Positions 1 to 64,000 of a DNA stretch of 64,000 nucleotides are shown in pieces. The translations under genes and the position numbers were made by a program. Under the pieces are notes generated by a model. That model was not told the DNA's origin. It saw only the letters and a program-made list of their open reading frames with translations, and did not search any database. This DNA comes from Candidatus Omnitrophota bacterium (GTDB lineage: Bacteria > Omnitrophota > Gorgyraeia > 2-01-FULL-45-10). Where the stretch lies: NCBI GenBank assembly GCA_903843285.1, contig CAIMPC010000007.1, positions 92,730-156,729 on the forward strand, in the 5' to 3' direction. Within the stretch, counting starts at the first letter, position 1, and the number at the start of each line of letters is the position of its first letter.

Positions 1-1
1 C

Positions 2-172
2 GATATTATCAGGTGCGATATTCTCGATAAAAAGATGGGTAGTATAATCAGCGCAGCCGGTTTTATGGAAATTAGATCCAATAACAGGTTTCTCATATAT
101 CCTATAACGGTGCCTCCGGTTAAGCGCAATTGGCATTTGACATATAGTGACTCGGATCTCGACCTATTCTGA
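2..172 (+). CDS. possible 3' end of an upstream + strand gene (partial, function unknown)
   Basis: Frame-2 reading is open from the window edge to TGA at 170-172, 4 nt before ATG 177 of the next gene. This tight spacing matches the rest of the locus. No recognisable motifs. Confidence 0.3.
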   Translation, partial: DIIRCDILDKKMGSIISAAGFMEIRSNNRFLIYPITVPPVKRNWHLTYSDSDLDLF

Positions 173-176
173 CACA

Positions 177-968
177 ATTATGAAAAATTTAATTAAATAT
201 TTAATGCACTGTCTTCAGGACTGCATAAGCTTTATCATGTACATCTTCTTGGCCTGGATGAGTAAGAGGCGTCCGGTTACGCTGGTCTACCACTCCGTAG
301 GCAGGGTGGACCCATCGCAGGACCCGTACAGGCTGAGTATCATTCCCGAAAGATTTGAGGAGCATCTGAAGATAATCTCAAAATCCAGGGATGCAGTGAA
401 GATCTCGTTCGATGACGGATATGGGAATAATTACGATAGCGTATTTCCGTTATTGGAGAAGTATGGCCTGACAGCTACTATATTCCTGATAACCGATTTT
501 ATAGATGGTAAGATCGTATCTCAGAAATTTGGCGGAAGAGGCCTATCATTGAGGCCCCTTACCTGGGATGAGATAAAAGCTATGGATAGGGCGGGCATTA
601 TATTCGGTTCTCATACAAAATCTCATCCAAAACTATCCTCTTTATCCCGCGATGCTGTCAGGGAGGAGCTTATGGGCTCAAAAGAGCGTATCGAGGAATT
701 GCTCGGTCATAAGATATATGGCCTGGCATATCCTTCGGGCTACGGCGGCTCATTTAACCCTATGGTAACGGAGGTTGCGAAGGAGGTAGGGTATAAATTT
801 GCCTATACAAACATGATGGGAAGCAATAATTACGGCAAAGAGGAAGGTTTTGGGCTTCGAAGAGTACGAATATATAGCGAAGATGGCCCTATGAAGCTGA
901 AGATGAAGCTGAGGGGGGCCTACGACTGGGTCGATCTGCCCTTTATTCAGCGCCTATTCGTAGCTTGA
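177..968 (+). CDS. polysaccharide deacetylase (NodB-homology / carbohydrate esterase 4) family protein
   Basis: NodB-type motifs FDDGYGNNY, TATIFLITDF, HTKSHP in the translation. The ORF track starts at GTG 147; ATG 177 is preferred because the upstream frame stops at 172, but the start is uncertain. Confidence 0.7.
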   Translation: MMKNLIKYLMHCLQDCISFIMYIFLAWMSKRRPVTLVYHSVGRVDPSQDPYRLSIIPERFEEHLKIISKSRDAVKISFDDGYGNNYDSVFPLLEKYGLTATIFLITDFIDGKIVSQKFGGRGLSLRPLTWDEIKAMDRAGIIFGSHTKSHPKLSSLSRDAVREELMGSKERIEELLGHKIYGLAYPSGYGGSFNPMVTEVAKEVGYKFAYTNMMGSNNYGKEEGFGLRRVRIYSEDGPMKLKMKLRGAYDWVDLPFIQRLFVA

Positions 969-993
969 CAGGATGGACAATAATAGATAAAAT
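965..993 (+). promoter_or_regulatory. sigma70-like promoter: -35 TTGACA (965-970), 17-nt spacer, -10 TAAAAT (988-993)
   Basis: Read directly from the sequence, in the 100-bp gap upstream of the radical SAM gene at 1070. Same architecture as the promoter at 23929-23957. Confidence 0.55.
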
Positions 994-1015
994 CGTTTAA
1001 AACGTTTTGAACGAT
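992..1015. promoter_or_regulatory. 24-bp near-perfect palindrome ATCGTTTAAAACGTTTTGAACGAT (putative operator) overlapping the -10 element
   Basis: Inverted repeat with a perfectly palindromic AAAACGTTTT core. A second copy with the same half-sites lies at 23956-23979. Confidence 0.55.
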
Positions 1016-1069
1016 ATGGTCGAGCATTTACGCAATATCTAGCCAATATATGATAGAATATACACTGAT

Positions 1070-1972
1070 ATGAATAAACTAAGCTGCATAAAAGCACGGC
1101 CGGATCAAAATTACGTAGCCTATTTTCTTACGTTGGCATGTAATCTTCGCTGCCCGTATTGCATTAACATGCATAACGGTGGACCGAAAAAGGCATCTAT
1201 TGAGAGACGCCACCTGACTGCCGATGAATGGATAAAGGCCGCCGACCGCCTCGTGCTGAGGGACGACCTGCCATTGACTCTTCAGGGAGGCGAGCCGACA
1301 TTACATAAAGGCTTTTACGACATAGTGAATAAGGTCAAAGAGTCTATAAAGATGGACCTATTGACCAACATGCATTTCGATACTGACGAATTTATAAAAA
1401 ATGTGCCTGTCTGGCGGTTTACCCGGAAGGCGCCGTATGCGTCCATTAGAGCTTCCTATCATCCGGGACAGAATAACATAGATGAGCTTATTAAGAAGAC
1501 TTTTAAGCTGCAGGATGCGGGTTTCAGGGTAGGTATCTATTCGTTATCGAGCCCCGATGTAAAGACTAAGGAACATGTAGAGGCGGTGCGGGCCAGATGC
1601 CTGAAAGATGGTATAGATTTCAGATATAAAGAGTTCCTAGGAGAGTGGGATGGAAAACTGCACGGAATGTTCAAATATGATGGTTCTGTCATGGGGAGAG
1701 ATACGAGATGGTGCGAATGCAGGACCACAGAGCTCATCGTAGATCCAGCCGGCCATGTCTATAAATGCCACGCCGACCTATACAAGGGCAGGTCTCCTAT
1801 AGAGCATATATTGGATGAAGATTTTAACGGCGAATCCCTCCGGGAGTTCAGGCCTTGCGATAAATATGGTGACTGCAATCCTTGCGATGTTAAAGTTAAA
1901 ACCAACAGGTTTCAGATATTCGGGCACACAAGCGTCGAGATAAGAAATATTAAGAGGCATGATGGCGGATAA
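1070..1972 (+). CDS. radical SAM protein with C-terminal Cys-rich (SPASM/twitch-like) region
   Basis: CNLRCPYC (CxxxCxxC) motif near the N-terminus. C-terminal WCEC...C...CDKYGDCNPC cysteine cluster. Confidence 0.7.
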   Translation: MNKLSCIKARPDQNYVAYFLTLACNLRCPYCINMHNGGPKKASIERRHLTADEWIKAADRLVLRDDLPLTLQGGEPTLHKGFYDIVNKVKESIKMDLLTNMHFDTDEFIKNVPVWRFTRKAPYASIRASYHPGQNNIDELIKKTFKLQDAGFRVGIYSLSSPDVKTKEHVEAVRARCLKDGIDFRYKEFLGEWDGKLHGMFKYDGSVMGRDTRWCECRTTELIVDPAGHVYKCHADLYKGRSPIEHILDEDFNGESLREFRPCDKYGDCNPCDVKVKTNRFQIFGHTSVEIRNIKRHDGG

Positions 1973-3038
1973 ATATCTTATAGACGGCCATAAATTATTC
2001 TGGCACATGGACAAAGTGTCCGACTGGCAGAAAGGAAAGCCGGTAACACCGATCTATATAGAGATCAGTCCGGTGTCACTATGTAATCACAGATGCATAT
2101 TTTGCGGCATAGATTTTGTGCGCGATGTTGATTTTAAGCTCGATACGGAGCTTCTCCGTAAGAGGCTTAAAGAGATGGGCAAGCTCGGCGTTAAAAGTGT
2201 GATGTTTGCCGGAGAAGGCGAGCCCTTACTGCATAATGGCCTGGAGACATTCGTGAAGACGGCGAAAAATGCCGGCATGGATGTGTCGATCACTACGAAC
2301 GGCAGCCTCGGCAATTATAATATATGGAAGAAGCTCCTGCCGTATCTCACCTGGATAAGATTCAGTGTTGATGCCGGGAACGCCGAAAGTTATGCCAGAG
2401 TGCATAAGGTTGCCGGGAGCGTCTTCCACAAAACGATAAAGAGCATAGAGGATGCGGTAAAAGTTAAGAAGGACCTTCGCTTAGATGTGACGATAGGCGT
2501 CCAATTCCTGATGATAGAAGAGAATTTAAAGAGCCTGGAGGATGCCCTTAAACTATTTTCCAAGTCCAGAGTGGACTATTTCAGCTTAAAGCCTTATTCT
2601 CTCCATCCGCAAATGGTGCATAAGCGTGATATATTCTACACAAAACGGATAGCCGGAAATGTCCGTGCGCTTGTAGATAAATTCAGGAAGACATCAAAGA
2701 TGGAAATAATATTCAGGGATGATGCAATGGAAAAGTACGTTGGTAAAAAGAAGCAGTTCGGGCATTGCCGGGCCCTGCCTTTCTGGGGGTATGTATCATC
2801 AAGGGGAGATTTTTATACCTGTAGTGTGTTTATCGGAGATAAGAGATTCAGAGCCGGTAACGTCCACAAGGATAGTATGGCTAAAATATTATTAGGTAAA
2901 GATCGTGCGCGATCTATAGCCTATGCGGCCAGGAAATTGTCTGTCGGTAAAGAATGCAGGGTTAATTGCAGGATGGCGAGAGTAAACGAATTTTTGGAGT
3001 TTTTAGAGAATAGGCCTGAACATATCAATTTCGTATAG
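1959..3038 (+). CDS. radical SAM protein
   Basis: CNHRCIFC (CxxxCxxC) motif and glycine-rich FAGEGEPLL SAM-binding motif. Start overlaps the upstream gene by 14 nt. Confidence 0.7.
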   Translation: MMADKYLIDGHKLFWHMDKVSDWQKGKPVTPIYIEISPVSLCNHRCIFCGIDFVRDVDFKLDTELLRKRLKEMGKLGVKSVMFAGEGEPLLHNGLETFVKTAKNAGMDVSITTNGSLGNYNIWKKLLPYLTWIRFSVDAGNAESYARVHKVAGSVFHKTIKSIEDAVKVKKDLRLDVTIGVQFLMIEENLKSLEDALKLFSKSRVDYFSLKPYSLHPQMVHKRDIFYTKRIAGNVRALVDKFRKTSKMEIIFRDDAMEKYVGKKKQFGHCRALPFWGYVSSRGDFYTCSVFIGDKRFRAGNVHKDSMAKILLGKDRARSIAYAARKLSVGKECRVNCRMARVNEFLEFLENRPEHINFV

Positions 3039-3047
3039 GAGTTAATT

Positions 3048-3995
3048 ATGTCCACAAAGATACTTATCGTGAAGCTGGGATATTCGGAGACGCTCGACTC
3101 GGAGATTACCAGGATCCCAAGTCTCGGGGATGTTTTAAGGACCACGCCGATATTGTGGGCCCTAAAGGAAAAATATCCGGATTCTAATGTCACATGGCTT
3201 GTCGATAAACAGGCTGAACCGCTCTTGCGCGGCAATCATCTTATCGACCGTATACTGATCTGGGACGAGTTTGTGCCGTTTCAGCTTATGAAGGAAAAAT
3301 TTGACATACTGATAAACCTTGAAAAGATAGCGGGCGTCTGTGCTCTATCGGATATGATAGACGCGTGGGTGAAGTATGGTTTCAGGTTCGACGGAATTAA
3401 CGGCACATACCATGCCTACGAACGCGGCCTGGATTTTATCGACTATATTGAGAAGAAAAAAGTGGGCAAGTCCAGAGACTGCTGGCAGAAGATCCTGATA
3501 AAGATGATGGGCTCCGAATGGAAAGGCCAGGAATATATAATCGGCCATAAGCCTAAGTCGAAAGAGATCCACGACGTAGGGCTGAACTATACTGTCGGCT
3601 CGAAATGGCCGCACAAAGCGATGCCTGTCGAGAAATGGCGGGAACTGGAAAAGAAGCTTGTCGCAGAGGGGTATAAGGTATCCTGGCAAGAGGGCGTCGA
3701 CGACTTATATGCGTATATGGATTGGTTGAATTCCTGCAGAATAATAGTGTCGAACGACAGCCTCGGCCTTCACATAGCGTTTGCCCTTAAAAAGAAGGTG
3801 ATAGGGTTATTTGGCCCGACCGATTCGAAAGAGATATATTTCTACGGTGACGGCAAGATCATCCGGTCAAATGTGAAATGTAAAAATATGCCGTGCTATA
3901 AACTGGAGTGCGTATCCGGTAAAAAATGCATGGAAAAGATAAACACTGACGTCATAATCGATCGTGTTAACGATTTCGGAAAAGTGAAAAGGTGA
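3048..3995 (+). CDS. glycosyltransferase family 9 (heptosyltransferase-like)
   Basis: N-terminal ILIVKLGYSETLDS...LGDVLRTTPIL and C-terminal SNDSLGLHIAFALKKKVIGLFGPT motifs, typical of ADP-heptose:LPS heptosyltransferases. Confidence 0.7.
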   Translation: MSTKILIVKLGYSETLDSEITRIPSLGDVLRTTPILWALKEKYPDSNVTWLVDKQAEPLLRGNHLIDRILIWDEFVPFQLMKEKFDILINLEKIAGVCALSDMIDAWVKYGFRFDGINGTYHAYERGLDFIDYIEKKKVGKSRDCWQKILIKMMGSEWKGQEYIIGHKPKSKEIHDVGLNYTVGSKWPHKAMPVEKWRELEKKLVAEGYKVSWQEGVDDLYAYMDWLNSCRIIVSNDSLGLHIAFALKKKVIGLFGPTDSKEIYFYGDGKIIRSNVKCKNMPCYKLECVSGKKCMEKINTDVIIDRVNDFGKVKR

Positions 3996-4837
3996 GCGTG
4001 ACAAATACGGTGCTTAATGCAAAAGATATCAGAAAAAAAGCAGACCGGATAAGGGCGGAAGTTATAGATGTCGCGGTACGGAACGGTGCCGGGCACATCG
4101 CGCCTTCTCTGTCCTGCATCGATATACTCGTAGCGCTCTATTATGGCTCGATGTCCTACAGGCCGGGATATCCCGCTTGGGACGGCAGGGACAGGCTTAT
4201 ATTCTCTAAGGCACATGGCTGCTACACACTGTACGCGATATTAGCTGATATAGGTAATATGCCGAAAGAGGAGTGGAAAAAGTTTTATACCTGCGACAGC
4301 ACGCTCTCCGGCTGCGCAGAAAACAGGCCCGAGTATGGTATCGAGGCAAGCTGTGGTTCTCTGGGTCATGGATTACCCATGGCTGTCGGCAATGCGTTAG
4401 CCGCAAAATTACAGAAGAAGAAATATCACACTTTCTGTATTATCGGGGACGGAGAAATGCAGGAAGGCACCACATGGGAAGCTATTCAGTTTGCGGTTAA
4501 GCATGAGTTGAATAATTTAACCATAATAATCGACGAGAACCGTATTCAAGCCATGGATTTTATTACTAATATCATGGATATCGGGGTAAATGATAAGATA
4601 CGTAAATTAAAAGGTTTTGGCCTGTTGCCCATAGTATGCCCGGGGCATGATGTTGTCAAATTGGCAGGTGCCATCAGGCTCGCCCGCAGGCCATCCGGCA
4701 GAGTTCCCAAGGTACTTATAGCACAAACGACAAAAGGTTTCGGCCTGAAATGCATGGAGGATGTGCCTAAGTTCCATTTTCGTATTCCTACAGAAGAAGA
4801 GATATGTTTGGGAAGAAGCTATGGCTGCGGATATTAA
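3992..4837 (+). CDS. transketolase, N-terminal (TPP-binding) subunit
   Basis: GSLGHGLPMAVGNALAAKL and GDGEMQEGTTWEA motifs of the thiamine-diphosphate-binding half of split transketolases. GTG start. Confidence 0.75.
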   Translation: MSVTNTVLNAKDIRKKADRIRAEVIDVAVRNGAGHIAPSLSCIDILVALYYGSMSYRPGYPAWDGRDRLIFSKAHGCYTLYAILADIGNMPKEEWKKFYTCDSTLSGCAENRPEYGIEASCGSLGHGLPMAVGNALAAKLQKKKYHTFCIIGDGEMQEGTTWEAIQFAVKHELNNLTIIIDENRIQAMDFITNIMDIGVNDKIRKLKGFGLLPIVCPGHDVVKLAGAIRLARRPSGRVPKVLIAQTTKGFGLKCMEDVPKFHFRIPTEEEICLGRSYGCGY

Positions 4838-5312
4838 TTTTAGAAAAGATATAGGCGATAGCCTTCTGCCTTATTTTAAAAAAGATAAACGGCTCCATCT
4901 TTTAGTATGCGATATGGGGTTCGGGGTTGTCGATCGGATCAATAAACAGTTCCCGGGAAGAGTCATTAACTGCGGTATCATGGAACAGGGAACGGTCGGG
5001 ATCGCTGCGGGTATGAGCATGAGCGGTTTAGTTCCCATAGTCTATTCGATAGTGAATTTTCTTGTTTACAGGGCGCTGGAGCAGATGCGGAACGATGTCG
5101 TACTGCAGAAATTAAATGTTAAATTTATCTCTACAGGTGCGGATGATTACTTTAAGTTTCTCGGGCCCTCGCATTGTTGCGCCCAGGATGACATTAAGCT
5201 AATGAAGCTGATCAAGATGAAGGTTTACGATCCTTATACCGATAAGAAGGGTTTTCATAAACTGGTCAAGGAATGGATAGCTGATGATAAAGCAGGTTAC
5301 TTGAGGATCTGA
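4821..5312 (+). CDS. transketolase C-terminal subunit, pyrimidine-binding (Pyr) domain only (about 163 aa)
   Basis: CGIMEQGTVGIAAGMSMSGLVPIV Pyr-domain motif. Start set at ATG 4821 (MAADINF), overlapping the upstream gene by 17 nt. The C-terminal transketolase_C domain appears absent. Confidence 0.65.
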   Translation: MAADINFRKDIGDSLLPYFKKDKRLHLLVCDMGFGVVDRINKQFPGRVINCGIMEQGTVGIAAGMSMSGLVPIVYSIVNFLVYRALEQMRNDVVLQKLNVKFISTGADDYFKFLGPSHCCAQDDIKLMKLIKMKVYDPYTDKKGFHKLVKEWIADDKAGYLRI

Positions 5313-5317
5313 AACAT

Positions 5318-6103
5318 ATGGACAAAAAAATATTAGATCTTACCGTAGTGATGCCGGCACTCAACGAAGAACAGAATATTATATCCGCTATCGATTCGAC
5401 TTTAAAGGCCTTCGAAAGTCTGCATATTAATGGCGAGATCATCATTGTCAATGACGGCAGTTCCGATAAGACGGAAGAGTTAGCCTCCGGCATGATGCAA
5501 GGCGAGAACCGCGTCAGGATGGTAAGGCACGAGATCCCAAGGGGAATTGGCGCGTCATTCTGGGACGGTGTAAAAATTTCCGACGGAGACGCTGTTGTGT
5601 TGATACCGGGAGACAACGAGGTCGATTCCGAGGAGGCCTTGCGCTACTTTCCGCTTATGCAGCATGTAGATATCGTGATACCGTTTGTTTATAACAGGGA
5701 GGTCAGAAACCCGTTTCGTAATTTTCTATCAAGCGTATTCATATTCATTATTAACGTAACTTTCCGCGTTAACCTGAATTATACCAACGGTACGGTTATT
5801 TATCGAAAGTCCGTGCTATCTAAATTATCCCATTACAGTAATGGCTTTTTTTATCAGGCGGAGAGCCTTATAAAATTGATCAAAAAAGGATACCTTTTCG
5901 CCGAAGTACCGTATTATTTGCAGAGAAGAAAATTCGGGTCATCAACAGCGGTTAATTACCCATCACTCTATCGCGTCGCCAAGGGCTATTTTAATCTTAT
6001 CAAAGCTATCTATCTATCGGCAGATTACGCTAATGATAAAAGTCAATTTAATGAAGGATCAATATCCTCGAAACGCTATAAAGCATACGAAGATAAACAA
6101 TAA
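5318..6103 (+). CDS. glycosyltransferase family 2 (polyprenyl-phosphate sugar transferase, DPM1-like)
   Basis: LTVVMPALNEEQNI...IIIVNDGSSDKT GT2 signature. Confidence 0.75.
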   Translation: MDKKILDLTVVMPALNEEQNIISAIDSTLKAFESLHINGEIIIVNDGSSDKTEELASGMMQGENRVRMVRHEIPRGIGASFWDGVKISDGDAVVLIPGDNEVDSEEALRYFPLMQHVDIVIPFVYNREVRNPFRNFLSSVFIFIINVTFRVNLNYTNGTVIYRKSVLSKLSHYSNGFFYQAESLIKLIKKGYLFAEVPYYLQRRKFGSSTAVNYPSLYRVAKGYFNLIKAIYLSADYANDKSQFNEGSISSKRYKAYEDKQ

Positions 6104-6118
6104 GGGATCTTAAGTATA

Positions 6119-6637
6119 ATGAACGTATTGCTATATAGCATCCTGTTAGTCGTATTCGCATCCGTATTACATCTCGCCATATGGAAGATACGAATACCGA
6201 AAAGACAGACAAACGCATTGTTCGGGATATTTGTATTCACTCTTTCGCTAGGGACCTTCATTCTGTTCAGGTTTTCCGGATCCATAAGCTGGAATATCCT
6301 TCCTGCAGGCAATCTCTTTGAGATCGCGCAGTTTGTCCTGTTCTTTACTTCGATCGCAGTCGGCTACATACTCTCATATCCGGCTGTCGAAGTCGATAGC
6401 CCGACGCTCATAATAATAAAGGCCGTTTCGGATGCAGGTCGTAATGGAATAGAAAAGGACAGGCTGAAGGAGTTAGTGAATAATGACCTGCTGATTATTC
6501 CCCGCGTTAAAGATATGTTATCCGATAAGATGGTATATCTAATCGACGGGAAATATAAGCTGACCGGAAAAGGCCTTATAATGGCCCGGGTCTTTTCGAT
6601 CTACAGGGACTTTATGCGGCTCGGAAAGGGCGGGTGA
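6119..6637 (+). CDS. small membrane protein: about 3 TM helices plus a C-terminal winged-helix-like soluble domain
   Basis: Hydrophobic N-terminal segments. C-terminal ...MVYLIDGKYKLTGKG... is paralogous to the next ORF. Confidence 0.4.
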   Translation: MNVLLYSILLVVFASVLHLAIWKIRIPKRQTNALFGIFVFTLSLGTFILFRFSGSISWNILPAGNLFEIAQFVLFFTSIAVGYILSYPAVEVDSPTLIIIKAVSDAGRNGIEKDRLKELVNNDLLIIPRVKDMLSDKMVYLIDGKYKLTGKGLIMARVFSIYRDFMRLGKGG

Positions 6638-6643
6638 CCTGAA

Positions 6644-7195
6644 GTGAAGAGTGCGGCGATATTGATATTTGTATTAACACCGTTGATCGGGCTAAAGATA
6701 GACGCGCTGGTCCAGATCTTCAGCTGCCGCTCTAATCCCGGGGTTGGATTACTGAGATCTATCTATCTGGGTTTTTTTGCGGGTCTCTGCGGCCTTGCTA
6801 TGATCGATATCGCGTATTTGGTCTTCGCTCCGCAACTATTTAGGGATCTCACTCTTTCCAGTATCTCAAACATGATCATTTACTTTGCGCTCGGCTACGC
6901 CTATTTTCATTTTGTCGGCCTGGGTGAGACCGCGCGCAGGATCAGGATGCTGATAGAGATATATGGTTCTAAGAACAGCCTATCCCTGGAGGAGATATTA
7001 CAGCGCTATAATGCCACCGAGATAGTGAAGAAGAGGGTGGGGCGTCTCGTTGCCAATGGGCAGCTGATATGCAGAGATGGGAGATATTTTATCGGTAAGC
7101 CCGTCGTATTGTTCATTGCGCGCAGCGTTATATTGATCAAATATATATTTCTCGGCAAAGGAAGCGAATTCGATAAGGGACCGATTAATGGCTAA
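6644..7195 (+). CDS. small membrane protein (paralog of 6119-6637): about 3 TM helices plus a C-terminal winged-helix-like domain
   Basis: GTG start. Hydrophobic N-terminus. C-terminal SLSLEEILQRY...GQLICRDGRYFIGKP parallels the preceding ORF. Confidence 0.4.
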   Translation: MKSAAILIFVLTPLIGLKIDALVQIFSCRSNPGVGLLRSIYLGFFAGLCGLAMIDIAYLVFAPQLFRDLTLSSISNMIIYFALGYAYFHFVGLGETARRIRMLIEIYGSKNSLSLEEILQRYNATEIVKKRVGRLVANGQLICRDGRYFIGKPVVLFIARSVILIKYIFLGKGSEFDKGPING

Positions 7196-8615
7196 GGTGC
7201 TATTTTTACAGGACCTGGAGTATGAATTTTTAGGGCCGATGTACATTTCCTCGATCCTGAAGGAACACTCTCACAAAGTTATTATGCGCATAGGCGGACG
7301 TATCGATGATTTCAGGTCGACGATAGCCGACTTTAATCCGGACTTCGTGGCGTTCTCGATCATGAGCGGCAGCCATCACTGGGCTCTTGATATGGCGCGA
7401 CAGGTTAAAAAAGAGTATGGTATAGCCAATATCTTCGGCGGACCGCACCCTACCTACTTTCCCGAGTTCATAGAAGAGAAAGACGTCGATATCATAGTCA
7501 GGGGCGAGGGCGAGGAGGCCTGCCTCGAGCTGATGGACCGCTTTGACAGGAAAGAAGATTTCCTGGATGTGAAGAATATATGGGTTTCGCGAAGCGGCCA
7601 GATACATAAAAACGAGGTAAGGGCTCTTTGCGAAGACCTGGATAAGTACCCCTTTCCCGATCGTGAGCTTTACTCCGACCTGAAGGGCAAGGTAGACCTG
7701 AGCGTCCGTAATGTAATAGCTTCGAGGGGCTGCCCCTGGCACTGCACTTTCTGTTTTAACGATACGATGCAGGCTCTCTATAAAGACAAAGGGAAGTATG
7801 TCCGGATCCGGAGCGTCGATAAGGTGACCGAAGAGGCGAGGCTCCTGCGCGATGTCACAGATACGAAGACGATATACTTCGTGGACGATGTATTTGGCCT
7901 GGACAGCGAGTGGATGTTCGAATTTCTGCCCAAATTTAAAGAGAAGGTCGCCCTTCCTTTCATATGCCTGGTCAGGGCCGATGTTGTATGCAGGAACGAG
8001 AAATATGCGGAGTATCTGGCCGACTATGGATGCATGTCGGCCTGTTTCGGAATAGAGTCAGGCGATGAGAATATGCGCAATACCATCCTTAATAAAAATG
8101 TTTCCGACAAGTCACTTTATGAGGCCGCTGACCGGCTGCATAAGGCGGGCGTAAAGTTCAGAACGTTCAATATCATGGGACTACCAGGCGAAACCCTGGA
8201 GGACGCGTTCCAAACGCTTCAGATGAATATCGATATGAAGACCGACTATCCATGGTGCTCGATGTTCATGCCTTTTCCTGGCACAAAGCTTACCGAATAC
8301 GCGAAGGAGAAAGGGTATCTGCCGAAAGATTATACGATCGCCGATCTTTCGAAGAGTTTCTACTCTAAGTCCAGCCTGAGTAATCATCCGCAGATCAGAC
8401 AGATCCAGAACCTGCAGAATTTCTTCCAGACGGTAGTTCTTTGGCCATGGACGCTCGGTCTAGTCAGACAGCTGATAAAACTTCCTCAAAATATGATATT
8501 TACTATGTGGTTCGGGTTTGTATATTTTGTCGTTTATGTAAGATCTGAAAATAGAAGTTTTTGGCGGACGCTGTATTTTACCTTAAGAAATTATAAGCGT
8601 CTTATTAAAAGATGA
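7188..8615 (+). CDS. cobalamin-binding (class B) radical SAM protein
   Basis: N-terminal B12-binding-like domain with GGPHPT motif, then RGCPWHCTFC radical SAM cluster motif. Paralog of 37358 and 58167. Confidence 0.8.
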   Translation: MAKVLFLQDLEYEFLGPMYISSILKEHSHKVIMRIGGRIDDFRSTIADFNPDFVAFSIMSGSHHWALDMARQVKKEYGIANIFGGPHPTYFPEFIEEKDVDIIVRGEGEEACLELMDRFDRKEDFLDVKNIWVSRSGQIHKNEVRALCEDLDKYPFPDRELYSDLKGKVDLSVRNVIASRGCPWHCTFCFNDTMQALYKDKGKYVRIRSVDKVTEEARLLRDVTDTKTIYFVDDVFGLDSEWMFEFLPKFKEKVALPFICLVRADVVCRNEKYAEYLADYGCMSACFGIESGDENMRNTILNKNVSDKSLYEAADRLHKAGVKFRTFNIMGLPGETLEDAFQTLQMNIDMKTDYPWCSMFMPFPGTKLTEYAKEKGYLPKDYTIADLSKSFYSKSSLSNHPQIRQIQNLQNFFQTVVLWPWTLGLVRQLIKLPQNMIFTMWFGFVYFVVYVRSENRSFWRTLYFTLRNYKRLIKR

Positions 8616-8636
8616 GAATAGAATAATCCGTGGCCT

Positions 8637-9248
8637 ATGAAAAATACAAATCTGCTTAATAATCCTATAATTTGGGAATCGTACAGAATTTTAGCTAATT
8701 GCGCGTTCGGAGTTTGCCGCAAACGTTTTAAATTCCTGCTCGATCATGGTTTACTGAACAGTGATTTATCCATCATTGATATAGGATGCGGAATCGGCTG
8801 CTATTCCTCCGTAACCCGCGGGAAATACTTTGGTGTGGACCTAGAAGGCAGATACATTGATTATGCGAGGAAGCGGAATTGCTTTCCGAACTGCTCGTTT
8901 CAATCTGCGGATGCTGCATCGATATCGCCTGAGGGGCAGGGGTTCGATATAGCGTTAATGGTTGATTTTCTGCATCATATACCTGATGATCAATGTTTAA
9001 ATATCCTGAATAATGTGAAGCGCATAGCCAGGCGCCATATCATCATTTTCGATCCCGTGGCAATAGATACGAGAGGCCTCTTAGGGCGATTCCTGGCAAT
9101 GGGGGAAAGAGGCGAATATGTAAGGTCCGTTGACAGATTATACGGACTGCTGGAACAATGTAAATTAAAAATAACACATAGCGTTCACCTGTCTTTTGGG
9201 CCTGTCGATTCTGTGGCTATTATAATCGATCTGCCGCAGAGCCCATAG
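8637..9248 (+). CDS. class I SAM-dependent methyltransferase
   Basis: IIDIGCGIGCY motif I of Rossmann-fold methyltransferases. Confidence 0.65.
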   Translation: MKNTNLLNNPIIWESYRILANCAFGVCRKRFKFLLDHGLLNSDLSIIDIGCGIGCYSSVTRGKYFGVDLEGRYIDYARKRNCFPNCSFQSADAASISPEGQGFDIALMVDFLHHIPDDQCLNILNNVKRIARRHIIIFDPVAIDTRGLLGRFLAMGERGEYVRSVDRLYGLLEQCKLKITHSVHLSFGPVDSVAIIIDLPQSP

Positions 9249-9278
9249 GGTGTGATGAGCTAAAAGGAATGAGTCAGC

Positions 9279-11060
9279 GTGGAGCATATCACAGGGATTG
9301 TTAAAAAAAATAAGTTTATATTTTCAATGCTGGTGCTGTCATTTTTATGCTGGGGAAGACTTTTATTCCTGAGAGGCATATGGGTGGATGACTGGGCTTG
9401 GATATGGCACTATTTCAGTACCGGCAGCTTATCCGAATTTATCGCACCACTATCGAGTCTGCGTCATCCCTTGGATGGTCTGTTATTTTACGCGAATTTT
9501 AAACTGCTGGATATCATTCCGGCGCAGGCGGATAACATATGGAATATCTGGAAGTTCATATTTTTCATTACTAATCCGATCCTCCTCTATCTGATATTGA
9601 GGGGCTTGATGAAGAACCGCTCCATATTACCGGCAACAATAGCTGCGATCTATTTAACTTCTCCGATCGTCCATAATCTTTGCACGGTCGAGCTTGGCCG
9701 ACGGGTTTATATCTTCGCCTTCCTTGTTTCGATATTGCTATCGATGCTGTCAGTGCGTAAGAGCGGTATCAGGATAACATATTATATATCGGCGGCGATC
9801 CTTTCGGTAATTTCCATTTGCGGCATCGAGAGTTTCTTCTTCTTTGAGCTTGCCCGACCGGCTCTTATATTTTATTTGTTTAATAAAGACCGGAGAGACA
9901 GTTCTCTGAAAAATACCGGTAAAACCGTGATATATTGCATGCCTTTTTTTATTTTAGGGTCATTTATATTATTGTTTAATATGGGAGTCATAAGACCGCG
10001 TTCAGGTGTCTATGCCGATGCTTACACTCTATATCATGTGTCACTGGGCAAGTACCTGATGATCGTTATTAAAGCATATGCTGTGTCTATCGTCCGGTTA
10101 TTTGAGTTTAATTTTCATTTGTTCTTCAATAAGTCCATCCTCGCCAAGGACTATATTTATATATCGTTCACAGCCTTACTGTCAGCGATACTTATGATTT
10201 TTACACTCTTCAGGATCGATAACTCTAAGATAAGCCGTGAAGACCATAGCGATATCGCGATGGAGGCCAGGTCCTGGGTTATCATCGGGGCCATTCTTAC
10301 CATTCTGGGGCTGTTCCCTTACATGGTAGTGCGCGGAGCCTTGTCATTCGGCATCGGAAGCAAGCACGCGATCTTGGCTAGTATTGGTTTTTCAATATTT
10401 TTAGCATCAGCTCTTCTTTGGCTCTATCACAGCGTTCATATAAGAAAGGCTTTCTATTATATTCTATTCGCGGGGGTAATATTTCTCGGCGTCTTTAACT
10501 GCAACGTCGCCGTTAAGGCGTATAGTGATGACTGGCAGCAGCAAAAAGCTTTTTGGGCCGGGTTCGTCAAAAAGGTTCCAGAAATAAAGAAGAACACGTA
10601 TCTTATCGTTGATATGCCGCGCAATGAGCATATGTTTTTAGGCGAGTGGCGGGGTACTTTTGAATTCTCGGCGCCGCTAAACCTGATTTACGCCGCCTCA
10701 AGAAGTAAAGATGACGTGAATAGTCATTTTGCGGATACCTTCGAAGATGCCATGAATGCCGGCTCTGAGCAATCGTACGTAAATATTAGAGATAAGGCAG
10801 AGATCGAGTTTGAGTCGTACAAAGGAATACAGAAGCTGTATCCAAGAAATCTGATAATGGCGTCTTATCATGACGGACGATTATACCTTAATGATGAAAT
10901 TGAAAATTCCGGGCTGGGCGCTGAGGCTTGCGATGCGGCAGCTCATGCGTCGAAAGATCAGATAATTTACGGAAACAGAGCGGCCAGTCATCCGCTGCGA
11001 AGGATAATGGGATTTGAAGATAAAGATTTTCAGCCGATTAAACAGGTGATGAACAAGTAA
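9279..11060 (+). CDS. polytopic integral membrane protein (possible glycan polymerase or GT-C-fold transferase)
   Basis: More than 10 hydrophobic segments. GTG start with AAAGGA RBS. No diagnostic motif recognised. Confidence 0.4.
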   Translation: MEHITGIVKKNKFIFSMLVLSFLCWGRLLFLRGIWVDDWAWIWHYFSTGSLSEFIAPLSSLRHPLDGLLFYANFKLLDIIPAQADNIWNIWKFIFFITNPILLYLILRGLMKNRSILPATIAAIYLTSPIVHNLCTVELGRRVYIFAFLVSILLSMLSVRKSGIRITYYISAAILSVISICGIESFFFFELARPALIFYLFNKDRRDSSLKNTGKTVIYCMPFFILGSFILLFNMGVIRPRSGVYADAYTLYHVSLGKYLMIVIKAYAVSIVRLFEFNFHLFFNKSILAKDYIYISFTALLSAILMIFTLFRIDNSKISREDHSDIAMEARSWVIIGAILTILGLFPYMVVRGALSFGIGSKHAILASIGFSIFLASALLWLYHSVHIRKAFYYILFAGVIFLGVFNCNVAVKAYSDDWQQQKAFWAGFVKKVPEIKKNTYLIVDMPRNEHMFLGEWRGTFEFSAPLNLIYAASRSKDDVNSHFADTFEDAMNAGSEQSYVNIRDKAEIEFESYKGIQKLYPRNLIMASYHDGRLYLNDEIENSGLGAEACDAAAHASKDQIIYGNRAASHPLRRIMGFEDKDFQPIKQVMNK

Positions 11061-11074
11061 AACGCGGATATGGT

Positions 11075-12199
11075 ATGTATAAAACAGACATTGTGATAAT
11101 AGGGGCCGGCGTTATCGGATTGGCTGTCGCGAATGAACTTAGCGATCTGTCTAAAGATATAGTTGTTCTGGAAAAGAACGATAGTTTTGGCCGTGAGACA
11201 AGCTCCAGGAATAGCGAAGTCATTCATGGCGGGATATATTATATGCCCGGCAGCCTTAAAGCCTTAATGTGCGTACGGGGCAGGGAGCTCTTGTATGAAT
11301 TCTGCGCGAATAACAAAGTGCCTAATAAGAAGACGGGTAAGCTTATAGTCGCTACAGAGAAGGAGGAGGTCGGCTCGATTGCATCACTCTTCAGCAATGC
11401 GCGTCAGAACGGGGTTAAGGGCTTGAGGATCATCGGCCGGGAAGAGATCAGTGTTATGGAACCGGAGGTTCGCGGAATAGAGGCGCTGTATTCCCCTGAA
11501 ACGGGGATAGTCGATTCCCATAGTCTCATGCAGCGGCTGCTGGACAGGGCTAAAGCTAAAGGCGTTTCGGTGGTTTTTGAATCCGAGGTCACGGCTATAA
11601 GAAAAGACAAAGATATTTATAACGTTACGGTAAAGGGCGGGAATGAGACGACGGCCTTATCGGCAAGGGTCGTGGTCAATTGCGCCGGCCTCGATTCAGA
11701 CCTGGTAGCCGCTATGACGGGGCTCGATATAAAAGAACGTAAATATGAGCTGCAATACTGTAAGGGGCAGTATTTTCGTCTTAATAGAAAGAAGGCCGGG
11801 CGCGTAAAGATGTTAGTGTATCCCGTGCCAAATCCGGTATCCGGCGGGCTTGGTATACACGCCACCCCTGACCTTGCCGGAGGACTCCGATTAGGCCCCG
11901 ACCATGAAAAGATGAAGGGGCGTATTAAGGATTATTCAGTGGATGAGTCGAGAAAGAAGGATTTCTGCGCATCTGTCAGCAAGTTCCTGCCTTTCATTGA
12001 AGAAAGAGATGTCTTTACCGATACAGCAGGAATAAGGCCCGAATTACGCGATGACGCAAACGGCTATCGCGATTTTATCGTAAAGGAAGAGGCCCCGGCC
12101 GGACTTCCCGGATTTATCAATATGGTAGGGATAGAATCTCCGGGGCTGACTGCTTCACTGGCGATGGCCGAGCATGTGAGAAAGCTTGTCAGGCTGTAA
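11075..12199 (+). CDS. FAD-dependent oxidoreductase (L-2-hydroxyglutarate oxidase / GlpA-like family)
   Basis: N-terminal DIVIIGAGVIGLAVA dinucleotide-binding motif and SSRNSEVIHGGIYY motif typical of LhgO-like enzymes. Confidence 0.7.
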   Translation: MYKTDIVIIGAGVIGLAVANELSDLSKDIVVLEKNDSFGRETSSRNSEVIHGGIYYMPGSLKALMCVRGRELLYEFCANNKVPNKKTGKLIVATEKEEVGSIASLFSNARQNGVKGLRIIGREEISVMEPEVRGIEALYSPETGIVDSHSLMQRLLDRAKAKGVSVVFESEVTAIRKDKDIYNVTVKGGNETTALSARVVVNCAGLDSDLVAAMTGLDIKERKYELQYCKGQYFRLNRKKAGRVKMLVYPVPNPVSGGLGIHATPDLAGGLRLGPDHEKMKGRIKDYSVDESRKKDFCASVSKFLPFIEERDVFTDTAGIRPELRDDANGYRDFIVKEEAPAGLPGFINMVGIESPGLTASLAMAEHVRKLVRL

Positions 12200-12236
12200 A
12201 TCGTTTTGACTATAGACATAGTTAGTCGCGGCAGTG

Positions 12237-12242
12237 TATAAT
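12237..12242 (+). promoter_or_regulatory. TATAAT -10-like hexamer in a 101-bp intergenic gap (no convincing -35)
   Basis: gtgTATAAT sits 58 nt upstream of ATG 12301. A TTGACT lies 25 nt upstream, which is too far for a canonical -35. Confidence 0.25.
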
Positions 12243-12300
12243 TTATGATTGCGCTGGTTTACATCCGGCACAGGTAATTTAATTAACCGGAGCATGATTT

Positions 12301-13836
12301 ATGGCTGAACATAAGAGCGTTATCCTGATATATCCGAAAACCGGTATGGATTTCGGATCGACTGTCGCCCCGCCCCATTCGCTATTGACTATTGCTGCTC
12401 CATTGCACAGCGAAGGCTATCGAGTAAAGATAATAGATCAAAGAGTGGACAGAGACTGGAATAAACATCTGGCCGATGAGCTGATGCTTGACCCTATATG
12501 TATCGGGATATCCTCTATGACTGGTATGCATATACATTTTGCTGTTGAAGCGGCCAGGATCGTCAGGTCATTAACCAAGAATCGCGCGGTGCCTATTGTG
12601 TGGGGAGGCCCGCATCCGTCCATATTGCCGGAGCAGACACTTAATAGCGATTACGTGGATATAGTATGTGTCGGTGAAGGGGATATCACATTTAATGAAC
12701 TTGTAAAGGTCCTCGAGAAAGGTGGGGACCTGTCGGGAGTAAAGGGAATTGCGTTTAAGGATGGCAATAAAGCAGTAGTGAATTCTCCTGCTCCATTGAT
12801 CGACGTGGAAAAGCTACTGCCCGTACCATGGGAACTGATCGACGTGGAAAAGTATATTCATCCGGATATGTATCTTAAAGAAAGCTCCCGAACTTTAGAT
12901 ATAGGGCAGACGAGCAGGGGTTGCCCTTTCAGCTGCGGTTTCTGCTGCAGCGCCAGCCTGAGAATGAGGAAATGGCGCGCGATGTCAGTAGAGCGAAGCC
13001 TGCAGGCGATCGTGGATCCGATCAGGAGATTTAAGCTTAACGGTATCTGGATAAGGGATGACGAGTTCTATATTGACAGAGAAAGAGCTTCACGGATATG
13101 CGAGGGGATAATAAGAGAGAAGCTAAGCATAAGCTGGTATACATCAGGAACGAGAGTCGATGTATTTAATAAGGCATCCGATGAGCAGACGTCCCTGCTA
13201 AAGAAGAGCGGCGCGTACGTTCTGAAATATGGGGCCGAATCCGGCTCAGACAGGATCCTTAAGATGATAGAGAAGGGCATAAAAGTCGAAGATACTATCA
13301 GGGCCAACCTTAAGGCAAAGAAACATGGCATAACTCCGGCTTTTTCTTTGATGATAGGCTTTCCCACTCAGACGTTCGAAGAGATAGATGCTACCATTGA
13401 GCTTATGTTCAGGCTTAAGAGAGATAACCCCAGCGCGCAATTTGAGGCCATAGCGACCTATACCGCATTGCCGGGAACCCCGATGTACGATCTGGCTCTT
13501 AAGAACGGTTTGAAACCGCCTGATAGTTTGGAGGGATGGATTAACTGGAATTTTATCGATTATGACCTGGAGGGAGAGAGGATCCCGTGGTTCGATCTTG
13601 ATGCAAGAAGAAAGATAGGGAATATATGCTATTTAAGCATCCTGGCTAACGGGTTTCGCAATGCCATTGACAGCATAGAGAATGTGCTATTAAGGATGGT
13701 GGCGAAAGCATTTTATACGCCCATTAGTCTGTTTTATCGTCTCAGGCTTGAGCGAAAATGGTATAATTTTTCATGGGATCTCATGATCATAAGATTCATA
13801 AGGGCGAAACTTTTCTACAAGGGTTATTCCAAATAA
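12301..13836 (+). CDS. cobalamin-binding (class B) radical SAM protein
   Basis: B12-domain motif WGGPHPS. SRGCPFSCGFC radical SAM motif. Paralog of 47596 and 54824. Confidence 0.8.
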   Translation: MAEHKSVILIYPKTGMDFGSTVAPPHSLLTIAAPLHSEGYRVKIIDQRVDRDWNKHLADELMLDPICIGISSMTGMHIHFAVEAARIVRSLTKNRAVPIVWGGPHPSILPEQTLNSDYVDIVCVGEGDITFNELVKVLEKGGDLSGVKGIAFKDGNKAVVNSPAPLIDVEKLLPVPWELIDVEKYIHPDMYLKESSRTLDIGQTSRGCPFSCGFCCSASLRMRKWRAMSVERSLQAIVDPIRRFKLNGIWIRDDEFYIDRERASRICEGIIREKLSISWYTSGTRVDVFNKASDEQTSLLKKSGAYVLKYGAESGSDRILKMIEKGIKVEDTIRANLKAKKHGITPAFSLMIGFPTQTFEEIDATIELMFRLKRDNPSAQFEAIATYTALPGTPMYDLALKNGLKPPDSLEGWINWNFIDYDLEGERIPWFDLDARRKIGNICYLSILANGFRNAIDSIENVLLRMVAKAFYTPISLFYRLRLERKWYNFSWDLMIIRFIRAKLFYKGYSK

Positions 13837-13837
13837 G

Positions 13838-14809
13838 ATGAATGCCATATCTAAAGACGTATCGATCGAGCTCTACAATATTATGATGCGGATCAGGCTG
13901 GTGGAGCTTAAGATCGAGGAACTATATGCGCAAGATGAGATGAGGACGCCGATTCATCTGTGTGTAGGACAGGAGGCGATAGCAGCCGGAGTATGCGCAA
14001 ATCTAAATAAGGCAGACTATGTATTCAGTAATCATAGAGGACATGGCCACTACATAGCAAAGGGCGGCGATCTGAGAGCTATGGTCGCGGAGCTCTACTG
14101 TAAGGAGACGGGGTGTTCAAGGGGCAGGGGCGGATCGATGCACCTAATCGATACGTCGGTAGGCTTCATGGGATGCTCTTCGATAGTAGGCGGCAGCATA
14201 CCGATAGCGACAGGCGCGGCCCTGAACTCACTTCTGTGCAAGGATGGCAGGGTGTCAGTAGTCTTCTTCGGTGATGCGGCCTCCGAAGAAGGCGTTCTGT
14301 TCGAAAGTATGAACTTCGCAGCCTTAAAAAATTTACCCATCGTCTATATCTGCGAAAATAATTTTTACTCTGTTTGCTCTCACCAAACCGCCAGACAGGC
14401 AAACTGCGACATATCAATGAGGCCAAAAGCTTTCGATATATCTTCCTGTAAAGTCGACGGCTCGGAAGTCATGGAAGTATATGCAGAGTCAAAAAAGGCC
14501 ATCGATAAAGCGCGATCCGGCAAGGGTCCGTCTTTTTTAGAATGCCGCGCATATCGCTGGAGGGGCCACGTGGGTCCCGGGGATCCGCAGAAGGATTCCT
14601 ATAGAGAGCAGAAAGAATGGGTAGAATGGATGAAGAAAGACCCTCTTAAGAAGTTTGAGGACTCTTTAACGAAAAGCGATATTTTGGATGACGCGTGCAT
14701 AAAAAATATCAGATGTAAGATCGATGAGGATATTTCAGAAGCTTTTGAATTTGCCAAAAATTCCCCATTGCCGGACAGAAGAGAGCTTGAAAAATATCTA
14801 TATGGTTAA
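13838..14809 (+). CDS. thiamine-diphosphate-dependent dehydrogenase E1 alpha subunit-like protein (pyruvate/acetoin dehydrogenase E1 alpha family)
   Basis: NHRGHGHYIAKGGDL...GCSRGRGGSMHL motifs of E1 alpha. Confidence 0.75.
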   Translation: MNAISKDVSIELYNIMMRIRLVELKIEELYAQDEMRTPIHLCVGQEAIAAGVCANLNKADYVFSNHRGHGHYIAKGGDLRAMVAELYCKETGCSRGRGGSMHLIDTSVGFMGCSSIVGGSIPIATGAALNSLLCKDGRVSVVFFGDAASEEGVLFESMNFAALKNLPIVYICENNFYSVCSHQTARQANCDISMRPKAFDISSCKVDGSEVMEVYAESKKAIDKARSGKGPSFLECRAYRWRGHVGPGDPQKDSYREQKEWVEWMKKDPLKKFEDSLTKSDILDDACIKNIRCKIDEDISEAFEFAKNSPLPDRRELEKYLYG

Positions 14810-14814
14810 ATAAT

Positions 14815-15858
14815 ATGCCCTGGACAAAATTTATCATTGAAAAACAAGAACCGGGCTACGATGAGCACGCAGGTGGATCCGATCGGAAATTGACCGTACC
14901 TGAGGCCATAAGAGAGACGCTGGACCGGGCGCTTGCGATAGATAAGCAAGTCTTCGTAATGGGTCAGGGAGTTGACGATCCTTCGGGCATGTTCGGGATG
15001 ACGCTGGGCCTTCAGGAGAAATATGGTAAGGAGAGAGTATTTGATACGCCTTTGTCAGAGAATGCGCTGACGGGTATAGGCGTGGGGGCGGCTCTTACCG
15101 GGTCCAAACCCGTGTATTTTCATAACAGGCCTGACTTTCTGCTTTTAGCGATGGATCAGATCGTCAACCATGCAGCCAAATATAGTTACATGTTCGGAGG
15201 TAGAGTAAGGATCCCGTTAGTAATAGTCGCGATAATAGGGAGAGGGTGGGGTTCCGCCGCGCAGCATTCGCAGTCTCTGCACGGGTTATTTATGCACATA
15301 CCTGGCTTGCGCCTCGTCATGCCCAGCACGGCATACGACGCGAAAGGGTTATTGGCCGCCAGCATTGCTGATGGGAACCCGGTCATCTTTATTGAGCATC
15401 GCTGGCTGTTTAAACACAGGAGTTATGTTCCTGAGGAGCTGTATACGATCCCACTGGGAAAGGGCCTGGTGCGCCGTAAAGGAAAAGATGTGACGATAGT
15501 AGGTATATCCTATATGGTGATAGAGGCATTGAGGGCGGCGGAGGAGCTTAAAGGTGAGGGGTTTGATGCGGAGATTATCGATCCCAGGACGCTGAGGCCG
15601 CTTGATGAAGAGATTATCCTTGAATCAGTAAAGAAGACCGGGCATCTCGTGATAGCCGATACGGACTGGAAGACCGGCGGTGCTGCATCCGAGATCGCCT
15701 CGATGGTAGCGCAAAAGGGTTTTAAATATCTTAAGGCACCGGTAAAGATAGTAGCCTGGCCGGATGTGCCGGTTCCGGGTAGCTATGTCCTGGAAGAGGC
15801 TTTTTACCCGGGTAAAGACGATATTATAAGATTAGTAAAGGATCTGGTAAATATATGA
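14815..15858 (+). CDS. E1 beta subunit-like protein (transketolase-like Pyr and C-terminal domains)
   Basis: FVMGQGVDDPSGMFGMTLGL...ENALTGIGVGAALTG motifs. C-terminal transketolase_C-like segment. Confidence 0.75.
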   Translation: MPWTKFIIEKQEPGYDEHAGGSDRKLTVPEAIRETLDRALAIDKQVFVMGQGVDDPSGMFGMTLGLQEKYGKERVFDTPLSENALTGIGVGAALTGSKPVYFHNRPDFLLLAMDQIVNHAAKYSYMFGGRVRIPLVIVAIIGRGWGSAAQHSQSLHGLFMHIPGLRLVMPSTAYDAKGLLAASIADGNPVIFIEHRWLFKHRSYVPEELYTIPLGKGLVRRKGKDVTIVGISYMVIEALRAAEELKGEGFDAEIIDPRTLRPLDEEIILESVKKTGHLVIADTDWKTGGAASEIASMVAQKGFKYLKAPVKIVAWPDVPVPGSYVLEEAFYPGKDDIIRLVKDLVNI

Positions 15859-16787
15859 AGATATTAGTTACTGGGGCGGCAGGATACATAGGGTCTGTTT
15901 TGGTTCCCGAATTGTTGAAAGAGGGATTTCAGGTCATCGCGTTAGATAATTTCATGTATAATCAGGCGTCATTACTGGATTGCTGTAATAATAAGAATCT
16001 GACCATAATCCGCGCAGATGTGCGGGACAAGGGAGTGGTTTCTAGATGTTTGAAAGATGCCGATGTCATCATCCCGTTAGCATGCTTTACAGGAGCTCCT
16101 CTTTGCCAGATCAATCCATTCGAAGCTAAGAGTGTGATTTTGGACGCGATAAAGATGATGCTGGATCTGCGCAGTAAAGAACAGATCATCATATATCCCA
16201 CCACAAATAGCGGTTATGGGATAGGCCAGAAGGGAATATACTGTACCGAAAAGACTCCTTTAAAACCCGTATCTCTGTATGGTAAGCTGAAGGTTGAGGC
16301 TGAGAAGGCTCTGCTGGATGTGGGCAACTGCGTTACTTTAAGGCTCGCTACGGCATTTGGGATCAGCCCGAGGATGAGGCTGGACCTCCTGGTAAATGAC
16401 TTCACCTATCGCGCCGTAAACGATCGGTTCTTAGTGCTCTTCGAAGCTCATGCAAAGAGAAATTATATACACGTCCGCGATGTAGCGAAGGCCTTTATTC
16501 ACTGCCTGAATAAGTTCGATCGGATGAAGGATGAGCCGTATAATGTCGGTTTAAGCGATGCCAATCTCAGTAAATGGGAGCTGTGCGAAAAGATCAGGGA
16601 ACAGGTCCCTGACTTCTATTTCATAGAGGCGAATATCGGGGAGGATCCGGATAAGAGGGACTATATCGTCAGCAACCAAAAGATAGAGAAGACCGGATTC
16701 AGTACGAGCATGTCAATGCATGAAGGTATTCTGGAACTGATAAAGGGATATAAGATCATCAGAAGGAACCAATATTCCAATGTCTAA
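15855..16787 (+). CDS. NAD-dependent epimerase/dehydratase (extended SDR)
   Basis: ILVTGAAGYIGS Rossmann motif and YGKLK (YxxxK) catalytic motif. Confidence 0.75.
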   Translation: MKILVTGAAGYIGSVLVPELLKEGFQVIALDNFMYNQASLLDCCNNKNLTIIRADVRDKGVVSRCLKDADVIIPLACFTGAPLCQINPFEAKSVILDAIKMMLDLRSKEQIIIYPTTNSGYGIGQKGIYCTEKTPLKPVSLYGKLKVEAEKALLDVGNCVTLRLATAFGISPRMRLDLLVNDFTYRAVNDRFLVLFEAHAKRNYIHVRDVAKAFIHCLNKFDRMKDEPYNVGLSDANLSKWELCEKIREQVPDFYFIEANIGEDPDKRDYIVSNQKIEKTGFSTSMSMHEGILELIKGYKIIRRNQYSNV

Positions 16788-17532
16788 TATAAATATGGCA
16801 GATAAAGTAACCCTGATAATCCCTACGCTGAATGAGATAGATGGCGTGCGCGTTATCATGCCGAGGATAAAACCCGAATGGTACGATCAACTTATAGCCC
16901 TTGACGGCGGTTCGACCGACGGGACTGTCGAGTATCTGAGGGAGCGTGGTTATGAAGTCGCTTTTCAAAAAGCTGTAGGGTTAAGGAAAGCGTTCATTGA
17001 AAATTATAAGAACGTCAAAGGCGATATAATGATCACCTTCAGCCCCGACGGTAACTCTGTCCCGGAATTAATACCCGCGCTAATTGCCAAGATCAGAGAG
17101 GGCTATGACATGGTCATAGTCTCCAGATATCTGGATGGTGCCAAAAGTTACGATGATACTTTTATTAGCGGATTGGCAAACAAATTCTTCAAAAAAACCA
17201 TCGGCTTACTTTTCGGGTATAAGTACACGGACGCGCTAGTCATATATAGGGCGTACAGGAGAGAGATAGTGGATGAGCTGGGCATCCTTAAGCCGCGATC
17301 CGACTTCTATGAAAAGCACATAGGAAGATATGTAAGCTGGGAGCCTCAATTATCTATCCGCTGCGCAAAGAGAAGATTAAAGATCGCCGAGATCCCGGGA
17401 GACGAGCCTAAAAGAATAGAAGACGAGAGCAAGGTGGGACTGCGGATGCTGCCATCCAGCAGGATAAGACATTTCAGGGTCGGCTTTGCGTGTATAGCCC
17501 TGATCGTAGATGAGTTCTTCAGATTTCGTTAA
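16780..17532 (+). CDS. glycosyltransferase family 2
   Basis: VTLIIPTLNE...ALDGGSTDGT GT2 signature. Confidence 0.7.
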   Translation: MSNINMADKVTLIIPTLNEIDGVRVIMPRIKPEWYDQLIALDGGSTDGTVEYLRERGYEVAFQKAVGLRKAFIENYKNVKGDIMITFSPDGNSVPELIPALIAKIREGYDMVIVSRYLDGAKSYDDTFISGLANKFFKKTIGLLFGYKYTDALVIYRAYRREIVDELGILKPRSDFYEKHIGRYVSWEPQLSIRCAKRRLKIAEIPGDEPKRIEDESKVGLRMLPSSRIRHFRVGFACIALIVDEFFRFR

Positions 17533-17568
17533 ACAGATCAGGCGAAAGGATGGTTAAGGACTAGACAT

Positions 17569-18576
17569 ATGGTTATAAGCAGAACGCCTTTTCGTATATC
17601 TTTCTTTGGAGGGGGGACGGATTATCCTGTGTGGTATAAAGATAATCGCGGTGCGGTATTGACGGTCTCAATAAACAAGTATTGTTATCTGACCTGCCGT
17701 TATCTTCCGCCGTTTTTTAAGCATAAGTCCCGGATCATCTGGTCTGAAATAGAATACGTGAAAGGCATATCCGAGATTCGTCATCCATCGGCCAGGGAAT
17801 GTTTGCGATTTATGGACATCAAGAAAGGTGTGGAGATACATCATGACGGTGATCTGCCTGCCAGGACTGGAATGGGCTCGAGTTCTTCTTTTACGGTCGG
17901 ATTACTTCATGCGCTTTATGCGTTAAAAGGTATCATGCCCACTAAGAGGCAATTGGCGCTTGATGCCATTCACCTAGAACAGGAAGTGATGAAGGAGAAC
18001 GTCGGCTCCCAGGACCAGGCACAAGCCGCCTTTGGCGGATTTAATCTGATAGAATTTGGCGGAAAGGACCATATTATGGTCAGGCCGATGACCATAAATC
18101 CTGATAGATTGGCGCATTTTCACTCTCACCTGATGCTTTTTTATACGGGTCTTTCCAGGACCGCTTCGGAAATAGCGGCTGAGCAGATAAGATGCACCCC
18201 CTACAAGAAGAAAGAGCTGCATATGATGCATGGATTCGTAAATGACGCCATAGAGATCCTAAATGGTAATTCCCGACTGTCAGAGTTCGGGAAACTGTTG
18301 CATGAAAATTGGCTGATCAAGCGAAGCTTGTCCCATAAGATCTCGACAACCGCTATTGACCGAATGTATTCAACCGCTATAAGGGCGGGCGCCTCAGGGG
18401 GCAAACTTCTTGGTGCCGGCGGCGGAGGATTTATGTTAATATTTGCTAAGCCCGAGAATCAGCATGAGATAAGAGAGAAACTAAAAAAACTTTTATACGT
18501 GCCCTTTCGGTTTGAAGATCTGGGTAGCCAGATAATCTTTTACAGTCCCGGAGACTCTTTAACAAGTCCTGTTTAG
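17569..18576 (+). CDS. GHMP sugar kinase (D-glycero-D-manno-heptose 7-phosphate kinase HddA-like)
   Basis: RISFFGGGTDYP N-terminus, PARTGMGSSSSF GHMP ATP-binding motif, LLGAGGGGFM C-terminal motif. Confidence 0.7.
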   Translation: MVISRTPFRISFFGGGTDYPVWYKDNRGAVLTVSINKYCYLTCRYLPPFFKHKSRIIWSEIEYVKGISEIRHPSARECLRFMDIKKGVEIHHDGDLPARTGMGSSSSFTVGLLHALYALKGIMPTKRQLALDAIHLEQEVMKENVGSQDQAQAAFGGFNLIEFGGKDHIMVRPMTINPDRLAHFHSHLMLFYTGLSRTASEIAAEQIRCTPYKKKELHMMHGFVNDAIEILNGNSRLSEFGKLLHENWLIKRSLSHKISTTAIDRMYSTAIRAGASGGKLLGAGGGGFMLIFAKPENQHEIREKLKKLLYVPFRFEDLGSQIIFYSPGDSLTSPV

Positions 18577-18599
18577 AACTAATTAAGGGCGGGTAGGAT

Positions 18600-19610
18600 A
18601 TGACCGACAAGAGAGATGTTTCACGCGTACTGATAACCGGCATCTACGGTTCAGGCGCCAGTTACCTGGCGGAATACATAGTTCAGAACCATCCGAAGGT
18701 AGAAGTCCATGGGATAGCACGTTGGCATAGCACTGCGCAGATTAAGAATATAGAAGCGATCCGTGATAAGCTGTCGATCCATGAAGCAGATCTTATGGAT
18801 CTCGGTTCCGTCCTAAACGTAATGGAGAGCGTGAAGCCGGACGTTATCTTTCATTTGGCGGCTTACGCAAACGTGAGGGCCTCATTCATCACGCCATATA
18901 GCGTCATGAGCAATAACATCCTTGGGACCGTTAACCTGTTTGATGCTGTCAGGCTGGCAAAACTGGATCCTATGATCCAGCTTTGCAGTACTTCTGAAGT
19001 GTACGGGCAGGTCGATCCAAAAGACGTCCCGATCAAAGAAGGTGCACCGATACGGCCGGTCAATCCGTATTCAGTATCAAAGGCAACCCAGGACCTATTG
19101 GGGTTCAGTTACTTTAAAAGTTACGGTATGCGTATTATCCGCACCCGCATGTTCACGTATATAAATCCCCGCAGAACAGATCTTTTCGCCACATCATTCG
19201 CAAAGCAGATCGCCTGGATCGAGAAAGGCATGCAGAAGGAGCTATTGCACGGCAACCTGGACTCTGTGCGCACGATAGTCGATCCGCGGGACGGAATGCG
19301 AGCATATTGGGACGCGATAATGTTTTGCAAATTCGGTGAAACATATAATATAGGCGGCACGGTCTCTACGACGGTCGGAGAGGTCCTGAAGCGCTTAATA
19401 TCAATGAGTGATCAGGCTATACCGACACGGTTGGATCCCGCCCTTCTGCGTCCGGCGGATGTAACTCTGCAGATACCATGTGTAGATAAATTTGTAAGCC
19501 AGACTGGATGGAAGCCGAGGTACACGATGGAAGAGAGCCTCGAGTATCTTCTTTCTTATTGGCGGAAGGAAGCCGAAAAGGCCGTTAAGATGAGAGAGTT
19601 CGACAGCTAG
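18600..19610 (+). CDS. GDP-sugar 4,6-dehydratase (Gmd / GDP-manno-heptose dehydratase DmhA-like)
   Basis: ITGIYGSGASYLAEY...VHGIARW, STSEVYG, PYSVSKA and NPRRTD align with the ITGITGQDGSYLAE...VHGIKRR, STSELYG, PYAVAKL and NHESPRRG blocks of Gmd. Confidence 0.75.
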   Translation: MTDKRDVSRVLITGIYGSGASYLAEYIVQNHPKVEVHGIARWHSTAQIKNIEAIRDKLSIHEADLMDLGSVLNVMESVKPDVIFHLAAYANVRASFITPYSVMSNNILGTVNLFDAVRLAKLDPMIQLCSTSEVYGQVDPKDVPIKEGAPIRPVNPYSVSKATQDLLGFSYFKSYGMRIIRTRMFTYINPRRTDLFATSFAKQIAWIEKGMQKELLHGNLDSVRTIVDPRDGMRAYWDAIMFCKFGETYNIGGTVSTTVGEVLKRLISMSDQAIPTRLDPALLRPADVTLQIPCVDKFVSQTGWKPRYTMEESLEYLLSYWRKEAEKAVKMREFDS

Positions 19611-20324
19611 ATGAGAAGCGAAAATGATCCCGGCAGGATCGATGCCGTAATCCTCTGCGGAGGTAGAGGCGAACGTCTTAAGCGGATAGTTAAAGATAGG
19701 CCGAAGCCGATGGCCGATATTAACGGACGGCCATTCCTTGACATGGTTATAGATCATTTGTCGGACTACGGCTTTAAGCGGGTGGTATTGTGCCTGGGCT
19801 ACAAGGCCGACGTGATCCGTAAGTATTATTCAGGAAGGCACAGCAAAATAGAGATACTTTTTTCTGCGGAAGCATTTCCTCTGGGCACGGCAGGGGCGAT
19901 TAAGAATGCGGAGGCACTGATAGGCAGCGATCCGTTTCTCGTCATGAATGGTGATTCATACTGCTCCATAAATCTGCAGCGTTTCATAGATTTCCATATA
20001 AAAAAGAAGAATGTTCTTTCGATGGCTTTAACCAGATCCGTTGAAAATGAAGATTGCGGCTTTGTTCGTCTGGATCGTTCGCGAAAGATCACCAGTTTTA
20101 ACGAAAAGAATCGCACCGATAAAGATAGATACGTGAATACCGGAATATACTTATTTTCTAAGAAAGCCCTTAAGTTAATACCGCCAGGAAAGAAAATATC
20201 CCTGGAATATGAGGTCATACCAAAAATATTGAACAAAAAAATCTACGGATTCGTAACGGATGAAAGATTGACGGACATAGGCACGCCTGGCAGGTACAGG
20301 AAAGCAAAGATATGTTTTAAATGA
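19611..20324 (+). CDS. sugar-1-phosphate nucleotidyltransferase (heptose-1-phosphate guanylyltransferase HddC-like)
   Basis: AVILCGGRGERLK...KPMADINGRPFL nucleotidyltransferase N-terminal signature. Confidence 0.7.
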   Translation: MRSENDPGRIDAVILCGGRGERLKRIVKDRPKPMADINGRPFLDMVIDHLSDYGFKRVVLCLGYKADVIRKYYSGRHSKIEILFSAEAFPLGTAGAIKNAEALIGSDPFLVMNGDSYCSINLQRFIDFHIKKKNVLSMALTRSVENEDCGFVRLDRSRKITSFNEKNRTDKDRYVNTGIYLFSKKALKLIPPGKKISLEYEVIPKILNKKIYGFVTDERLTDIGTPGRYRKAKICFK

Positions 20325-20364
20325 TTATTTTTGATCGGTTATCGGTAAGGAAATAACAGGAGAG

Positions 20365-21603
20365 ATGAGCGTGGCTGAAAAGAAGAACGGAAAGCGACCG
20401 GTCACAGTGCCTTTTGGGACTTTGTCGATTAATGGTAAGTCCAGGGCTCTGGTGAATAAGGTTCTCGACTCCAATAGGGTCTCTTGCGGAAAATATGTCA
20501 GAGAGTTCGAGAAGAGGTTTGCCGAGCTGGTCGGTGCTAAAGAAGCAGTTGCGCTAAGCTCAGGCACGGACGCAGACGCGCTTGCCCTGGCGGTGCTATA
20601 CGACTTCGGCGCGCATCGAGGGGACGAGGTCATAGTTCCGGCCCTGTCGTTCGTAGCAACGGGCAACGCGGTGCTGCAAGCCGGTTTTACTTCTGTCTTT
20701 GTCGACATTGAGAGAAATACACTAAATATAGACCCTTTAAAGATCGAAGCGGCGATCACTAATAAGACCAGGGCCCTGATGCCGGTGCACTTGATCGGTA
20801 AACCCGCAGCCATGGACGCGATAAATAGGATAGCTAAAAGGCATAAGCTCATAGTTATCGAAGACGCTGCAGAGGCGCATGGGGCGGAATACAAAGGACG
20901 TAATGCCGGCACGCTCGGTGACATGGCGGCCTTCAGCCTTTATGTGGCGCACATCATAACGTCGATCGAAGGCGGCATAGTCACAACCAACCGCAAAGAT
21001 TATGCGGAGATATTAAGGTCGCTTCGGTCGCATGGCCGGGCATGTAAATGCGATAAGTGCGTGCTCAATACCGCTTCAGCATATTGTGCCAAGAGATTTA
21101 AATACGGATCCAGTAATGATATAAGGTTTGTTTTTGAGCGCATAGGATATTCAAGTAAAATGAACGAATTGGAGGCCGCAATAGGCCTTGGCAACCTGAG
21201 CGACTACCACAGCATATTAGCTCGTAGGAGAAAGAACCTGGGTTATCTTACCGATAAGTTTAAAAGATTCGCTCCTTACTTGCTGACGATCGAGGCTGGT
21301 GCCAAAGAAAAAATAGGGCCGCACGCGTTTCCGGTGATAATCCAGGAGTGTGCTCCGTTCACCAGGGAAGATATGACCGCTTATCTGGAAAAAAATGGCG
21401 TTGAGACGAGAACATTATTTTCGTCTATGCCTACCCAGTGCCCCGGCTACAAATTTTTGGGTTACGAATTGGGTGATTTTCCGAATGCCGAGTATATAGG
21501 CAATAACGGATTTCATATAGGTGTCCATCAGGATCTGAAACAGAGGGAGCTGGATTACTTCCTCAAGTCTGTAGCGGATTTTTTGTCAGATAAAATAAGG
21601 TGA
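20365..21603 (+). CDS. DegT/DnrJ/EryC1 family PLP/PMP enzyme of the 3-dehydratase type (ColD / E1-like)
   Basis: The active-site block SLYVAHIITSIEGG has His where aminotransferases carry the Schiff-base Lys, as in ColD and CDP-4-keto-6-deoxyglucose 3-dehydrase E1. It follows a Gmd-like gene. There is an extra 4-Cys insertion CKCDKC...C. Confidence 0.7.
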   Translation: MSVAEKKNGKRPVTVPFGTLSINGKSRALVNKVLDSNRVSCGKYVREFEKRFAELVGAKEAVALSSGTDADALALAVLYDFGAHRGDEVIVPALSFVATGNAVLQAGFTSVFVDIERNTLNIDPLKIEAAITNKTRALMPVHLIGKPAAMDAINRIAKRHKLIVIEDAAEAHGAEYKGRNAGTLGDMAAFSLYVAHIITSIEGGIVTTNRKDYAEILRSLRSHGRACKCDKCVLNTASAYCAKRFKYGSSNDIRFVFERIGYSSKMNELEAAIGLGNLSDYHSILARRRKNLGYLTDKFKRFAPYLLTIEAGAKEKIGPHAFPVIIQECAPFTREDMTAYLEKNGVETRTLFSSMPTQCPGYKFLGYELGDFPNAEYIGNNGFHIGVHQDLKQRELDYFLKSVADFLSDKIR

Positions 21604-21614
21604 CGTAAGATATT

Positions 21615-23885
21615 ATGGATAGAATCTCTGACAGAGCTGAATCGGTCGGGATCCCGAACCGGATCAAGACAATTTATGTATGCACAGCCGTTCTATTGAT
21701 AAGCGTATTTATAGCCCTGCTTTATCGTCCTATACAAGCCGCGTTTCACGAGCACGATCTCCTATTTATGATGCCTGTCATGTCTTCCATCCCGGCGGGC
21801 CAGTCTTTTTTTGAAAGTATAAAAGTATTTCTTTATAATCCGTACACGATGGTTTTCGGTGACCCATGGATGAATACTTATTTGTCAGTGGTGTTAGCCG
21901 TTTTTGGATTTCAAACAAAGTACTACATTTTTACGTCTATAGCGCTCCACTTTTTATGCGCTCTATTTTTGTATCTTGTCCTACGAATGATAGATTTTGA
22001 TTTCAGAGTTGCCTTTTTTTCGAGCCTCGTGTATTTAACGTTATTTATTCATTTCGGTTATTATTTCTTTCCCATGGCAACCCATCATGTCTTCGTGATC
22101 TTCTTTAGTTTACTGATCATGTACCTTTATTTTAGTACGATGAAAAAAATCGACGAAGATCGTAATTGGAGGTATTTGTTTTGGCTCACGATCTCCGCTA
22201 ACTTCCTGGCGTCTTTTTGCCAGATAACGATCCTTATTTTACCTATCGGCATTCTGTCGCACATTCTAATATCTTCAAATGACGTGGCGGATAGATTAAA
22301 AAAATACGATATCTGGATTCCTTTATTTATAACTTATTTAGGTTACCCTCTCTTGAGAACCGCTTACACGACGTTTCCGCATCTTAAGGTATTTCTTCAT
22401 AGACAAGGTGATGCCCCCGGAGGGCATTCATTGTATTTATTGCTTTTTCTGTCAGGTATCGGTTTGCTTTCTGTTCTTAGATATATTTTAAAGTTGTCCT
22501 GTAAGTATCATTTTGGCAGGATATTGAAGATTCTTTGTGTGTCGGCGATCGTGTCTTATATCGTCGCTTTTATTATCGTATTGGGCAGAAACGATCTGAT
22601 AACGCCGAGCAAGGTAAAATTATTTGATTGGCTGTCCCCGCTTAATATCTTTCGACCCATGGCGGTGATGCTCGAAGATTTTATTTTTCCTATTAAAGCG
22701 GCGTTTTCTACGGATTCAACCGTAATATTCAATGTCATGTCTAGGCATAGTGGCGCCATCGCCTTATCGTCAGCCGTATTTATGTGCGTTATTTTCATGA
22801 AGAAGTTTTTCTTCAGGCACAAAGGCCTTATAGTGATAATGATGTTTTATATCATCGCGCTTCGCTATATGCGAATTGAGACCTCTGTTATCCGGTCGCG
22901 ATATTTTATTTATGTGACGCCTCTGTTCTGTATCGTTTTCTGCTCTTCATTTATGTATATGTACGACCTTATCATTAAAAAGACCAGATTAAAAACGATC
23001 TTTCAGGAGTTCATTTTGGCTCTTATATTTATCGGGCTTTGCATACCGAATATCTTTGCTATAAAGACAGAATTATATAGAAGTAAATTCGTAAATAATT
23101 TTCTTTCGTATGATGATATCAGAGCAGCCTATATTATAAACAACGATATTAATACTTCGGGCTCCATAAGGCTCATTAGTCCGGAAAATATATTTATTGA
23201 GGGTGTTCAGCCCATGCCGTTCATTTTTAACGAGCTTTACACCCTTGAGCTGGAGGACCATTTGAAATATGATCCATTCAGATATGTCTTAGCCCAGACG
23301 CTTGACAATAGATCAGTGCTTCATGTAAGTGTCAATATGGGTAAGCCGGGCGATATGAAAGGAAAATTGTTATTTAATATTAGTGGGCCCAGGATATACG
23401 ATTCAAAAGGCTTAAATATTGACAGATTTAGCTCGTGTTTTGACGATGCTATGCGAGAGCTGAGGCTTGGCGATTACAAAAAGGCCTATGTGCTGTTCAG
23501 GAAAGCCATTGGGATGAGGCCATTTTTGCTGAATTATATATTATCCAAGAACGACTTGAAAGAGCTGAAATGTATTACTGGCGAACGTGACCTAAAAAGC
23601 TGGGTTAAAGTTATAGTGAATTATTATGAGACCACCGGTGGTAATGAAAAGAAAGCGATGAGTAACTCAGCTCTTATTAACGATGAGATAGACGAGTATA
23701 TTAGATGCATTGTTTACGCGGCATATTTAAGCTATATTGCCGGTGAGCGGGAAGAAGGCAATAGGCTCTTGGAGCAGATAAGATACATTGAAAATGACCA
23801 GAATAAGGTACTGGCATTATTGAATAATGAGTCATCAATCCAGTCTGAGCATATCTTACAAGCGTTTTCCTCGAATAGTCCTTAA
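21615..23885 (+). CDS. large polytopic membrane protein with a C-terminal soluble TPR-like region (possible GT-C-fold transferase or polymerase)
   Basis: Many hydrophobic segments in the first roughly 500 aa. C-terminal hydrophilic region with TPR-like repeats. Confidence 0.4.
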   Translation: MDRISDRAESVGIPNRIKTIYVCTAVLLISVFIALLYRPIQAAFHEHDLLFMMPVMSSIPAGQSFFESIKVFLYNPYTMVFGDPWMNTYLSVVLAVFGFQTKYYIFTSIALHFLCALFLYLVLRMIDFDFRVAFFSSLVYLTLFIHFGYYFFPMATHHVFVIFFSLLIMYLYFSTMKKIDEDRNWRYLFWLTISANFLASFCQITILILPIGILSHILISSNDVADRLKKYDIWIPLFITYLGYPLLRTAYTTFPHLKVFLHRQGDAPGGHSLYLLLFLSGIGLLSVLRYILKLSCKYHFGRILKILCVSAIVSYIVAFIIVLGRNDLITPSKVKLFDWLSPLNIFRPMAVMLEDFIFPIKAAFSTDSTVIFNVMSRHSGAIALSSAVFMCVIFMKKFFFRHKGLIVIMMFYIIALRYMRIETSVIRSRYFIYVTPLFCIVFCSSFMYMYDLIIKKTRLKTIFQEFILALIFIGLCIPNIFAIKTELYRSKFVNNFLSYDDIRAAYIINNDINTSGSIRLISPENIFIEGVQPMPFIFNELYTLELEDHLKYDPFRYVLAQTLDNRSVLHVSVNMGKPGDMKGKLLFNISGPRIYDSKGLNIDRFSSCFDDAMRELRLGDYKKAYVLFRKAIGMRPFLLNYILSKNDLKELKCITGERDLKSWVKVIVNYYETTGGNEKKAMSNSALINDEIDEYIRCIVYAAYLSYIAGEREEGNRLLEQIRYIENDQNKVLALLNNESSIQSEHILQAFSSNSP

Positions 23886-23928
23886 CTTGCTTCCCGGCAA
23901 ATATTTGCAGTCAAAAGACATTATTATA

Positions 23929-23957
23929 TTGACAAAGTTATCGGCAGATAGTATTAT
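23929..23957 (+). promoter_or_regulatory. sigma70-like promoter: -35 TTGACA (23929-23934), 17-nt spacer, -10 TATTAT (23952-23957)
   Basis: Read directly from the sequence in the 108-bp gap upstream of the regulator gene. RBS AAGGA lies 7 nt before ATG 23994. Confidence 0.6.
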
Positions 23958-23979
23958 CGTTTAGAACGTTATAAACGAT
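23956..23979. promoter_or_regulatory. 24-bp palindrome ATCGTTTAGAACGTTATAAACGAT (putative operator), second copy
   Basis: Same half-sites (ATCGTTTA / TAAACGAT) and same position relative to the -10 as the copy at 992-1015. Confidence 0.55.
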
Positions 23980-23993
23980 AATAAGGATAAATT

Positions 23994-24488
23994 ATGCATA
24001 ATAAGCTTGAAATGGCACAAGATAAGTTTATGGAGGGCATAGGTAAGCTGGCGGAAAGTGTTGGCGTTAGCCGCTTTATCGCCCAGTTATACGCAGTTCT
24101 ATATCTAAGTGATAGGCCTTTATCCCTGGATGATCTAGTTGAACGTCTAAAAGCAAGCAAAGGCAATATAAGCCTCAATATAAGGGAGCTTGAAAAGTGG
24201 GGAGGCGTTAAGAACATTTGGGTTAAAGGCTCACGCAAGGACTATTATGAAGCGGACCCCGATATTAAGAAATTTGTTCTTAAGAAGATCAGGTCCGGGG
24301 TCCAGAAAAGGATAGGGCAGGTTACGGATATGATGGATGAGTTTAAAGAATTGATAAACTCCGGTAATGATGAAATGGGTGACGAAGATAAGATGATAGT
24401 AAAAACGTATCATGAAAAACTGAAGAATATTGAAAATATGAAGAGCCTGGCCGACAAAGCGCTTATGCTGGCCGATAAATTATTATAA
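23994..24488 (+). CDS. winged-helix transcriptional regulator, GbsR/COG1510 (MarR-like) family
   Basis: RFIAQLYAVLYLSDRPLSLDDLVERLKASKGNISLNIRELEKWGGV...WVKGSRKDYYEA matches the characteristic HTH and RKDYYEA block of COG1510 regulators. Confidence 0.55.
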   Translation: MHNKLEMAQDKFMEGIGKLAESVGVSRFIAQLYAVLYLSDRPLSLDDLVERLKASKGNISLNIRELEKWGGVKNIWVKGSRKDYYEADPDIKKFVLKKIRSGVQKRIGQVTDMMDEFKELINSGNDEMGDEDKMIVKTYHEKLKNIENMKSLADKALMLADKLL

Positions 24489-25556
24489 GTGCGTATGAAA
24501 AAGACGAGAAAAACATGTAAGCAGAATGAAATAAGAATAGGCAAGAGACAAGTCGGTGCCGCCTATCCTCCGCTAGTGATCGCCGAGATAGGCATTAATC
24601 ACGAGGGAGTATTCGAAAAGGCCGTCAAGATGATAGACGACGCTGCCAGGGTAGGGTGCGAGTGCGTTAAGTTCCAGTCTCATATTATTGATGATGAGAT
24701 GATCCCGAATCGGGTTATCCCGGCAAACGCGAAAGAATCGATATGGGAGATAATGGATCGTTGTGCCCTGTCGGAGAATGAAGAGGCCAAGCTGAAAGAA
24801 TATACCGAATCAAAAGGGATGATATTCTTAAGTACGCCTTTTTCCAGGGCCGCGGCAGAGAGATTGAAAAGGATCGGACTTGCTGCCTATAAGATAGGAT
24901 CTGGAGAGTGCAATAATTACCCGCTGGTCGAACACATATCCCGATATGGCAAACCGGTGATCCTTTCGACAGGAATGAATAATATTAAAAGCATAGGGAG
25001 ATCCGTAAGGATATTGAATGATGCCGATGTTCCGCTTGCTATCATGCACTGCACAAGTATGTACCCTACCCCTTACAATAAGATCCGTCTGGGAGCTATC
25101 GCCGAGCTTAAAGCTGCGTTCCCGATAGCGGTGGTGGGGCTATCCGATCACTCGCTATCTAACTATCCCTGTCTTGCGGCTGTGGCTCTAGGGGCTAGCC
25201 TTATTGAAAGGCATTTTACATCCGATAAGAGATGGCCTGGACCCGATATTCCAATTTCAATGGATCCGAAAGAGCTAAGGGAGCTTATCGAGGGCAGTAG
25301 GGCAATTCACGAAAGCCTTGGCGGGTCCAAGAATATACTGAAAGAGGAGCAGCCCACAATAGATTTTGCCTATGCCTGCGTAGTAGCTACGCGCGATATT
25401 GCGGCCGGGGAGCGTTTCAGCGCTGACAATATTTGGGTTAAACGGCCTGGCACCGGGCAGATAAAGGCAGAACACTATAACAGAGTTCTGAATAAGAGAG
25501 CCAGGTCAGAGATAAAGAAGAACGAGCAAATCGTGTGGAGCAAAATAGATGGCTAA
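24489..25556 (+). CDS. neuB: nonulosonic acid (sialic acid-like) synthase, NeuB/PseI/LegI family, with C-terminal SAF domain
   Basis: PPLVIAEIGINHEG...CVKFQ TIM-barrel N-terminus and C-terminal antifreeze-like domain (ATRDIAAGERF...WVKRPGTG). Family-level call only. Confidence 0.8.
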   Translation: MRMKKTRKTCKQNEIRIGKRQVGAAYPPLVIAEIGINHEGVFEKAVKMIDDAARVGCECVKFQSHIIDDEMIPNRVIPANAKESIWEIMDRCALSENEEAKLKEYTESKGMIFLSTPFSRAAAERLKRIGLAAYKIGSGECNNYPLVEHISRYGKPVILSTGMNNIKSIGRSVRILNDADVPLAIMHCTSMYPTPYNKIRLGAIAELKAAFPIAVVGLSDHSLSNYPCLAAVALGASLIERHFTSDKRWPGPDIPISMDPKELRELIEGSRAIHESLGGSKNILKEEQPTIDFAYACVVATRDIAAGERFSADNIWVKRPGTGQIKAEHYNRVLNKRARSEIKKNEQIVWSKIDG

Positions 25557-25602
25557 GCAGATACTATTTAAGTAGTCGGTTTATGTTGAAGGAGCTATAA
25601 AG

Positions 25603-27084
25603 ATGAGCATTAAAATTCTCTTAATATCCTGTGCCTGTCCCGAACCGTCATCCCCATCGCTGGGGGTTACGTCAATAGCGACCCATCTATTATCAAAAGG
25701 AATCGAGACCAGGGTGTTTGATGATGGGCCCTATATGTTGGATATTGCCGATGTGAAAACTGACCCTCGCGAGCTGATATTGTCTGTTCAAAAAACCGAT
25801 TCAATGCAGCTTTACCGGCTCGATTACGACAAACGATTTTCAGATCTACTTGCCATGGTGAAAGAGTTCAAGCCCGATCTGATAGGAGCGTCGTCGACTG
25901 AGGCTACATTTTATAACGCCATTGCCTATTTCAAAAAAATTAAAGAATGCCACCCTAATATTAAGACAATGCTTGGAGGCGCTTTTGCGATACTTGCGCC
26001 GGACATAGCGATCGCACAGGAAAGTGTGGATATGGTCGCGCTTGGCGAAGGAGAAACGATCCTTGAGGAGTATTGCATGCGCAGCGCATCCGACGATAAT
26101 CCTATCGATACAAAAGGCATATGGGCCAAGGATCCGGATGGCAAGATTCACAAAAATGCGATGTCAGAGCTGACTGCTATTGATAAGACTCCACCGCTTA
26201 AGTTTGATCTGTATCCTGCTAAGAGGCTCTTGCGCCCGATAAGCGGTGCAGTGAGGCGGATGCTTCCTCTTGAGGTAAGCCGCGGTTGCATGTATAACTG
26301 TACCTATTGCGGATCGTCGGGCATGGCTTCCAAGTTTAAGCTTCAAGGCAACTGGAACCGCTTTAAGAGCATAGAGAGCATAGAAGAGGCCATAGGGGCG
26401 TATGTGAAGCTCTATCGTCCGGAGTATTTCTTTGTTATCTCGGAAACATTTTTAGCGATGAAAGATGATTATTTTGACAGATTTATAAGGATGTACGGTA
26501 AATTTAAAGTACCGTTCTGGATGAATACCAGGCCCGAAACTATAAGTGAAGACAGGATAATGCGACTGAAGGAAGTAGGACTAGAGAGGGTAAGCGTCGG
26601 AGTAGAATGCGGGAATGAGTCATACCGGAGGGAACGTCTCAACCGTAAGCATTCGAACGCGCTTCTTATAAAAGTATTTGAGATTCTGAGAAAATATGAT
26701 CTCAAGACGTCGGCGAATGTGATGATCGGCCTTCCGGACGAAACGCGTGAGCTAATATTCGACTCGATTAGGTTAGTCAAGCTTCTCAAGGCTTCGGGCT
26801 TGGGATTAGCTATATACCAGCCATACAAAGGGACAGCTCTTTATAATCATGTTATTGAGAAAGGGTATTATGATCCTGCCAAGATAGCTGATACGACATG
26901 TTACACCCCTAGCATCTTCAATCCTAATTTATCAAACAAGGAAATAATGAAGTTTCTTTATATTTTTAATCTATACGTCAAGATGGATGAGGCGGAATGG
27001 CCCAAACTGGATAGTATCGATCTTGAGACAGAACGGGGATGGCCGCGACTAAAAGAATTGTTGGAGCAGTATGCTTCCTGTTGA
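25603..27084 (+). CDS. cobalamin-binding (class B) radical SAM protein
   Basis: B12-domain-like N-terminus. SRGCMYNCTYC radical SAM motif. Confidence 0.75.
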   Translation: MSIKILLISCACPEPSSPSLGVTSIATHLLSKGIETRVFDDGPYMLDIADVKTDPRELILSVQKTDSMQLYRLDYDKRFSDLLAMVKEFKPDLIGASSTEATFYNAIAYFKKIKECHPNIKTMLGGAFAILAPDIAIAQESVDMVALGEGETILEEYCMRSASDDNPIDTKGIWAKDPDGKIHKNAMSELTAIDKTPPLKFDLYPAKRLLRPISGAVRRMLPLEVSRGCMYNCTYCGSSGMASKFKLQGNWNRFKSIESIEEAIGAYVKLYRPEYFFVISETFLAMKDDYFDRFIRMYGKFKVPFWMNTRPETISEDRIMRLKEVGLERVSVGVECGNESYRRERLNRKHSNALLIKVFEILRKYDLKTSANVMIGLPDETRELIFDSIRLVKLLKASGLGLAIYQPYKGTALYNHVIEKGYYDPAKIADTTCYTPSIFNPNLSNKEIMKFLYIFNLYVKMDEAEWPKLDSIDLETERGWPRLKELLEQYASC

Positions 27085-27111
27085 ACTTAAAGAATTGACG
27101 GAGGTGTGTAG

Positions 27112-28236
27112 TTGATCAGGAGAATATTCTTCATAACGGGTACGAGGGCTGATTTTGGTAAGCTGAAACCGCTTATAAAAGCCATGCAGAACGATAAGGA
27201 GCTTGAGCCGTATATCTTTGTTACGGGGATGCACATGTATCCCAAGTACGGTTTTACGGGCGAAGAGGTTGCGGGGTGCGGTTTTAAAAATATCTTTAAC
27301 TATATAAACCAGAAGCCGAACGATAGCATGGACACTATCCTCGCTAACACTATCCTGGGTTTAAGCAATTACCTTGTAATTCAAAAGCCTGATATGGTCG
27401 TGATCCATGGCGACCGCGTCGAAGCGCTTGCGGGCGCTATAGTCGGCGCGCTTAATAATATCATAGTTGCGCATATAGAGGGCGGTGAGATCTCGGGTAC
27501 AATCGATGAGTCGATCCGTCACGCTGTATCTAAGCTGGCGCATCTCCACTTTGTATCCAATAACCAGGCGAAGAAGAGGCTTCTTCAGATGGGTGAGTCT
27601 GAGCGCAACATTTACGTTATCGGTTCACCGGATATAGATCTGATGTTATCACCCGACTTGATTAGCATATCGGAAGTAAAGAGACATTATGACATACCTT
27701 TCAAGCGGTACGCTATTCTTGCCTATCACCCGGTCACTACGAGCCTCCACGCGTTAATAAAGAACACACGTGAGCTTCTGAAGGCTGTGATTGATTCCGG
27801 GGAGAATTATGTGGTGATCTATCCGAATAATGATCCCGGAGCGGACATTATCTTGGAAGAGTATGCTATGCTCAAAAATAACAGTCAATTAAGGATATTT
27901 CCGTCTATCAGATTTGAGTATTTCCTTACGCTGTTGAAGAATTGTGAATTCATAATTGGAAATTCAAGCGCCGGAATACGGGAGGCACCATTCTATGCTG
28001 TGCCCACCATCAATGTCGGCAGCCGTCAGAAAGGGCGTTTTTCATACGAAACTATAATTGATGTTGACGACTCCGCCGAGGCCATACTTGCGGCCGTTGG
28101 AAGGGTTAAAAAGGTGAAGGGGGTCAGTTCCAATCATTTTGGTGACGGCAAAAGTAGCGAGAAGTTCTTAAAGGTTCTCCGTGAAGATCAAACGTGGAAT
28201 GTTACTATACAGAAGTTTTTTATGGACAGGGTCTAA
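27112..28236 (+). CDS. neuC: UDP-N-acetylglucosamine 2-epimerase (hydrolysing), NeuC family
   Basis: IFFITGTRADFGKLKPLI N-terminus and HIEGGEISGT motif typical of NeuC-type hydrolysing 2-epimerases. TTG start after a GGAGG RBS. Confidence 0.75.
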   Translation: MIRRIFFITGTRADFGKLKPLIKAMQNDKELEPYIFVTGMHMYPKYGFTGEEVAGCGFKNIFNYINQKPNDSMDTILANTILGLSNYLVIQKPDMVVIHGDRVEALAGAIVGALNNIIVAHIEGGEISGTIDESIRHAVSKLAHLHFVSNNQAKKRLLQMGESERNIYVIGSPDIDLMLSPDLISISEVKRHYDIPFKRYAILAYHPVTTSLHALIKNTRELLKAVIDSGENYVVIYPNNDPGADIILEEYAMLKNNSQLRIFPSIRFEYFLTLLKNCEFIIGNSSAGIREAPFYAVPTINVGSRQKGRFSYETIIDVDDSAEAILAAVGRVKKVKGVSSNHFGDGKSSEKFLKVLREDQTWNVTIQKFFMDRV

Positions 28237-28240
28237 AAAT

Positions 28241-29605
28241 ATGAAGAATATCTTCTCTGCGCCTACAGCAGTAAATCTGGAAATAACCGATGCGTGCAAC
28301 CTGAAGTGCCGCCATTGTTATAACTTCTGGAGGGAGGAAGGAAGCGCAACAGTATCGCTCTCCAGAGACCAGCTCGACGGATTATTGGATATTTTTGTGG
28401 AAGCGAAGGTCTTTCATGTCGTCTTCAGCGGTGGTGAACCGATGACTAGATTCGATATTCTAGAGTATGGGATAAAGAGGGCGTTATCTCTTGGCATGTC
28501 GGTCAGCTGCAATTCTAATCTTCTTCTCGCTACGGATGACAATCTGGCGCGTCTTTCAGACGCGGGCCTTGATCACATCCTGACAAGCCTGAATTCGTAC
28601 GATCGCGAAACTAACGATTATATGGTCAGGCTCGATGGTGCATTTGATAAGATCGTGAGCGGCATTGAAGCGGCCGTGTGTAACAGGATCAGAGTCAGCG
28701 TGAATATGATCGTGGCACAGAAGAATAGAAACCATGTTTATGAGACCGGTAGGCTCTGCCACAGATTGGGATGCCAGAAATTGTTCGGCACACGTACGGT
28801 GCCATCGATCAATCTGGAACATGCCGATGAGACTGAGTTCAGATTGATCAAAGAAGACGCCCGTCACACACTTGATCAGCTCGTCAGGGTAAAGAAGGAT
28901 ACTGGGATCATGATCGGTACGCTTGTCAGTTATCCGCTATGTCTGCTCGGCGATCTGGAAAAATACGCTGATTTTGTCGGGCGGGGTTGCCCGGCTCAGT
29001 CAGGGCATGTGATCAGTATCAATGCTAACGGAGAGACGCATGCATGCGTACATGAAGCTCAGGGGTACGGAAATGTCTTTGAGATAGGCATAAAACAGGC
29101 ATATCAGAACATGATCAAGTGGCATGATAAAAGTTACTATTACAAAGAGTGCGCAGGATGTGAATACATCCAAATATGTGAAACAGGATGCAGGTTATCG
29201 GCCCACGCGTATTTCGGGTCACTTGATGGAAAAGATCAACTGATGGAGGGTAAAGACAAGTTCATCGAGCCTTACAAGCTTGTGTACGACCCGTCTTTTT
29301 ATCAGAAAGTTAATCAGGGAGCGGTCTTTACCGTTCCCAGGCGTCTGCGATTCCGGAAAGAAGATGGTTATTATCTTGTCAATATAAGATGGGCCAATAC
29401 GATCACTTGCCCCACTGACGTGGCCGAATTATTGATCAAATATCAAGCATCGGGACTGGGATTCGGTATCGATGATATAGGCGTAAATAATCGTGAGATA
29501 TTGGCCAGATTGTTTTTTAAGGATGCCATAGAATGCAGTGAGCTTAAATATAATGATTTGAGGCACAAGGCCGGATTGAGCGATAGTATTATCGATCGTG
29601 TATGA
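28241..29605 (+). CDS. radical SAM/SPASM domain protein (anSME-like architecture)
   Basis: CNLKCRHC radical SAM motif. C-terminal CAGCEYIQICETGC (CxxCx5CxxxC) SPASM motif. An alternative upstream start at 28181 overlaps neuC. Confidence 0.7.
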   Translation: MKNIFSAPTAVNLEITDACNLKCRHCYNFWREEGSATVSLSRDQLDGLLDIFVEAKVFHVVFSGGEPMTRFDILEYGIKRALSLGMSVSCNSNLLLATDDNLARLSDAGLDHILTSLNSYDRETNDYMVRLDGAFDKIVSGIEAAVCNRIRVSVNMIVAQKNRNHVYETGRLCHRLGCQKLFGTRTVPSINLEHADETEFRLIKEDARHTLDQLVRVKKDTGIMIGTLVSYPLCLLGDLEKYADFVGRGCPAQSGHVISINANGETHACVHEAQGYGNVFEIGIKQAYQNMIKWHDKSYYYKECAGCEYIQICETGCRLSAHAYFGSLDGKDQLMEGKDKFIEPYKLVYDPSFYQKVNQGAVFTVPRRLRFRKEDGYYLVNIRWANTITCPTDVAELLIKYQASGLGFGIDDIGVNNREILARLFFKDAIECSELKYNDLRHKAGLSDSIIDRV

Positions 29606-29665
29606 TCACGATCTATGTAATTTGCCTGGCAGGGTAAACCATAATCAAAGGAGCGTGAAATTGTC

Positions 29666-30322
29666 ATGCAGATAGATATTTCAAAAGCGTTTGACTATGA
29701 AAATGGTTTTTATCTGGCCTCCCAGCAGCAACGGATAGGTAAGTTTGCCGCCCATCTGGAGCTTTTCAGGAAAGTATCCGATGTAGCGGGTGAAATAGTT
29801 GAATGCGGCGTATATAAGGGCGCGTCGTTATCCAGGTTCATAAAGTTTAGAGCCGTATTTGAAAATCCTTTTAGCAAGAAGATAATCGCCTTTGACACGT
29901 TTGGCGCATTTCCAGAGGCGCATTATGAACCTGATAAAGCGAAGAGAGATCAATTCATAGAAGAAGGCGGCCCCAACAGCATATCCAAGGAGGAGCTTGC
30001 CGATATTTTAAAGAAGCTGGATCTTTATGAAAACATCGAGCTGATAGAGGGGGATGTGCTCCTGACGATCGATGAATATAAGAAAAAAAATAAGCAGCTC
30101 AAGATATCCCTTCTGCATATTGACGTAGATCTTTATGAAGCGACGAAGGCCTGCCTTGAAGGTCTTTATCCGATGATGACAAAAGGCGGTATAGTGATAT
30201 TGGATGATTACAATAAGTTTGCCGGTGCGACCAAGGCAATAGATGAGTATTTCTCAGGCAGGAGCATTCGAATACAGAAACTACCGTATTCGGGCGCGGT
30301 TTCGTTCATAGAGATCCGGTGA
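29666..30322 (+). CDS. TylF/MycF-family (macrocin O-methyltransferase-like) sugar O-methyltransferase
   Basis: GVYKGASL...LLHIDVDLYEATKACLEGLYPMMTKGGIVILDDY matches the TylF-family class I methyltransferase fold. Confidence 0.7.
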   Translation: MQIDISKAFDYENGFYLASQQQRIGKFAAHLELFRKVSDVAGEIVECGVYKGASLSRFIKFRAVFENPFSKKIIAFDTFGAFPEAHYEPDKAKRDQFIEEGGPNSISKEELADILKKLDLYENIELIEGDVLLTIDEYKKKNKQLKISLLHIDVDLYEATKACLEGLYPMMTKGGIVILDDYNKFAGATKAIDEYFSGRSIRIQKLPYSGAVSFIEIR

Positions 30323-30325
30323 TTT

Positions 30326-31552
30326 ATGGGATCCAGCCAGACCAGCAACAGATATAGCGTAAAGTGGGGGCTTCCGGAAGAGGTTCAGTTTTGCAAGAAA
30401 TGCGTTATGTCGAATCAGGTGCCCTCAGCTGTCATAGAAACAAGACATAAGAATACGGATAAGAAGCCAACTCTTACTTTTGATGAAGACGGTATCTGCC
30501 ACGCGTGCCGCTGGGCAGAGATGAAAGACTCAATAAACTGGTCTGAACGGGAAAAGGAGTTGCAGGATCTCCTGGATATGCATCGAAGGAACGATGGGCA
30601 TTATGATGTTATTGTGCCATCGAGCGGGGGGAAGGATAGCTCATTTGCTGCGCATATGCTTAAGCATAAGTATGGAATGCATCCGTTGACGGTTACGTGG
30701 GCACCGCATATCTACACTGAGATCGGTTGGCAAAATTTTCAGAACCTTATACATGCCGGATTCGATAATGTTCTTATAACGCCGAACGGAAGAGTTCATC
30801 GCACCCTCACTAAACTGGCCTTTAAGAACCTGGTGCATCCATTTCAGCCGTTTATAATCGGACAGAAAAATGTAGCGCCGAGGCTGTCTATCGAGAAGAG
30901 CGTCAGTCTGATCATATATGGGGAGAATCCCGCCGAGGCAAATTCAACGGTCGGAAATAATTCTTCGCCGATCATGGACCGTGAACACTATGCTATCTCG
31001 CAGGAAGACTTAAAGGATGTGCGCCTGGGGGGTGTCAGCTTACAGGAGCTTGAGTCATATGGCATAAGCAGGGCTGATCTGAATCTATATCTTCCGGTTG
31101 ATATTCAGAGAGTGGTTGAAAACAGGACAGAGGCTCATTATTTGAGCTATTATGTTAAGTGGGATCCGCAGGCAAATTTTTACTATGCCGCGGAGAATGT
31201 GGGGTTTAAAGTGAATCCCGAGCGGACCGAAGGGACGTATTCAAAATATGCGAGCCTGGACGATAAGATAGATGGGTTTCATTACTTCACTACTTATATT
31301 AAATTTGGTCTGGGCCGGGCTTCGTATGATGCGTCTCAGGAGATCCGACGCGGCCATATCACAAGAGAAGAGGGAGTGGCTCTGGTCAAAAAATATGACG
31401 GTGAGTTTCCCAGGAAGTATTTTAAAGATTTTCTGGAATATATGGATATACCAGAGGATGGTTTTTGGAAAATAATAGATGGTGCGCGCTCAGAGCATCT
31501 ATGGCGCAGCATGGATGACGGAACGTGGCAACTTAGACACCAGGTGCAATAA
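30326..31552 (+). CDS. N-acetyl sugar amidotransferase (PP-loop ATPase; WbuX/PseA-like)
   Basis: PP-loop VPSSGGKDSS. Family is normally paired with HisH/HisF-like WbuY/WbuZ, which are present at 33704-35277. Confidence 0.7.
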   Translation: MGSSQTSNRYSVKWGLPEEVQFCKKCVMSNQVPSAVIETRHKNTDKKPTLTFDEDGICHACRWAEMKDSINWSEREKELQDLLDMHRRNDGHYDVIVPSSGGKDSSFAAHMLKHKYGMHPLTVTWAPHIYTEIGWQNFQNLIHAGFDNVLITPNGRVHRTLTKLAFKNLVHPFQPFIIGQKNVAPRLSIEKSVSLIIYGENPAEANSTVGNNSSPIMDREHYAISQEDLKDVRLGGVSLQELESYGISRADLNLYLPVDIQRVVENRTEAHYLSYYVKWDPQANFYYAAENVGFKVNPERTEGTYSKYASLDDKIDGFHYFTTYIKFGLGRASYDASQEIRRGHITREEGVALVKKYDGEFPRKYFKDFLEYMDIPEDGFWKIIDGARSEHLWRSMDDGTWQLRHQVQ

Positions 31553-31574
31553 TACCAAAAAGGCCTTCACGACA

Positions 31575-32279
31575 ATGTATAAAGACAAGAAGATATTGGC
31601 TATAGTTCCGGCTAGAGGAGGATCTAAGGGTCTCCCGGGAAAGAATATAATGGAGATCTTTGGCAAACCCGCTATCGCCTGGACCATAGAGAGCGCGCTT
31701 AAGAGCGCGTTTCTTGATAAGACTATTGTCACTACTGATGATCAAGAAATAGCCGATATAGCGCGTAAATATGGCGCAGTCATACCTTTTATCAGGCCAA
31801 AAGAGCTGGCAGGCGATAAGACTCCTATGATAGATGTTATTCTTCATGCGTTAGATTTCTTTAAAAAATGCGGTGAGGCATATGACATCATGGTCCTGTT
31901 ACAGCCGACATCGCCGCTTCGAAAGGCCGAAGACATAGATGGATCAATAAAAGCCATGTTCGAGAAGGGTGCAGGTTCGGTTATTTCTGTATGCGAAACA
32001 GAACATCCGCCGTATTGGTCCAATACACTCCCTCCCGATGGGTGTATGAAGGACTTTGTCCGAAAAGATATTATGAACAAGAACAGGCAGGAGCTGCCTA
32101 AGTTCTACAGGCTTAACGGAGCTATATATGCCTCCGATGTTGAATATTTATATAAGTTGAACTGTTTTTTTGGAGAGAAAACATTTGCATATGTAATGCC
32201 GTTTGAACGCTCCGTAGACATAGACCACAAGACGGATATGCTGCTATCGGAGATCTTACTGAGGGCGCAAAATGGCTAA
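31575..32279 (+). CDS. neuA: acylneuraminate cytidylyltransferase (CMP-nonulosonate synthetase, NeuA family)
   Basis: KKILAIVPARGGSKGLPGKNI N-terminal signature. Start set at ATG 31575 (the ORF-track start at 31479 overlaps the upstream gene). Confidence 0.75.
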   Translation: MYKDKKILAIVPARGGSKGLPGKNIMEIFGKPAIAWTIESALKSAFLDKTIVTTDDQEIADIARKYGAVIPFIRPKELAGDKTPMIDVILHALDFFKKCGEAYDIMVLLQPTSPLRKAEDIDGSIKAMFEKGAGSVISVCETEHPPYWSNTLPPDGCMKDFVRKDIMNKNRQELPKFYRLNGAIYASDVEYLYKLNCFFGEKTFAYVMPFERSVDIDHKTDMLLSEILLRAQNG

Positions 32280-33693
32280 AAGGCCACGGGTTCTATTCAT
32301 CATACATGACCTCTATCAGGAAGATAACCATTTCCCATTAGGTCCGGCGTATCTGGCTGCCATAATGAGGCGCAATGGTGTTGATGTCGAGATATATTGC
32401 CAGGATGTATTCCATTACTCAAGCGATGAATTGGCTCGCTACCTGGATAGAAATGAGTTTGACGTGATCGGCGTCGGTTTCTTGGCGGCCAGGTTCGCCG
32501 AGACAATAGACCCGCTTTGTAAAGTGATCAATCATCATAAAAAAGGAGCTTGGCTTGTATTGGGCGGGCCAGGCCCTTCTCCCATACCCGACTATATGCT
32601 TAAGACGACAGGTGCCGATATTGTAGTTATGGGTGAGGCTGAAGACACTATGATGGAGCTGATCAGCGGTAAGATCGCAAATGCCGGCTTATCCGGGATA
32701 AAAGGTATAGCCTACATGGATGGCGTCGAAGCCAGGATAAATGAGAGACGTAACCCCGTAAAAGATCTCGACTTGATACCCTTCCCCGAATGGTCGTTAT
32801 TTCCCATGGAAAAGTATATCAGGTGCCTAAAGCCATTCAGGGCGAATGAGAAGGACGTGGTATTTGGTATGGTTACAAGCCGCGGTTGCGTCAACCGGTG
32901 TAACTTTTGCTATCGTATGGAAGACGGTATTCGCACTCGGAGCGTAAAGAATGTGGTCGAAGAGATAGAGTACCTATACAAGACCTATGCGGTAAATTAT
33001 TTTGTAATGTACGATGAGCTATTCGTTTTTTCCAAGAAAAGAATACGTGATTTCAAGAACGCGCTGACTGAGCGGGGATTGAAGATAAAATTCTCATGTA
33101 ATGCCAGGGTGGATCTTTTTGACGAGGAACTGGCCGGGCTTCTGAAAGATTGCGGATGTCAGTTCCTGAACCTGGGGATGGAGTCTTCGGATCAGACAGT
33201 CCTGGATGCTATGAAGAAGCGGACCACTGTAGAGCAGAACATAAAAGCTGCGGAGATAACCAAGAAGGCCGAGATAGGGCTCGGATTGAATTTTATATGG
33301 GGGAATATAGGCGATACCGAGGAATCTCTTAAAAACAACGTGATGCTAATCAAAAAATATAATACATATGACCAGCTGCGGACGATAAGACCTGTCACGC
33401 CTTATCCTGGATGCGATCTTTATTACGAGGCTATAAAGAGAAATAAGCTCAAAGACGCCGAAGATTTTTTCCGGAAATTCAGCAATTCCGATCTTCTCAC
33501 CGTAAATTTTACGGATATTCCCGATGACATATATTGCTCCGCACTTTTCGAAGCGAACAAGTATCTTATAACCGACCATTATGAAAATACTACAGGAGAT
33601 ATGGCAGCGGCTTCAAAGATGATAAAGGATTTTCAGGACCTCTACCTGGGCAAGAATATAAAATTCAGAGGCGCCCGCCATTACATAAAGTGA
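32272..33693 (+). CDS. cobalamin-binding (class B) radical SAM protein
   Basis: B12-domain motif LGGPGPS. SRGCVNRCNFC radical SAM motif. Confidence 0.75.
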   Translation: MAKRPRVLFIIHDLYQEDNHFPLGPAYLAAIMRRNGVDVEIYCQDVFHYSSDELARYLDRNEFDVIGVGFLAARFAETIDPLCKVINHHKKGAWLVLGGPGPSPIPDYMLKTTGADIVVMGEAEDTMMELISGKIANAGLSGIKGIAYMDGVEARINERRNPVKDLDLIPFPEWSLFPMEKYIRCLKPFRANEKDVVFGMVTSRGCVNRCNFCYRMEDGIRTRSVKNVVEEIEYLYKTYAVNYFVMYDELFVFSKKRIRDFKNALTERGLKIKFSCNARVDLFDEELAGLLKDCGCQFLNLGMESSDQTVLDAMKKRTTVEQNIKAAEITKKAEIGLGLNFIWGNIGDTEESLKNNVMLIKKYNTYDQLRTIRPVTPYPGCDLYYEAIKRNKLKDAEDFFRKFSNSDLLTVNFTDIPDDIYCSALFEANKYLITDHYENTTGDMAAASKMIKDFQDLYLGKNIKFRGARHYIK

Positions 33694-33703
33694 TCATAAG
33701 TCC

Positions 33704-34618
33704 ATGTGTAAGAATATTCGCATAATACCCAGGCTTGATATAAAAGGGGAAAATCTCGTTAAGGGTATTCATCTGGAAGGGCTGCGCGTCCTTGGCAAGC
33801 CAGAGGACTTTGCTTATGAGTACTGCGCCGGAGGAGCGGATGAATTACTCTACATCGATATCGTGGCAAGCCTTTACGGCAGGAATAATCTTATCGATAT
33901 AGTTCGCCGCACGGCCGCGAATATATTTATCCCACTAACGGTAGGTGGAGGGATAAGATCTGTAGACGATATAAGGATGATGTTGCGCGCCGGCGCGGAT
34001 AAGGTCGCGATAAATACTGCAGTCGTAAAAAGACCGGAGTTTATTAGCGAGGCAGCTAACGCATTCGGTTCCCAGTGTATCGTCCTTTCGATTGAAGCAA
34101 AGCGTACCGGAGACGGAACTTATGAAGCGTATACCGATAACGGCAGAGAGCGAACGGGCCTCGATATCTTTAAATGGGCGCTTAGGGGAGCGGAACTCGG
34201 CGCAGGTGAGATCCTTATCACTTCTATCGATAATGAAGGCACCGGTAAGGGGTTTGATATCGATCTAATAAGAAAGATGTCGGCTATTGTGGATATCCCG
34301 GTGATCTCCTGCGGTGGCGCGGGTAAAATGGGTGATTTTGAAGACGCGGTTGTGAGCGGAAGTGCTGATGCGATATCGGCCGCTTCGGTATTCCATTACC
34401 ATCTAGTCAAGACACAGTCGGTGCCGCAAAAATTTAATTTAAAGAGCAATCTGGATCATCTTGCGAAGAGCCTTTCGAGTGATGGTGCCAGTTTTGGCGC
34501 GATAGAGACATTCAGCGTCAAGGGCCTGAAGTCATATTTGGTCGGGAAAGGGCTGCCGATCCGTCCGGTGATGAGCGCTCATATACTGATAGAGCCTAAT
34601 GCCGAGAATATTTTATGA
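33704..34618 (+). CDS. imidazole glycerol phosphate synthase cyclase subunit HisF-like (WbuZ-like)
   Basis: RIIPRLDIKGENLVKG...VGGGIRS HisF signature. Sits in a sugar cluster next to a HisH-like gene. Confidence 0.8.
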   Translation: MCKNIRIIPRLDIKGENLVKGIHLEGLRVLGKPEDFAYEYCAGGADELLYIDIVASLYGRNNLIDIVRRTAANIFIPLTVGGGIRSVDDIRMMLRAGADKVAINTAVVKRPEFISEAANAFGSQCIVLSIEAKRTGDGTYEAYTDNGRERTGLDIFKWALRGAELGAGEILITSIDNEGTGKGFDIDLIRKMSAIVDIPVISCGGAGKMGDFEDAVVSGSADAISAASVFHYHLVKTQSVPQKFNLKSNLDHLAKSLSSDGASFGAIETFSVKGLKSYLVGKGLPIRPVMSAHILIEPNAENIL

Positions 34619-35277
34619 CACATCGCATCGTGATCGTAGATTATGGAGCCGGAAACCTTTATAGCATAGAGCGGGCATTGGATTTCATAGGCGTTCAAGC
34701 CGAAGTGGTAAGCACTCCGGAAAAGATAGCTGGTGCCGAACGCATAATTTTGCCGGGAGTCGGCGCTTTCAAGAACGGTATGCGAGGATTGTCTGAACGT
34801 GGCCTGGTAGGTCCGCTGCAGGAATATGTCAGGTCGGGCCGACCATTGCTCGGCATCTGTCTGGGCATGCAGCTACTGATGAGTGAAAGTGAGGAATTTG
34901 GCAGATACGATGGACTCAACATGGTCAAGGGCAAGGTAGTCCGGTTAGACCCAGCGCTTCCAGGCAAGGAGCGATTCAAGGTTCCGCATGTAGGATGGAG
35001 CAGGGTAATACGGAGGGAAAGCAGTTGTGCGGAGATGCCGGATGGGTGGACGGAGGGCGTTCTTAAGAGCCTCCCCAATGGTTTCTTTGCATATTTTGCC
35101 CACTCATTTGTGGTTGTGCCCGAAGATGGCTCGGCCTGTATAGCTCAGACAAAGTATGGTGGAGCGACATTTTGCTCTTGCCTGCAGCAGAATAATTTAT
35201 ACGGCTGCCAGTTCCATCCGGAGCGTAGCGGCATAGAAGGTTTGGAGATCTATAGGGACTTTGTCCGGAGAAATTAG
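34615..35277 (+). CDS. glutamine amidotransferase HisH-like (WbuY-like)
   Basis: IVIVDYGAGNLYSIERAL...LPGVGAF class I GATase signature. Confidence 0.8.
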   Translation: MTHRIVIVDYGAGNLYSIERALDFIGVQAEVVSTPEKIAGAERIILPGVGAFKNGMRGLSERGLVGPLQEYVRSGRPLLGICLGMQLLMSESEEFGRYDGLNMVKGKVVRLDPALPGKERFKVPHVGWSRVIRRESSCAEMPDGWTEGVLKSLPNGFFAYFAHSFVVVPEDGSACIAQTKYGGATFCSCLQQNNLYGCQFHPERSGIEGLEIYRDFVRRN

Positions 35278-36445
35278 CTTTATGGGAAGAATAAAAAAAA
35301 TTGTGTTTCTCATAGAGTCTTGCTACAACAAACGAGACCACGAGCGTTTCGGTATCGATATACTGATTAGGAACGGCTTCGATGTTGAAGTCTGGGATTT
35401 TACGTCGATCTTAGCTTCATCCAAATTCGGCAAAGTAAGACCTCCAGATCCGATAAAATGGAATAAATGGACTCTCTTCGAAACCAAAAAACAGGCTGTA
35501 GACGCTCTCCTGAGTTTGGACCGGTCGGTATATATTGTTTCGCTGGTCCGTTGTTATAGTAAGACGTTTTATCTGTATAAGGCCATTAAAAATAAAATGA
35601 CGCCTTATTGCGTACTGGGTGACAGTACGCCAAAAAGCTCGAGGCAGGAAGAAGCGGTCGTGAAGCAGATTAAGAACTTCACTTTTAGAAAACTGCTTCG
35701 TAAGATCACTGAGATCAAACCATTGAAATATTATTCGGTAATGGCGCCGGATATTATAATGGCCATGGGAGAGAGATATTTTGCGAATACTTACCCGGTG
35801 AGGAAAGAGACTGAGGTGGTCTGGTCGCATAGTTTCGACTACGATATCTATATGAAGATGAAAGGCTCTGCCGGTATAGCTAACCCTAAAGTTTGGGTTT
35901 TCTTAGACGTCTATTTCCCATTTCATCCGGATTTCATTAATTACGGGCTATCATTGAATGCCGATCCCGATGAATACCATTTGTCGCTTCGCCGATTTTT
36001 TGATCATATTCAGAGCGCATTTGGTGTTAGGAGCATAATTGCAGCGCACCCGCGTTCACATTATGAAAAACACGGTGATTGTTTTGGCGGCCGGGAGATC
36101 GTACGTGGCAGGACAGCGCAGCTGGTGAGGGAAAGCGATCTTGTAATCATGCATAATTCTCTCGCAATTAATTATGCCGTCCTTTTTAAAAAGCCTATCA
36201 TCTTCGTTACTACGAATCAGTATAACGCCAGTCAGGTTTATGAGGAGCCTTCAGTGAAATGGCTTGCCGGCTATTTCGGAAAAAGAGTGCATAATCTCGA
36301 TGACCCTATTAATGTAAAGCTGGAGGAAGAGATGAAAGTTAATGAGCCGGCGTACAGCAAATACAGGAACGATCACATAAAAAAAGAGGGTTCGGCAGAA
36401 TTACCATTCTGGCAGATCCTGGCCGATAGGCTTAAGCTAAAGTAG
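35261..36445 (+). CDS. putative CMP-sugar (nonulosonate/Kdo) glycosyltransferase, sialyltransferase/KpsC-KpsS-like GT-B with HP motif
   Basis: AAHPRS (HP motif), then about 28 aa later LVIMHNSLAINYAVLFKKPIIFV, resembling the C-terminal nucleotide-binding half of capsule Kdo transferases and bacterial sialyltransferases. Tentative. Confidence 0.35.
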   Translation: MSGEISFMGRIKKIVFLIESCYNKRDHERFGIDILIRNGFDVEVWDFTSILASSKFGKVRPPDPIKWNKWTLFETKKQAVDALLSLDRSVYIVSLVRCYSKTFYLYKAIKNKMTPYCVLGDSTPKSSRQEEAVVKQIKNFTFRKLLRKITEIKPLKYYSVMAPDIIMAMGERYFANTYPVRKETEVVWSHSFDYDIYMKMKGSAGIANPKVWVFLDVYFPFHPDFINYGLSLNADPDEYHLSLRRFFDHIQSAFGVRSIIAAHPRSHYEKHGDCFGGREIVRGRTAQLVRESDLVIMHNSLAINYAVLFKKPIIFVTTNQYNASQVYEEPSVKWLAGYFGKRVHNLDDPINVKLEEEMKVNEPAYSKYRNDHIKKEGSAELPFWQILADRLKLK

Positions 36446-36475
36446 TCCATTTTTAACGTTACGGAATATGTTAAT

Positions 36476-37339
36476 ATGAAAAAATGTTATTTGTGCGGTG
36501 CGAGCAAGATCGACTGTGTGGTCGGAAAAGTTCGGGATTTGCCTGATATACCGATCCTGAGATGTAAGGAGTGTGGCCTGGTATTTCTTGCGAATTTCGA
36601 TCACATAGACGATCGATTTTACGAAGAGTCGATGATGAGGGATAGATCGCCGATCGCTAACTGGAAGCTGTATTTAAAAGACTGTGCCAATGATGATGCG
36701 CGGCGCTCCCGGTGGATAAGGCCGGTGGCTACCAGCAAGTCTCTCCTTGATCTTGGCTGTGGCGCAGGCGGGTTCCTGTCGCGAGCCAAGAGGTTTACAA
36801 AAAAATGCGCGGGAGTCGAAAAAGACGACAGTTTAAGACGAGCGATACAAAGGCACTTTAGTATCAGGACTTACCCCGATATTGCAGAAGTCGATGAAAA
36901 ATTCGATATTATAACTCTGTTCCATGTGCTGGAGCACTTTAAGGATCCTAAGGGTGTCTTGATTGGCCTGGCCAAATTATTAAATAAGAACGGAAAGATC
37001 ATCATAGAAGTGCCGAATTCAAATGATGCGTTATTATCCTTGTATAAGAGCAAGGCTTTCTCAGAATTTACTTTCTGGAAATGCCACCTTTATCTGTTCA
37101 ATGATTCAAACTTACGGAGGCTGCTCCGTAAGGCCGGTTTACATGTAAACTCCATTGTGCAGATCCAAAGATATCCTCTTTCCAATCATCTTTACTGGCT
37201 TTCTAAGGGCAAGCCGGGCGGGCATAAGATATGGAATTTTATGGACGATAAAGAATTGACTCGTAAATATGAATGTCAGTTGGCTAAGATCGATGCTTGT
37301 GACACATTAATGGCAGTGGTGAGTAAATCAAGTAGATGA
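36476..37339 (+). CDS. class I SAM-dependent methyltransferase with N-terminal Cys4 zinc-ribbon
   Basis: CYLCGAS...CKECG zinc ribbon. LLDLGCGAGGFL motif I. Confidence 0.65.
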   Translation: MKKCYLCGASKIDCVVGKVRDLPDIPILRCKECGLVFLANFDHIDDRFYEESMMRDRSPIANWKLYLKDCANDDARRSRWIRPVATSKSLLDLGCGAGGFLSRAKRFTKKCAGVEKDDSLRRAIQRHFSIRTYPDIAEVDEKFDIITLFHVLEHFKDPKGVLIGLAKLLNKNGKIIIEVPNSNDALLSLYKSKAFSEFTFWKCHLYLFNDSNLRRLLRKAGLHVNSIVQIQRYPLSNHLYWLSKGKPGGHKIWNFMDDKELTRKYECQLAKIDACDTLMAVVSKSSR

Positions 37340-37357
37340 AATGAAAGGACAGTAACT

Positions 37358-38788
37358 ATGGATAGAGATAATTATAAAATCCTATTGGTTTCATTTTACA
37401 ATGATGAAGCGTACGGATTAAGACAGCTGCACGCTATCCTGTCTAATCGAGGTTACGATGCGAGAATGTTGTTTGCTAAGAACAGAATCCAGGATTGTTT
37501 TACAGGCCAATTGAATAATGTGACACCTAAAGAAGAATCGCTCTTGGCCGACTTTATTATAAAATTTAAACCAGATGTAATTGGATTCAGCCTGGTATCT
37601 TCCAATTTCTCATTGTATAAAAGAATTTTTAAAAGGATTCGCGCGCTTGGAAACTTTAAGATAATACTTGGTGGCTGGCAAGCAACGCTGAATCCCGAGA
37701 ATAGCTTAGAATACGCGGATATAGTATGCATAGGGGAAGGGGAAGATACTCTCTCCGAGACTATAGAACTGCTATATAGCGCCCAGCCCATCAATAACGT
37801 AAAGAATTTATGCTTTAAAGCTGACGGGAAGATCATAAAAAATCCAGTCCGCCCCCTCGTCCAGGACCTCAGCTTATATCCCGTGCATGTTTTTAATAAT
37901 AGCGTAGCTTACTTTATTGAGAGTGATGAAATCGTTCAGAAGGATCCATATTTTGATAATACTCGCTACGGTACAATGATAGGAAGGGGCTGCCCCTATA
38001 GTTGCACCTATTGCTCTAATTCCTTTATGGCTGAGCATATTTACCCCGGCCATTGGTCCAGGATGCGCTATAGAAGCGTTGACCACGTAATGCTTGAATT
38101 AAGAGGTGCGAAAAAGAATCTGCCAAAGCTAGAGCGTATTAATTTTTACGACGAAGTATTTTTACCAAAGATGGATTGGGCTAAAGAATTTGTCTACAAA
38201 TATAAAGAGGAGATAGCGTTGCCGTTCTATTGTATGTTCTATCCGGGAACATGCAGTGATGATATGGCAAAGTTATTAAAATCATCATTATTGGCCGGAG
38301 TTTGGCTTGGCATTCAATCCGGTTCCGAAAGGGTAAGAAGGGAAGTATTTAAAAGAAACTACTCGAACTCCGTTGTTAGGGAACAGGTTAATATTTTTCA
38401 TAAATACGGCATACCCGTTAAGTATGATTTTATTTTCGATAATCCATTTGAGACGTTTGAGGAATCATTGGAAAGTATTAGCCTGTTATTGGATTTTCCC
38501 GAACCGTTTTCTGTAAATTTATTTTCGCTTAAATATTTTCCAAATACTAAAATAACTGAAATGGCATTAGAGGCTGGTAAGATCAAAGAGAGGGATCTTA
38601 ACGATCGCTTGAACGCAGATCATCACAATATCGTGGTGCAGCATAATAATGACGAAGATAGAGATTTCGTTAATAATTTGACAAAGCATATTTCAGCACT
38701 TGCTGCACAATCAAAAGTAAAAGATGAAAAGGCGAGGATCATAGATACAATCGACAGGTACAGAAATCGAAAGAAGCGTGTTCCATAG
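37358..38788 (+). CDS. cobalamin-binding (class B) radical SAM protein
   Basis: B12-domain-like N-terminus (ILGGWQAT). GRGCPYSCTYC motif. Confidence 0.75.
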   Translation: MDRDNYKILLVSFYNDEAYGLRQLHAILSNRGYDARMLFAKNRIQDCFTGQLNNVTPKEESLLADFIIKFKPDVIGFSLVSSNFSLYKRIFKRIRALGNFKIILGGWQATLNPENSLEYADIVCIGEGEDTLSETIELLYSAQPINNVKNLCFKADGKIIKNPVRPLVQDLSLYPVHVFNNSVAYFIESDEIVQKDPYFDNTRYGTMIGRGCPYSCTYCSNSFMAEHIYPGHWSRMRYRSVDHVMLELRGAKKNLPKLERINFYDEVFLPKMDWAKEFVYKYKEEIALPFYCMFYPGTCSDDMAKLLKSSLLAGVWLGIQSGSERVRREVFKRNYSNSVVREQVNIFHKYGIPVKYDFIFDNPFETFEESLESISLLLDFPEPFSVNLFSLKYFPNTKITEMALEAGKIKERDLNDRLNADHHNIVVQHNNDEDRDFVNNLTKHISALAAQSKVKDEKARIIDTIDRYRNRKKRVP

Positions 38789-38832
38789 ATAATTAAAGAG
38801 ATGCTTTCGCAAAGCACGAAAGGAGAGGTAGT

Positions 38833-39684
38833 ATGGCTGTATTTATCATTGCGGAGATAGGGATTAATCATAACGGAGACTTGGCTATTGCTAAAAAACT
38901 GATAGATGTGGGGGTTTTCGCCGGTTGCGATGCAGTAAAATTCCAGAAACGAACAATAGATAAAGTATACAGCAAAGAGGAGCTCGATCGTCCCAGGGAA
39001 AGCCCGTGGGGGAAGACCAATCGTGACCAGAAAATAGGCCTGGAATTCGGCAGAAAAGGATACGATGAGATCGACAGATACTGCAAAGAGAAGAAGATGC
39101 CATGGTTTGCTTCCGCATGGGATATAGATAGCCAGCTCTTTCTGAGGCAATATGATTTAAAGTATAATAAGGTAGCATCGGCAATGCTTACGCATATAAA
39201 TCTATTAAATATGATAGCTGAGGAAAAGAAATACACTTTTATTTCGACCGGAATGAGCACGCTGGAGCAGATCGATGGAGCGGTAGAGATATTCCGTAAG
39301 GCAGGATGTCCGTTTGAGCTAATGCATTGCAAGTCAACCTATCCCATGGATGACGAGGATGCGAATCTCGCTTCTATAAATACGTTGAGGGAGCGCTATG
39401 GATGCAAAATCGGATATAGCGGGCATGAGGTTGGGTTAGCAGTATCTTACGCAGCCACTGCCCTAGGTATAACATCCCTGGAAAGGCATATAACTCTGGA
39501 TAGGGCGATGTATGGTTCCGATCAAGCGGCCTCTGTGGAGCCTATGGGATTTTACTTATTGGTTGGGGCTGTGCGTAAAATCGAAAAAGCTATTGGTGAT
39601 GGTAAAATTTATGTGCAGCCAAAAGAGGTGCCGATAGCTCTTAAGTTACGCTCGCATATCCCCTGGAGCGATGCTCGCGTCTAA
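38833..39684 (+). CDS. NeuB-family nonulosonate/ulosonate synthase lacking the C-terminal SAF domain
   Basis: VFIIAEIGINHNGD...CDAVKFQKR N-terminus. Only 283 aa, versus 355 aa for the NeuB paralog at 24489, so no antifreeze-like domain. Confidence 0.7.
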   Translation: MAVFIIAEIGINHNGDLAIAKKLIDVGVFAGCDAVKFQKRTIDKVYSKEELDRPRESPWGKTNRDQKIGLEFGRKGYDEIDRYCKEKKMPWFASAWDIDSQLFLRQYDLKYNKVASAMLTHINLLNMIAEEKKYTFISTGMSTLEQIDGAVEIFRKAGCPFELMHCKSTYPMDDEDANLASINTLRERYGCKIGYSGHEVGLAVSYAATALGITSLERHITLDRAMYGSDQAASVEPMGFYLLVGAVRKIEKAIGDGKIYVQPKEVPIALKLRSHIPWSDARV

Positions 39685-39719
39685 TCAGTTATAAGACCTA
39701 TAACAGTCAGGATGACCTT

Positions 39720-40460
39720 ATGGTTTATGGAATTGTGCCGGCCCGGGGCGGGTCCAAGGGTGTACCGGGCAAGAATATAAAGCTATTAGGCGGATATCCG
39801 CTGATCGCTTACTCTATAGCGGCGTCTAAAATGGCTGGGTCCATCTCCAGGACTATAGTTTCAACAGATTCCGCGGAGATCGCAGATATCGCAAAAAAAT
39901 ACGGGGCGGAGGTACCTTTTTTACGGCCGGCGATATTGGCCGGGGATAGATCGCCAGATATTGATTTCATCCTGCATGCGATAAATTGGTTTCAACAGAA
40001 TGAAAAAAAAGTCCCGGAATACTTCGTTCATCTTAGGCCGACGACTCCTTTAAGAGACCCGGCTATAATAGATCGGGCGATCAAAGAGATGAAGAGTAGC
40101 GGTGACGCAACTTCATTGCGCTCCGGTCATCCGGCACCTGAGTCGCCGTTCAAGTGGTTCCTGCGCGATGCGCATGGTTATTTCAAAGGGATTTTGCCTG
40201 AGTACTCCAATGATTTTATCAATTTACCAAGGCAGTCCTTTCCCATCGTATATATTCCCGACGGTTATGTGGACGTATTAAAGACACCCTTTATAATCGG
40301 TTCAAATACCCTTCACGGGGACAAGATGATCGGCTTTATTTCGCCGTTCTGCGTCGAAGTTGATAGTGCTGAAGAGTTCGCGTTTCTGGAACTGGAGATA
40401 CAGAAAGGCTGTAACGCTGTTTACATGTATTTAAAGGCAAATTTTCCAAAGGAGATTTAA
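39720..40460 (+). CDS. acylneuraminate cytidylyltransferase family (second CMP-nonulosonate synthetase)
   Basis: VYGIVPARGGSKGVPGKNI N-terminal signature. Confidence 0.75.
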   Translation: MVYGIVPARGGSKGVPGKNIKLLGGYPLIAYSIAASKMAGSISRTIVSTDSAEIADIAKKYGAEVPFLRPAILAGDRSPDIDFILHAINWFQQNEKKVPEYFVHLRPTTPLRDPAIIDRAIKEMKSSGDATSLRSGHPAPESPFKWFLRDAHGYFKGILPEYSNDFINLPRQSFPIVYIPDGYVDVLKTPFIIGSNTLHGDKMIGFISPFCVEVDSAEEFAFLELEIQKGCNAVYMYLKANFPKEI

Positions 40461-40462
40461 GC

Positions 40463-41848
40463 ATGGCGGGCTGGAATTTCAATGCTGATCCGACTAAAGT
40501 GCCGAAAGTAAATACCAAGTATCGTAAGATCGTCACCAGGCTGCCAGTGCCTGCAAGCGCTAAACTTTTTAAAGAACTGGAGCGGTATGAATCTCGTTCG
40601 ATGCATGGTCAGATGCCGGTAGTCTGGGATAGAGCGGAGGATTTCCAAGTTTATGACGGTTATGGTAACTGCTGGATCGATTTTACTTCGACCATATTTG
40701 TCGCTAATTCCGGCCATTCTAATCGACGCGTAATTAAATATATCAGGGAAACACTGGACAGAAGGCTGATTCATACCTACACTTTTGTAAGCAAGATAAG
40801 AGCGCGTTTTCTGAAGAAGCTGGTCGACATGACACCGTCTTTCTGCGAGAAAGCATTTCTTCTTTCTTCAGGAACGGAAGCTACTGAATGCGCGCTAAAG
40901 CTTATGAAGATGCGCGGACAAACGATTGCCAGATCAAAGACCGGCATTATCTCTTTTCGGGGTTGTATGCATGGAAGGACAATGGCTGTCGAGATGCTTA
41001 AAGGAGATGATAAGTCCTCCGAATGGATAGGGTATAAGGATCCGAATATATTTCATATGCCTTTTCCTTATCCGTGGCTTGCTGATGGTCGAAAAGATGC
41101 CGGGGTTTTCTGGAAAAGCCGTTTTAAGAAAGATATCGCTGATCTAAAAAATAATGGCGTACGGTTCGAAGATATATGCGGCATTATGATCGAATCTTAC
41201 CAGGGTTGGGGGGCTGTCTTCTACCCAAAGGAATATATCCGGGAACTTTTCATCTTTGCCCGAAAATATAATATACTAGTCACCTTCGATGAGATCCAGA
41301 GCGGTATGTGTCGAACGGGAAAACTATTTGCATATCAGCACTACGGCGTCGAGCCGGACTTACTTTGTCTCGGGAAGGGGTTAAGCGGAGGCCTGCCTCT
41401 CTCAGCAGTTATCGGCAGAAAGAGCATCCTAGACCTGCCGGATGTCGGCTCAATGAGCAGTACCCATTCTGCGAATCCGATATGCTGTGCCGCCGGTTTG
41501 GCGAATCTTGAGGAGATAGAGAGACTGGACCTGACCCGGGTATCCGCTAGAAAAGGCGCACTGCTTCATCAGAGACTGAAAAAGCTTAAGGCTAAGTTTC
41601 CCGATAATATAGCTCGTGTAATAGGTAAGGGTATGGTGGCAGCATTAATAGTGACCGATCCGGTCACTCATAAGCCGGATGGGCGCCTGGCCAGCATAAT
41701 TTGCGAAAAAGCCATGCAGAAAGGCCTTCTCCTTGTGCATACCGGCCGAGAGTCCATTAAGATAGGCCCGCCGCTGACAATATCGAATGATGCGCTCCTG
41801 GAAGGCATAAGCGTGCTGGAGGAGTGTTTCGCGGAGATAGAGAGATAA
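40463..41848 (+). CDS. class III PLP-dependent aminotransferase
   Basis: FDEIQSGMCRTGKLFA block carries the PLP lysine region of class III aminotransferases. SSGTEATECALKLM. Confidence 0.75.
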   Translation: MAGWNFNADPTKVPKVNTKYRKIVTRLPVPASAKLFKELERYESRSMHGQMPVVWDRAEDFQVYDGYGNCWIDFTSTIFVANSGHSNRRVIKYIRETLDRRLIHTYTFVSKIRARFLKKLVDMTPSFCEKAFLLSSGTEATECALKLMKMRGQTIARSKTGIISFRGCMHGRTMAVEMLKGDDKSSEWIGYKDPNIFHMPFPYPWLADGRKDAGVFWKSRFKKDIADLKNNGVRFEDICGIMIESYQGWGAVFYPKEYIRELFIFARKYNILVTFDEIQSGMCRTGKLFAYQHYGVEPDLLCLGKGLSGGLPLSAVIGRKSILDLPDVGSMSSTHSANPICCAAGLANLEEIERLDLTRVSARKGALLHQRLKKLKAKFPDNIARVIGKGMVAALIVTDPVTHKPDGRLASIICEKAMQKGLLLVHTGRESIKIGPPLTISNDALLEGISVLEECFAEIER

Positions 41849-41854
41849 AAATAT

Positions 41855-42283
41855 ATGATGAGCGTACGGCATGTTGGGATTGTGGTAAAGGATATGAAGA
41901 AGGCCATCCGTTTTTATGGGGATATTTTAGGCCTGAGGATAGCAACGGACGCTCAGGAGTCCGGAAGATATATCGGTACTGTCCTGGGGATTAATAATTG
42001 CAGCGTAAGGACGGTAAAGATGTCCTGCGGAAGCGGCAGCCTCGTAGAGCTTCTTTGCTATAAGGCAGGTTCATTTAAGGCTAGAAGAAGAGATATCCGT
42101 GCTCCGGGATACTCACATATAGCTTTTACTGTAGACAACATAAATTCCATATACAGGCAGCTCATAAGTAGAGGCATAAAATTTGTTTCCAGTCCCCAGA
42201 TATCTCCGGATGGCAAGGCAAAGGTTGCATTTTGTAGTGACCCCGAAGGTAATTTTATAGAATTAGTAGAGCAGATAAAGTAG
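41855..42283 (+). CDS. VOC (glyoxalase/bleomycin-resistance/dioxygenase) superfamily protein
   Basis: VRHVGIVVKDMKKAIRFYGDILGL N-terminal beta-alpha-beta-beta-beta module typical of the VOC fold. Confidence 0.6.
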   Translation: MMSVRHVGIVVKDMKKAIRFYGDILGLRIATDAQESGRYIGTVLGINNCSVRTVKMSCGSGSLVELLCYKAGSFKARRRDIRAPGYSHIAFTVDNINSIYRQLISRGIKFVSSPQISPDGKAKVAFCSDPEGNFIELVEQIK

Positions 42284-42307
42284 AATATTTTTTAAAGAGG
42301 GAATAGA

Positions 42308-42973
42308 ATGCCGAAATATATTGATACGATTTATAGCGAAAAATTGAGACCATTTACGAAATATCCTTCACAGTTATGCGGATATCTATTTGGCAGGTTC
42401 GGCATGAAGAAGGGTGATAAGGTATTGGAGGTGGGTTGCGGACGGGGAGATTTTCTAAAAGGATTTAAAGAACTAGGGCTGGACGCGTATGGCCTAGATC
42501 GTGAAAAGACCGTATCTGAACAGTTGAACGGGATAGAATTGCAATATCGGGATGTCGAAAAAGAAAAGTTCCCATATGGGGATGGCACGTTCGATGTGGT
42601 TTTTTCCAAGTCGCTGATCGAGCATCTTATCGATCCGGGTAACTTCATGCAGGAGTGCCACAGGGTCCTGAAGCCCGGGGGAAGGATTATAATAATGACT
42701 CCAGACTGGGGAAGTCTCATGAAAATATTCTTCGATGATTATACGCATCGCCAGCCATACACTGTCTGCGCGGTTAAAGACTTGTTGAATATTTTCAATT
42801 TCAAAGACTCCGGATCCGAAATATTTTATCAACTGCCGATTATATGGAAATATCCGGCGCTGAAAACGGTGAGCCGTATTATAAGGTTTTTTGTACCTGT
42901 TACAACAAAATCTAGCATAAAGTTCATTCGCTGGTCTGTAGAGTTGATGATCCTGGGAACGGGAGTAAAATAA
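42308..42973 (+). CDS. class I SAM-dependent methyltransferase
   Basis: VLEVGCGRGDFL motif I. FDVVFSKSLIEHL motif. Confidence 0.65.
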   Translation: MPKYIDTIYSEKLRPFTKYPSQLCGYLFGRFGMKKGDKVLEVGCGRGDFLKGFKELGLDAYGLDREKTVSEQLNGIELQYRDVEKEKFPYGDGTFDVVFSKSLIEHLIDPGNFMQECHRVLKPGGRIIIMTPDWGSLMKIFFDDYTHRQPYTVCAVKDLLNIFNFKDSGSEIFYQLPIIWKYPALKTVSRIIRFFVPVTTKSSIKFIRWSVELMILGTGVK

Positions 42974-42977
42974 TTCG

Positions 42978-43778
42978 ATGAAGTGTTTTAATGGACTCAC
43001 GACAGTTAACATTGAATTGACTTCCAGATGTAACAAAAACTGCTGGATGTGCGGACGAAGAAAGGTAGACCGTGAGCACCCGGAGTTACTCATGAAATAC
43101 GGGGATATGGATCTTGGCCTGGCAAGGTCCATAGCAAAGCAGCTGCCGGAAAGAATAGTCGTCCAGCTTCATAATAACGGCGAGCCATTGCTTTACCCCC
43201 ATTTTAAGAATGCAGCCAGTTTGTTTAAAAAACAGATCAGATGCATGGACACGAACGGTAAGCTGATCGTGGAGAAGGCTGACGAGATAATCGGTAATCT
43301 CGATACTTTGACGGTATCGATATTTGAAAATGATGAGGAATCCGATGAGCAGTACGCTCTTATAAAGAAGTTCCTTAAGTTAAAGGGGGATAGAAATCCG
43401 AATGTTATTATACGTTGCCTTGGAGATGTCAAGCTGGCTAAGTACAAAAAGCTGGGTTGCATCATCGCTACGAGAATACTTCATTCGCCATTGGGGAGCT
43501 TTAATTATGTAAAGAAAGATCCCGCTGTCCCCGAGATAGGCATATGCCTGGATTTTCTCAGTCACATGGTCATAAAAAGGGATGGTAAAGTTTCGACGTG
43601 CGTCAGGTTCGATCCTCTCGGATTAGGAGTCATAGGAGACGCTTCAAAAGAGAAACTCATAGATATATGGAATAGCTCCACTAGGAGAAGATGGTTAGGT
43701 CTTCACATCAAGGGGCAGAGGGATAAGATGCCCTTATGTAGCTACTGCAAGTTTTGGGGCGTGCCGACAGGGCGCTAA
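42978..43778 (+). CDS. radical SAM protein (small, 266 aa)
   Basis: IELTSRCNKNCWMC CxxxCxxC motif. C-terminal CSYC pair. Confidence 0.65.
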   Translation: MKCFNGLTTVNIELTSRCNKNCWMCGRRKVDREHPELLMKYGDMDLGLARSIAKQLPERIVVQLHNNGEPLLYPHFKNAASLFKKQIRCMDTNGKLIVEKADEIIGNLDTLTVSIFENDEESDEQYALIKKFLKLKGDRNPNVIIRCLGDVKLAKYKKLGCIIATRILHSPLGSFNYVKKDPAVPEIGICLDFLSHMVIKRDGKVSTCVRFDPLGLGVIGDASKEKLIDIWNSSTRRRWLGLHIKGQRDKMPLCSYCKFWGVPTGR

Positions 43779-43794
43779 CCCGGAATTACAAACT

Positions 43795-45783
43795 ATGGGA
43801 AGTCGTGATATGGCGGATATTCTAAATATAAATAATAAATCAGTTTGCTGGGTTGAAAAACTGACCGTTCCGGACATTCTCTTTTTTTTGATCCATAGCT
43901 GTTTTGCTGATATAAAGGTAAATTACGACCAGAATCAGGTGCGTCCATCGGCTCGTAAGTTTCTCAGGTTATTAGAAAAATTACGGATAGGTGATTGCTT
44001 TTGCGCCGTAAAACTATCGCTTCATGGAGTTGACCGGGAAGGGTTCGCTTTATTCTATAAGGTCAATAATGATATCGAAGGCTGCATAGAGGATTTTTTT
44101 GCGCGGCATATTTCACGCGAGTCGAAGCGCTTTAAGGATATGCTTAAGTCCTATCTGGCTGGATACATAATAGGCAAATTTACTTTTATCGCTATGGTAG
44201 ATCATGAAATCTACTCAAAAAAACTGCCTGAAGGCCAAGGCAATCTCATACATCTTTCCAGGAGTCCATTCAATCACCTGATTCGTAATTATTATAGTGA
44301 CCGCGAATTTACTGTTAGCATGCCGTTCCTATCGTTAAGCGGTTTAACCTTTTATCTTAGACCTTTCTTTTATTTGGCTGGCGTTTTATTATGCAAAATT
44401 TTCAGTTTCAAAGTACGTAATAATATCACAGACATTAAGCCAGCCGTATGGGTTGAATATAGTCCAGGATATCTTCATTCTTTTTGGGTAGACCATATTA
44501 AATCAGGGGACTTCGATATTGTATATTATATAGACCGCCCTGATACGCCAACAACAAAAGAGATAACGGATGAGATAGAGGGCCGGGGATTGAAATGGGT
44601 TGACGCGCATCCTTTGTCGGTGCTTAAGATGGGCAGACTACGATGGTCAGTTATTATGGAGATGTTCAAAAAACTGTTTCATGTCTATCTTTCTAAGCCT
44701 GTGTGGTTGGGAATATTCCGATATGAGCACTATTATCTATCAGTGGCATATGAAGCGATATTTTCTCGTCACAAGGTGAAGGTGTTATTGCAACACCAGG
44801 AAGCCCTCTGGAAACAGGAATCGCAGGCCCTGGCGATAGAGCGTTCCGGCGGGATCATGGTGGGGTATCACTGGTCTGTTTATGCTTTCTGTCTGGTGCC
44901 TGCACATTTTTTCCCCCAACATGTTTATTTTGTATGGGGTAAATACATGGGTGAATTACTCAGTAAGAAGGGTAGCGCGTGTCGTTACGTGCTGCCATCC
45001 GGAATATGGATCGTCCCAGGTGATAAGGGCCATCAGGCTGGAGATCTTTTTAGCGATAATGTCAATTTTATTATAACCGTTTTTGATGATTCTGTAAGCT
45101 ACAACGTATTCCAATCTCCGGGCTCGTTGGCTGACTTCTATCTAAGGATCCTGAGTATAGCTGAAAACAACCCAAGGTTTGGCTGTATAATAAAAAGCAA
45201 GAATCCGCTCGATCGAGTGCTCATGTCGATTCCCTCAGGGAAAGAGATCAAAAAAAGGGCCGAAGCCCTAAGGATACAAAAGAGGTTGACGATACTTGAT
45301 TCTTCCGTTTCACCGGTTGTCGCGGCGACGCATTCAGACCTATCCGTAGGCTATAGCGTAAATTCAGCGTGTACTATCTCGGCGATAATATGTGGCTCGG
45401 CTGCTATTTGTTGGGATTGCGCAGGGTTTAGGAAGCATCCATTCTATAAGCACTCGGATCAGAAGCTTGTCTTCAGCACTTTGGATGAGCTCGAAGAAGC
45501 TATTTTGAAGTTTAGCAGGGGCGATAAGACTATAGGGGATTACAGCCGATGGAAGAAGTGCATAAATCATTTTGAAGATGTTGCTGGAATTAACCGTATA
45601 GCCGGTTTTTTGACGGACTATATGAAAGAGAACATGTCAACTGGTAAACCTGAGCATTCTCTGGATTTTGCGGTAAAGAAGTACCTGAATGAAAATAAAG
45701 TCGGTGACGATTTTTATGAACATGAAGATATCTGGAATAGTGAGATATTCACGGAATGTCAGGCGGGCATGAATGTTAAATAA
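43795..45783 (+). CDS. hypothetical protein; C-terminal half resembles the GT-B nucleotide-binding half of KpsC/sialyltransferase-like enzymes, with NP in place of HP
   Basis: KSKNPLD... then LSVGYSVNSACTISAIICGSAAICW parallels the HP...GAASGTMIEAASVGIPVIA pattern of the ORF at 52309. Very tentative. Confidence 0.3.
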   Translation: MGSRDMADILNINNKSVCWVEKLTVPDILFFLIHSCFADIKVNYDQNQVRPSARKFLRLLEKLRIGDCFCAVKLSLHGVDREGFALFYKVNNDIEGCIEDFFARHISRESKRFKDMLKSYLAGYIIGKFTFIAMVDHEIYSKKLPEGQGNLIHLSRSPFNHLIRNYYSDREFTVSMPFLSLSGLTFYLRPFFYLAGVLLCKIFSFKVRNNITDIKPAVWVEYSPGYLHSFWVDHIKSGDFDIVYYIDRPDTPTTKEITDEIEGRGLKWVDAHPLSVLKMGRLRWSVIMEMFKKLFHVYLSKPVWLGIFRYEHYYLSVAYEAIFSRHKVKVLLQHQEALWKQESQALAIERSGGIMVGYHWSVYAFCLVPAHFFPQHVYFVWGKYMGELLSKKGSACRYVLPSGIWIVPGDKGHQAGDLFSDNVNFIITVFDDSVSYNVFQSPGSLADFYLRILSIAENNPRFGCIIKSKNPLDRVLMSIPSGKEIKKRAEALRIQKRLTILDSSVSPVVAATHSDLSVGYSVNSACTISAIICGSAAICWDCAGFRKHPFYKHSDQKLVFSTLDELEEAILKFSRGDKTIGDYSRWKKCINHFEDVAGINRIAGFLTDYMKENMSTGKPEHSLDFAVKKYLNENKVGDDFYEHEDIWNSEIFTECQAGMNVK

Positions 45784-47599
45784 GATATCTTTTGTATTAA
45801 CAAGGAATGAAAAAAAAGGCCTGGCGGGTCTGGCTATTGGTTCGGTTCTACTCGCATTATCCGAGACCGTCAGCATAGGACTGATAATCCCTATAACCAG
45901 CCTGTTTATGTCGGATGGCCCGGTGGGGTCGTCCAAAGCGATCGGATGGCTGCAGGGGATTACGGGGCTTCATGACAGAACTGTTTTCCTGACCGTTCTT
46001 ATAGCCGTGACGATGGTGATATTTCTTTTTAAATCCGTCTATTCCGTATTTATGCTCCGCAGTCAATACGACTTCACGAGTGGCATTTACTGTCGTTTGA
46101 CCGGTAAGGTCATGTCCTCATATCTCTATAGCCCATATTCTTTTCATCTCAATAGCAATTCTTCTGTATTATTCAAGAACATGATAGGTGAGGTAGGTCA
46201 ATTCACCTCCGGGTTTCTGTCGCCGGCCATCATCATAGCTTCCGAATCCCTGGTGTTTATCGCCATTCTAACGCTATTAATGTACGTATATCCGGTAATG
46301 ACAATCGCTCTTGCCGCTATGTTATTTATGATGATGCTTTCCTTCAACTTATTTGTTAACCGTAAAATAAAGGATTATTCCAGAGAGAGGGAAACGTATA
46401 GTGAAGCCATATATGTGATGGCGAATGAGGCTCTCAGTGGCATTAAAGAGATCCAGGTTAACAGCGTACAAGACTATTTTATTAAAAGATTTTCGACCGC
46501 TACTAGGAAATACCAGGATAGCTTCACGAAATTCAGTGTTCTTTCCAACTTGCCGCGTTATATCATGGAGAGCGCGGTCTTCTTCATTATGCTGGCGGCA
46601 TTGCTTATCAGCCTTCACCTTCACAGGCCTCCCTCAGAATTGGTGCCTATGTTGACGGTTATGGGAGCGGCGGCTATAAAGCTTCTACCGTCGATCAACA
46701 AGATATATCTGAGCTACAATTCCATTAATTATTTTGCTAATAGCCTGGATGTTGTTTATTCGATCCTTAAGGATGTCGTTTCGCCCCAGACTGAACTCGA
46801 TGCGGGCGAACGCGCGGCTGATGGAGCAAAAGACGGTACTTCAGCATTCAGGCTCGCGGGCGCCGGATTCTCCTATAAAGAGGGTGGACCGTCCGTTCTC
46901 GACGGCTTAGATCTTGATATTCCATTTTTTTCCACTACGGCGATTGTGGGCGCTTCCGGAGCTGGCAAGAGCACCTTAATTGATATATTTACCGGTCTTT
47001 TGACGCCGACACAGGGAACCCTGTACTACAGGGGTACGGTTGTAAATGCGAGAAATCTTCATGAAGTGCGCAAAAAGATAGGGTATGTCCCCCAGAATAT
47101 ATTTCTTATTGATGATACTATCAAGGCGAACATAGCTTTCGGAAAGGCGGAGGAGGCTGTGGACCATAAACTGATCGATCAAGCCGTTCGCCTATCTAAT
47201 CTTGAATCATTTATCGGTGCGTTGCCAAAAGGGATAGACACACCGACAGGTGAAAGAGGTGTAAGGCTTTCCGGTGGCCAGCGACAGCGTATAGGGATAG
47301 CCAGGGCGCTATATCGTAATCCGGAGGTTCTGATACTGGATGAAGCTACGTCCGCTCTTGACGGCAATAGCGAGGCAGAGGTGATGGGAGCCATAAAAAA
47401 AATGAAAGATGCCGGTATGGCAGTCATTCTAGTGGCCCACCGTTTAAGCACGATCTCTAACGCGGATCTTGTATGCATTATGGACCATGGAAAAGTCGGT
47501 GCAAAGGGCAGCTTTAAAGAGCTGCATGACAATTCTGACTTATTCAATAAGATATTACACGAGAAAGACAATATGAATAAAAAGGCATCAGCTCAATGA
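45773..47599 (+). CDS. ABC transporter, fused permease/ATP-binding protein (MsbA-like exporter)
   Basis: Six N-terminal hydrophobic segments. Walker A GASGAGKST, ABC signature LSGGQRQR, Walker B ILILDEATSALD. Confidence 0.8.
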   Translation: MLNKISFVLTRNEKKGLAGLAIGSVLLALSETVSIGLIIPITSLFMSDGPVGSSKAIGWLQGITGLHDRTVFLTVLIAVTMVIFLFKSVYSVFMLRSQYDFTSGIYCRLTGKVMSSYLYSPYSFHLNSNSSVLFKNMIGEVGQFTSGFLSPAIIIASESLVFIAILTLLMYVYPVMTIALAAMLFMMMLSFNLFVNRKIKDYSRERETYSEAIYVMANEALSGIKEIQVNSVQDYFIKRFSTATRKYQDSFTKFSVLSNLPRYIMESAVFFIMLAALLISLHLHRPPSELVPMLTVMGAAAIKLLPSINKIYLSYNSINYFANSLDVVYSILKDVVSPQTELDAGERAADGAKDGTSAFRLAGAGFSYKEGGPSVLDGLDLDIPFFSTTAIVGASGAGKSTLIDIFTGLLTPTQGTLYYRGTVVNARNLHEVRKKIGYVPQNIFLIDDTIKANIAFGKAEEAVDHKLIDQAVRLSNLESFIGALPKGIDTPTGERGVRLSGGQRQRIGIARALYRNPEVLILDEATSALDGNSEAEVMGAIKKMKDAGMAVILVAHRLSTISNADLVCIMDHGKVGAKGSFKELHDNSDLFNKILHEKDNMNKKASAQ

Positions 47600-49134
47600 A
47601 GGTGTCGCTTATAAATCTGAGGACCAGAAGCGACCACGCTTTTCTTAATCTCGGTGCTCTCTATGTTGCCTCTAGCATACGTAGTGCCGGGCATGAATTA
47701 GAATTTGTAGATCTCGTGCGGCATCCGATGGATGACGCTGAAGTCGCCGCTGTCATCAAGAGGATTGACCCAGATCTGATAGCTTTCAGTGGCATCATAA
47801 CGACATACTATAGGCTTAAAGGGCTGAGTCAATATCTGAGGCTAACTTTTCCTTCCATTCCACAGCTTTTAGGCGGGTCCGTGGGTCAGAGCGCTCTTGG
47901 GATCATAGAGTCATACACACCGATCGATTTTGTCTGTGCGGGTGAAGGTGAAGATATGGCGATAAAGTTTCTGGATGAGCTTAAAGGCGAAAGAAGATGG
48001 GCCGATGTGCCAAATCTCCATTACAGGGTTGAGGGATCGTTCAGGATGTCCCGGAAGCAAGGGGTATACGCTGAGGACCTAGATGCCTTACCGCTACCGG
48101 CTTATGACCTCGTTGATATGGATTTTTATATAGATTATGCTACGTCGATATTCGGAACTGAACTCGCCGACTGCGGAAAAGTGCCGCGGGTCATGCCGAT
48201 GGTATTTTCGAGAGGCTGCCCGTTCTCGTGCTCTTTCTGTTATAGACTGATACGCAGATGGCGGCATCATTCAGCGGAAAATATCGTCGCGCACTTAAAG
48301 GTTTTAAAGGATAGGTATGGTATAGGTGGCATAGCCCTGAACGACGAGCTGGTCTTTGTCGACAGGGGGTGGTTTGTTTCGGCGTGTGATGCGATTCTGG
48401 CGTCCGGGGTTGGAATAAAATTTTCATGCGGCGGTGGCAAGCCCAGCATGGTGACGGAAGATATTATGGCAGCTATGAAGCGAACAGGCTTCAGACGCAT
48501 CGGTTATGGAGTAGAATCCGGCAGTTCAAAGATACTCAAATTGATGCGTAAAGAGGTGACGGTGGAAGGCAATTTTAACGCACTTGCGTTGACGCTAAAG
48601 TATGGCATGATAAGTAGAGCAAACTTTGTATTCGGCCATCCCGGCGAAGATAAGAAGACAATTCGGGAGACATTGGATTTTATCGACGGTCTATATAAAT
48701 TACAGGAAAGATATGGGGTGATTGAAGACCATATCCAGGTATGGTTCGCTACTGCATATCCGGGGTCTCCGATGTGGGAGATGGCGCTGGCAAAAGGTAT
48801 TATACATGACGAGGAAAGCTATCTTATAAAGGTTACCAGTCAGGACAAATATCTGATAAATCTTTCTGAATTAAGATCCGTCAGCCAACTCAGGAACTAT
48901 GTTTACCGCGGGCTTACAGAGCTGGATATTAAGAAGCATGCACGAAGAAAACAGTATAGGCAGCTTGTAACCGACCTTAAGCGCCTCGCTTTGCTATATA
49001 TAGTGTACTTTATGACATTGGGCCGATTTGCCAAACTATCTGATCTGTTAGAGGCGACGCGCCTTATGCCTAGCAAGAATGTATTTGCGCATATCAAGCG
49101 CGCCAAAATGAGGTATCTATGGAACAGGGCCTAA
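47596..49134 (+). CDS. cobalamin-binding (class B) radical SAM protein
   Basis: B12-domain-like N-terminus. SRGCPFSCSFC motif. ATGA overlap with the ABC gene. Confidence 0.75.
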   Translation: MKVSLINLRTRSDHAFLNLGALYVASSIRSAGHELEFVDLVRHPMDDAEVAAVIKRIDPDLIAFSGIITTYYRLKGLSQYLRLTFPSIPQLLGGSVGQSALGIIESYTPIDFVCAGEGEDMAIKFLDELKGERRWADVPNLHYRVEGSFRMSRKQGVYAEDLDALPLPAYDLVDMDFYIDYATSIFGTELADCGKVPRVMPMVFSRGCPFSCSFCYRLIRRWRHHSAENIVAHLKVLKDRYGIGGIALNDELVFVDRGWFVSACDAILASGVGIKFSCGGGKPSMVTEDIMAAMKRTGFRRIGYGVESGSSKILKLMRKEVTVEGNFNALALTLKYGMISRANFVFGHPGEDKKTIRETLDFIDGLYKLQERYGVIEDHIQVWFATAYPGSPMWEMALAKGIIHDEESYLIKVTSQDKYLINLSELRSVSQLRNYVYRGLTELDIKKHARRKQYRQLVTDLKRLALLYIVYFMTLGRFAKLSDLLEATRLMPSKNVFAHIKRAKMRYLWNRA

Positions 49135-50882
49135 AAACAAATGTATGGGAAAGCATGAGGCCTATACGAAATAATATGAATGTCGAGATACTAGACTGCA
49201 CGATACGGGATGGCGGGTATGTAAATAACTGGGATTTCGATAAGCGACTCGTGCGAGAAACCTATCGGGCGCTATCGAAAGGAGGGGTCGACTATATCGA
49301 GCTCGGCTATCATGGAAGCCAGAAATGGTTCGATAAGAAACAATATGGTGCCTTCAGGTTATCTCTCGCGGAGGACATACGATTTGTATGCAACAATATT
49401 GCGGGTGCAAAAGTTGCGGTGATGGTTGATTACGGCAAATTTGATGTAGAAGAGCTTGCTCAATATAAAGATACCCCAGTCCGGCTGATACGCATAGCCG
49501 TTCACAGGCATTCTATAAAAAAGGCGATCCATGCTGCTGCCGGAATACGACGAATGGGGTTTCTTGTTGCCGTTAACCTTATGGGATTTACGCTCTACAC
49601 GCCGAAAGAGCGAAAAAAGGTCGCGTTGCTATTTCGCGACGCGCCGATTGATTACGCTTATTTGGTTGACAGTCACGGATCCTTCTTCCCGAACCAGATA
49701 GGGGATATTTGCGGACCCCTTTTCGGCATAAGGCATATTCGATGGGGGTTCCATGCTCACAATAATCTTCAAATGGCTTTTGCCAATACTCTCAGCGCTA
49801 TGGCAGCCGGTGCCCATATAATTGATAGTTCGGTATTCGGTATGGGGCGAGGTGCCGGCAACCTGCCTACGGAGATCATCCTGGCATATATGCACCTTTT
49901 AAAGCCGGAGAAATATAACGCAATACCGGTTTTAAGCCTGGTCGATCGTTATTTTACAAAATTGTACGATGCGTCACCATGGGGGTATAACCTGCCCTTT
50001 ATGCTTTCGGGAATACATGATTGCCATCCAGATTATCCAAAAAACCTGATCAATAGAAAAGAATACGATATAGAAGATATATGGAAGATATTAAATGCCG
50101 TACGGTTAAGTGCGCCGGTCGGATTTAATAAGGAGCTCCTTGAAGGCATAATAAGAAATGGACTCTTTTCAAAAAAACCCGCCGCATCGGGAGTAGCTTC
50201 GAAAGCGAATACCAGTAAGCGCAAGAAGACCTCTGTCAGCTATCGTGGCAGGCACAGAAACGCCGATTTTCTTGTTCTTGCAAACGGCCCGAGCCTGAAA
50301 AGCAACCATAAGCAGTTAGCTGCTTTTATAAGCAAATATCAGCCGATCGTCCTGGCTTCAAATTATCTGGGAGGACTTTTTAAGCCCCACTATCATGCTT
50401 TTAGCAATAAACGAAGATTGATAGATTATATTGACACGGTCGATAAGAGTTCTCGGCTTCTTATAAGTCAGTTTATATCGCCTCAGATGATACGGGAATA
50501 CACTGACCGGGATCACGAAACCATTTATTATGAAAATACCGATGCGCAATTCACTATCAATGATGGCGTCATCAGCTCACATTGCAGAACCGTGGCGCTT
50601 TTATTGCTGGGCGTAGCTATTGTTATGGGCGCTAGGCGTATTTTTGTTGCAGGCTTGGATGGGTATACCGGCATAAATAAGAAGGGGCAGATTCATTTCT
50701 ATAATGAGAAGGATGAGACGGAAGATAGGAATGTGCTAATGGAAAAACATATGAGTAATTTACGCTACCTTGAACAGATAGATGAGTATATGTGCTCTCA
50801 CGGAAAAGAAGGTATCCATATTATAACGCCTACCAACTACACTAAGTATTATAAAGGCATTGAGAATTATATATCAAAATAA
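49119..50882 (+). CDS. fusion protein: N-terminal HMGL-like (pyruvate carboxyltransferase/aldolase TIM-barrel) domain plus C-terminal GT42/Maf(DUF115)-like sialyltransferase domain
   Basis: N-terminal LDCTIRDGGY (DxxLRDG-like aldolase motif). C-terminal FLVLANGPSLK and RRIFVAGLDGY resemble the IIAGNGPSL and IYLSGIDFY blocks of Cst-II-type alpha-2,3/2,8-sialyltransferases. Confidence 0.55.
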   Translation: MEQGLKTNVWESMRPIRNNMNVEILDCTIRDGGYVNNWDFDKRLVRETYRALSKGGVDYIELGYHGSQKWFDKKQYGAFRLSLAEDIRFVCNNIAGAKVAVMVDYGKFDVEELAQYKDTPVRLIRIAVHRHSIKKAIHAAAGIRRMGFLVAVNLMGFTLYTPKERKKVALLFRDAPIDYAYLVDSHGSFFPNQIGDICGPLFGIRHIRWGFHAHNNLQMAFANTLSAMAAGAHIIDSSVFGMGRGAGNLPTEIILAYMHLLKPEKYNAIPVLSLVDRYFTKLYDASPWGYNLPFMLSGIHDCHPDYPKNLINRKEYDIEDIWKILNAVRLSAPVGFNKELLEGIIRNGLFSKKPAASGVASKANTSKRKKTSVSYRGRHRNADFLVLANGPSLKSNHKQLAAFISKYQPIVLASNYLGGLFKPHYHAFSNKRRLIDYIDTVDKSSRLLISQFISPQMIREYTDRDHETIYYENTDAQFTINDGVISSHCRTVALLLLGVAIVMGARRIFVAGLDGYTGINKKGQIHFYNEKDETEDRNVLMEKHMSNLRYLEQIDEYMCSHGKEGIHIITPTNYTKYYKGIENYISK

Positions 50883-50906
50883 GGTGTTATTTAACGGAGG
50901 TGTATT

Positions 50907-51638
50907 ATCAAAACGGTAGGAATCATTCCGGCTCGATATGAATCTTCAAGGTTTCCGGGCAAACCCATTATAGAACTCTGCGGTAAGCCAATGATAATCT
51001 GGGTGGCGGAAGTCACTGCTAAGGCTCTCGGAAAAGAAAACACCTATGTCGCTACCGATGACAAGCGTATATCGGACACGGTAAGAAGGAGCGGCTTTAA
51101 GTCCATTTTGACATCAGAGAAGGCAATGACCGGCACCGATCGAATAGCGGAGGCGGCGCGAACAATAGACGCCGATATTTATATTAATATTCAGGGTGAC
51201 GAACCTTTGCTTGATCCGGATGATATAAAAAAGGCAGTGGCCGCAAAGAAGAAATTTCCGAAAGCAGTCATTAACTGCATGTGCGTCCTTGGAAGTGACG
51301 AGGACCCATCCAATCCTAACATACCGAAGGTCATTACGACTGAAGATGAACGCCTTGTTTACATATCGCGTCTGCCGGTTCCGGGGTCGAAGTCTATAGA
51401 TAATTATCCTAAGACATTTTGGAGGCAAGTCTGCATTTATGCATTCTCGGGGGACGAGTTAAACGCGTTTAGCGGGTTTGGACGTAAGGGCAATCTGGAG
51501 CGCATTGAAGATATAGAAATATTGCGCTTCCTTGAATTGAGTATCCCAGTTCGAATGGTGAAAGTCACCAGCGGCTCAAAGGCAGTCGATGTGCCCGAGG
51601 ATGTCCGTGCGGTAGAGACTTTACTGAGGGCCAGATGA
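50907..51638 (+). CDS. kdsB: 3-deoxy-manno-octulosonate cytidylyltransferase (KdsB) family CMP-sugar synthetase; non-AUG start or 5' lesion
   Basis: In-frame translation upstream of the first ATG (50991) reads KTVGIIPARYESSRFPGKPIIELCGKPMIIW, which is the conserved KdsB N-terminus. GDEPLL motif downstream. Only ATT (50904) or ATC (50907) is available after a GGAGG RBS (50896-50900); the frame is closed by TAA at 50892. Confidence 0.6.
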   Translation: MKTVGIIPARYESSRFPGKPIIELCGKPMIIWVAEVTAKALGKENTYVATDDKRISDTVRRSGFKSILTSEKAMTGTDRIAEAARTIDADIYINIQGDEPLLDPDDIKKAVAAKKKFPKAVINCMCVLGSDEDPSNPNIPKVITTEDERLVYISRLPVPGSKSIDNYPKTFWRQVCIYAFSGDELNAFSGFGRKGNLERIEDIEILRFLELSIPVRMVKVTSGSKAVDVPEDVRAVETLLRAR

Positions 51639-52312
51639 TCTCAATAAACAAATATAAGACTTGGATATTCGATTGCGATGGTGTTATTTTGGATTCCAAT
51701 GGTATTAAGACAGAAGCATTTTATGAAGTGGCGCTACCGTATGGAAAGGATAACGCCGCAGCTCTGGTGAAGTACCACAAAGAATACGGCGGGATGTCGC
51801 GTTTTAGAAAATTCGATTATTTCTTTAAGGATATCCTAAAGATGAAAGTTTTTGACAATGAATTTGCGCGAGCGTTGGAAAAATATGGATCGCTTGTCAG
51901 CAAGAAGATGATAGGATGTCCGGAATCACAGGGTTTAAGATCGTTCTTGGGCCTGATACCGGAAAAAATCCGCAAGATAGTCGTCTCGGGAGGCATGGAA
52001 AATGAACTACGGGATATTTTTGCAAAGCGTGGACTCAGCGTATATTTTAATGATATATATGGCAGCCCAGATGCTAAAGAGGTAATACTGAAGAGGGAGC
52101 AAAAGGCGGGCATGATAGCATCGCCCTCGATATTTATTGGTGACACGCAATATGATCACGAGTGCGCGCAAAAGATAGGCGCAGATTTTATATTCATGTC
52201 CGGGTATACTGAATTTGATGGATGGAAGCATTATTGCGATGTAAAAAATGTTATTGTTGTCCAGGATTTAACATATCTCAAAGCTCGTTTGGATGGTGGA
52301 AAGAACTCATGA
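51635..52312 (+). CDS. HAD-superfamily hydrolase (phosphatase, subfamily IA-like)
   Basis: WIFDCDGVILDS motif I (DxDG). Downstream GDTQYD motif. Confidence 0.7.
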   Translation: MISINKYKTWIFDCDGVILDSNGIKTEAFYEVALPYGKDNAAALVKYHKEYGGMSRFRKFDYFFKDILKMKVFDNEFARALEKYGSLVSKKMIGCPESQGLRSFLGLIPEKIRKIVVSGGMENELRDIFAKRGLSVYFNDIYGSPDAKEVILKREQKAGMIASPSIFIGDTQYDHECAQKIGADFIFMSGYTEFDGWKHYCDVKNVIVVQDLTYLKARLDGGKNS

Positions 52313-53838
52313 GCGATGAAGCAGACAGTCTTATGAGGATATTTGATGCGATAGCTAAAGTGAATAAGGAAGCTTATAGGGACGTGTTCATGATATCCAA
52401 CTCAGTGTTGAATAAAAACCCTTTCAATAATAATTTATTTAAAAGGTATTCACGCAAAGAAGCTATCGGCAAGTATCCGTTTTGCGCTAAGGTATATAAG
52501 CTTTTGCTGTATTATATTAAGAGCACGCTGTATTTTGGAATGTATCTCATCAGGTTTTTTGAGTTCGTTGTATCGGGGTTTAAGTTCGATTTATCAAGCG
52601 GCGGCAAAGAACTCGTGCTTATAGACGTTCCGTTTTTGCTGGAGGATATTGCGAAGTCATCAGCTTTTCGTGATCGGTACCTTCCAGGCCTGGAGGATAT
52701 TCTGAAGAAGAGAGGGAGGCAATACGCCTATCTGCCGCTATTTTACAGCCAGCAGAATCACAAGAGGCCGTTAGAGCTTCTGCGCGCCCTAAGAATATTG
52801 AAGAGATTTAAGATACCGCTAATAACCGAATATCAGATGTTCAGCTTGAGCGATATTTTCAAGCTCATTTTCTTTATATTGACCTACCCGTTTCACGTGA
52901 TAAGGTGTGCAGACAAGATACAGGATGATACAGAAGAAGGAAAGGCCGTAAAATATGAATTGATGGATACTCTTGACCAGGCGACTTTTTATAATTATTC
53001 ACGCCTTCTCTTAGGAAGGCGGATAGCGCGGATGCGTTACGCAGGCATAAAAGTTATAAGCTGGTATGAGAACCGTCCAACCGATAAAAATCTTTACAAA
53101 GGATTAAGGGATGGTTCGCACTCGGCGCATATCAGAATCTACGGCGCACAGCTATTTCTCTATTCAAAAAAAACGCCCTGTTTCGTCCCTCATGAAGATG
53201 AGCTCGATTTTGGGGTTTTGCCGGATAAGATACTGGCTAATGGGCCGTATTATATTCAGAATGGGACACGCCTCAATCACGTTGTAGGGCCTTCGCTCAG
53301 ATACGCAGGCATTTTCGCAATGGATGTAAATCAAACCGACCGTACCAATATCCTGATCTTATTGCCATATTTTATTAAAGACGCGGAGAAAATATTAAAG
53401 ACGCTAGCAAGCGCGGCGATGTCTCGAAGAAAGTTTTTTATTAAAGCGCATCCGGCTACACCGCTTTCAAGGTTTAAGGGTCTTCTGCCTGCGAGTGCGA
53501 TGATAGTGAGAGATGATATATTCAAACTTTTTAGGACGACTAAGATACTTATCGGTGCTGCGAGCGGTACTATGATAGAAGCTGCGAGCGTGGGTATTCC
53601 GGTCATTGCTATTAAAAGCCATGATGGACTGGATATTAATAATCCTATGCCGGAATACGGCCGGGGAATAATATGGGATTATGCGCTTGACGCCGTAAGC
53701 CTGAATGAACAGATAAAAGCATTCGAGGAGAAGCTTGCTACGAGAGCTGTGATAATAAGGGATGTAGCAGCAAAATATAAAGATATGTTCTTTTCCCGGC
53801 CTACGGAAAGTGCGATCGTCGATGCGTTCGAGCTTTAA
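52309..53838 (+). CDS. putative CMP-sugar (nonulosonate/Kdo) glycosyltransferase, sialyltransferase/KpsC-KpsS-like GT-B with HP motif
   Basis: FIKAHPATP (HP motif), then ILIGAASGTMIEAASVGIPVIAIK, resembling the C-terminal half of capsule Kdo transferases and sialyltransferases. Start at ATG 52309 (ATGA overlap with the HAD gene). Confidence 0.4.
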   Translation: MSDEADSLMRIFDAIAKVNKEAYRDVFMISNSVLNKNPFNNNLFKRYSRKEAIGKYPFCAKVYKLLLYYIKSTLYFGMYLIRFFEFVVSGFKFDLSSGGKELVLIDVPFLLEDIAKSSAFRDRYLPGLEDILKKRGRQYAYLPLFYSQQNHKRPLELLRALRILKRFKIPLITEYQMFSLSDIFKLIFFILTYPFHVIRCADKIQDDTEEGKAVKYELMDTLDQATFYNYSRLLLGRRIARMRYAGIKVISWYENRPTDKNLYKGLRDGSHSAHIRIYGAQLFLYSKKTPCFVPHEDELDFGVLPDKILANGPYYIQNGTRLNHVVGPSLRYAGIFAMDVNQTDRTNILILLPYFIKDAEKILKTLASAAMSRRKFFIKAHPATPLSRFKGLLPASAMIVRDDIFKLFRTTKILIGAASGTMIEAASVGIPVIAIKSHDGLDINNPMPEYGRGIIWDYALDAVSLNEQIKAFEEKLATRAVIIRDVAAKYKDMFFSRPTESAIVDAFEL

Positions 53839-53865
53839 ATAGATGCAATATAAAAGGATAGTGTC

Positions 53866-54801
53866 TTGGAATCGATAAACCCGAAAGATCCGGTTCGCTC
53901 GGAATTTAGCGTAGTCATAACGGTCTATAATAAGGAAAAGTATATAGCCCGCGTGATAGAGTCTGTGCTAAGCCAGACCTTTCAGGACTTTGAAGTGATA
54001 GTGGTGGATGATGGATCTACGGACGGTAGCAGAGACGCCATTCTGTCATTCGATGACAGCCGTATAAAGTACGTGCACCAGGATAATAGCGGCCTTCCCG
54101 CAGCGGCGAGGAATAAAGGCATGGATCTTTCGCGAGGCAGATATATCGCACTTCTTGACGGAGACGATTATTGGCATAAAGATAAGCTGATGAGATGTAA
54201 AGAGGTGCTGGACAAGATGCCGGAGGTCAGCCTGGTGAGCCATAATATAGCTTTTATGTACAAAGGCAAGGCCCTGAGGATAGTTAAGTTCGGGCCGTAC
54301 GTAAAGCGTATGTACGATAAGTTATTATTTGAAGGTAATTGCCTCGGCCCTTCGGCTGTTGTTATACGAAGAGAAGTCTTCTTTGATGACGGCTTCAGGT
54401 TCAATGAGGATAAGTCGCTCTTTGCGCTGGAGGATTATGAGTACTGGATGCAGCTATCGCGCAAACACCGGTTTTATTTCATTCCCGACGTGCTCGGATA
54501 TTACACAGCTACGGACTGCGGAGCATTTTCTAAAGATACCGATGGAAATGCCATGAATTTGCTCCTGCTTCTGGACACTCATTTCGCAAAGCTGGATACG
54601 ACGGGCAAGAATATACGGAAGATATGGATGCGGCGCAGAGCTTCTGCGATGTGCGGGGCCGGCAGGATGTACAATCATCTGCATAAATTTGAGGATAGTA
54701 GAGAGTGGTATTTAAAGGCGCTCAGCGAGTATCCGTTTAGCTTTAAGGCGTTTATCGGGCTCGTGATGTCTGTACTAAGGGTCAGCGTAGTCTATAAATA
54801 G
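53866..54801 (+). CDS. glycosyltransferase family 2
   Basis: FSVVITVYNKEKYI...VIVVDDGSTDGS and ALLDGDDYW (DxD) motifs. TTG start after an AAAGGA RBS. Confidence 0.7.
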   Translation: MESINPKDPVRSEFSVVITVYNKEKYIARVIESVLSQTFQDFEVIVVDDGSTDGSRDAILSFDDSRIKYVHQDNSGLPAAARNKGMDLSRGRYIALLDGDDYWHKDKLMRCKEVLDKMPEVSLVSHNIAFMYKGKALRIVKFGPYVKRMYDKLLFEGNCLGPSAVVIRREVFFDDGFRFNEDKSLFALEDYEYWMQLSRKHRFYFIPDVLGYYTATDCGAFSKDTDGNAMNLLLLLDTHFAKLDTTGKNIRKIWMRRRASAMCGAGRMYNHLHKFEDSREWYLKALSEYPFSFKAFIGLVMSVLRVSVVYK

Positions 54802-54823
54802 CGTCAGGAGAAATTCTTGCAAT

Positions 54824-56320
54824 ATGAAAAAAAATACGATTGCGCTTTTCTATCCTAAGACGGAAAAAGAGAGCGTTAATAAGAACTTACCATTTGCCAT
54901 ACTGAAGCTGGGATCCGAGCTTAAGGGTGAGGGGTATGACCTTGCTATCATAGATGAGAGATTTGAAGAGCAGTATCAACACCGTCTATCTGAAGTTCTA
55001 GATAAAGCAATCTGTTTCGGCGTCAGCGTTATGACCGGATATCAGATACAGAGCGGCCTGTCGGCATCTGAATTTGTCAGGAAGATCAACAAGAATGTGC
55101 CGATAGTGTGGGGCGGCTGGCACCCGTCGATATTACCGCGGGAAACACTGGAAAATGCTAACATCGATATTGTGGTCATGGGGCAGGGGGAGAGGACCCT
55201 ATGCGAATTGGCCGGTACCCTAAAAAAGGGAGGGCCGCTCGAAGGGATCGACGGGCTTTCATACAAGAAGGGCGGAAGCATAGTCATTAATAAACGGCGG
55301 GAACCGCAGGACGTTAATACTCTCCATCCCTTAAGGTTCGATGTCCTCGATATAGAGAGATACATTTTCCGAAGCGCTCTTGGCAATCGATCGATCTTCT
55401 GGAATTCTTCTCAGGGATGCCCTTACGGATGCGGCTTCTGCAGTACGCCAGCTGTGTACCACAGGCGATGGACCGGACTAAAGGCGGAAACCCTTATAGG
55501 CCAGCTCTCGACCCTAGTCGATAAATACAAGATAGACAGCGTTACGTTTGCAGAGGATAATTTTTTCGTAGATATCAAAAGGGTCGAAACGTTATGCGAA
55601 CTCCTGATAATAAATAAGATAAAGCTTAAGTGGGCCTCCGACGTCCGTGTCGATAAGATCATACATTTTTCGGACGATATGATGCGTCTATTAAAAGAGA
55701 GCGGTTGCGTTAAATTATACGTAGGTGCGGAGTCGGGTGACCAGGATGTCCTTACCCTGATAAATAAGATGATAAGAGTGGAAGATACTTATAAGGCCGC
55801 TGAGATGCTGGATAAGTATAAGATCATATCGGAGTTCTTCGTTATAGTCGGGTTCCCGAACGCCCCGAAGAAGGATTTAGCGAAAACGCTCGAGCTTATA
55901 AAAGGCATTAAATCCCGTTATCCTGATCATCAGTTTTCGACATATATTTATACTCCGTATCCCGGGACACCGCTCCTGGGTTTGGCCGTGGAACACGGCC
56001 TTAAGATACCTGACAAATTGGAAGATTGGGTACGATGGAATATACTCTCCATTAATACACCATGGGTAGATGAGAAATATCTCGATACCGTTAATATGTA
56101 TTCCAAGTGTTATTACCCGCTTGCGTTTCCGTCCCCGGCTTTAAAGAAAAAATTTAATGAGAATTTATTAGGGCTGGTGTATCTTATATTGCATAAACTA
56201 TCGCTTTTCAGGGTGAATAATAATTTCTTTATTTTCCCCGTAGAATGGAAGCTCGTTAAAGCGTTTAACGGGATTAGAACCAGATATGGCATATTCAAGG
56301 AGATGGAATCTTTCAGGTAG
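54824..56320 (+). CDS. cobalamin-binding (class B) radical SAM protein
   Basis: B12-domain motif VWGGWHPSILP. SQGCPYGCGFC motif. Close paralog of 12301. Confidence 0.8.
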   Translation: MKKNTIALFYPKTEKESVNKNLPFAILKLGSELKGEGYDLAIIDERFEEQYQHRLSEVLDKAICFGVSVMTGYQIQSGLSASEFVRKINKNVPIVWGGWHPSILPRETLENANIDIVVMGQGERTLCELAGTLKKGGPLEGIDGLSYKKGGSIVINKRREPQDVNTLHPLRFDVLDIERYIFRSALGNRSIFWNSSQGCPYGCGFCSTPAVYHRRWTGLKAETLIGQLSTLVDKYKIDSVTFAEDNFFVDIKRVETLCELLIINKIKLKWASDVRVDKIIHFSDDMMRLLKESGCVKLYVGAESGDQDVLTLINKMIRVEDTYKAAEMLDKYKIISEFFVIVGFPNAPKKDLAKTLELIKGIKSRYPDHQFSTYIYTPYPGTPLLGLAVEHGLKIPDKLEDWVRWNILSINTPWVDEKYLDTVNMYSKCYYPLAFPSPALKKKFNENLLGLVYLILHKLSLFRVNNNFFIFPVEWKLVKAFNGIRTRYGIFKEMESFR

Positions 56321-56356
56321 TTTTATTTAATTAAACATATTATCAGGAGAAAGACG

Positions 56357-57106
56357 ATGGATAAGAAGCAGGAGATAAAAGATCTTTACGATGGGTATGC
56401 AGAATATAGATATAATGATGCAACAAATATCAAGGATATCCATACAGATATCTCTCCCGTAATGAGGTACTATCGCAGCAGAAAAGTCGAGACTGCGCTC
56501 GGCATGGGAAAGTTTGCCAGCGGAGCTAATCTTCTGGAAGTTGGCTCAAATGCCGGTCAATATACCACCATTTTAGTTGAAAAAGGTTTTGCAATGACCG
56601 GGATCGACCTTTCCGACAAGGCGTTGGTAGTGGCCAGAAGAAACGCCGAGCTTTCGAATCTTAAGAATGTCGAATATTTCACCTCTGATGCCGAAGATAT
56701 GAGTCTGTTTAAGGACAATACCTTTGATGGTGTCGTGTCATTTTCAACATTACGCTACGTCCCCGATTTGAAGAAAGCGCTAGGCGAGATATACAGGGTC
56801 ACTAAGAAAGGCGGAACGGTAGCACTGGATTTCCCTAACAAGCACTGTCCCTGGTTTAACATCCTGAAGAATAAATTCGGAGTGAACAACCATATCTACG
56901 ATAACTTCTATTCAGCAGGGGAGCTGCGCAGATTATTTGCCGCCGTTGGCTTTACTGTCATTGAGACTCGGAATATATTGTATACCCATTACAAATTCAG
57001 CCCAAGATTACTTGCGACATTCAAAGCCATCGATTTCGTCGGTGAGCGCACTCCCGTGCTCAAAGAACTCGCTGCCATTATTTTCTGTAAAGGCGTAAAA
57101 TCTTGA
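56357..57106 (+). CDS. class I SAM-dependent methyltransferase
   Basis: LLEVGSNAGQY motif I. FDGVVSFSTLRYV motif. Confidence 0.65.
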   Translation: MDKKQEIKDLYDGYAEYRYNDATNIKDIHTDISPVMRYYRSRKVETALGMGKFASGANLLEVGSNAGQYTTILVEKGFAMTGIDLSDKALVVARRNAELSNLKNVEYFTSDAEDMSLFKDNTFDGVVSFSTLRYVPDLKKALGEIYRVTKKGGTVALDFPNKHCPWFNILKNKFGVNNHIYDNFYSAGELRRLFAAVGFTVIETRNILYTHYKFSPRLLATFKAIDFVGERTPVLKELAAIIFCKGVKS

Positions 57107-57996
57107 CATTGCCCGTTCGGGTATTGATAACGTTTGATATCCACGCAGCAGCAGGTGCTGTCGCTGACGTGCGGCTCTGGGTCAGAGAAACCCTGTATTT
57201 CCTTGAATCACTTTCTATAAAAGCCACATTCTTTATCCCGGCTGTCTTTGCCGAGCAGATACCCGAAGAGGTGCGGATGATAGTAGGGAGGGGCCATGAG
57301 GTAGGATGCCACGGCATGACCCACGGGCCCGATGAAGAGTATAATTTGCTACCCTATGAGAGACAAAAGGCCTTTCTTAGCGAAGCGAAAAGTAGGATAG
57401 AAGCAGTGACAGGCCAGGAGATTGTATCTTTCAGGGCACCGGCGTTCAAGCTTAATGGTGACACGATAATGGCGCTGGAGAATACGGGTTTTAAGGCGGA
57501 TCTATCGGTCACGTCCCAAAGGCTCGGCATATTGAGCTCAGAGGTTTCGAATTTAGGGTGGCTATATTCACCCAGGAGTCCCTATCATCCGGATCATCGT
57601 AACCCATTTAAAAAAGGAGAGTCAACTCTTTGGGAGATACCGCAGTCCTCCCTTATTCTTCTCTTCTCATCAAACCTTATAATGGCTTTCGGTGGATTCT
57701 TTATTAAATTATTCTTCAAACTTCTTTTGGCTGAATCGCGCCTTAGAAAGAACCCGATCGTTTATATGACGCATCCGGAAGAGATCTATCCTCGCGATAA
57801 GAAATATGCATACAAATTCCAATGGAGGCATTTATTACCCTCTAAGAAAGACGGGTTTATATTGAGATATATATTTCTCCATAATAAGGACGCCAAGAAA
57901 ATATCTCAGCATAATGTCAGTTTAATAAAGTTTATAAAAGCTTCAAAAAACGTGAATTTCGTAACTGCGAAAGAAATGGTAGAAATACTGAAATAA
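57103..57996 (+). CDS. polysaccharide deacetylase (NodB-homology) family protein
   Basis: VLITFDIH...ATFFIPAVFAEQ...HEVGCHGMTHG NodB motifs. Confidence 0.7.
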   Translation: MTLPVRVLITFDIHAAAGAVADVRLWVRETLYFLESLSIKATFFIPAVFAEQIPEEVRMIVGRGHEVGCHGMTHGPDEEYNLLPYERQKAFLSEAKSRIEAVTGQEIVSFRAPAFKLNGDTIMALENTGFKADLSVTSQRLGILSSEVSNLGWLYSPRSPYHPDHRNPFKKGESTLWEIPQSSLILLFSSNLIMAFGGFFIKLFFKLLLAESRLRKNPIVYMTHPEEIYPRDKKYAYKFQWRHLLPSKKDGFILRYIFLHNKDAKKISQHNVSLIKFIKASKNVNFVTAKEMVEILK

Positions 57997-58029
57997 CATA
58001 TAATGCAGCCGTTGCTTACCTTCCGATGT

Positions 58030-58053
58030 GAACACCCAATGCGAACACCCAAT
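58030..58053. repeat. tandem direct repeat, 2 x GAACACCCAAT separated by GC
   Basis: Read directly from the sequence in the 170-bp intergenic gap, about 115 nt upstream of ATG 58167. Confidence 0.6.
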
Positions 58054-58166
58054 ATACGTTGCTTTTCCAATTTGGCTATGTTAAAATCTGTGCAAATAAT
58101 ATATCGAAGATGGTATGCTCATAAACAAGTGTGTATTTTAGTAGCTTAAGGGAATATATTTAAAAT

Positions 58167-59609
58167 ATGAAAATTTTATTCATTCTAAAAGAATCTGTGA
58201 TGAATGAGCGGCTAGGCATAATGTGTTTAAGCGCCTCGCTAAAAGCTCAAGGCTTTAAGACGAGGCTTGCAATATGCGATACTTTAGGTATTAAAAAAAT
58301 CAAGGAATTGATAAACGAATATAAGCCGGAAGTCGTAGGGTATAGCGTAATGACCGGTGAACATATTAAATTGTTAGAGGTCAATAGGATCCTTAAGAAA
58401 GAATTTAAATTTATTTCGGTGTTTGGCGGTCCCCATGCAACTTTTTTTCCGGATTTAATTAATGAAGATGGTGTAGACGCAATTTGCGTAGGTGAGGGTG
58501 ATGTGGCGTTTACGGAATTCTGTAAAAGAGTCTCAGAGGGCAAAGACTTTTGGAGTGCGCCAAATTTTTTAGTTAAACATGGTGGGAAAGTTATTGAGAA
58601 CGAGGTCCTGCCATTGGTTGAAAATTTAGATACCCTGCCGCTTCCTGACAGGGATATCATGTATCGGGCGGATCGCGCTCTATATAATGGGGGCGGCAAG
58701 ATATTTACTTCATCTCGAGGATGTCCTTATCATTGTACATATTGTTTTAACAGCAAGTATAATGATCTGTATAAAAATAAGGGCTCGGTGGTGCGTTATC
58801 GTTCTCCCGAGAACTTAATTGCCGAGATCTGTGCCGTTATAGAGAACTATCCGGTTAATGTAGTTTCGATAGTTGACGATACTTTTATAGCAAAGCCAAA
58901 AGAATGGTTTGTTCGATTTGTAAAACTTTATAAAGAAAAGGTAAAACCGCCGTTCAGTATTAATGTACGGGCTAATCTGGTAAATGAGGAGATCATCTCC
59001 CTGCTGAAAGATGGCGGCCTGACTTCAGCATTGATCGGGATAGAATGCGGCAACCAAGAAATAGCCAACTCCGTCCTGAAGCGCAATCTTACTAACGAAC
59101 AGATTATTAATGCATGCAGTATTATAAAAAAATATAATATAAAACTCATGACTCTGAGTCTCATAGGCCTTCCGGTGCAAGACAGTTATTCGGTTGATCT
59201 GGAAACGCTCGACCTGAATATTAAAATTAAACCTACATTTGCGTTGTCTTCAATCCTCTATCCTTATCCGGGTACGCCTATCGAATCTTACGCGAGAGAT
59301 AATGGCTTATTATCAGAAAAGACACCTATTCTAGAGACGAATAAACGCGCTTCAGTGTTTAAATTTTCTGACACGGAAAAGAAAAAAATTACTAATCTTC
59401 ATAAATTGTTCGGCTTGATCGTGCGTTTACCGTTTCTTCGGAAATACACTGATTTTTTATGCGTCCTGCCATTAACTTTTCTATATGTCATGCTCTTCTA
59501 TTTTTGGTACGGATATAATATGAAGTTTATATTTTACCCTTTCCTTTCCCTTAGAAAAGAATTTTTCCATTATGTGTCTTTGTGGTATAGATTTCTTTGG
59601 AAGACGTAG
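58167..59609 (+). CDS. cobalamin-binding (class B) radical SAM protein
   Basis: B12-domain motif VFGGPHATFFP. SRGCPYHCTYC motif. Close paralog of 7188. Confidence 0.8.
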   Translation: MKILFILKESVMNERLGIMCLSASLKAQGFKTRLAICDTLGIKKIKELINEYKPEVVGYSVMTGEHIKLLEVNRILKKEFKFISVFGGPHATFFPDLINEDGVDAICVGEGDVAFTEFCKRVSEGKDFWSAPNFLVKHGGKVIENEVLPLVENLDTLPLPDRDIMYRADRALYNGGGKIFTSSRGCPYHCTYCFNSKYNDLYKNKGSVVRYRSPENLIAEICAVIENYPVNVVSIVDDTFIAKPKEWFVRFVKLYKEKVKPPFSINVRANLVNEEIISLLKDGGLTSALIGIECGNQEIANSVLKRNLTNEQIINACSIIKKYNIKLMTLSLIGLPVQDSYSVDLETLDLNIKIKPTFALSSILYPYPGTPIESYARDNGLLSEKTPILETNKRASVFKFSDTEKKKITNLHKLFGLIVRLPFLRKYTDFLCVLPLTFLYVMLFYFWYGYNMKFIFYPFLSLRKEFFHYVSLWYRFLWKT

Positions 59610-59883
59610 GTATCCTCAGGTCACCCTCGCAGATTCCTGTCCAGGCTTCTGCATGAGATGGCCTCAGAGATATGATGCGGTTGTGTAACTTTTTTTTGAC
59701 CAGATCCGCGATCGTGCGTGATATTTTCAGCAGTTTATCGCATAGCGCCAAGATGCCCAGCTCTAAGATCGCAAGTTCAAGTAACTACCCGCTATCTTTA
59801 TCTTTTATATTATTAACAAACGAAGTAGGTGGTTCTCGAGATTAATATTAGAACGGTTATATAAATGGCCACGGAGTAAAGCT

Positions 59884-60750
59884 ATGGTAAAGAAAATATT
59901 AATGACTATTGTGATCCTGATCTCTATGCTATTACTAGTCGAGATTGCCGCCAGAGTTAAGTTATCACTGCAAACAAACAATTATAGATACCTTATCTAC
60001 TATGCGGGCATGGTCAAAACTCAGCCCGTTAATGATATTAAACATTGGTTACAGCCGATCAGGTTCAAAAAAGGTGATAATAAAAATAGAAAAGTAATAA
60101 TGATCGGTACTTCTGTTATAGCGAGAATCTCAGATGACTTGAAAGCTTTGCTGATAAAAGATGGATGGCACGAATTCAACTCAATCGGCGCTAAGCAGCA
60201 ATCGATTGAAGTCGAATACGGAGACAATTCAGTAATAATTATGGAAACTATGATTTTGCCGGCAATATATAATGATTTCTTTGGTATTAGAAACGGCATT
60301 AAAAAGTTTTTAGGGACGCCATTATATACAAACCTATATCAAAACTCGGTATTTTTTTTAATACTAAGTGAAAAAATGACCGGTGCAGTTTCTTTTTCTG
60401 CAAAATCTAAGCAGGAATTTATCGAAGAGAGCTTGCCTGTATATGAAGAAACTTTTAAGAATATTCAGAAATCAGATGCAAAGATCCTTCTTGTGAACTT
60501 TCCAAATCGTTTTTTGGAAAATGGGCAAAAAGCTTTTGGAGTACATTGCGGGGAAGTCGCAGATATGGCAACAACTGCGCTGCGTACCCTGGTCGACAAA
60601 TATTCAATTCCCTACCTGGATATATACACTTTATATAACAAAAATTTCGGCCGGGAAGATTATGAGGACGATTTTCACTTAAATAAAAACGGGGCTAAAA
60701 AAGCGGCTATTTATATACGTGAAGCGCTCAAAGCCATTACCAAAAATTAA
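59884..60750 (+). CDS. hypothetical protein with N-terminal signal/anchor; possible partner of the downstream MBOAT (AlgJ/DltD-like role)
   Basis: N-terminal hydrophobic segment MVKKILMTIVILISMLLLVEIAA. Lies immediately upstream of the MBOAT gene with a 2-nt gap. No catalytic motif recognised. Confidence 0.3.
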   Translation: MVKKILMTIVILISMLLLVEIAARVKLSLQTNNYRYLIYYAGMVKTQPVNDIKHWLQPIRFKKGDNKNRKVIMIGTSVIARISDDLKALLIKDGWHEFNSIGAKQQSIEVEYGDNSVIIMETMILPAIYNDFFGIRNGIKKFLGTPLYTNLYQNSVFFLILSEKMTGAVSFSAKSKQEFIEESLPVYEETFKNIQKSDAKILLVNFPNRFLENGQKAFGVHCGEVADMATTALRTLVDKYSIPYLDIYTLYNKNFGREDYEDDFHLNKNGAKKAAIYIREALKAITKN

Positions 60751-60752
60751 GC

Positions 60753-62141
60753 ATGTTATTTAACTCCCTTACATTTGCGGTTTTTTTTATTATTGTTCTA
60801 ACGCTTTATAATGCGCTGAGCAAATATTATAAGTTACAAAATTATTTGTTGCTCATAGCCAGTTATATTTTTTACGGATGCTGGAACTGGAAATTTTTAT
60901 TTCTTATATCTTTTTCAATTATTTTTGATTATTTTGCTGCCGTATTTATAGATTCTGAAAAACTGCCGGCTAAACGAAAGCTTTTCCTCGCCCTAAGTAT
61001 TCTTGTAAATTTAGGGCTGCTTGGTTTTTTTAAATATTATAATTTCTTTACACAAAGCTTTGTCACCCTGCTGCAAAACATAGGACTAAGCTCTAATTTC
61101 GACACATTGAACATCCTGCTTCCGATCGGTATTTCATTCTATACATTTCATTCTTTAAATTACGTTATCGACGTATATCGTGGCAAGATAAAACCGGCCA
61201 ATTCGATATTTGAGTATGCTCTTTTCGTCTCTTTCTTCCCGCAGCTTGTGGCTGGCCCTATATTACGGGCGGCTGACTTACTGCCTCAATTTCAAAAGCC
61301 AAGAGTTGTAAGCCGGTATGATTATAATCTGGGATTCTGGCTGATAATATGGGGCCTTTTTAAGAAAATTGTGATAGCCGATAATTGTGCGATAATAGCA
61401 GATGCGATATTTAAAAAAGGTGCTGTGGCCGGCGGCGGGGATATCATTATCGGCACATTACTGTTTACTTTCCAGATCTACTGCGACTTCTCCGGATATT
61501 CGGATATGGCAATAGGCCTTGGCCGTTTAATGGGATTTAAGATAGATATTAATTTTAACTTACCCTATCTTGCTCGTAATATATCCGAATTCTGGCAAAG
61601 ATGGCACATAAGCTTATCTACCTGGCTCAGGGATTATTTATATATACCGCTGGGAGGGAACCGGAACGGTAATCATAATACATACTGCAATCTTATGATT
61701 ACAATGTTATTGGGCGGCCTTTGGCATGGCGCAAACTGGACTTTTGTTATATGGGGAGGTTATCATGGCCTTGCGCTTGTCGGTCATCGTATCGCCGAGA
61801 ATAAGATAAGAGTTTGGGCGCCGATAGGTGTAGTGGCCACGTTTTGTTTGGTAAGTTTCGGTTGGCTGATTTTTAGGGCCGAATCGTTCGCTCACCTGAA
61901 AGAAATGATGTCCGTGATTTCTAATGGGTTTTTGATCAAAAGGGCCTACCCGGGCATAAACGAGTTATTATTCTATATAGTGTTTCTGATCGTTTTTCAG
62001 GTAATACAGTATAAGAAAAAAAATTTGTATTTTATCGCCGAAACAGGTAATTTTAAAATATTTTTTTATTCGCTTATCGTAATATTCATTTTTTTAAGTG
62101 GTAATTTCACCGCGCATCAGTTCATATATTTTCAGTTTTGA
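60753..62141 (+). CDS. membrane-bound O-acyltransferase (MBOAT; AlgI/DltB family)
   Basis: Polytopic. FFPQLVAGPILRA and WQRWHISLSTWLRDYLYIPLGG blocks carry the conserved MBOAT His. Confidence 0.8.
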   Translation: MLFNSLTFAVFFIIVLTLYNALSKYYKLQNYLLLIASYIFYGCWNWKFLFLISFSIIFDYFAAVFIDSEKLPAKRKLFLALSILVNLGLLGFFKYYNFFTQSFVTLLQNIGLSSNFDTLNILLPIGISFYTFHSLNYVIDVYRGKIKPANSIFEYALFVSFFPQLVAGPILRAADLLPQFQKPRVVSRYDYNLGFWLIIWGLFKKIVIADNCAIIADAIFKKGAVAGGGDIIIGTLLFTFQIYCDFSGYSDMAIGLGRLMGFKIDINFNLPYLARNISEFWQRWHISLSTWLRDYLYIPLGGNRNGNHNTYCNLMITMLLGGLWHGANWTFVIWGGYHGLALVGHRIAENKIRVWAPIGVVATFCLVSFGWLIFRAESFAHLKEMMSVISNGFLIKRAYPGINELLFYIVFLIVFQVIQYKKKNLYFIAETGNFKIFFYSLIVIFIFLSGNFTAHQFIYFQF

Positions 62142-62243
62142 TCTTAGCAAGCTCGATATGCAGTAGGACTGTTCCTTACGCAGAACCCCCCTTATAGTCT
62201 TGCATATAACCTATCATTATAATATAATTGGTACCTTATAATT

Positions 62244-63062
62244 ATGGATACTGTTAAAGACACTAAAGATACATATAGTCTGCTCTGGAGAGAGAGTGGT
62301 GCTTCCATTCCTCAAAGATGGCATTATAATGCCATGCAGGAGGTCATTCCTGAGTCTATCGTGCGGGGCAGAATTGGCATAGAGATCGGTTCGGGATGCG
62401 GATATGATACTTACATAATGGCAAAGGGAAATCCCTCCGTAAGGTTCATAAGCATCGATATAAGCGATGGTATTTTCAATACAGGCCGGATCACTAAGGG
62501 CCTGGGTAATGTAATGGCCATGAAGTGCTCTGCGCTTGAAATAGCTGTCAAGTCGTCCACTCTCGACTTTGCCTATTCATTCGGGGTGCTGCACCACACT
62601 CCGGACCCGAAAAAAGGGTTGATGGAGATTTCGAGAGTCTTAAAAAAAGGATCTCCCGCGTTTATTTATCTGTACGAAGACCATTCCGAGAATGCGATAA
62701 AACACGTTTCGCTGAAACTCGTAACCGGTGTAAGGCGGGTCACCACTTGTATGCCAAAAAAAGTCCTTTTTGCCCTTTCGTGGGCGCTCTCGCCGCTCGT
62801 TTATGTCGTCTTTACGTTGCCGTCGAAGGTAATGAAGAATTTTAAGGCTACAAAGAATATCGCGTCAAATATGCCGTTTAATTTTGGAACAGGCCCTTTT
62901 TCCTTAACCGGGGATCTCTATGACAGGTTTGGAGCCCCGGTCGAATACAGGTTCAGCAGAAAAGATATGAGCGACCTGTTTATCGAATGTGGTTTTTCCG
63001 ATATTCATATCACCAGGCTGCATGACACGGCGGGCTGGGTAGCATGGGGACGTAAAATCTGA
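62244..63062 (+). CDS. class I SAM-dependent methyltransferase
   Basis: GIEIGSGCGYDT motif I. FAYSFGVLHHTPDP motif. Confidence 0.65.
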   Translation: MDTVKDTKDTYSLLWRESGASIPQRWHYNAMQEVIPESIVRGRIGIEIGSGCGYDTYIMAKGNPSVRFISIDISDGIFNTGRITKGLGNVMAMKCSALEIAVKSSTLDFAYSFGVLHHTPDPKKGLMEISRVLKKGSPAFIYLYEDHSENAIKHVSLKLVTGVRRVTTCMPKKVLFALSWALSPLVYVVFTLPSKVMKNFKATKNIASNMPFNFGTGPFSLTGDLYDRFGAPVEYRFSRKDMSDLFIECGFSDIHITRLHDTAGWVAWGRKI

Positions 63063-64000
63063 TGCTTAAAAATGAAAATATAATATGTATCTCCTCCATA
63101 GACTGGGACTTTATATGGCAGGGCCATCAGGAGATCATGTCGGCGTTTGCGAAGAACGGCAACAGGGTGCTCTTTATAGAGAACACCGGAGTCAGGACCC
63201 CGAAGCTACGCGATGTCGGCAGGCTTAAGAAACGGATCTCGAACTGGCTTAAGAGTACTAAGGGTTTCAGGAAAGAGTCCGAGAATCTTTTCGTGTATTC
63301 GCCGGTTGTGCTGCCTTTTCCGTATTCAAAGATCGCCTGCTGGATTAACAGGCGATTGCTGATAGAGCCTTTGAAACGTTGGATGAAGGCCATGTCCTTC
63401 CATGACCCCATAATATGGACTTTTCTCCCGACCAATATCGCTCTCGACATAATAAATGAATTTGACGACAGGAGGCTTCTGGTATATTACGATATCGCCG
63501 ATTTTGACGTGTTGACCGATAATCCCAGGAAGCTGCGGGAGATGGAAGACCTGTTGATTAAAAAATGCGATCTTATATTCGCGCAAGGCGAGGCAATAGC
63601 CGATAAATGCAAAAAATTGAATTCAAATGTGCATATATTCCCTTTCGGTGTTAACATAAAAGTATTTGATGATTTCTTATCGAGCGCTAAAAAAGAAGAT
63701 CCTCCGGACATCTCAGGTTTTAAGCGGCCAATAATCGGGTACGTGGGAGGGATACATAAACACGTCGATCTGCCGCTGATAGGTTATATAGCCAAATGCC
63801 ATCCCGAATGGTCAGTCGTATTGGTCGGGCCTAAGCAGGTGGATACCAGAGAGCTGGATGTGATACCTAACGTATTTGCCCTGGGAAAGAAAGAATTTGG
63901 AGATCTGCCAGCATACATAAACCAATTTGACGTTTGCACTATACCGTATCTGGTATCCGATTATACCAAGACTGTTTACCCGACCAAACTTAACGAGTAT
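63062..64000 (+). CDS. glycosyltransferase family 4-like (GT-B, WcaI-like), 3'-truncated by the window edge
   Basis: ATG 63062 overlaps the upstream TGA. N-terminal ICISSIDWDFIWQGHQEI...NRVLFIE is typical of WcaI-type GT4 enzymes. The frame is open to the end of the window. Confidence 0.6.
   Translation, partial: MLKNENIICISSIDWDFIWQGHQEIMSAFAKNGNRVLFIENTGVRTPKLRDVGRLKKRISNWLKSTKGFRKESENLFVYSPVVLPFPYSKIACWINRRLLIEPLKRWMKAMSFHDPIIWTFLPTNIALDIINEFDDRRLLVYYDIADFDVLTDNPRKLREMEDLLIKKCDLIFAQGEAIADKCKKLNSNVHIFPFGVNIKVFDDFLSSAKKEDPPDISGFKRPIIGYVGGIHKHVDLPLIGYIAKCHPEWSVVLVGPKQVDTRELDVIPNVFALGKKEFGDLPAYINQFDVCTIPYLVSDYTKTVYPTKLNEY

Follow-up and report, generated by a model that had tools for sequence, protein, structure and literature searches.

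A ten-gene operon in an Omnitrophota bacterium as a candidate for the synthesis of a modified heptose and its transfer to a lipid carrier

Gene content and organization of the locus

The window analyzed here is a 64,000-nucleotide stretch of a contig from a Candidatus Omnitrophota bacterium. A preliminary description had singled out four plus-strand open reading frames as a GDP-heptose branch; all four were confirmed at exactly the coordinates listed below and with the folds originally assigned, and their coordinates together with Pfam matches uphold the described order of kinase, short-chain dehydrogenase/reductase (SDR), nucleotidyltransferase and DegT-family enzyme. These four genes are only the central part of a tight ten-gene operon (12301–23885). 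Assignment to a single operon is based on the gene overlaps and gaps of 0–40 nt throughout this interval, a gap of 108 nt occurring only after 23885. The genes are:

12301–13836, plus strand: B12-binding radical SAM enzyme (Pfam B12-binding and Radical_SAM)
13838–14809, plus strand: pyruvate-dehydrogenase E1 alpha-like thiamine-diphosphate subunit (Pfam E1_dh, 231 bits; NCBIfam PDH_E1_alph_y, 330 bits)
14815–15858, plus strand: pyruvate-dehydrogenase E1 beta-like subunit (Transket_pyr and Transketolase_C; NCBIfam PDH E1 beta, 327 bits)
15855–16787, plus strand: Cj1427-type SDR (406 bits and gapless identity of 177/308 residues, 57%, to PDB 6vo6)
16780–17532, plus strand: small GT2 of the polyprenyl-phosphate sugar synthase type (AglJ/ArnC/DPM-like; Glycos_transf_2, 53 bits)
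17569–18576, plus strand: GHMP anomeric sugar kinase, HddA/WcbL-like, 335 aa (Pfam GHMP_kinases_N and GHMP_kinases_C)
18600–19610, plus strand: extended SDR of the Rmd/DmhA branch of the Gmd family, 336 aa (Pfam GDP_Man_Dehyd/Epimerase, 207 bits)
19611–20324, plus strand: sugar-1-phosphate nucleotidyltransferase, HddC-like, 237 aa (Pfam NTP_transferase, 112 bits)
20365–21603, plus strand: DegT-family enzyme with His for the Schiff-base Lys and an E1-type four-Cys loop (Pfam DegT_DnrJ_EryC1, 328 bits)
21615–23885, plus strand: multi-pass membrane protein with a GT-C fold and a helical TPR-like C-terminal domain (AlphaFold2 and Foldseek)

The 20365–21603 frame encodes 412 aa, and public gene calls are two codons shorter at the start (410 aa). 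All four originally described proteins score far below the NCBIfam equivalog cut-offs (HddA, HddC, RfbH, Gmd).

Conservation of the module and heptose supply

Linkage of the kinase, the nucleotidyltransferase and the His-type DegT enzyme was observed in 60–67 of the 87 loci fetched and in 42–44 of the 44 loci having at least 7 kb of upstream flank, the set on which module counts were made; this linkage is not due to chance. Within the well-flanked set the kinase is found in 44 loci, the transferase in 42, a two-subunit thiamine-diphosphate enzyme in 43 and the B12 radical SAM enzyme in 38. The three-gene core together with the thiamine and radical SAM enzymes occurs in at least 44 genomes, the core module being distributed over Omnitrophota, Nitrospirota, Brocadia, Elusimicrobiota, Desulfobacterota and Dehalococcoidia, so that its hosts, unlike Campylobacter jejuni, belong to uncultured environmental phyla.

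As originally remarked for the window, both gmhA and gmhB are missing, and neither was detected within 10 kb on either side, which also gives a negative answer to the recommended search for gmhA nearby. A HAD-family protein at 51635, once offered as a possible GmhB, gave no GmhB-type match. Both genes are included in orthologous modules of three other genomes (L010, L033 and L073). In L033, gmhA (222 bits, the cut-off being 209) and gmhB adjoin kinase and SDR orthologs that are 69–73% identical to those of the window; in L073 they directly follow a transferase 53% identical to 19611–20324; and in L010 GmhB and the module transferase form a single fusion protein. The capsule cluster of C. jejuni likewise does not include gmhB, and in some serotypes a dehydrogenase and a dehydratase occur together (PMC10680097), two features that the window locus may share; its lack of gmhA, on the other hand, sets it apart from C. 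jejuni.

Candidate enzymes of heptose activation

The best matches of the kinase (17569–18576) among solved structures are WcbL (125 bits), the B. thetaiotaomicron protein 3k85 (119 bits) and C. jejuni HddA (118 bits), with fucokinase at 62 bits, and the counterparts of R13 and D163, catalytic in WcbL, are kept. It shares 62–69% identity with its counterparts in L010 and L033, whose loci contain gmhA and gmhB. Similarly, the transferase (19611–20324) scores 133 bits with Y. pseudotuberculosis HddC versus at most 94 bits with ManC-type structures, although a mycobacterial ManC model is also matched (160 bits). The NCBIfam scores of both proteins (144 bits versus a cut-off of 600 for HddA, 157 versus 300 for HddC) place them, in contrast to their C. 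jejuni equivalents, far below equivalog level. An assignment to heptose pathways is supported by the solved structures closest to three of the proteins, namely WcbL/HddA for the kinase, HddC for the transferase and DmhA over Gmd for the SDR at 18600, and we propose heptose-7-phosphate 1-kinase and heptose-1-phosphate guanylyltransferase as the respective activities of the first two.

Two SDR enzymes

The product of 15855–16787 is 57% identical, without gaps, to C. jejuni Cj1427, with PDB entry 6vo6 tied to that gene via the published primer Cj1427cF918, which encodes RAFKMMKV. Cj1427 is a GDP-heptose C4-dehydrogenase (PMC10680097), and its ortholog in the window would form a 4-keto sugar in which the 6-hydroxyl is kept.

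The second SDR (18600–19610) had been described as a Gmd/DmhA-like GDP-sugar 4,6-dehydratase, of which the fold holds good, with DmhA nearer than Gmd, while the dehydratase role is not settled because the protein scores higher with the reductase Rmd (212 bits) than with C. jejuni DmhA (186 bits) or Gmd (124 bits) and forms a clade of its own. The NCBIfam Gmd model gives 124 bits versus a cut-off of 415, and the STSE and YxxxK motifs are found. The phylogeny recommended for deciding between Gmd and DmhA groups this SDR with those of L088 and L089, and the sister group of that clade unites DmhA with the DmhA-like SDRs of the modules. In its closest relatives it alternates with an Fcl-like reductase. 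The enzyme may be either a GDP-heptose 4,6-dehydratase or a C4-ketoreductase.

None of the 44 modules combines a Cj1427-like SDR (30 loci) with a DmhA-like SDR (12 loci), which is the pattern to be expected of two alternative routes to a 4-keto sugar. The DmhA-like members are 45–53% identical to C. jejuni DmhA, and related modules also have, as in C. jejuni, Fcl/Cj1428-like reductases and an RmlC-like epimerase; the window itself contains neither a clear Fcl-type C4-reductase nor a C5-epimerase.

A His-type DegT enzyme with an E1-like cysteine loop

Two 3-dehydrases, ColD and E1 (RfbH/DdhC/AscC), are marked out by having His instead of the Schiff-base Lys, E1 being the CDP-6-deoxy-L-threo-D-glycero-4-hexulose 3-dehydrase of the Yersinia and Salmonella 3,6-dideoxyhexose pathways. 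The His-for-Lys exchange noted earlier for 20365–21603 is borne out by alignment (the protein reads FSLYVAHIITSIEGG, perosamine synthetase FSFFGNKIITTGEGG and E1 SFYPAHHITMGEGG) and is invariant in all 187 family members. The label ColD-like, by contrast, has to be replaced by E1/RfbH-like: the protein is roughly as far from E1 (198 bits, over the full length) as from ColD (189 bits), and it has a four-Cys loop, GRACKCDKCVLNTASAYCAKRF, at the same site as that of E1, GRDCYCAPGCDNTCKKRF, which aligns to E1 residues C251, C253 and C261 and is followed by the (A/K)KRF motif, whereas ColD has no such loop. Identity to ColD is only ~30%, as compared with 62–67% for the C. jejuni enzymes.

Still, the enzyme differs from E1 in several respects. 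It scores below the RfbH cut-off (273.5 versus 423 bits), lacks an equivalent of C193, has a different fourth Cys, is encoded in a GDP-heptose rather than a CDP-hexose context, and is accompanied in the window by no gene for an E3-type (AscD) reductase. The loop is present in 152 of the 187 family members and entirely missing from 35, so that the probable iron-sulfur cluster may be dispensable for the chemistry; one sub-clade of the family has lost the loop. We propose that 20365–21603 is a PMP-dependent C3-dehydrase acting on GDP-4-keto-heptose.

Thiamine, radical SAM and glycosyltransferase genes

For the thiamine and radical SAM enzymes the suggested roles rest on gene context and analogy. 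Neither E2 nor E3 accompanies the E1 alpha/beta pair (13838–15858) in the window, and the beta-like subunit is 85% identical to its counterpart in L005. In the yersiniose A pathway, E1/E3 are followed by YerE and then YerF, while AviB1/AviB2 and Plm8/Plm9 serve the formation of eurekanate and paulomycose, respectively. YerE is an acetolactate-synthase-type flavoprotein, unlike the pair in the window. The two-subunit enzymes Plm8/9 and AviB1/B2, by which NDP-4-keto sugars receive at C-4 a C2 unit that stems from pyruvate (PMC4802897), resemble the pair in architecture, being E1 alpha/beta-like without E2 and E3. What the yersiniose A, Avi and Plm systems would share with the window is a 3-deoxygenated NDP-4-keto sugar and a thiamine enzyme able to place a two-carbon unit on C-4, and we propose the E1 alpha/beta-like enzyme as the donor of such a branch. 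The known cases, however, concern CDP- or dTDP-activated hexoses and pentoses, not a GDP-heptose, and, unlike in Avi and Plm, the module slot is filled in other genomes by a split transketolase or a truncated E1 alpha/beta. The split transketolase at times adjoins gmhA (L010), which could instead indicate supply of sedoheptulose-7-phosphate. The B12 radical SAM enzyme has 60–68% identical orthologs within the modules of L005 (as first gene) and L022 (beside the His-type DegT) and is probably a C-methyltransferase acting on the sugar.

The small GT2 gave sub-cut-off NCBIfam scores with AglJ (75 bits), ArnC (50 bits) and dolichyl-phosphate hexose transferase (49 bits), and in 9 of the 44 loci an ortholog of it adjoins the module. 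The membrane protein (21615–23885) has no Pfam, NCBIfam or PDB sequence match, and only 27 homologs were found. Its AlphaFold2 model (pLDDT 80, pTM 0.83) is matched best in Foldseek by AglB/STT3/PglB, ArnT, DPY19 and Pmt4 (probability 0.94–1.0, TM 0.28–0.41), on which basis we propose a transferase of a polyprenyl-phosphate-linked sugar. It occupies the same slot in L005 and L089, after the His-type DegT or a neighbouring Fcl-like SDR. The pairing of a small GT2 and a GT-C transferase with nucleotide-sugar genes recalls ArnC/ArnT, GtrB/Gtr and Ppm1/PMT, from which the GT-C protein differs in its lack of a Pfam or PDB sequence match and in its TPR-like C-terminal domain. No flippase was identified.

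Proposed pathway and alternative interpretations

It appears somewhat probable that a modified heptose is the product of the operon and is passed on to a lipid carrier. In the route outlined here the gene identities are observed, and the substrates and the order of steps are deduced. After phosphorylation by the kinase, a GmhB encoded elsewhere would strip the 7-phosphate, the transferase would install GDP, and the Cj1427-type dehydrogenase would generate GDP-4-keto-heptose; the second SDR would either provide a parallel 6-deoxy-4-keto form, as in C. jejuni serotypes with both enzymes, or act later as a ketoreductase. The DegT enzyme would then remove the 3-hydroxyl by PMP chemistry, 3-deoxygenation following 4-keto formation as in C. 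jejuni. Its E1/RfbH-like character and its four-Cys loop make an iron-sulfur cluster probable, and since no E3 reductase is encoded, electrons would probably come from a general ferredoxin or flavodoxin. At the C-4 ketone the E1 alpha/beta-like enzyme would probably introduce a branch of two carbons taken from pyruvate, in the way seen for yersiniose, eurekanate and paulomycose, and a C-methyl group would probably be added by the radical SAM enzyme. Finally, the GT2 would load the sugar onto polyprenyl phosphate, from which the GT-C-fold protein would pass it to an extracytoplasmic acceptor. The product is likely to be a heptose of the 3-deoxy or 3,6-dideoxy type that bears a two-carbon branch at C-4.

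The GDP-heptose substrate of the four-gene route first proposed is thereby retained, with the Cj1427 ortholog and the gmhA and gmhB genes of orthologous modules as its main support; the end product is probably something other than a plain 3,6-dideoxy-heptose, because the operon of ten genes also encodes thiamine and radical SAM enzymes. Nor would such a sugar be as unusual as was supposed, as GDP-3,6-dideoxy-heptoses and their pathway were characterized in C. jejuni HS:5 and HS:11 in 2023 (PMC10440746). The C. jejuni capsular set comprises HddA, HddC, GmhA, GmhB, Cj1427, DmhA, a ColD-type C3-dehydratase and Cj1428-type reductases (PMC10440746, PMC10680097). The window has the same GDP-heptose enzyme classes and adds to them the E1 alpha/beta pair, the radical SAM enzyme, the GT2 and the GT-C protein, while its C3-dehydrase departs from the ColD type. 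The basic chemistry is therefore known already from Campylobacter; the extended ten-gene version is not.

We consider it unlikely that the four genes simply make GDP-3,6-dideoxy-heptose, with gmhA and gmhB elsewhere and the flanking genes serving other pathways of the island. The same enzyme classes and chemical order are proven in C. jejuni (PMC10440746), and the SDR at 18600 is closer to DmhA than to Gmd. Yet the thiamine (43/44) and radical SAM (38/44) enzymes accompany the core across phyla, the genes overlap or abut in one operon, DmhA-like SDRs occur in only 12 of the 44 modules, the finishing C5-epimerase and Fcl-type C4-reductase are missing from the window, and the dehydrase is far more distant from ColD than are the C. 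jejuni enzymes.

Distinctly unlikely, in our view, is a scheme in which the thiamine enzyme builds a higher-carbon or otherwise unusual sugar phosphate before activation, so that this sugar, and not a heptose, would be the one modified by the later enzymes. In the biosynthesis of lincomycin, the LmbR/N/P/K/O route to GDP-octose would be comparable. The divergence of the kinase and the transferase from HddA and HddC, the nearly constant presence of the thiamine enzyme, and the split transketolase directly 5' of gmhA and the GmhB-transferase fusion in L010 would fit such a scheme. The E1 alpha/beta flavour, however, would yield 1-deoxy-ketoses, which permit neither isomerization by GmhA nor phosphorylation at C1; the interchange of three thiamine-enzyme flavours argues for one common step; and the 57% identity to Cj1427 favours a GDP-heptose substrate.

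That the His-type DegT enzyme is not a C3-dehydrase, catalysing instead another PMP/PLP reaction, for instance a transamination that involves no internal aldimine or a C-C/C-O lyase step linked to the thiamine enzyme, we regard as highly improbable. Its identity to any characterized dehydrase is only ~30%, among PDB entries the best partial match is to perosamine synthetase, an aminotransferase (208 bits), and the Cys loop is dispensable in 35 members, but the invariant His, the E1-type loop at E1's own site and the 4-keto-forming SDR always alongside point to dehydration. As to action on GDP-mannose, giving GDP-colitose or another 3,6-dideoxy-hexose, the Pfam name GDP_Man_Dehyd, the match to mycobacterial ManC and the hexose substrates of both ColD and E1 leave it a very slender chance, given that Gmd, ManB and ManC (the set that would have made colitose the simpler explanation) are all absent from the window and from the 10 kb flanking it on each side, that mannose needs no dedicated anomeric kinase, that DmhA outscores Gmd, and that a Cj1427 ortholog adjoins the set, with gmhA and gmhB in orthologous modules.

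Four central genes and their proposed role in GDP-heptose formation

The four plus-strand reading frames that the preliminary description had placed at 17569–21603 are present exactly so, and Pfam assigns their products as follows.

17569–18576, plus strand, GHMP kinase (Pfam)
18600–19610, plus strand, extended SDR (Pfam GDP_Man_Dehyd, 207 bits)
19611–20324, plus strand, NTP_transferase protein (Pfam)
20365–21603, plus strand, DegT/DnrJ/EryC1 protein (Pfam, 328 bits)

The operon to which they belong runs from 12301 to 23885, its genes overlapping or spaced by 0–40 nt. None of the four proteins (0/4) reaches its NCBIfam equivalog cut-off: the kinase scores 144 bits against HddA (NF049969, cut-off 600) and the transferase 157 bits against HddC (NF049965, cut-off 300). 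The original labels "HddA-like" and "HddC-like" nevertheless hold in the sense of the nearest solved relatives. The closest structures to the kinase are WcbL (125 bits), 3k85 (119 bits) and C. jejuni HddA (118 bits), with fucokinase at 62 bits, and the transferase is best matched by Y. pseudotuberculosis HddC (133 bits), whereas ManC-type enzymes reach 94 bits at most. The GHMP catalytic residues named for WcbL, Arg13 and Asp163 (PMC4691232), are kept in the alignment as R9 and the Asp of an SQDQ motif; the WcbL complexes described are those with mannose and AMP-PNP only (PMC4691232).

A second SDR of the same operon (15855–16787), encoded upstream of the four genes, is an ortholog of the C. 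jejuni GDP-heptose C4-dehydrogenase Cj1427, aligning to PDB 6vo6/6vo8 at 406 bits without gaps (177/308 residues identical). A text search for a paper tying 6vo6 to Cj1427 returned nothing relevant, and the link was made via a primer instead: the peptide RAFKMMKV, encoded by the published primer Cj1427cF918, matches a C-terminal stretch of the 6vo6 sequence, which identifies 6vo6 as Cj1427. Cj1427 acts on GDP-heptose with an NADH that stays tightly bound and is regenerated through alpha-ketoglutarate; combined with the ColD-type C3-dehydratase of C. jejuni, it makes GDP-3-deoxy-heptoses in vitro (PMC10680097). Judged by this similarity, a putative GDP-heptose enzyme is placed within the same operon as the four genes. 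The alternative raised in the preliminary description, namely GDP-colitose made from GDP-mannose, is rejected, since no Gmd, ManB or ManC was found in the window and the evidence for a heptose is strong.

The putative C3-dehydrase

The replacement of the Schiff-base Lys by His reported for the DegT protein (hereafter His-DegT) is borne out by alignments, in which perosamine synthetase reads FSFFGNKIITTGEGG, the window protein FSLYVAHIITSIEGG and E1 SFYPAHHITMGEGG. Full-length alignments score 198 bits with E1 and 189 bits with ColD, the PLP-dependent GDP-4-keto-6-deoxymannose 3-dehydratase (~30% identity). Perosamine synthetase scores 208 bits in an alignment split in two by a 27-residue insertion of His-DegT, GRACKCDKCVLNTASAYCAKRF, which contains four Cys and is without counterpart in perosamine synthetase. 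This insertion aligns to the Cys-rich loop of E1, GRDCYCAPGCDNTCKKRF (C251, C253, C257, C261), with equivalents of C251, C253 and C261 and an extra Cys; the position of C193 is not Cys (IEDAAEAHGA). E1 is a PMP- and [2Fe-2S]-dependent 3-dehydrase with the cluster-binding motif C193/C251/C253/C261; the sequence of 3bcx shows the loop. Against NCBIfam RfbH the protein scores 273.5 bits, under the cut-off of 423. The match of the insertion to the E1 loop suggests that His-DegT is a His-type enzyme of the E1 rather than the ColD kind. The earlier label "ColD-like" has to be dropped, given this loop and the low identity to ColD, as compared to 62–67% for the heptose enzymes of C. jejuni.

As for an E3 (AscD-type) partner, no ferredoxin-NADP-reductase-like ORF of at least 150 aa was found in the window, and no gap between the operon genes is large enough to hold an E3 reductase. 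The active-site His is invariant across the family alignment (homologs P0001–P0120 plus loci L008–L080 from other genomes). The four-Cys loop is present in 152 His-DegT sequences and cleanly deleted in 35 others, which form an Omnitrophota clade of ~370-aa proteins; the existence of these 35 members suggests that the putative iron-sulfur cluster may be accessory, and it seems optional.

A conserved module across genomes

The His-DegT family is large and highly conserved, with at least 120 protein clusters that are 69–79% identical, all of them from metagenomes. A scan of species-representative genomes yielded 80 loci in Omnitrophota, Brocadia and other Planctomycetota, Elusimicrobiota, Nitrospirota, Desulfobacterota, Syntrophorhabdus and Dehalococcoidia; identity reached 50% or more in 73 of these. 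ORFs were called in all loci and matched to the window proteins, so that ORFs and family labels are our own BLAST-based assignments, made with fixed thresholds. Gene content was counted where the upstream flank measured 7 kb or more, a set of 44 loci.

Occurrence of module genes in 44 His-DegT loci
GHMP kinase, 44/44
Two-subunit thiamine enzyme, 43/44
Nucleotidyltransferase, 42/44
B12 radical SAM enzyme, 38/44
Cj1427-like SDR, 30/44
Fcl/GDP-fucose-synthase-like SDR, 29/44
DmhA-like SDR, 12/44

The Fcl-like SDR scores 406 bits, under its cut-off of 500, and the DmhA-like SDRs share 45–53% identity with C. jejuni DmhA. No locus (0/44) has both a Cj1427-like and a DmhA-like SDR, a mutual exclusion that fits two alternative ways to the GDP-4-keto-heptose needed by the C3-dehydrase.

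In some Brocadia and Nitrospirota (L011, L016, L029) a Nudix-motif hydrolase (~200-aa ORF) is encoded between His-DegT and the transferase and recalls the GDP-mannose mannosyl hydrolase of GDP-sugar clusters. The neighborhoods of the module also differ. In several loci of Nitrospirota, Brocadia and Desulfobacterota (L016, L017, L019, L027) its neighbors are ORFs whose resemblance to flagellin or hook-associated (FlgL-type) proteins was judged by eye only; the Omnitrophota modules adjoin GT9, GT4, gmhB and manC genes. This diversity suggests that one sugar module may serve different glycoconjugates.

The SDR at 18600–19610

The comparison of this SDR with Gmd and DmhA, proposed in the preliminary description, gave a mixed answer. 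Among solved structures the protein is closer to the C. jejuni GDP-heptose 4,6-dehydratase DmhA (186 bits) than to Gmd (124 bits, which is also its NCBIfam Gmd score, under the cut-off of 415), but the reductase Rmd scores higher than both (212 bits). In a simple neighbor-joining tree, for which the Rmd and DmhA sequences were reconstructed from printed alignments, SDRs of the window type form a separate clade (bootstrap 100, covering the node of this clade only). Its sister group unites DmhA with the DmhA-like SDRs of the modules, and Rmd falls outside both. The catalytic motifs CSTSEVYG (Ser/Thr-x-Glu) and PYSVSK (YxxxK) are present; Rmd carries them too, so that they do not separate a dehydratase from a reductase.

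Two readings can be entertained. The SDR could be a 4,6-dehydratase operating in parallel with the dehydrogenase, an arrangement with precedent in C. jejuni HS:3, HS:4 and HS:23/36, where both enzymes are encoded (PMC10680097). Alternatively, it could be a ketoreductase standing in for the Fcl-like enzyme. The closest relatives of the window share its arrangement: L088 has E1b, Cj1427-like SDR, kinase, 18600-type SDR, transferase, radical SAM enzyme and His-DegT, and L089 is similar. In L005 and L090, loci of the same clade, an Fcl-like SDR is found in place of the 18600-type SDR.

Supply of the proposed heptose precursor

Neither gmhA nor gmhB was found in the window, in agreement with the preliminary description, or in the 10 kb fetched on either side, over which the proposed search for a nearby gmhA was run; these flanks contain further glycan genes. 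The HAD protein at 51635–52312, suggested earlier as a possible GmhB, is ruled out for this role, being of the HAD_2 type with no tblastn match to a module GmhB and no NCBIfam match at 1e-8.

On the other hand, three related modules encode both gmhA and gmhB within them. In L033 (Dehalococcoidia) a gmhA scoring 222 bits (cut-off 209) adjoins an SDR and a kinase that are 73% and 69% identical to their window counterparts. In L073 a transferase 53% identical to that of the window is followed directly by gmhA and gmhB, and in L010 gmhA is followed by a transferase-GmhB fusion. The latter (L010 14810–16117) is a single 435-aa protein with a nucleotidyltransferase at residues 3–236 and a GmhB heptose-1,7-bisphosphate phosphatase at residues 251–434, located directly 3' of gmhA and a split transketolase. 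In 18 Omnitrophota loci gmhB is found 4–10 kb downstream, by GT9 genes. The absence of gmhA and gmhB from the window weakens the heptose reading without refuting it, as in C. jejuni gmhB also sits outside the capsule cluster (PMC10680097).

Thiamine enzyme and predicted delivery

The operon encodes a PDH-E1 alpha/beta-like pair (13838–15858) without E2 or E3, among genes of the NDP-4-keto deoxysugar type. Plm8/9 and AviB1/B2 are two-subunit enzymes of this kind that extend C-4 of NDP-4-keto deoxysugars by a two-carbon chain derived from pyruvate; YerE performs the same C2 attachment after E1/E3 in yersiniose synthesis (PMC4802897). The window pair resembles AviB1/B2 and Plm8/9 in its two-subunit architecture and gene company. 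Across L008–L080 the thiamine slot is occupied by a full PDH-E1 alpha/beta, a truncated E1 alpha/beta (~204 + 190 aa) or a split transketolase, which replace one another. Besides the full pair in its operon, the window has a split transketolase at 3992–5312, 9 kb upstream, between GT9 and GT2 genes. The split transketolase of some modules could be viewed as a mere supplier of sedoheptulose-7-phosphate; this is the less likely explanation, as the E1 alpha/beta types, which cannot supply that compound, replace it one-for-one.

The small GT2 protein resembles polyprenyl-phosphate sugar synthases (NCBIfam AglJ 75 bits, ArnC 50 bits). The 756-aa membrane protein at 21615–23885 had no sequence match in Pfam, NCBIfam or PDB, and only 27 homologs were found (P0121–P0147). 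Its AlphaFold2 model (pLDDT 80, pTM 0.83) retrieved AglB, STT3, PglB, ArnT, DPY19 and Pmt4 with Foldseek at a probability of 0.94–1.0 and modest TM-scores (0.28–0.41). The model predicts, with good confidence, a GT-C fold followed by a helical TPR-like C-terminal domain, and the protein appears to represent an unrecognised GT-C family. Directly after the module, in the window (23994–24488) as in L088 (8354–8848), a 164-aa MarR/winged-helix-like protein is encoded, which may be a local regulator.

Proposed pathway

The gene identities, the His replacement, the Cys loop, the orthology to Cj1427, the synteny counts and the GT-C fold are results of the analysis, whereas the route built on them is inferred. 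In this proposed route, heptose-7-phosphate would be converted to GDP-heptose by the kinase and the transferase together with a GmhB (step 1), a 4-keto sugar would be formed by the dehydrogenase and/or dehydratase (step 2), and His-DegT would remove the 3-OH group (step 3), probably using an iron-sulfur cluster with electrons from a general ferredoxin or flavodoxin. The thiamine enzyme could then provide a C2 branch at C-4 (step 4) and the radical SAM enzyme a C-methyl group (step 5), after which the GT2 protein may load the sugar on polyprenyl phosphate (step 6) for onward transfer by the GT-C protein to an acceptor (step 7). Steps 1–3 we regard as probable, and the route as a whole as slightly favored; steps 4–7 are a tentative extension, somewhat more apt to be wrong than right.

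The broadest reading is more doubtful still. It holds that uncultured bacteria share a widespread, unstudied pathway from GDP-heptose to a new 3-deoxy- or 3,6-dideoxy-heptose with a thiamine-made C2 branch at C-4 and a radical-SAM C-methyl group, that a new E1-like iron-sulfur dehydrase acts on GDP sugars without E3, and that an unrecognised GT-C family delivers the product. The window operon would be one example of this pathway, which would extend over Omnitrophota, Nitrospirota, anammox Planctomycetota, Elusimicrobiota, Desulfobacterota and Dehalococcoidia.

GDP-3,6-dideoxy-heptoses, initially considered unusual, are in fact already known. They are produced in C. jejuni HS:5 and HS:11, where hddC, gmhA and hddA work together with a 4,6-dehydratase, a C3-dehydratase of the ColD type (sharing 62–67% identity with ColD), a C5-epimerase and a C4-reductase (PMC10440746). 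The module differs from this system in its dehydrase (E1-type, not ColD-type), in being constantly accompanied by thiamine and radical SAM enzymes, in the predicted lipid-carrier delivery (window operon) and in its hosts, which are uncultured environmental phyla. A search of the available literature for a pathway combining heptose, thiamine and radical SAM chemistry found no paper on such a module. To our knowledge, studies of GDP-heptose tailoring have so far dealt almost exclusively with pathogens of Campylobacter, Yersinia and Burkholderia. The GDP-heptose logic would recur here as a conserved module of many uncultured environmental phyla, rebuilt with an E1-type dehydrase, a putative thiamine-dependent carboligase in three interchangeable forms and a B12 radical SAM enzyme.

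Should the proposed chemistry be correct, the product would be related to yersiniose, erwiniose and caryophyllose, with a heptose as its base, and would be a new branched higher sugar in the bacterial glycan repertoire. Iron-sulfur 3-dehydrases would reach beyond CDP and dTDP sugars, and a function would be given to a large DegT subfamily labelled "aminotransferase" in databases. The module is also a source of candidates for the enzymatic synthesis of rare deoxy-heptoses.

The surrounding glycan island

The entire window (1–64000) is a single-strand glycan island that continues for at least 10 kb past each end (flanks L091 and L092). It encodes ~11 B12-binding radical SAM enzymes, ~8 SAM methyltransferases, two NeuB synthases (24489, 38833), three CMP-sugar synthetase-like proteins, a true NeuC at 27112 (417 bits, cut-off 236), an ABC exporter and an MBOAT protein, with WecA-like, Wzy_C and GT9 genes downstream. 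At 33704–35277 lies a pair of genes, one WbuZ/HisF-like (275 bits) and one HisH-like (187 bits), of a kind connected with the acetamidino modification of nonulosonic acids; a 394-aa ORF without a family match follows. The 587-aa product of 49119–50882 is a fusion of two domains: an HMGL-like aldolase, whose nearest match is 4-hydroxy-2-oxovalerate aldolase (137 bits), and a weakly matching MptE-like/DUF115 (Maf-type) domain.

Follow-up and report, generated by a model that had tools for sequence, protein, structure and literature searches.

What controls transcription in a 60-kb surface-sugar cluster of a Candidatus Omnitrophota bacterium, and what does the small regulator gene that sits midway in it do there? 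The window, meaning the whole stretch of DNA analysed (64,000 nt), has glycan genes on both sides of the regulator gene and co-directional with it; an earlier reading made from the letters alone (the sequence-only reading) had placed this gene mid-cluster. The reading preferred here, to which we assign a probability of about three in four, is that the gene encodes a MarR-type repressor that would act through a palindrome on its own promoter, P2, and on an upstream promoter, P1, with a roadblock function and release by an effector. The immediate surroundings of the gene are as follows.

23929 to 23934, + strand: -35 hexamer TTGACA of P2, read from the sequence, 17 nt from the -10 hexamer.
23952 to 23957, + strand: -10 hexamer TATTAT of P2, which matches the consensus at 11 of 12 positions with the spacer of 17.
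23956 to 23979, no strand assigned: operator O2, ATCGTTTAGAACGTTATAAACGAT, a 24-bp near-palindrome scoring 33-35 bits with a position weight matrix (PWM).
23983 to 23987, + strand: Shine-Dalgarno sequence AAGGA, with the ATG 6 nt further on.
23994 to 24488, + strand: gene for the 164-aa Mj223/GbsR-type winged helix-turn-helix (wHTH) regulator, assigned by sequence search and structure model.
24489 to 25556, + strand: NeuB-family (nonulosonic acid synthase) gene, beginning 1-7 nt past the regulator stop.

O2 is self-complementary at 22 of its 24 positions, and the AT with which it starts is also the last 2 nt of the -10 hexamer. The predicted transcription start of P2 falls within O2. The core of the operator (23959-23976) departs from the family consensus GTTTAGAACGTTCTAAAC at one position. 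No terminator was flagged between the preceding ORF (21615-23885) and P2. The sequence-only reading had named TTGACA-17-TATTAT, a palindrome overlapping the -10 and a 164-aa ORF, and every one of these elements was found where it had been placed. Two details need correction. The spacing given as AAGGA-N7-ATG reads AAGGA-N6-ATG, and the gap before the regulator is not the only + strand gap of about 100 bp, since a further gap of 101 nt lies at 12199-12301. The latter contains TAGACA-18-TATAAT, a promoter-like site (12213-12242) that is without the operator palindrome. An apparent gap of 108 nt at 50882-50991 is probably coding, in frame.

The NeuB gene is probably co-transcribed with the regulator, given the spacing of 1-7 nt. 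It is followed by genes for a B12-radical SAM protein, a UDP-GlcNAc 2-epimerase, a radical SAM protein and a TylF-type methyltransferase, and then by a CTP_transf_3 CMP-sugar cytidylyltransferase, a second B12-radical SAM protein and HisF/HisH-like genes. The genes after the regulator are predicted to encode a nonulosonic-acid pathway with many tailoring steps. At 38.8-43.8 kb there is a second NeuB/cytidylyltransferase/aminotransferase module.

Sequence searches and a structure model indicate that the regulator is a wHTH protein of the Mj223/GbsR (COG1510) branch of the MarR-type regulators, nearest to its Mj223-like part. A GbsR/COG1510-type wHTH identity had been proposed from the motif LSLDDLVERLKASKGNISLNIRELEKWGGV...RKDYYEA, which the ORF carries, and both sequence and structure searches bear the proposal out. 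The best phmmer match among PDB sequences is 1KU9 (Mj223; E 5.9e-23, residues 6-158), and the two proteins have the motifs LYAxLYLSDxPL, SKGNxS and WxKGxRKxYYEA in common. The best NCBIfam match is CudC (NF047500, a GbsR-family model; E 7.6e-19, residues 3-146), at 68.2 bits against an equivalog cut-off of 218. The Pfam MarR models considered were PF01047 and PF12802. Pfam gathering thresholds are reached neither for MarR_2 (21.6 bits vs 27) nor for HTH_5, the ArsR model (18.2 vs 22); some homologues have precomputed PF12802 matches, and several are named 'GbsR (MarR family)' by JGI. Identities as an ArsR, TrmB, Lrs14 or BirA-N protein were rejected; all give weak HTH matches, sub-threshold and limited to the HTH part.

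The AlphaFold2 model, built from 34 homologues, has a mean pLDDT of 86.4. Its elements are helices at residues 2-22, 27-38, 45-52, 56-68, 91-123 and 130-163 and strands at 72-75 and 84-87. The predicted layout comprises an N-terminal helix (2-22), a wHTH (27-87) with a two-strand wing, and two long C-terminal helices (91-123 and 130-163), as in the Mj223/GbsR fold. The recognition helix is predicted to be SKGNISLNIRELE. A Foldseek search of the PDB ranks 1ku9_A first (E 4.4e-12, 32% identity), followed by 4nb5, 5jbr and many MarR-type dimers, several of which were solved with DNA.

The aromatic cage that follows the wing is absent. The regulator has DPDIKKFVLKKIRSGVQKR where Bacillus has HDWYQTFTDLFSIKW and Terribacillus EDWYKSFTSIFGNKW; the segment that matches HDWYQTFTDLFSIKW of the Bacillus homologue is also given as DPDIKKFVLKKIRSG. 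A choline-type ligand is not expected, because the aromatic segment is replaced by DPDIKKFVLKKIRSG. No effector pocket could be identified in the regulator.

Homologues of the regulator number in the hundreds. They are 164 aa long and 57-80% identical to it, and those with names are almost all from Omnitrophota MAGs; their alignment shows hardly any variation in the wHTH and wing. Cluster representatives at 50% identity, searched exhaustively, include 2271 that match with E<=1e-3 and 15 that reach E<=1e-30, and the closest match in species-representative genomes is 76% identical. Phylogenetic footprinting used 80 loci from species-representative genomes with 10-kb flanks (1.15 Mb). An 18-bp core, GTTTAGAAC|GTTCTAAAC, lies upstream of orthologues in about 35 species-level genomes, and in nearly every case it begins 1-3 nt past the -10. 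The recurring module consists of TTGACA, about 17 nt, TAtAAT and then the palindrome, and it is found in Omnitrophota and neighbouring lineages. In closer relatives the core is widened to atc...gat, which is the 24-mer of the window.

Sites with at most three mismatches number 41 in the 1.15 Mb, against 0-2 (mean about 0.65) in 20 shuffles, and 33 of the 41 lie no more than 400 nt upstream of a regulator copy. An upstream site is present for 14 of 18 orthologues at >=55% identity and for 10 of 16 at 45-55%. Counted over the 34 orthologues at >=45% identity, 24 have the operator overlapping or adjoining their own core promoter; O2 in the window overlaps the -10. Four of the 18 close orthologues have no site directly upstream. 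At L007, L028, L032 and L036 the regulator is a later gene of its unit and the site lies further upstream, 6.9 kb away in L007. No site was found in the 10-kb flanks of L010 and L014. Spacers and flanks are not conserved among the orthologous modules.

The form of the site also follows the form of the protein. Proteins of the ELEkWGAV/ALERYGAV type are paired with GTTTAGAAC, and those of the Elusimicrobia type (ELERWEAV...WVSG) with GTTTAATAC; for proteins of the LLEE/D..LVRKVW type, from proteobacterial and Bdellovibrio-like MAGs, the upstream DNA lacks a site of this kind. The palindrome thus tracks the protein by clade, which is what a cognate operator should show. The autoregulation proposed by the sequence-only reading is supported by this footprint, in which the palindrome follows the -10 upstream of orthologues.

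The sequence-only reading had also proposed that the operator recurs upstream of the gene at 1070 and that the regulator controls the radical SAM/glycan unit which this gene heads. The relevant features are these.

965 to 970, + strand: -35 hexamer TTGACA of P1, which matches the consensus at 11 of 12 positions with a spacer of 17 nt.
988 to 993, + strand: -10 hexamer TAAAAT of P1, read from the sequence.
992 to 1015, no strand assigned: operator O1, ATCGTTTAAAACGTTTTGAACGAT, a 24-bp near-palindrome with a PWM score of 32-33 bits.
1070 to 1972, + strand: radical SAM gene, the first after P1 and O1, at the head of a co-directional unit of about 21 genes that runs to 23885.
1070 to 23885: unit 1, with radical SAM enzymes, GT9, GT2, split transketolase/E1 pairs, a methyltransferase, epimerases/dehydratases, a GHMP kinase, a nucleotidyltransferase, a DegT aminotransferase and a 756-aa protein without Pfam matches.
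11075 to 12199, within unit 1: DAO oxidoreductase.
12301 to 13836, within unit 1: B12-radical SAM protein.

The operator upstream of gene 1070 is present as claimed. O1 is identical to O2 at 21 of 24 positions and overlaps the last 2 nt of the P1 -10, a geometry identical to that of P2 and O2. It is the only further place in the 64 kb that resembles O2 with at most three mismatches, and 100 shuffles gave no such match. With the PWM derived from the orthologous sites, O1 and O2 score 32-35 bits; weaker extra sites were not found in the window, where the best remaining match scores 10.4 bits, at 8153 inside a coding region. The polysaccharide deacetylase ORF at 147-968 ends within the -35 of P1, which supplies its TGA stop codon. 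Gene 1070 has no obvious Shine-Dalgarno sequence and a leader of 54 nt.

The alternative that survives best, although it is improbable, is that O2 is purely autoregulatory and O1 is non-functional or a duplicated relic, so that the 23-kb unit would not be controlled by the regulator. Most related loci indeed have a single site within +/-10 kb, and the O1 core deviates more from the family consensus than that of O2, with three mismatches in 18 bp. The operator is also absent from the orthologues of gene 1070 elsewhere; those compared are P0123/L082 (79% identity) and P0172/L083 (67%), and the closest ones lie inside operons, with gaps of 0-37 nt. (In L118, from the same comparison, the contig begins only 46 nt upstream of the gene.) The lack of the operator at these orthologues suggests that O1 marks an operon boundary in this genome and is not tied to the radical SAM gene 1070 or its family. 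Against a relic, the full module is kept at P1 (TTGACA, 17-nt spacer, -10, 2-nt overlap), yet outside the -35, the -10 and the palindrome, in spacer and flanks, P1 shows no likeness to P2. A module kept while its spacer and flanks differ argues for selection on O1 and not for a recent duplication. The PWM score of O1 is, moreover, almost equal to that of O2, and in a second genome a comparable additional module precedes genes syntenic with unit 1.

This second genome emerged from an exact-pattern scan of metagenome contigs, which gave 32 loci, 21 of them with a regulator homologue beside the site. Three loci (L106, L108 and L093) have the full promoter-operator module without an adjoining regulator. 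L106 is on a contig of 710,442 nt, and a regulator locus, L004, is on a contig of equal size. The module at L106 drives a DAO oxidoreductase gene 66% identical to window 11075-12199 and a B12-radical SAM gene 73% identical to window 12301-13836. L004 carries on the window synteny, with genes like those from 13838 to 21615, followed by an operator and the regulator, whose product is 68% identical to that of the window. As judged from sequence, the gene order in this genome is operator, unit 1, operator, regulator and NeuB module, which is the layout of the window. Control of the radical SAM/glycan unit, in addition to autoregulation, is supported by the identical module at 965-1015 and by this second two-operator genome. 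An autoregulating repressor that would also control the upstream unit is well supported by these comparisons.

The broader gene context is consistent with this assignment. The regulator gene is nearly always co-directional inside aminosugar or nonulosonic-acid clusters, and at 24 of 42 loci no ORF within 6 kb on either side runs on the opposite strand. A NeuB-family gene is immediately 3' of the regulator in the window and in L001, L003, L008, L010 and L020, and within 10 kb at many other loci. In L009 a DAO gene is directly 3' of the regulator.

Whether the palindrome acts as DNA or as RNA can be judged from the same sites. It might form a hairpin in the 5' leader of the transcript, or bind some other factor, with the linkage to the regulator being incidental. 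The full 24-mers do fold, at -6.4 and -7.5 kcal/mol (z about -3), and the common variant GTTTAGAACGTTTTAAAC would retain a G-U pair. Transcripts that start about 7 nt past the -10 would omit most of the left arm, however, and the leader from the predicted start is unstructured (z +0.2). An Rfam search gave no match. Asymmetric variants (G/A in O2; A/C in L007 and L036) break the pairing, and the position of the site is fixed relative to the -10 but not to the start codon, from which it lies 16-122 nt away. Both forms of this alternative conflict with the co-occurrence and co-variation of the site with the regulator clades, and we consider it very unlikely. Least likely of all, and hardly credible, is that the regulator is an activator or dual regulator, as members of the MarR family occasionally are, or that the palindromes are recombination sites bounding an invertible or excisable 23-kb glycan segment, which their 8-8-8 arm-spacer-arm form, superficially like tyrosine-recombinase core sites, and the bracketing of a discrete 23-kb block might suggest: the promoters are already near consensus (11/12) with the site over the start, the classical position of a repressor, in most genomes a locus has a single site, which is always attached to a -10, and the ORFs scanned include no recombinase-like gene.

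For the MarR-type repressor acting on P1 and P2, we infer binding, repression, the dimeric state, the roadblock and the effector as follows. A homodimer of the regulator would bind the palindrome atcGTTTAGAAC|GTTCTAAACgat, which is present twice in this genome; by what is general for the family, and by the DNA complexes among the Foldseek matches, its length and symmetry fit one MarR-type dimer. Both copies start on the last 2 nt of a -10 hexamer, in a near-consensus sigma-70 promoter (11 of 12 positions), and cover the predicted transcription start, from about -8 to +16. A repressor that occludes RNA polymerase or hinders its escape would be expected at this place, and the bound protein would block open-complex formation or promoter escape at both promoters. 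P2 would drive the regulator together with the co-transcribed nonulosonic-acid module (NeuB, a NeuC-like epimerase, a CMP-transferase and radical SAM enzymes), resulting in negative autoregulation. P1 would drive the 23-kb radical-SAM/glycosyltransferase/aminosugar unit that lies upstream. Given a co-directional cluster in which no terminator was seen ahead of P2, repressor bound at O2 may in addition be a roadblock that stops transcription reading through from P1, and this would insulate the two modules. Release would presumably occur through binding of a small molecule that is not of the choline type; the sequence-only reading had thought of a pathway intermediate as a possible signal. Part of unit 1 may lie outside repressor control, given the operator-free promoter-like site at 12213-12242.

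The mechanism is the textbook MarR-type one, in which a palindrome of 18-24 bp covers the -10 and the start and autoregulation is negative; no concept is changed, and the locus presents an ordinary switch in a new setting. What is new is a subgroup defined by context, an operator motif assigned to Mj223-like proteins and the division of a giant glycan cluster between two promoters. The 14- and 16-nt motif strings did not occur in a literature search. The papers listed in this search, and in one on MarR/GbsR control of nonulosonic-acid genes, were unrelated as judged by title, and a 2026 genome-survey preprint on Omnitrophota makes no mention of GbsR, MarR, 'transcriptional regulator' or nonulosonic acid.

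If the reading is true, it provides a concrete pairing of transcription factor and operator for the Omnitrophota. We know of no cultured genetic system for this phylum. Promoters of the P1/P2 type should work in E. coli reporters, given their sigma-70 consensus. The Mj223-like part of the GbsR family would gain a consistent context, namely the biosynthesis of surface glycans and nonulosonic acids, with many radical SAM tailoring enzymes. The 18-bp motif could be used for regulon mapping in the many new complete Omnitrophota genomes, and it can delimit transcription units within very long one-strand glycan clusters. A wider generalization is offered tentatively, as a possibility that we hold to be somewhat doubtful: a multi-phylum Mj223/GbsR subgroup (Omnitrophota, Elusimicrobiota, Auribacterota and others) might consist of dedicated repressors of nonulosonic-acid/aminosugar surface-glycan clusters. 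These would use a portable promoter-operator cassette, set within giant co-directional clusters, as an autoregulated internal promoter and module-partitioning roadblock, and their inducer would be a nucleotide-activated sugar or a pathway metabolite. The motif would then also be the first operator assigned in the Mj223-like branch, a branch of open function ever since its structure, which reportedly dates from 2002.

Among known systems, the DNA-solved MarR-type proteins MepR, ST1710, FabT, PefR and 4NB5 have their fold class in common with the regulator, according to Foldseek. The classical MarR repressors differ from it, with TM-scores of 0.35-0.45 and a large rmsd outside the wHTH, and the Pfam MarR_2 score of the regulator is, as given above, sub-threshold.

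GbsR, OpcR, OpuAR and YvaV of Bacilli belong to the same family as the regulator, and a Bacillus homologue (L075) is 31% identical to it. The GbsR-type proteins of Bacilli are dimeric repressors that bind A/T-rich inverted repeats at or just past SigA promoters (PMC7396694); OpcR acts by steric hindrance and GbsR by roadblock (PMC7396694). The palindrome of 18-24 bp conserved at the regulator promoters is likewise A/T-rich and lies where an operator would be expected. The osmoprotectant-linked members (GbsR, OpuAR, OpcR and YvaV) have a predicted aromatic cage after the wing (PMC6207618). GbsR, OpuAR and OpcR control how osmoprotectants are taken up and made, with choline or glycine betaine as the signal sensed through the cage, whereas the regulator of the window is associated with glycan genes and has a different operator. 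Neighbouring gbsAB or opuA/B/C genes were not found in the window or the related loci, where NeuB, epimerases, DegT, radical SAM enzymes and glycosyltransferases are found instead.

The cydAB-associated subgroup of the GbsR family, with CydE of Alishewanella, likewise lacks the aromatic cage and represses the adjoining operon (PMC6207618). That operon holds cytochrome bd genes and the inducer is sulfate, whereas no cyd genes are found near the regulator in the window or the related loci.

By gene neighbourhood the family has been split into osmoprotectant-linked members, cydAB-linked members and a heterogeneous group that includes Mj223 (PMC6207618), and for this last group 'no consistent picture' of the neighbourhood was obtained (PMC6207618). 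Mj223 (MJ0223 of Methanocaldococcus jannaschii, 1KU9) is the known protein closest to the regulator, being the top match by sequence and by structure, of equal length class and with common motifs, and, like the regulator, it does not have the aromatic-cage segment found in GbsR (PMC6207618). Neither function nor operator nor gene context has been assigned to it (PMC7396694, PMC6207618). Mj223 is archaeal, whereas the regulator of the window comes with a conserved operator and a consistent glycan context.

The co-directional surface-glycan cluster carries at least six genes for B12-binding radical SAM proteins (7188, 12301, 25603, 32272, 37358 and 47596) and four further radical SAM genes (1070, 1959, 28181 and 42978). 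So many radical SAM enzymes are unusual for a single glycan cluster (window 1070-50882). Further genes of the cluster are listed by position.

24489 and 38833: two NeuB synthases
31479, 39720 and 50991: three CTP_transf_3 cytidylyltransferases
3992/4761 and 13838/14815: two split transketolase/E1-like pairs
49119: HMGL-like/MptE-like fusion

The sugars that the cluster produces are probably branched or heavily C-methylated nonulosonic acids. Directly upstream of the regulator gene lies an ORF of 756 amino acids (21615-23885), for which a Pfam search returned no match; its counterpart adjoins the regulator in the related locus L004 (47% identity), and another is found within the L018 cluster (37% identity).

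The start of one cytidylyltransferase gene looks irregular. The ATG-started ORF at 50991-51638 has a Pfam match, but that match begins no earlier than profile position 26, and the real start must therefore lie further upstream. The apparent 108-nt gap preceding the ORF reads through in frame when 50883-51638 is translated, and the only candidate start codons upstream of the ATG at 50991 are ATT or ATC. These features point to a sequence error or a non-canonical start codon.

P1, the predicted promoter of the first transcription unit, is packed tightly against the upstream gene, since the TGA stop codon (966-968) of the polysaccharide deacetylase ORF (147-968) falls within its -35 hexamer (965-970). 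Inside the unit, a 101-nt intergenic gap (12199-12301) between a DAO oxidoreductase gene and the B12-radical SAM gene 12301 contains TAGACA-18-TATAAT at 12213-12242, an 11/12 match that is without an operator and is a possible unregulated internal promoter. In L106, from a related genome, the DAO and B12-radical SAM genes abut, and an operator-bearing promoter precedes the DAO gene instead.

Five loci from other genomes have a third half-site immediately 3' of the palindrome, GTTTAGAACATTCTAAAC-GTTCTAAAC. The positions are as follows.

L023: 225-251
L025: 9944-9970
L026: 4178-4204
L029: 4043-4069
L034: 9929-9955

This arrangement suggests that more than one dimer is bound, or that an alternative, shifted register is used. 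L023 (1-800) is on a contig labeled 'Promethearchaeota archaeon', and is probably a mis-binned bacterial contig; its bacterial sigma-70 promoter, operator and regulator are the same as those in L024-L026 and L029, labeled Clostridia or 'bacterium', and the upstream sequence is nearly identical.

In some distant homologs from proteobacterial-type MAGs, the palindrome follows the regulator gene at a distance of about 110 nt instead of preceding it (L057, 10619; L058, 10611; L060, 10616), and in this position it may control the next gene and not the regulator itself. A single contig of 327,990 nt (Ga0209514_10000038; L102 and L093) is listed with two regulator paralogs, P0032 and P0041, and is the source of at least two operator-bearing promoters. 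At L102 (247-673), the promoter with its operator drives a gene for an AcpS-like phosphopantetheinyl transferase, after which comes a regulator paralog.

Follow-up and report, generated by a model that had tools for sequence, protein, structure and literature searches.

A recurrent cassette of nonulosonate, radical SAM and TylF-type methyltransferase genes in a Candidatus Omnitrophota genome points to a putative tailored acetamidino sugar

Genes predicted to make an acetamidino nonulosonic acid are interleaved with radical SAM and TylF-type methyltransferase genes in the 64-kb window of Candidatus Omnitrophota DNA analyzed here (64,000 nucleotides of contig CAIMPC010000007.1). This interleaving is not accidental, given that a SPASM-type radical SAM gene co-occurs with NeuB, CMP-transferase and TylF genes, each in most of 37 loci, and with none of them in 11 outgroup loci, and it is a new result. 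We consider it reasonably probable that the product of this cassette (module 1) is a nonulosonic acid that is activated with CMP, carries a 5-acetamidino group and has been O-methylated and modified by radical SAM enzymes, its backbone most probably being of the Neu5Ac type.

A sequence-only reading had described ten genes in the order NeuB with SAF domain, B12-binding radical SAM, NeuC, SPASM radical SAM, TylF, WbuX, NeuA, a second B12-binding radical SAM, HisF-like and HisH-like. The arrangement, with all ten genes on the forward strand, is borne out apart from small start-codon corrections made by gene callers on identical metagenome contigs, which begin NeuB at 24495 (instead of 24489), the SPASM gene at 28241 (instead of 28181) and NeuA at 31515 or 31575 (instead of 31479). 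The family matches have E-values from 1e-19 to 1e-125, so that chance is excluded. On the same strand, a MarR-like winged-helix regulator (23994..24488; weak MarR_2 match, CudC-like at 68 bits) follows the sole intergenic gap of any size and is probably where the transcription unit begins; from there on, neighboring genes overlap or lie no more than 60 bp apart. A sigma-70-like site, TTGACA-17-TATTAT (11/12), the best in the region, lies at 23929-23957, and a small HTH gene is likewise present in the related Planctomycetia cluster L086. The unit runs past 35277, and a conserved gene for a GT-B-fold protein starts 4 bp further on.

The motifs of WbuX and its resemblance to a Legionella pneumophila amidotransferase give good support for the formation of an acetamidino nonulosonic acid. 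WbuX, a putative PP-loop N-acetyl sugar amidotransferase (NASAT; 30326..31552; TIGR03573, 355 bits, cutoff 203), has the SGGKDS PP-loop at residue 100 and a zinc tetracysteine (Cys23, 26, 58 and 61), as these motifs are defined in PMC10607449, and shares 56.6% identity with the L. pneumophila O-antigen NASAT 8WEX across 396 residues. The HisF-like (WbuZ-type) ammonia-channel subunit (33704..34618) falls just under the cutoffs of both the HisF (280 bits) and WbuZ (275 bits) models. Compared with Thermotoga maritima HisF, it retains D11 as well as R5, E46, K99 and E167 of the gate, has D130 replaced by E, and bears a C-terminal extension of about 70 amino acids. The HisH-like glutaminase subunit (34615..35277; TIGR01855, 187 bits, cutoff 105) has its triad, with Cys in GICLGMQ and His-x-Glu in FHPERS. 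The earlier recognition of these three proteins as a system that converts an N-acetyl to an acetamidino group is thus upheld. WbuX occurs in 9 of 11 NeuB1-type loci and in none of 18 NeuB2-type loci, which, together with the likeness to 8WEX, makes a nonulosonic acid the most likely substrate. In L. pneumophila, the ORF28/PtmG homologue is described as an enzyme that converts CMP-Leg5Ac7Ac to CMP-Leg5Am7Ac (PMC3766260), and putative CMP-Neu5Am and O-methylated CMP-nonulosonic acids were seen by mass spectrometry (bioRxiv 10.64898/2026.04.20.719630).

Sequence comparisons suggest that the backbone is most probably of the Neu5Ac (neuraminic acid) type, contrary to the legionaminic or pseudaminic type first proposed. 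NeuB1 (24495..25556; PF03102, 250 bits; SAF domain PF08666, 51 bits) reaches 371 bits with the NeuB equivalog TIGR03569, missing its cutoff of 400, and 228 bits with the PseI model, far below threshold. By identity it groups with canonical Neu5Ac enzymes: it is 56% identical to the Neu5Ac synthase of Neisseria meningitidis, of which it keeps 17 of 18 checked active-site positions (including F288 and R314), and 72-73% identical to NeuB of plain NeuB-NeuC-NeuA sets, found on their own in a flagellar locus of Brevibacillus and in Geomonas. Identity is 35% to a LegI identified by synteny (LegB-LegC-LegG-LegI-PtmE order), in which F288 is Ile; the choice between Neu and Leg rests on this one LegI and on the plain NeuBCA contexts. 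The NeuC-type hydrolysing UDP-sugar 2-epimerase (27112..28236; TIGR03568, 417 bits, cutoff 236) is 56-60% identical to NeuC of the plain sets and 29% identical to LegG in a canonical Leg context. The closest solved relatives of the NeuA-type CMP-nonulosonate synthetase (31575..32279; CTP_transf_3, PF02348, 91 bits) are the CMP-Neu5Ac synthetases 6ifd (154 bits) and 1eyr (129 bits), and its best NCBIfam match is PseF (170 bits, below the cutoff of 206). Homologues of LegB, LegC, LegH, PseB, PseC and PseH, proposed earlier as a check, are not recognizable at family threshold in the 64-kb window.

By analogy with Legionella, it is possible, if rather unlikely, that NeuC, NeuB1 and NeuA instead use UDP-N,N'-diacetylbacillosamine supplied by genes in another part of the genome, and that the resulting Leg5Am7Ac is then methylated and radical-SAM-modified. 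The sequence-only reading had given a legionaminic version of this kind. The closeness of WbuX to the NASAT of a Leg5Am7Ac O-antigen is consistent with it, as is the best score of NeuC among solved structures, which is to Acinetobacter baumannii LegG (5xvs, 207 bits, slightly above human GNE at 184 bits). In the L. pneumophila serogroup 1 LPS locus, NeuC, NeuB and NeuA are ORF23-25, the NASAT/PtmG homologue is ORF28 and an N-methyltransferase is ORF8, with the precursor genes outside the locus (PMC3766260). There, as here, the trio has a PP-loop N-acetyl sugar amidotransferase as its neighbor, and methylation of the sugar comes afterwards, as is predicted here. However, N-methylation in L. pneumophila is by a PtmH-type enzyme, and a radical SAM or TylF-type enzyme of the LPS locus is not mentioned in PMC3766260 or PMC10607449. 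Its product is legionaminic acid, whereas NeuB1 and NeuC resemble those of stand-alone Neu5Ac-type trios. A gene resembling those of 4,6-dehydratases (18600) and one for a DegT protein (20365) do lie 4-6 kb upstream of module 1, but the former scores 118 bits as LegB (cutoff 475) and the latter 208 bits as LegC (cutoff 420), with its best match to RfbH (273 bits). Neither hexapeptide nor GNAT acetyltransferases were detected among approximately 60 ORFs, and related cassettes (L087, L031 and L010) are likewise without such genes within 10 kb.

The tailoring genes are tied to the nonulosonate genes by their recurrence across bacteria. Among 37 independent loci, scored for neighbors within 10 kb of an orthologue of the SPASM gene, NeuB is present in 31, a CMP-transferase in 29, TylF in 21 and a B12-binding radical SAM in 18; NeuB, CMP-transferase and TylF are each found in 0 of the 11 outgroup loci. 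NeuC accompanies 10 of the 11 NeuB1-type loci. The full set of NeuB, NeuC, SPASM, TylF, WbuX, HisF, HisH and NeuA, often with a B12-binding radical SAM, is found in Campylobacterota, Alphaproteobacteria, Planctomycetota and Myxococcota. Locus L087 is compact, with the order NeuB-NeuC-SPASM-TylF-WbuX-HisF-HisH-NeuA, and the same nine families are present, in a changed order, in L006; further carriers are L008/L086, L031, L043, L059, L020 and L049. In Maridesulfovibrio the SPASM gene is found with TylF, NeuB being absent within 10 kb, and Maridesulfovibrio aside, it has neither NeuB nor TylF in 5 of 36 loci.

The SPASM protein (28241..29605) belongs to a highly conserved family that has no name and is encoded alongside NeuB and CMP-transferase genes, with homologues at 50-73% identity in many phyla. 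It has the CX3CX2C motif, and the family alignment gives the full seven-cysteine SPASM pattern (C250-X13-G-X4-C269 and C304-X2-C-X5-C-X3-C317), despite which the Pfam SPASM model stays below threshold. No NCBIfam model comes close to its cutoff. A C-terminal extension of about 120 amino acids is conserved. The AlphaFold model (pLDDT 87) is anSME-like, with anSME, BlsE, SkfB, SuiB and PqqE as the best PDB matches; the closest folds are those of anSME, a dehydrogenase, and BlsE, a sugar-nucleoside decarboxylase.

In the 21 loci that have both, the median distance between the SPASM gene and that of the TylF-family protein (29666..30322; PF05711, 74 bits) is 234 bp. Enzymes of the TylF family methylate oxygen, and CalS11, a TDP-rhamnose 3'-O-methyltransferase, is the nearest relative with a solved structure (82 bits), with the D-x-D-L-Y-E segment conserved. 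We therefore expect O-methylation, probably of a nucleotide-activated sugar, rather than the C- or N-methylation suggested before, whereas the proposed tie of the methyltransferase to the sugar holds. Modification of the sugar had also been assigned to all three radical SAM proteins. Synteny conserved across phyla places SPASM, TylF and the second B12-binding protein, B12b (32272..33693; B12-binding, 59 bits, and Radical_SAM domains; CX3CX2C at residue 206), with the sugar pathway. By sequence, B12b is part of the recurrent cassette: its orthologues adjoin NeuB1-type genes at 52% identity in L049, 42% in L091 and 38-40% in L006, L031 and L047, and that of the Planctomycetia MAG in L008 is 70% identical within the same NeuA-B12-HisF-HisH order. 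Its best solved relative is the core of AprD4 (62 bits), a dehydratase, and B12-binding radical SAM enzymes also catalyze reactions other than methylation. The assignment does not extend to B12a (25603..27084; B12-binding and Radical_SAM domains; CX3CX2C at residue 229), which has no orthologue in related cassettes and no locus match above 30% identity; it is lineage-specific, and its role in the nonulosonate pathway is therefore unproven.

It is improbable that the radical SAM and TylF genes merely sit among the nonulosonate genes and tailor other sugars of the island, leaving module 1 to make a plain 5-acetamidino nonulosonic acid. The island does contain several other sugar modules, eight mutually distant B12 radical SAM proteins and many methyltransferases, and the B12a and Maridesulfovibrio cases fit such a reading, as do the Brevibacillus orthologues of NeuB1 that work without radical SAM or TylF genes. 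Yet the association of SPASM with NeuB and CMP-transferase persists across phyla while gene order is shuffled, the NeuA-B12b-HisF-HisH order is kept in the Planctomycetia MAG, and, apart from SPASM, TylF and the amidotransferase triad, L087 holds only nonulosonic acid genes. Amidation of another N-acetyl sugar of the island (FucNAc- or ManNAc3NAcA-type, as in Escherichia coli O145 and Pseudomonas aeruginosa O5) is very unlikely: the family was defined on hexosamine substrates (WbuX, WbpG; PMC10607449), L006 has a second HisH/HisF pair adjoining WbpB/WbpE/WbpD-like genes and acetimidoyl UDP-HexNAc was detected in the SugarBase preprint, but WbuX accompanies NeuB1-type synthases, the characterized enzyme closest to it is that of Legionella, which serves a polylegionaminic O-antigen, and no second amino-sugar pathway lies near L087.

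In the Neu5Ac-type scenario that we favor, NeuC would convert UDP-GlcNAc to ManNAc by hydrolysis and epimerization, NeuB1 would condense ManNAc with PEP, and NeuA would form the CMP-sugar. WbuX, using ATP through its PP-loop, would then convert the 5-N-acetyl to an acetamidino group with ammonia released by the HisH glutaminase and channeled by the HisF-like subunit, at the level of the CMP-sugar as reported for PtmG. Family assignments, motifs and conserved synteny underlie these four predicted steps, and pathway association underlies the next three. A hydroxyl of the nucleotide sugar would be O-methylated by the TylF-type enzyme. The SPASM protein may take a hydrogen from the ulosonate, with the electron leaving via auxiliary clusters, in an oxidation or epimerization probably at the C3-C4 part common to all NeuB products, and B12b may place a methyl group onto an unactivated carbon. 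We infer in what order the steps occur, their regiochemistry and the kinds of reaction that both radical SAM enzymes catalyze. The sugar could be passed from its finished CMP form to the acceptor by the GT-B-fold protein (35282..36445), a candidate transferase whose gene lies beyond those first described. This protein lacks any match in Pfam or NCBIfam, its approximately 195 homologues are all named 'hypothetical', and its AlphaFold model (pLDDT 89) matches GT1 glycosyltransferases and UDP-GlcNAc 2-epimerases (TM 0.45-0.53). Two related cassettes, L031 and L047, encode homologues of it.

From the perspective of known systems, the plain Neu5Ac pathway (N. meningitidis, E. coli K1 and the Maf-linked Brevibacillus trio L090, whose NeuB is 73% identical to NeuB1) has the same three initial steps, without the six tailoring genes intercalated here: the amidotransferase triad, TylF, SPASM and the B12 radical SAMs. 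The ptm/leg flagellin glycosylation locus of Campylobacter jejuni (LegB, C, H, G, I and F with PtmG and PtmH) is a surface glycan island, as here, but has dedicated dehydratase, aminotransferase and acetyltransferase genes, and the LegI/LegG type, as judged by the synteny-identified Leg cluster L007, shares only about 30-35% identity with NeuB1 and NeuC. We know of no radical SAM step in the C. jejuni locus. Enzymes of antibiotic sugars (BtrN, AprD4, GenK, DesII and BlsE; CalS11) belong to the same superfamilies, and their substrates are sugars or nucleotide sugars. The likenesses (SPASM model to anSME, BlsE and DesII; B12b core to AprD4; TylF to CalS11) are all at superfamily level: the fold matches have 15-22% identity, and scores stay below the family cutoffs. 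To our knowledge, none of the sugar-tailoring radical SAM enzymes, nor CalS11, acts on a 2-keto-3-deoxy nonulosonic acid. In the literature searched, no report connects radical SAM enzymes with nonulosonic acids, and the cassette points to a sugar-tailoring chemistry that this literature has yet to describe.

The window is a single long co-directional island for glycan biosynthesis, in which all ORFs of at least 130 aa with a domain match lie on the + strand. The ten genes that the sequence-only reading had placed here, in the order NeuB (with a SAF domain), a cobalamin-binding radical SAM protein (B12a), NeuC, a SPASM-type radical SAM protein, a TylF-family methyltransferase, the amidotransferase WbuX, the CMP-transferase NeuA, a second cobalamin-binding radical SAM protein (B12b), and HisF-like and HisH-like proteins, were all found in that order, with E-values of 1e-19 to 1e-125 in domain and family-model searches. 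Within this module (module 1), the genes overlap or are at most 60 bp apart. At least 19 metagenome contigs, of up to 189 kb, carry identical copies of the cluster, and gene calls on these contigs supplied the corrected start codons; that of the first gene, NeuB1, is at 24495 rather than at the GTG chosen earlier. The sole sizeable gap (23886-23993) precedes a MarR-like gene that starts at 23994, and the region's best sigma-70-like site lies in this gap. No tRNA genes were found in the window, and thus nothing points to an integration site.

The main new result is support for the conclusion that the SPASM radical SAM and TylF genes belong to the nonulosonate pathway. The SPASM protein (28241-29605, + strand) was recognized from its cysteine pattern and fold, and no curated family model comes near its cutoff on it. 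Homologues of ~450 aa with 50-73% identity are numerous in Campylobacterales, Desulfobacteraceae, Maridesulfovibrio, Nitrospina, Brocadiaceae and other groups. The family combines a CX3CX2C motif, the full seven-cysteine SPASM pattern and a conserved C-terminal extension of ~120 aa (the invariant cysteines are C19, 23, 26, 234, 250, 269, 304, 307, 313 and 317), and PF13186 is recorded for some homologues only. A profile search of 1.84 billion representative sequences recovered 689 clusters of this family at E <=1e-30, and the best match among GTDB representatives (67%) is from a Planctomycetia MAG. A homologue (P0076, 52% identical) is also recorded in a transcriptome of the anaerobic protist Anaeramoba flamelloides, which could reflect a bacterial symbiont or gene transfer.

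A scan of one genome per species gave 78 SPASM loci, which were then searched with the proteins of the window. In 37 non-redundant loci, the SPASM orthologue reaches 36% identity or more and is flanked by 5 kb or more on either side. A NeuB-family gene is present in 31 of these loci, a CTP_transf_3 gene in 29, a TylF gene in 21 (median distance 234 bp) and a B12 radical SAM gene in 18. NeuB, CMP-transferase and TylF genes are found in none of the 11 loci with distant relatives only (28-34% identity, mostly from CPR bacteria). One exception to the association is Maridesulfovibrio hydrothermalis (L005, 9304-11356), in which TylF and SPASM genes are adjacent and neither NeuB nor a CMP-transferase lies within 10 kb.

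The SPASM gene, which occurs in SAR11, Prochlorococcus, Nitrospinota, Brocadiaceae, Magnetospirillum and others, partners three NeuB architectures. Loci with a synthase like NeuB1, that is, with a SAF domain, include NeuC in 10 of 11 cases and WbuX in nine. In the closest relative (L087, 73%), the genes run NeuB-NeuC-SPASM-TylF-WbuX-HisF-HisH-NeuA with no other sugar-related gene in between, and a Campylobacterales MAG has the same nine families in a changed order. NeuC and WbuX are absent from all 18 loci with SAF-less synthases (NeuB2-type), including those of SAR11 and Prochlorococcus single-cell genomes; such loci, for example L088 and the Brocadiaceae locus L089, form a minimal SPASM/TylF/CMP-transferase/NeuB set. 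The third partner is a NeuB-SAF-xylose-isomerase-like fusion in a Magnetospirillum MAG and in Azospirillum. At these loci (L033, 11531-14323, in the Magnetospirillum MAG; L021, 14772-17798, in Azospirillum tabaci) the SPASM gene adjoins a fusion of 930-1008 aa in which an N-terminal region (including a CBS domain in Azospirillum) is joined to NeuB, SAF and a TIM barrel resembling xylose isomerase. In L087 (1-21383), sulfate-activation genes (for PAPS reductase-like, CysN-like and APS kinase proteins) precede the nonulosonic acid genes and a sulfotransferase gene follows them, a possible sign that the sugar is sulfated there.

By fold, the SPASM enzyme (AlphaFold model, pLDDT 87) most resembles anSME, BlsE, SkfB, SuiB and PqqE, followed by viperins and DesII. 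Given that the Foldseek matches (at best anSME 4k37, TM 0.57/0.69) and profile matches are at the superfamily level only, the type of reaction cannot be read from the structure. Radical SAM enzymes that withdraw an electron from a substrate radical typically have two auxiliary clusters, and for this reason we infer an oxidation or an epimerisation. Because the SPASM protein accompanies three types of synthase with different precursor genes, it would most simply act on the part that NeuB products have in common (the PEP-derived C1-C3 and the new C4 carbinol) or on the CMP-ulosonate itself.

The earlier suggestion that the radical SAM proteins and the methyltransferase tailor the sugar is supported by conserved co-occurrence in the case of SPASM, TylF and B12b; B12a, of which no orthologue above 30% identity was found in the related loci, may or may not take part. 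Both B12a (25603-27084, + strand) and B12b (32272-33693, + strand) match PF02310 and PF04055, with CX3CX2C at residues 229 and 206, respectively. Neither could be placed in a characterised methylase subfamily (GenK, Fom3, PhpK, HpnR and others), as all NCBIfam matches are far below their cutoffs (at best BchE with 139 of 481 bits and PhpK with 114 of 600). A Planctomycetia MAG keeps the order NeuA-B12b-HisF-HisH with a B12b that is 70% identical, and further orthologues (38-52%) flank NeuB1-type genes in four related loci (L049, L091, L031 and the Campylobacterales locus L006) and a NeuB2-type gene in an Omnitrophota MAG (L047). Most simply, B12b would be a C-methylase, but its best solved match is the dehydratase core of AprD4 and no subfamily cutoff is reached. 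Eight B12-binding radical SAM genes lie between 7188 and 59609 in the 64-kb window (starting at 7188, 12301, 25603, 32272, 37358, 47596, 54824 and 58167). All eight have CX3CX2C and their mutual identity is 22-36%, so they are not recent duplicates.

The TylF-family protein (29666-30322, + strand; PF05711, 74 bits against a cutoff of 23) has CalS11 as its nearest solved relative (82 bits, with 38 for NovP and 23 for MycF). CalS11 O-methylates TDP-rhamnose before glycosyl transfer. An acidic D-x-D-L-Y-E segment, which we take from studies of NovP and MycF to be metal-binding, is conserved (DVDLYE in TylF aligned to DLDLYE in CalS11). Given this segment and the proximity to CalS11, we favour O-methylation of the CMP-sugar, and the C- or N-methylation proposed before probably does not apply to TylF. 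CMP-nonulosonic acids with O-methyl groups have been detected by mass spectrometry (bioRxiv 10.64898/2026.04.20.719630).

Four base pairs after the HisH-like gene is a gene (35282-36445, + strand) for a protein with a predicted GT-B fold and no family annotation, whose ~195 homologues are all named hypothetical. Since homologues recur in L031 and in the Omnitrophota locus L047, we list it as a candidate transferase.

The NASAT family is defined by a PP-loop SGGXDS and a zinc-binding tetracysteine motif, CXXC...[GN]XCXXC (PMC10607449). WbuX (30326-31552, + strand; TIGR03573, 355 bits against a cutoff of 203) has SGGKDS at residue 100 and keeps the tetracysteine as C23-K-K-C26 and G-I-C58-H-A-C61. 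The only solved relative is 8WEX of L. pneumophila, with 499 bits and 56.6% identity over 396 residues. The adjacent HisH-type glutaminase (34615-35277, + strand) scores 187 bits against a cutoff of 105 and has the Cys-His-Glu triad. In our own comparison with T. maritima HisF, the HisF-like protein (33704-34618, + strand) keeps D11 and the ammonia-gate residues, has Glu in place of D130 and carries a C-terminal tail of 70 aa; it falls just below the cutoff of the WbuZ model (275 of 300 bits) and narrowly misses that of HisF as well. The assignment of these three genes to an acetamidino system, made in the sequence-only reading, holds on the WbuX motifs, the identity to 8WEX and the HisH triad, and a conversion of N-acetyl to acetamidino by WbuX, HisH and HisF is thus a supported prediction. 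The Legionella ORF28/PtmG homologue is described as converting CMP-Leg5Ac7Ac to CMP-Leg5Am7Ac (PMC3766260).

Amidation of an N-glycan by an archaeal AglX/Y/Z system was considered for the same three genes and rejected, given that the AglZ model scores lower (202 bits against a cutoff of 310) and that the neighbours are of bacterial type (GT9, MBOAT and an ABC transporter with fused membrane and ATPase domains). That they are true histidine-biosynthesis hisF and hisH genes was rejected on genomic context, the D130E change and the C-terminal extension.

For the sugar that carries the acetamidino group, we favour a neuraminic backbone, and so a Neu5Am derivative, given the resemblances of NeuB1, NeuC and NeuA, the plain NeuBCA contexts of their relatives and the lack of Leg or Pse precursor genes in the window. 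NeuB1 (24495-25556, + strand; Pfam NeuB and SAF domains) scores 418 bits against N. meningitidis NeuB, to which it is 56% identical in a MAFFT alignment, vs 144 bits against a solved PseI. At 17 of 18 checked substrate and metal positions of the meningococcal active site the residue is identical, including F288 and R314 of the SAF domain; the one difference is Ser at N184. The LegI of a Nitrospinota MAG (L007), assigned by context alone from the order LegB-LegC-LegG-LegI-PtmE-like, is 35% identical to both of these synthases and has Ile where they have F288. NeuB1 belongs to a large family (68-75% identity) whose members include the NeuB of a flagellar locus in Brevibacillus borstelensis (flagellin-Maf-NeuB-NeuC-NeuA), with no dehydratase, aminotransferase or acetyltransferase gene in its NeuB-NeuC-NeuA locus, and a synthase in Geomonas in the order NeuA-NeuB-NeuC. 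NeuC (27112-28236, + strand), which scores 417 bits against a cutoff of 236 on TIGR03568, a model that covers NeuC and LegG alike, is 56-60% identical to the NeuCs of Brevibacillus and Geomonas vs 29% to the LegG of L007. The best solved relatives of NeuA (31575-32279, + strand; CTP_transf_3, PF02348, 91 bits against a cutoff of 23) are CMP-Neu5Ac synthetases.

The legionaminic/pseudaminic-type backbone predicted before is therefore probably wrong, since these three enzymes resemble Neu5Ac-type enzymes and the Leg and Pse models stay below their cutoffs in the window. A grouping of NeuB and NeuA with canonical Neu5Ac enzymes, named in advance as evidence against that prediction, is seen in part: the identity to meningococcal NeuB and the nearest relatives of NeuA agree with it, and the NeuB equivalog model TIGR03569 is missed (371 vs 399.65 bits). 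Close homologues of NeuB1 are labelled by PGAP just as N-acetylneuraminate synthase family protein and the best 120 carry this generic name or a spurious PhaR, so database names do not decide between Neu and Leg. A plasmid tblastn search for annotated LegI or NeuB references returned generic names alone, and PMC8208679 gives no residues that discriminate LegI from NeuB.

A legionaminic backbone is the main alternative. In L. pneumophila, legionaminic acid is made with a NeuC/NeuB/NeuA set while the bacillosamine genes are elsewhere in the genome (PMC3766260), which is a real caveat to the neuraminic assignment. The search for Leg and Pse precursor genes proposed earlier, run within the window, gave no LegB, LegC, LegH, PseB or PseC above cutoff. 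The best candidates for LegB and LegC (TIGR04180 and TIGR04181) score 118 of 475 bits (18600-19610) and 208 of 420 bits (20365-21603). These are the only dehydratase-like and DegT genes of the window, are far below the LegB, LegC, PseB and PseC cutoffs, and lie in a separate module with a GHMP kinase and an NDP-transferase. In none of the scanned ORFs of the window was a hexapeptide or GNAT domain found, as would be expected of a LegH-type N-acetyltransferase. For a pseudaminic backbone, all models are below cutoff in the window (PseI 228 of 340, PseB 20 of 408, PseC 226 of 424 and PseF 170 of 206 bits). A Neu5Am-type product, the one we favour, is chemically plausible because a putative CMP-Neu5Am peak has been reported in C. 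jejuni (2026 preprint, bioRxiv 10.64898/2026.04.20.719630).

A second module of the window (36476-43778) encodes a methyltransferase, a B12 radical SAM protein (B12c), a SAF-less NeuB2, a second CMP-transferase, a class-III aminotransferase, a glyoxalase-fold protein, another methyltransferase and a short SPASM radical SAM protein. Its NeuB2 has 283 aa and E134M, F112W and T110S relative to N. meningitidis NeuB, and the Omnitrophota locus L047 mirrors the module (NeuB2 59%, aminotransferase 48% and TylF 64% identity). Between 49119 and 52312, a 587-aa fusion of an HMGL-like (pyruvate aldolase-type) TIM barrel and a weak MptE-like/Maf domain is followed by the third CTP_transf_3 gene of the window and a HAD phosphatase gene; together they may make a third CMP-activated 2-keto-3-deoxy acid without the use of NeuB. 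Two unannotated proteins with 9-10 predicted membrane helices and a soluble C-terminal domain (21615-23885, 756 aa, in a low-GC stretch of 38%; and 9279-11060, 593 aa) are candidate GT-C-type glycosyltransferases or polymerases. Another candidate transferase is a soluble 662-aa protein (43795-45783) without a Pfam match, which has weak homologues (23-36%) in L087, L031, L047 and L051. A transketolase-like pair at 3992-5312 is split; its second ORF (4761-5312) has just 183 aa and no Transketolase_C, and may be truncated, with a counterpart of 306 aa in the Brocadiaceae locus L089.

The core of NeuC, NeuB and NeuA with a NASAT, HisH and HisF is of a known kind, with the L. pneumophila LPS locus and the C. 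jejuni ptm locus as the nearest described analogues. Module 1 differs from both in the addition of conserved radical SAM enzymes and a TylF-type methyltransferase. To our knowledge, known nonulosonic acid pathways use conventional enzymes only (dehydratases, aminotransferases, acyltransferases and SAM-dependent O- and N-methyltransferases), and full-text literature searches found no paper that links radical SAM enzymes to nonulosonic acids. Mass-spectrometry surveys have left modified nonulosonic acids unexplained, including C10 CMP-ulosonic acids in M. gryphiswaldense without assigned genes, and the SPASM gene beside the NeuB fusion in the Magnetospirillum MAG is a suggestive link to these. 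A bolder reading, which we put forward tentatively and hold to be on balance unlikely, is that the 450-aa SPASM protein performs a previously unrecognized and widespread step in ulosonic acid synthesis, a backbone change made by no known pathway, and that with the B12 radical SAM proteins this could include chain-extending or branching C-methylation, which would explain the Magnetospirillum gryphiswaldense compounds.

In pathogens and in abundant environmental bacteria, surface glycans are capped by nonulosonic acids, which determine the charge of the surface, its susceptibility to phages and its recognition by the immune system. Since one radical SAM family accompanies NeuB and CMP-transferase genes in a dozen phyla, the most abundant marine bacteria among them, we predict a new class of modified sugars that resemble sialic acid. 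The SPASM cassette is a concrete gene set for expression and assay and a route to new sugar chemistry, and it supplies candidate genes for the modified and higher-carbon ulosonic acids detected by mass spectrometry. If the backbone is neuraminic, module 1 would be a genetic basis for 5-acetamidino-neuraminic acid, so far only a putative CMP-sugar peak.
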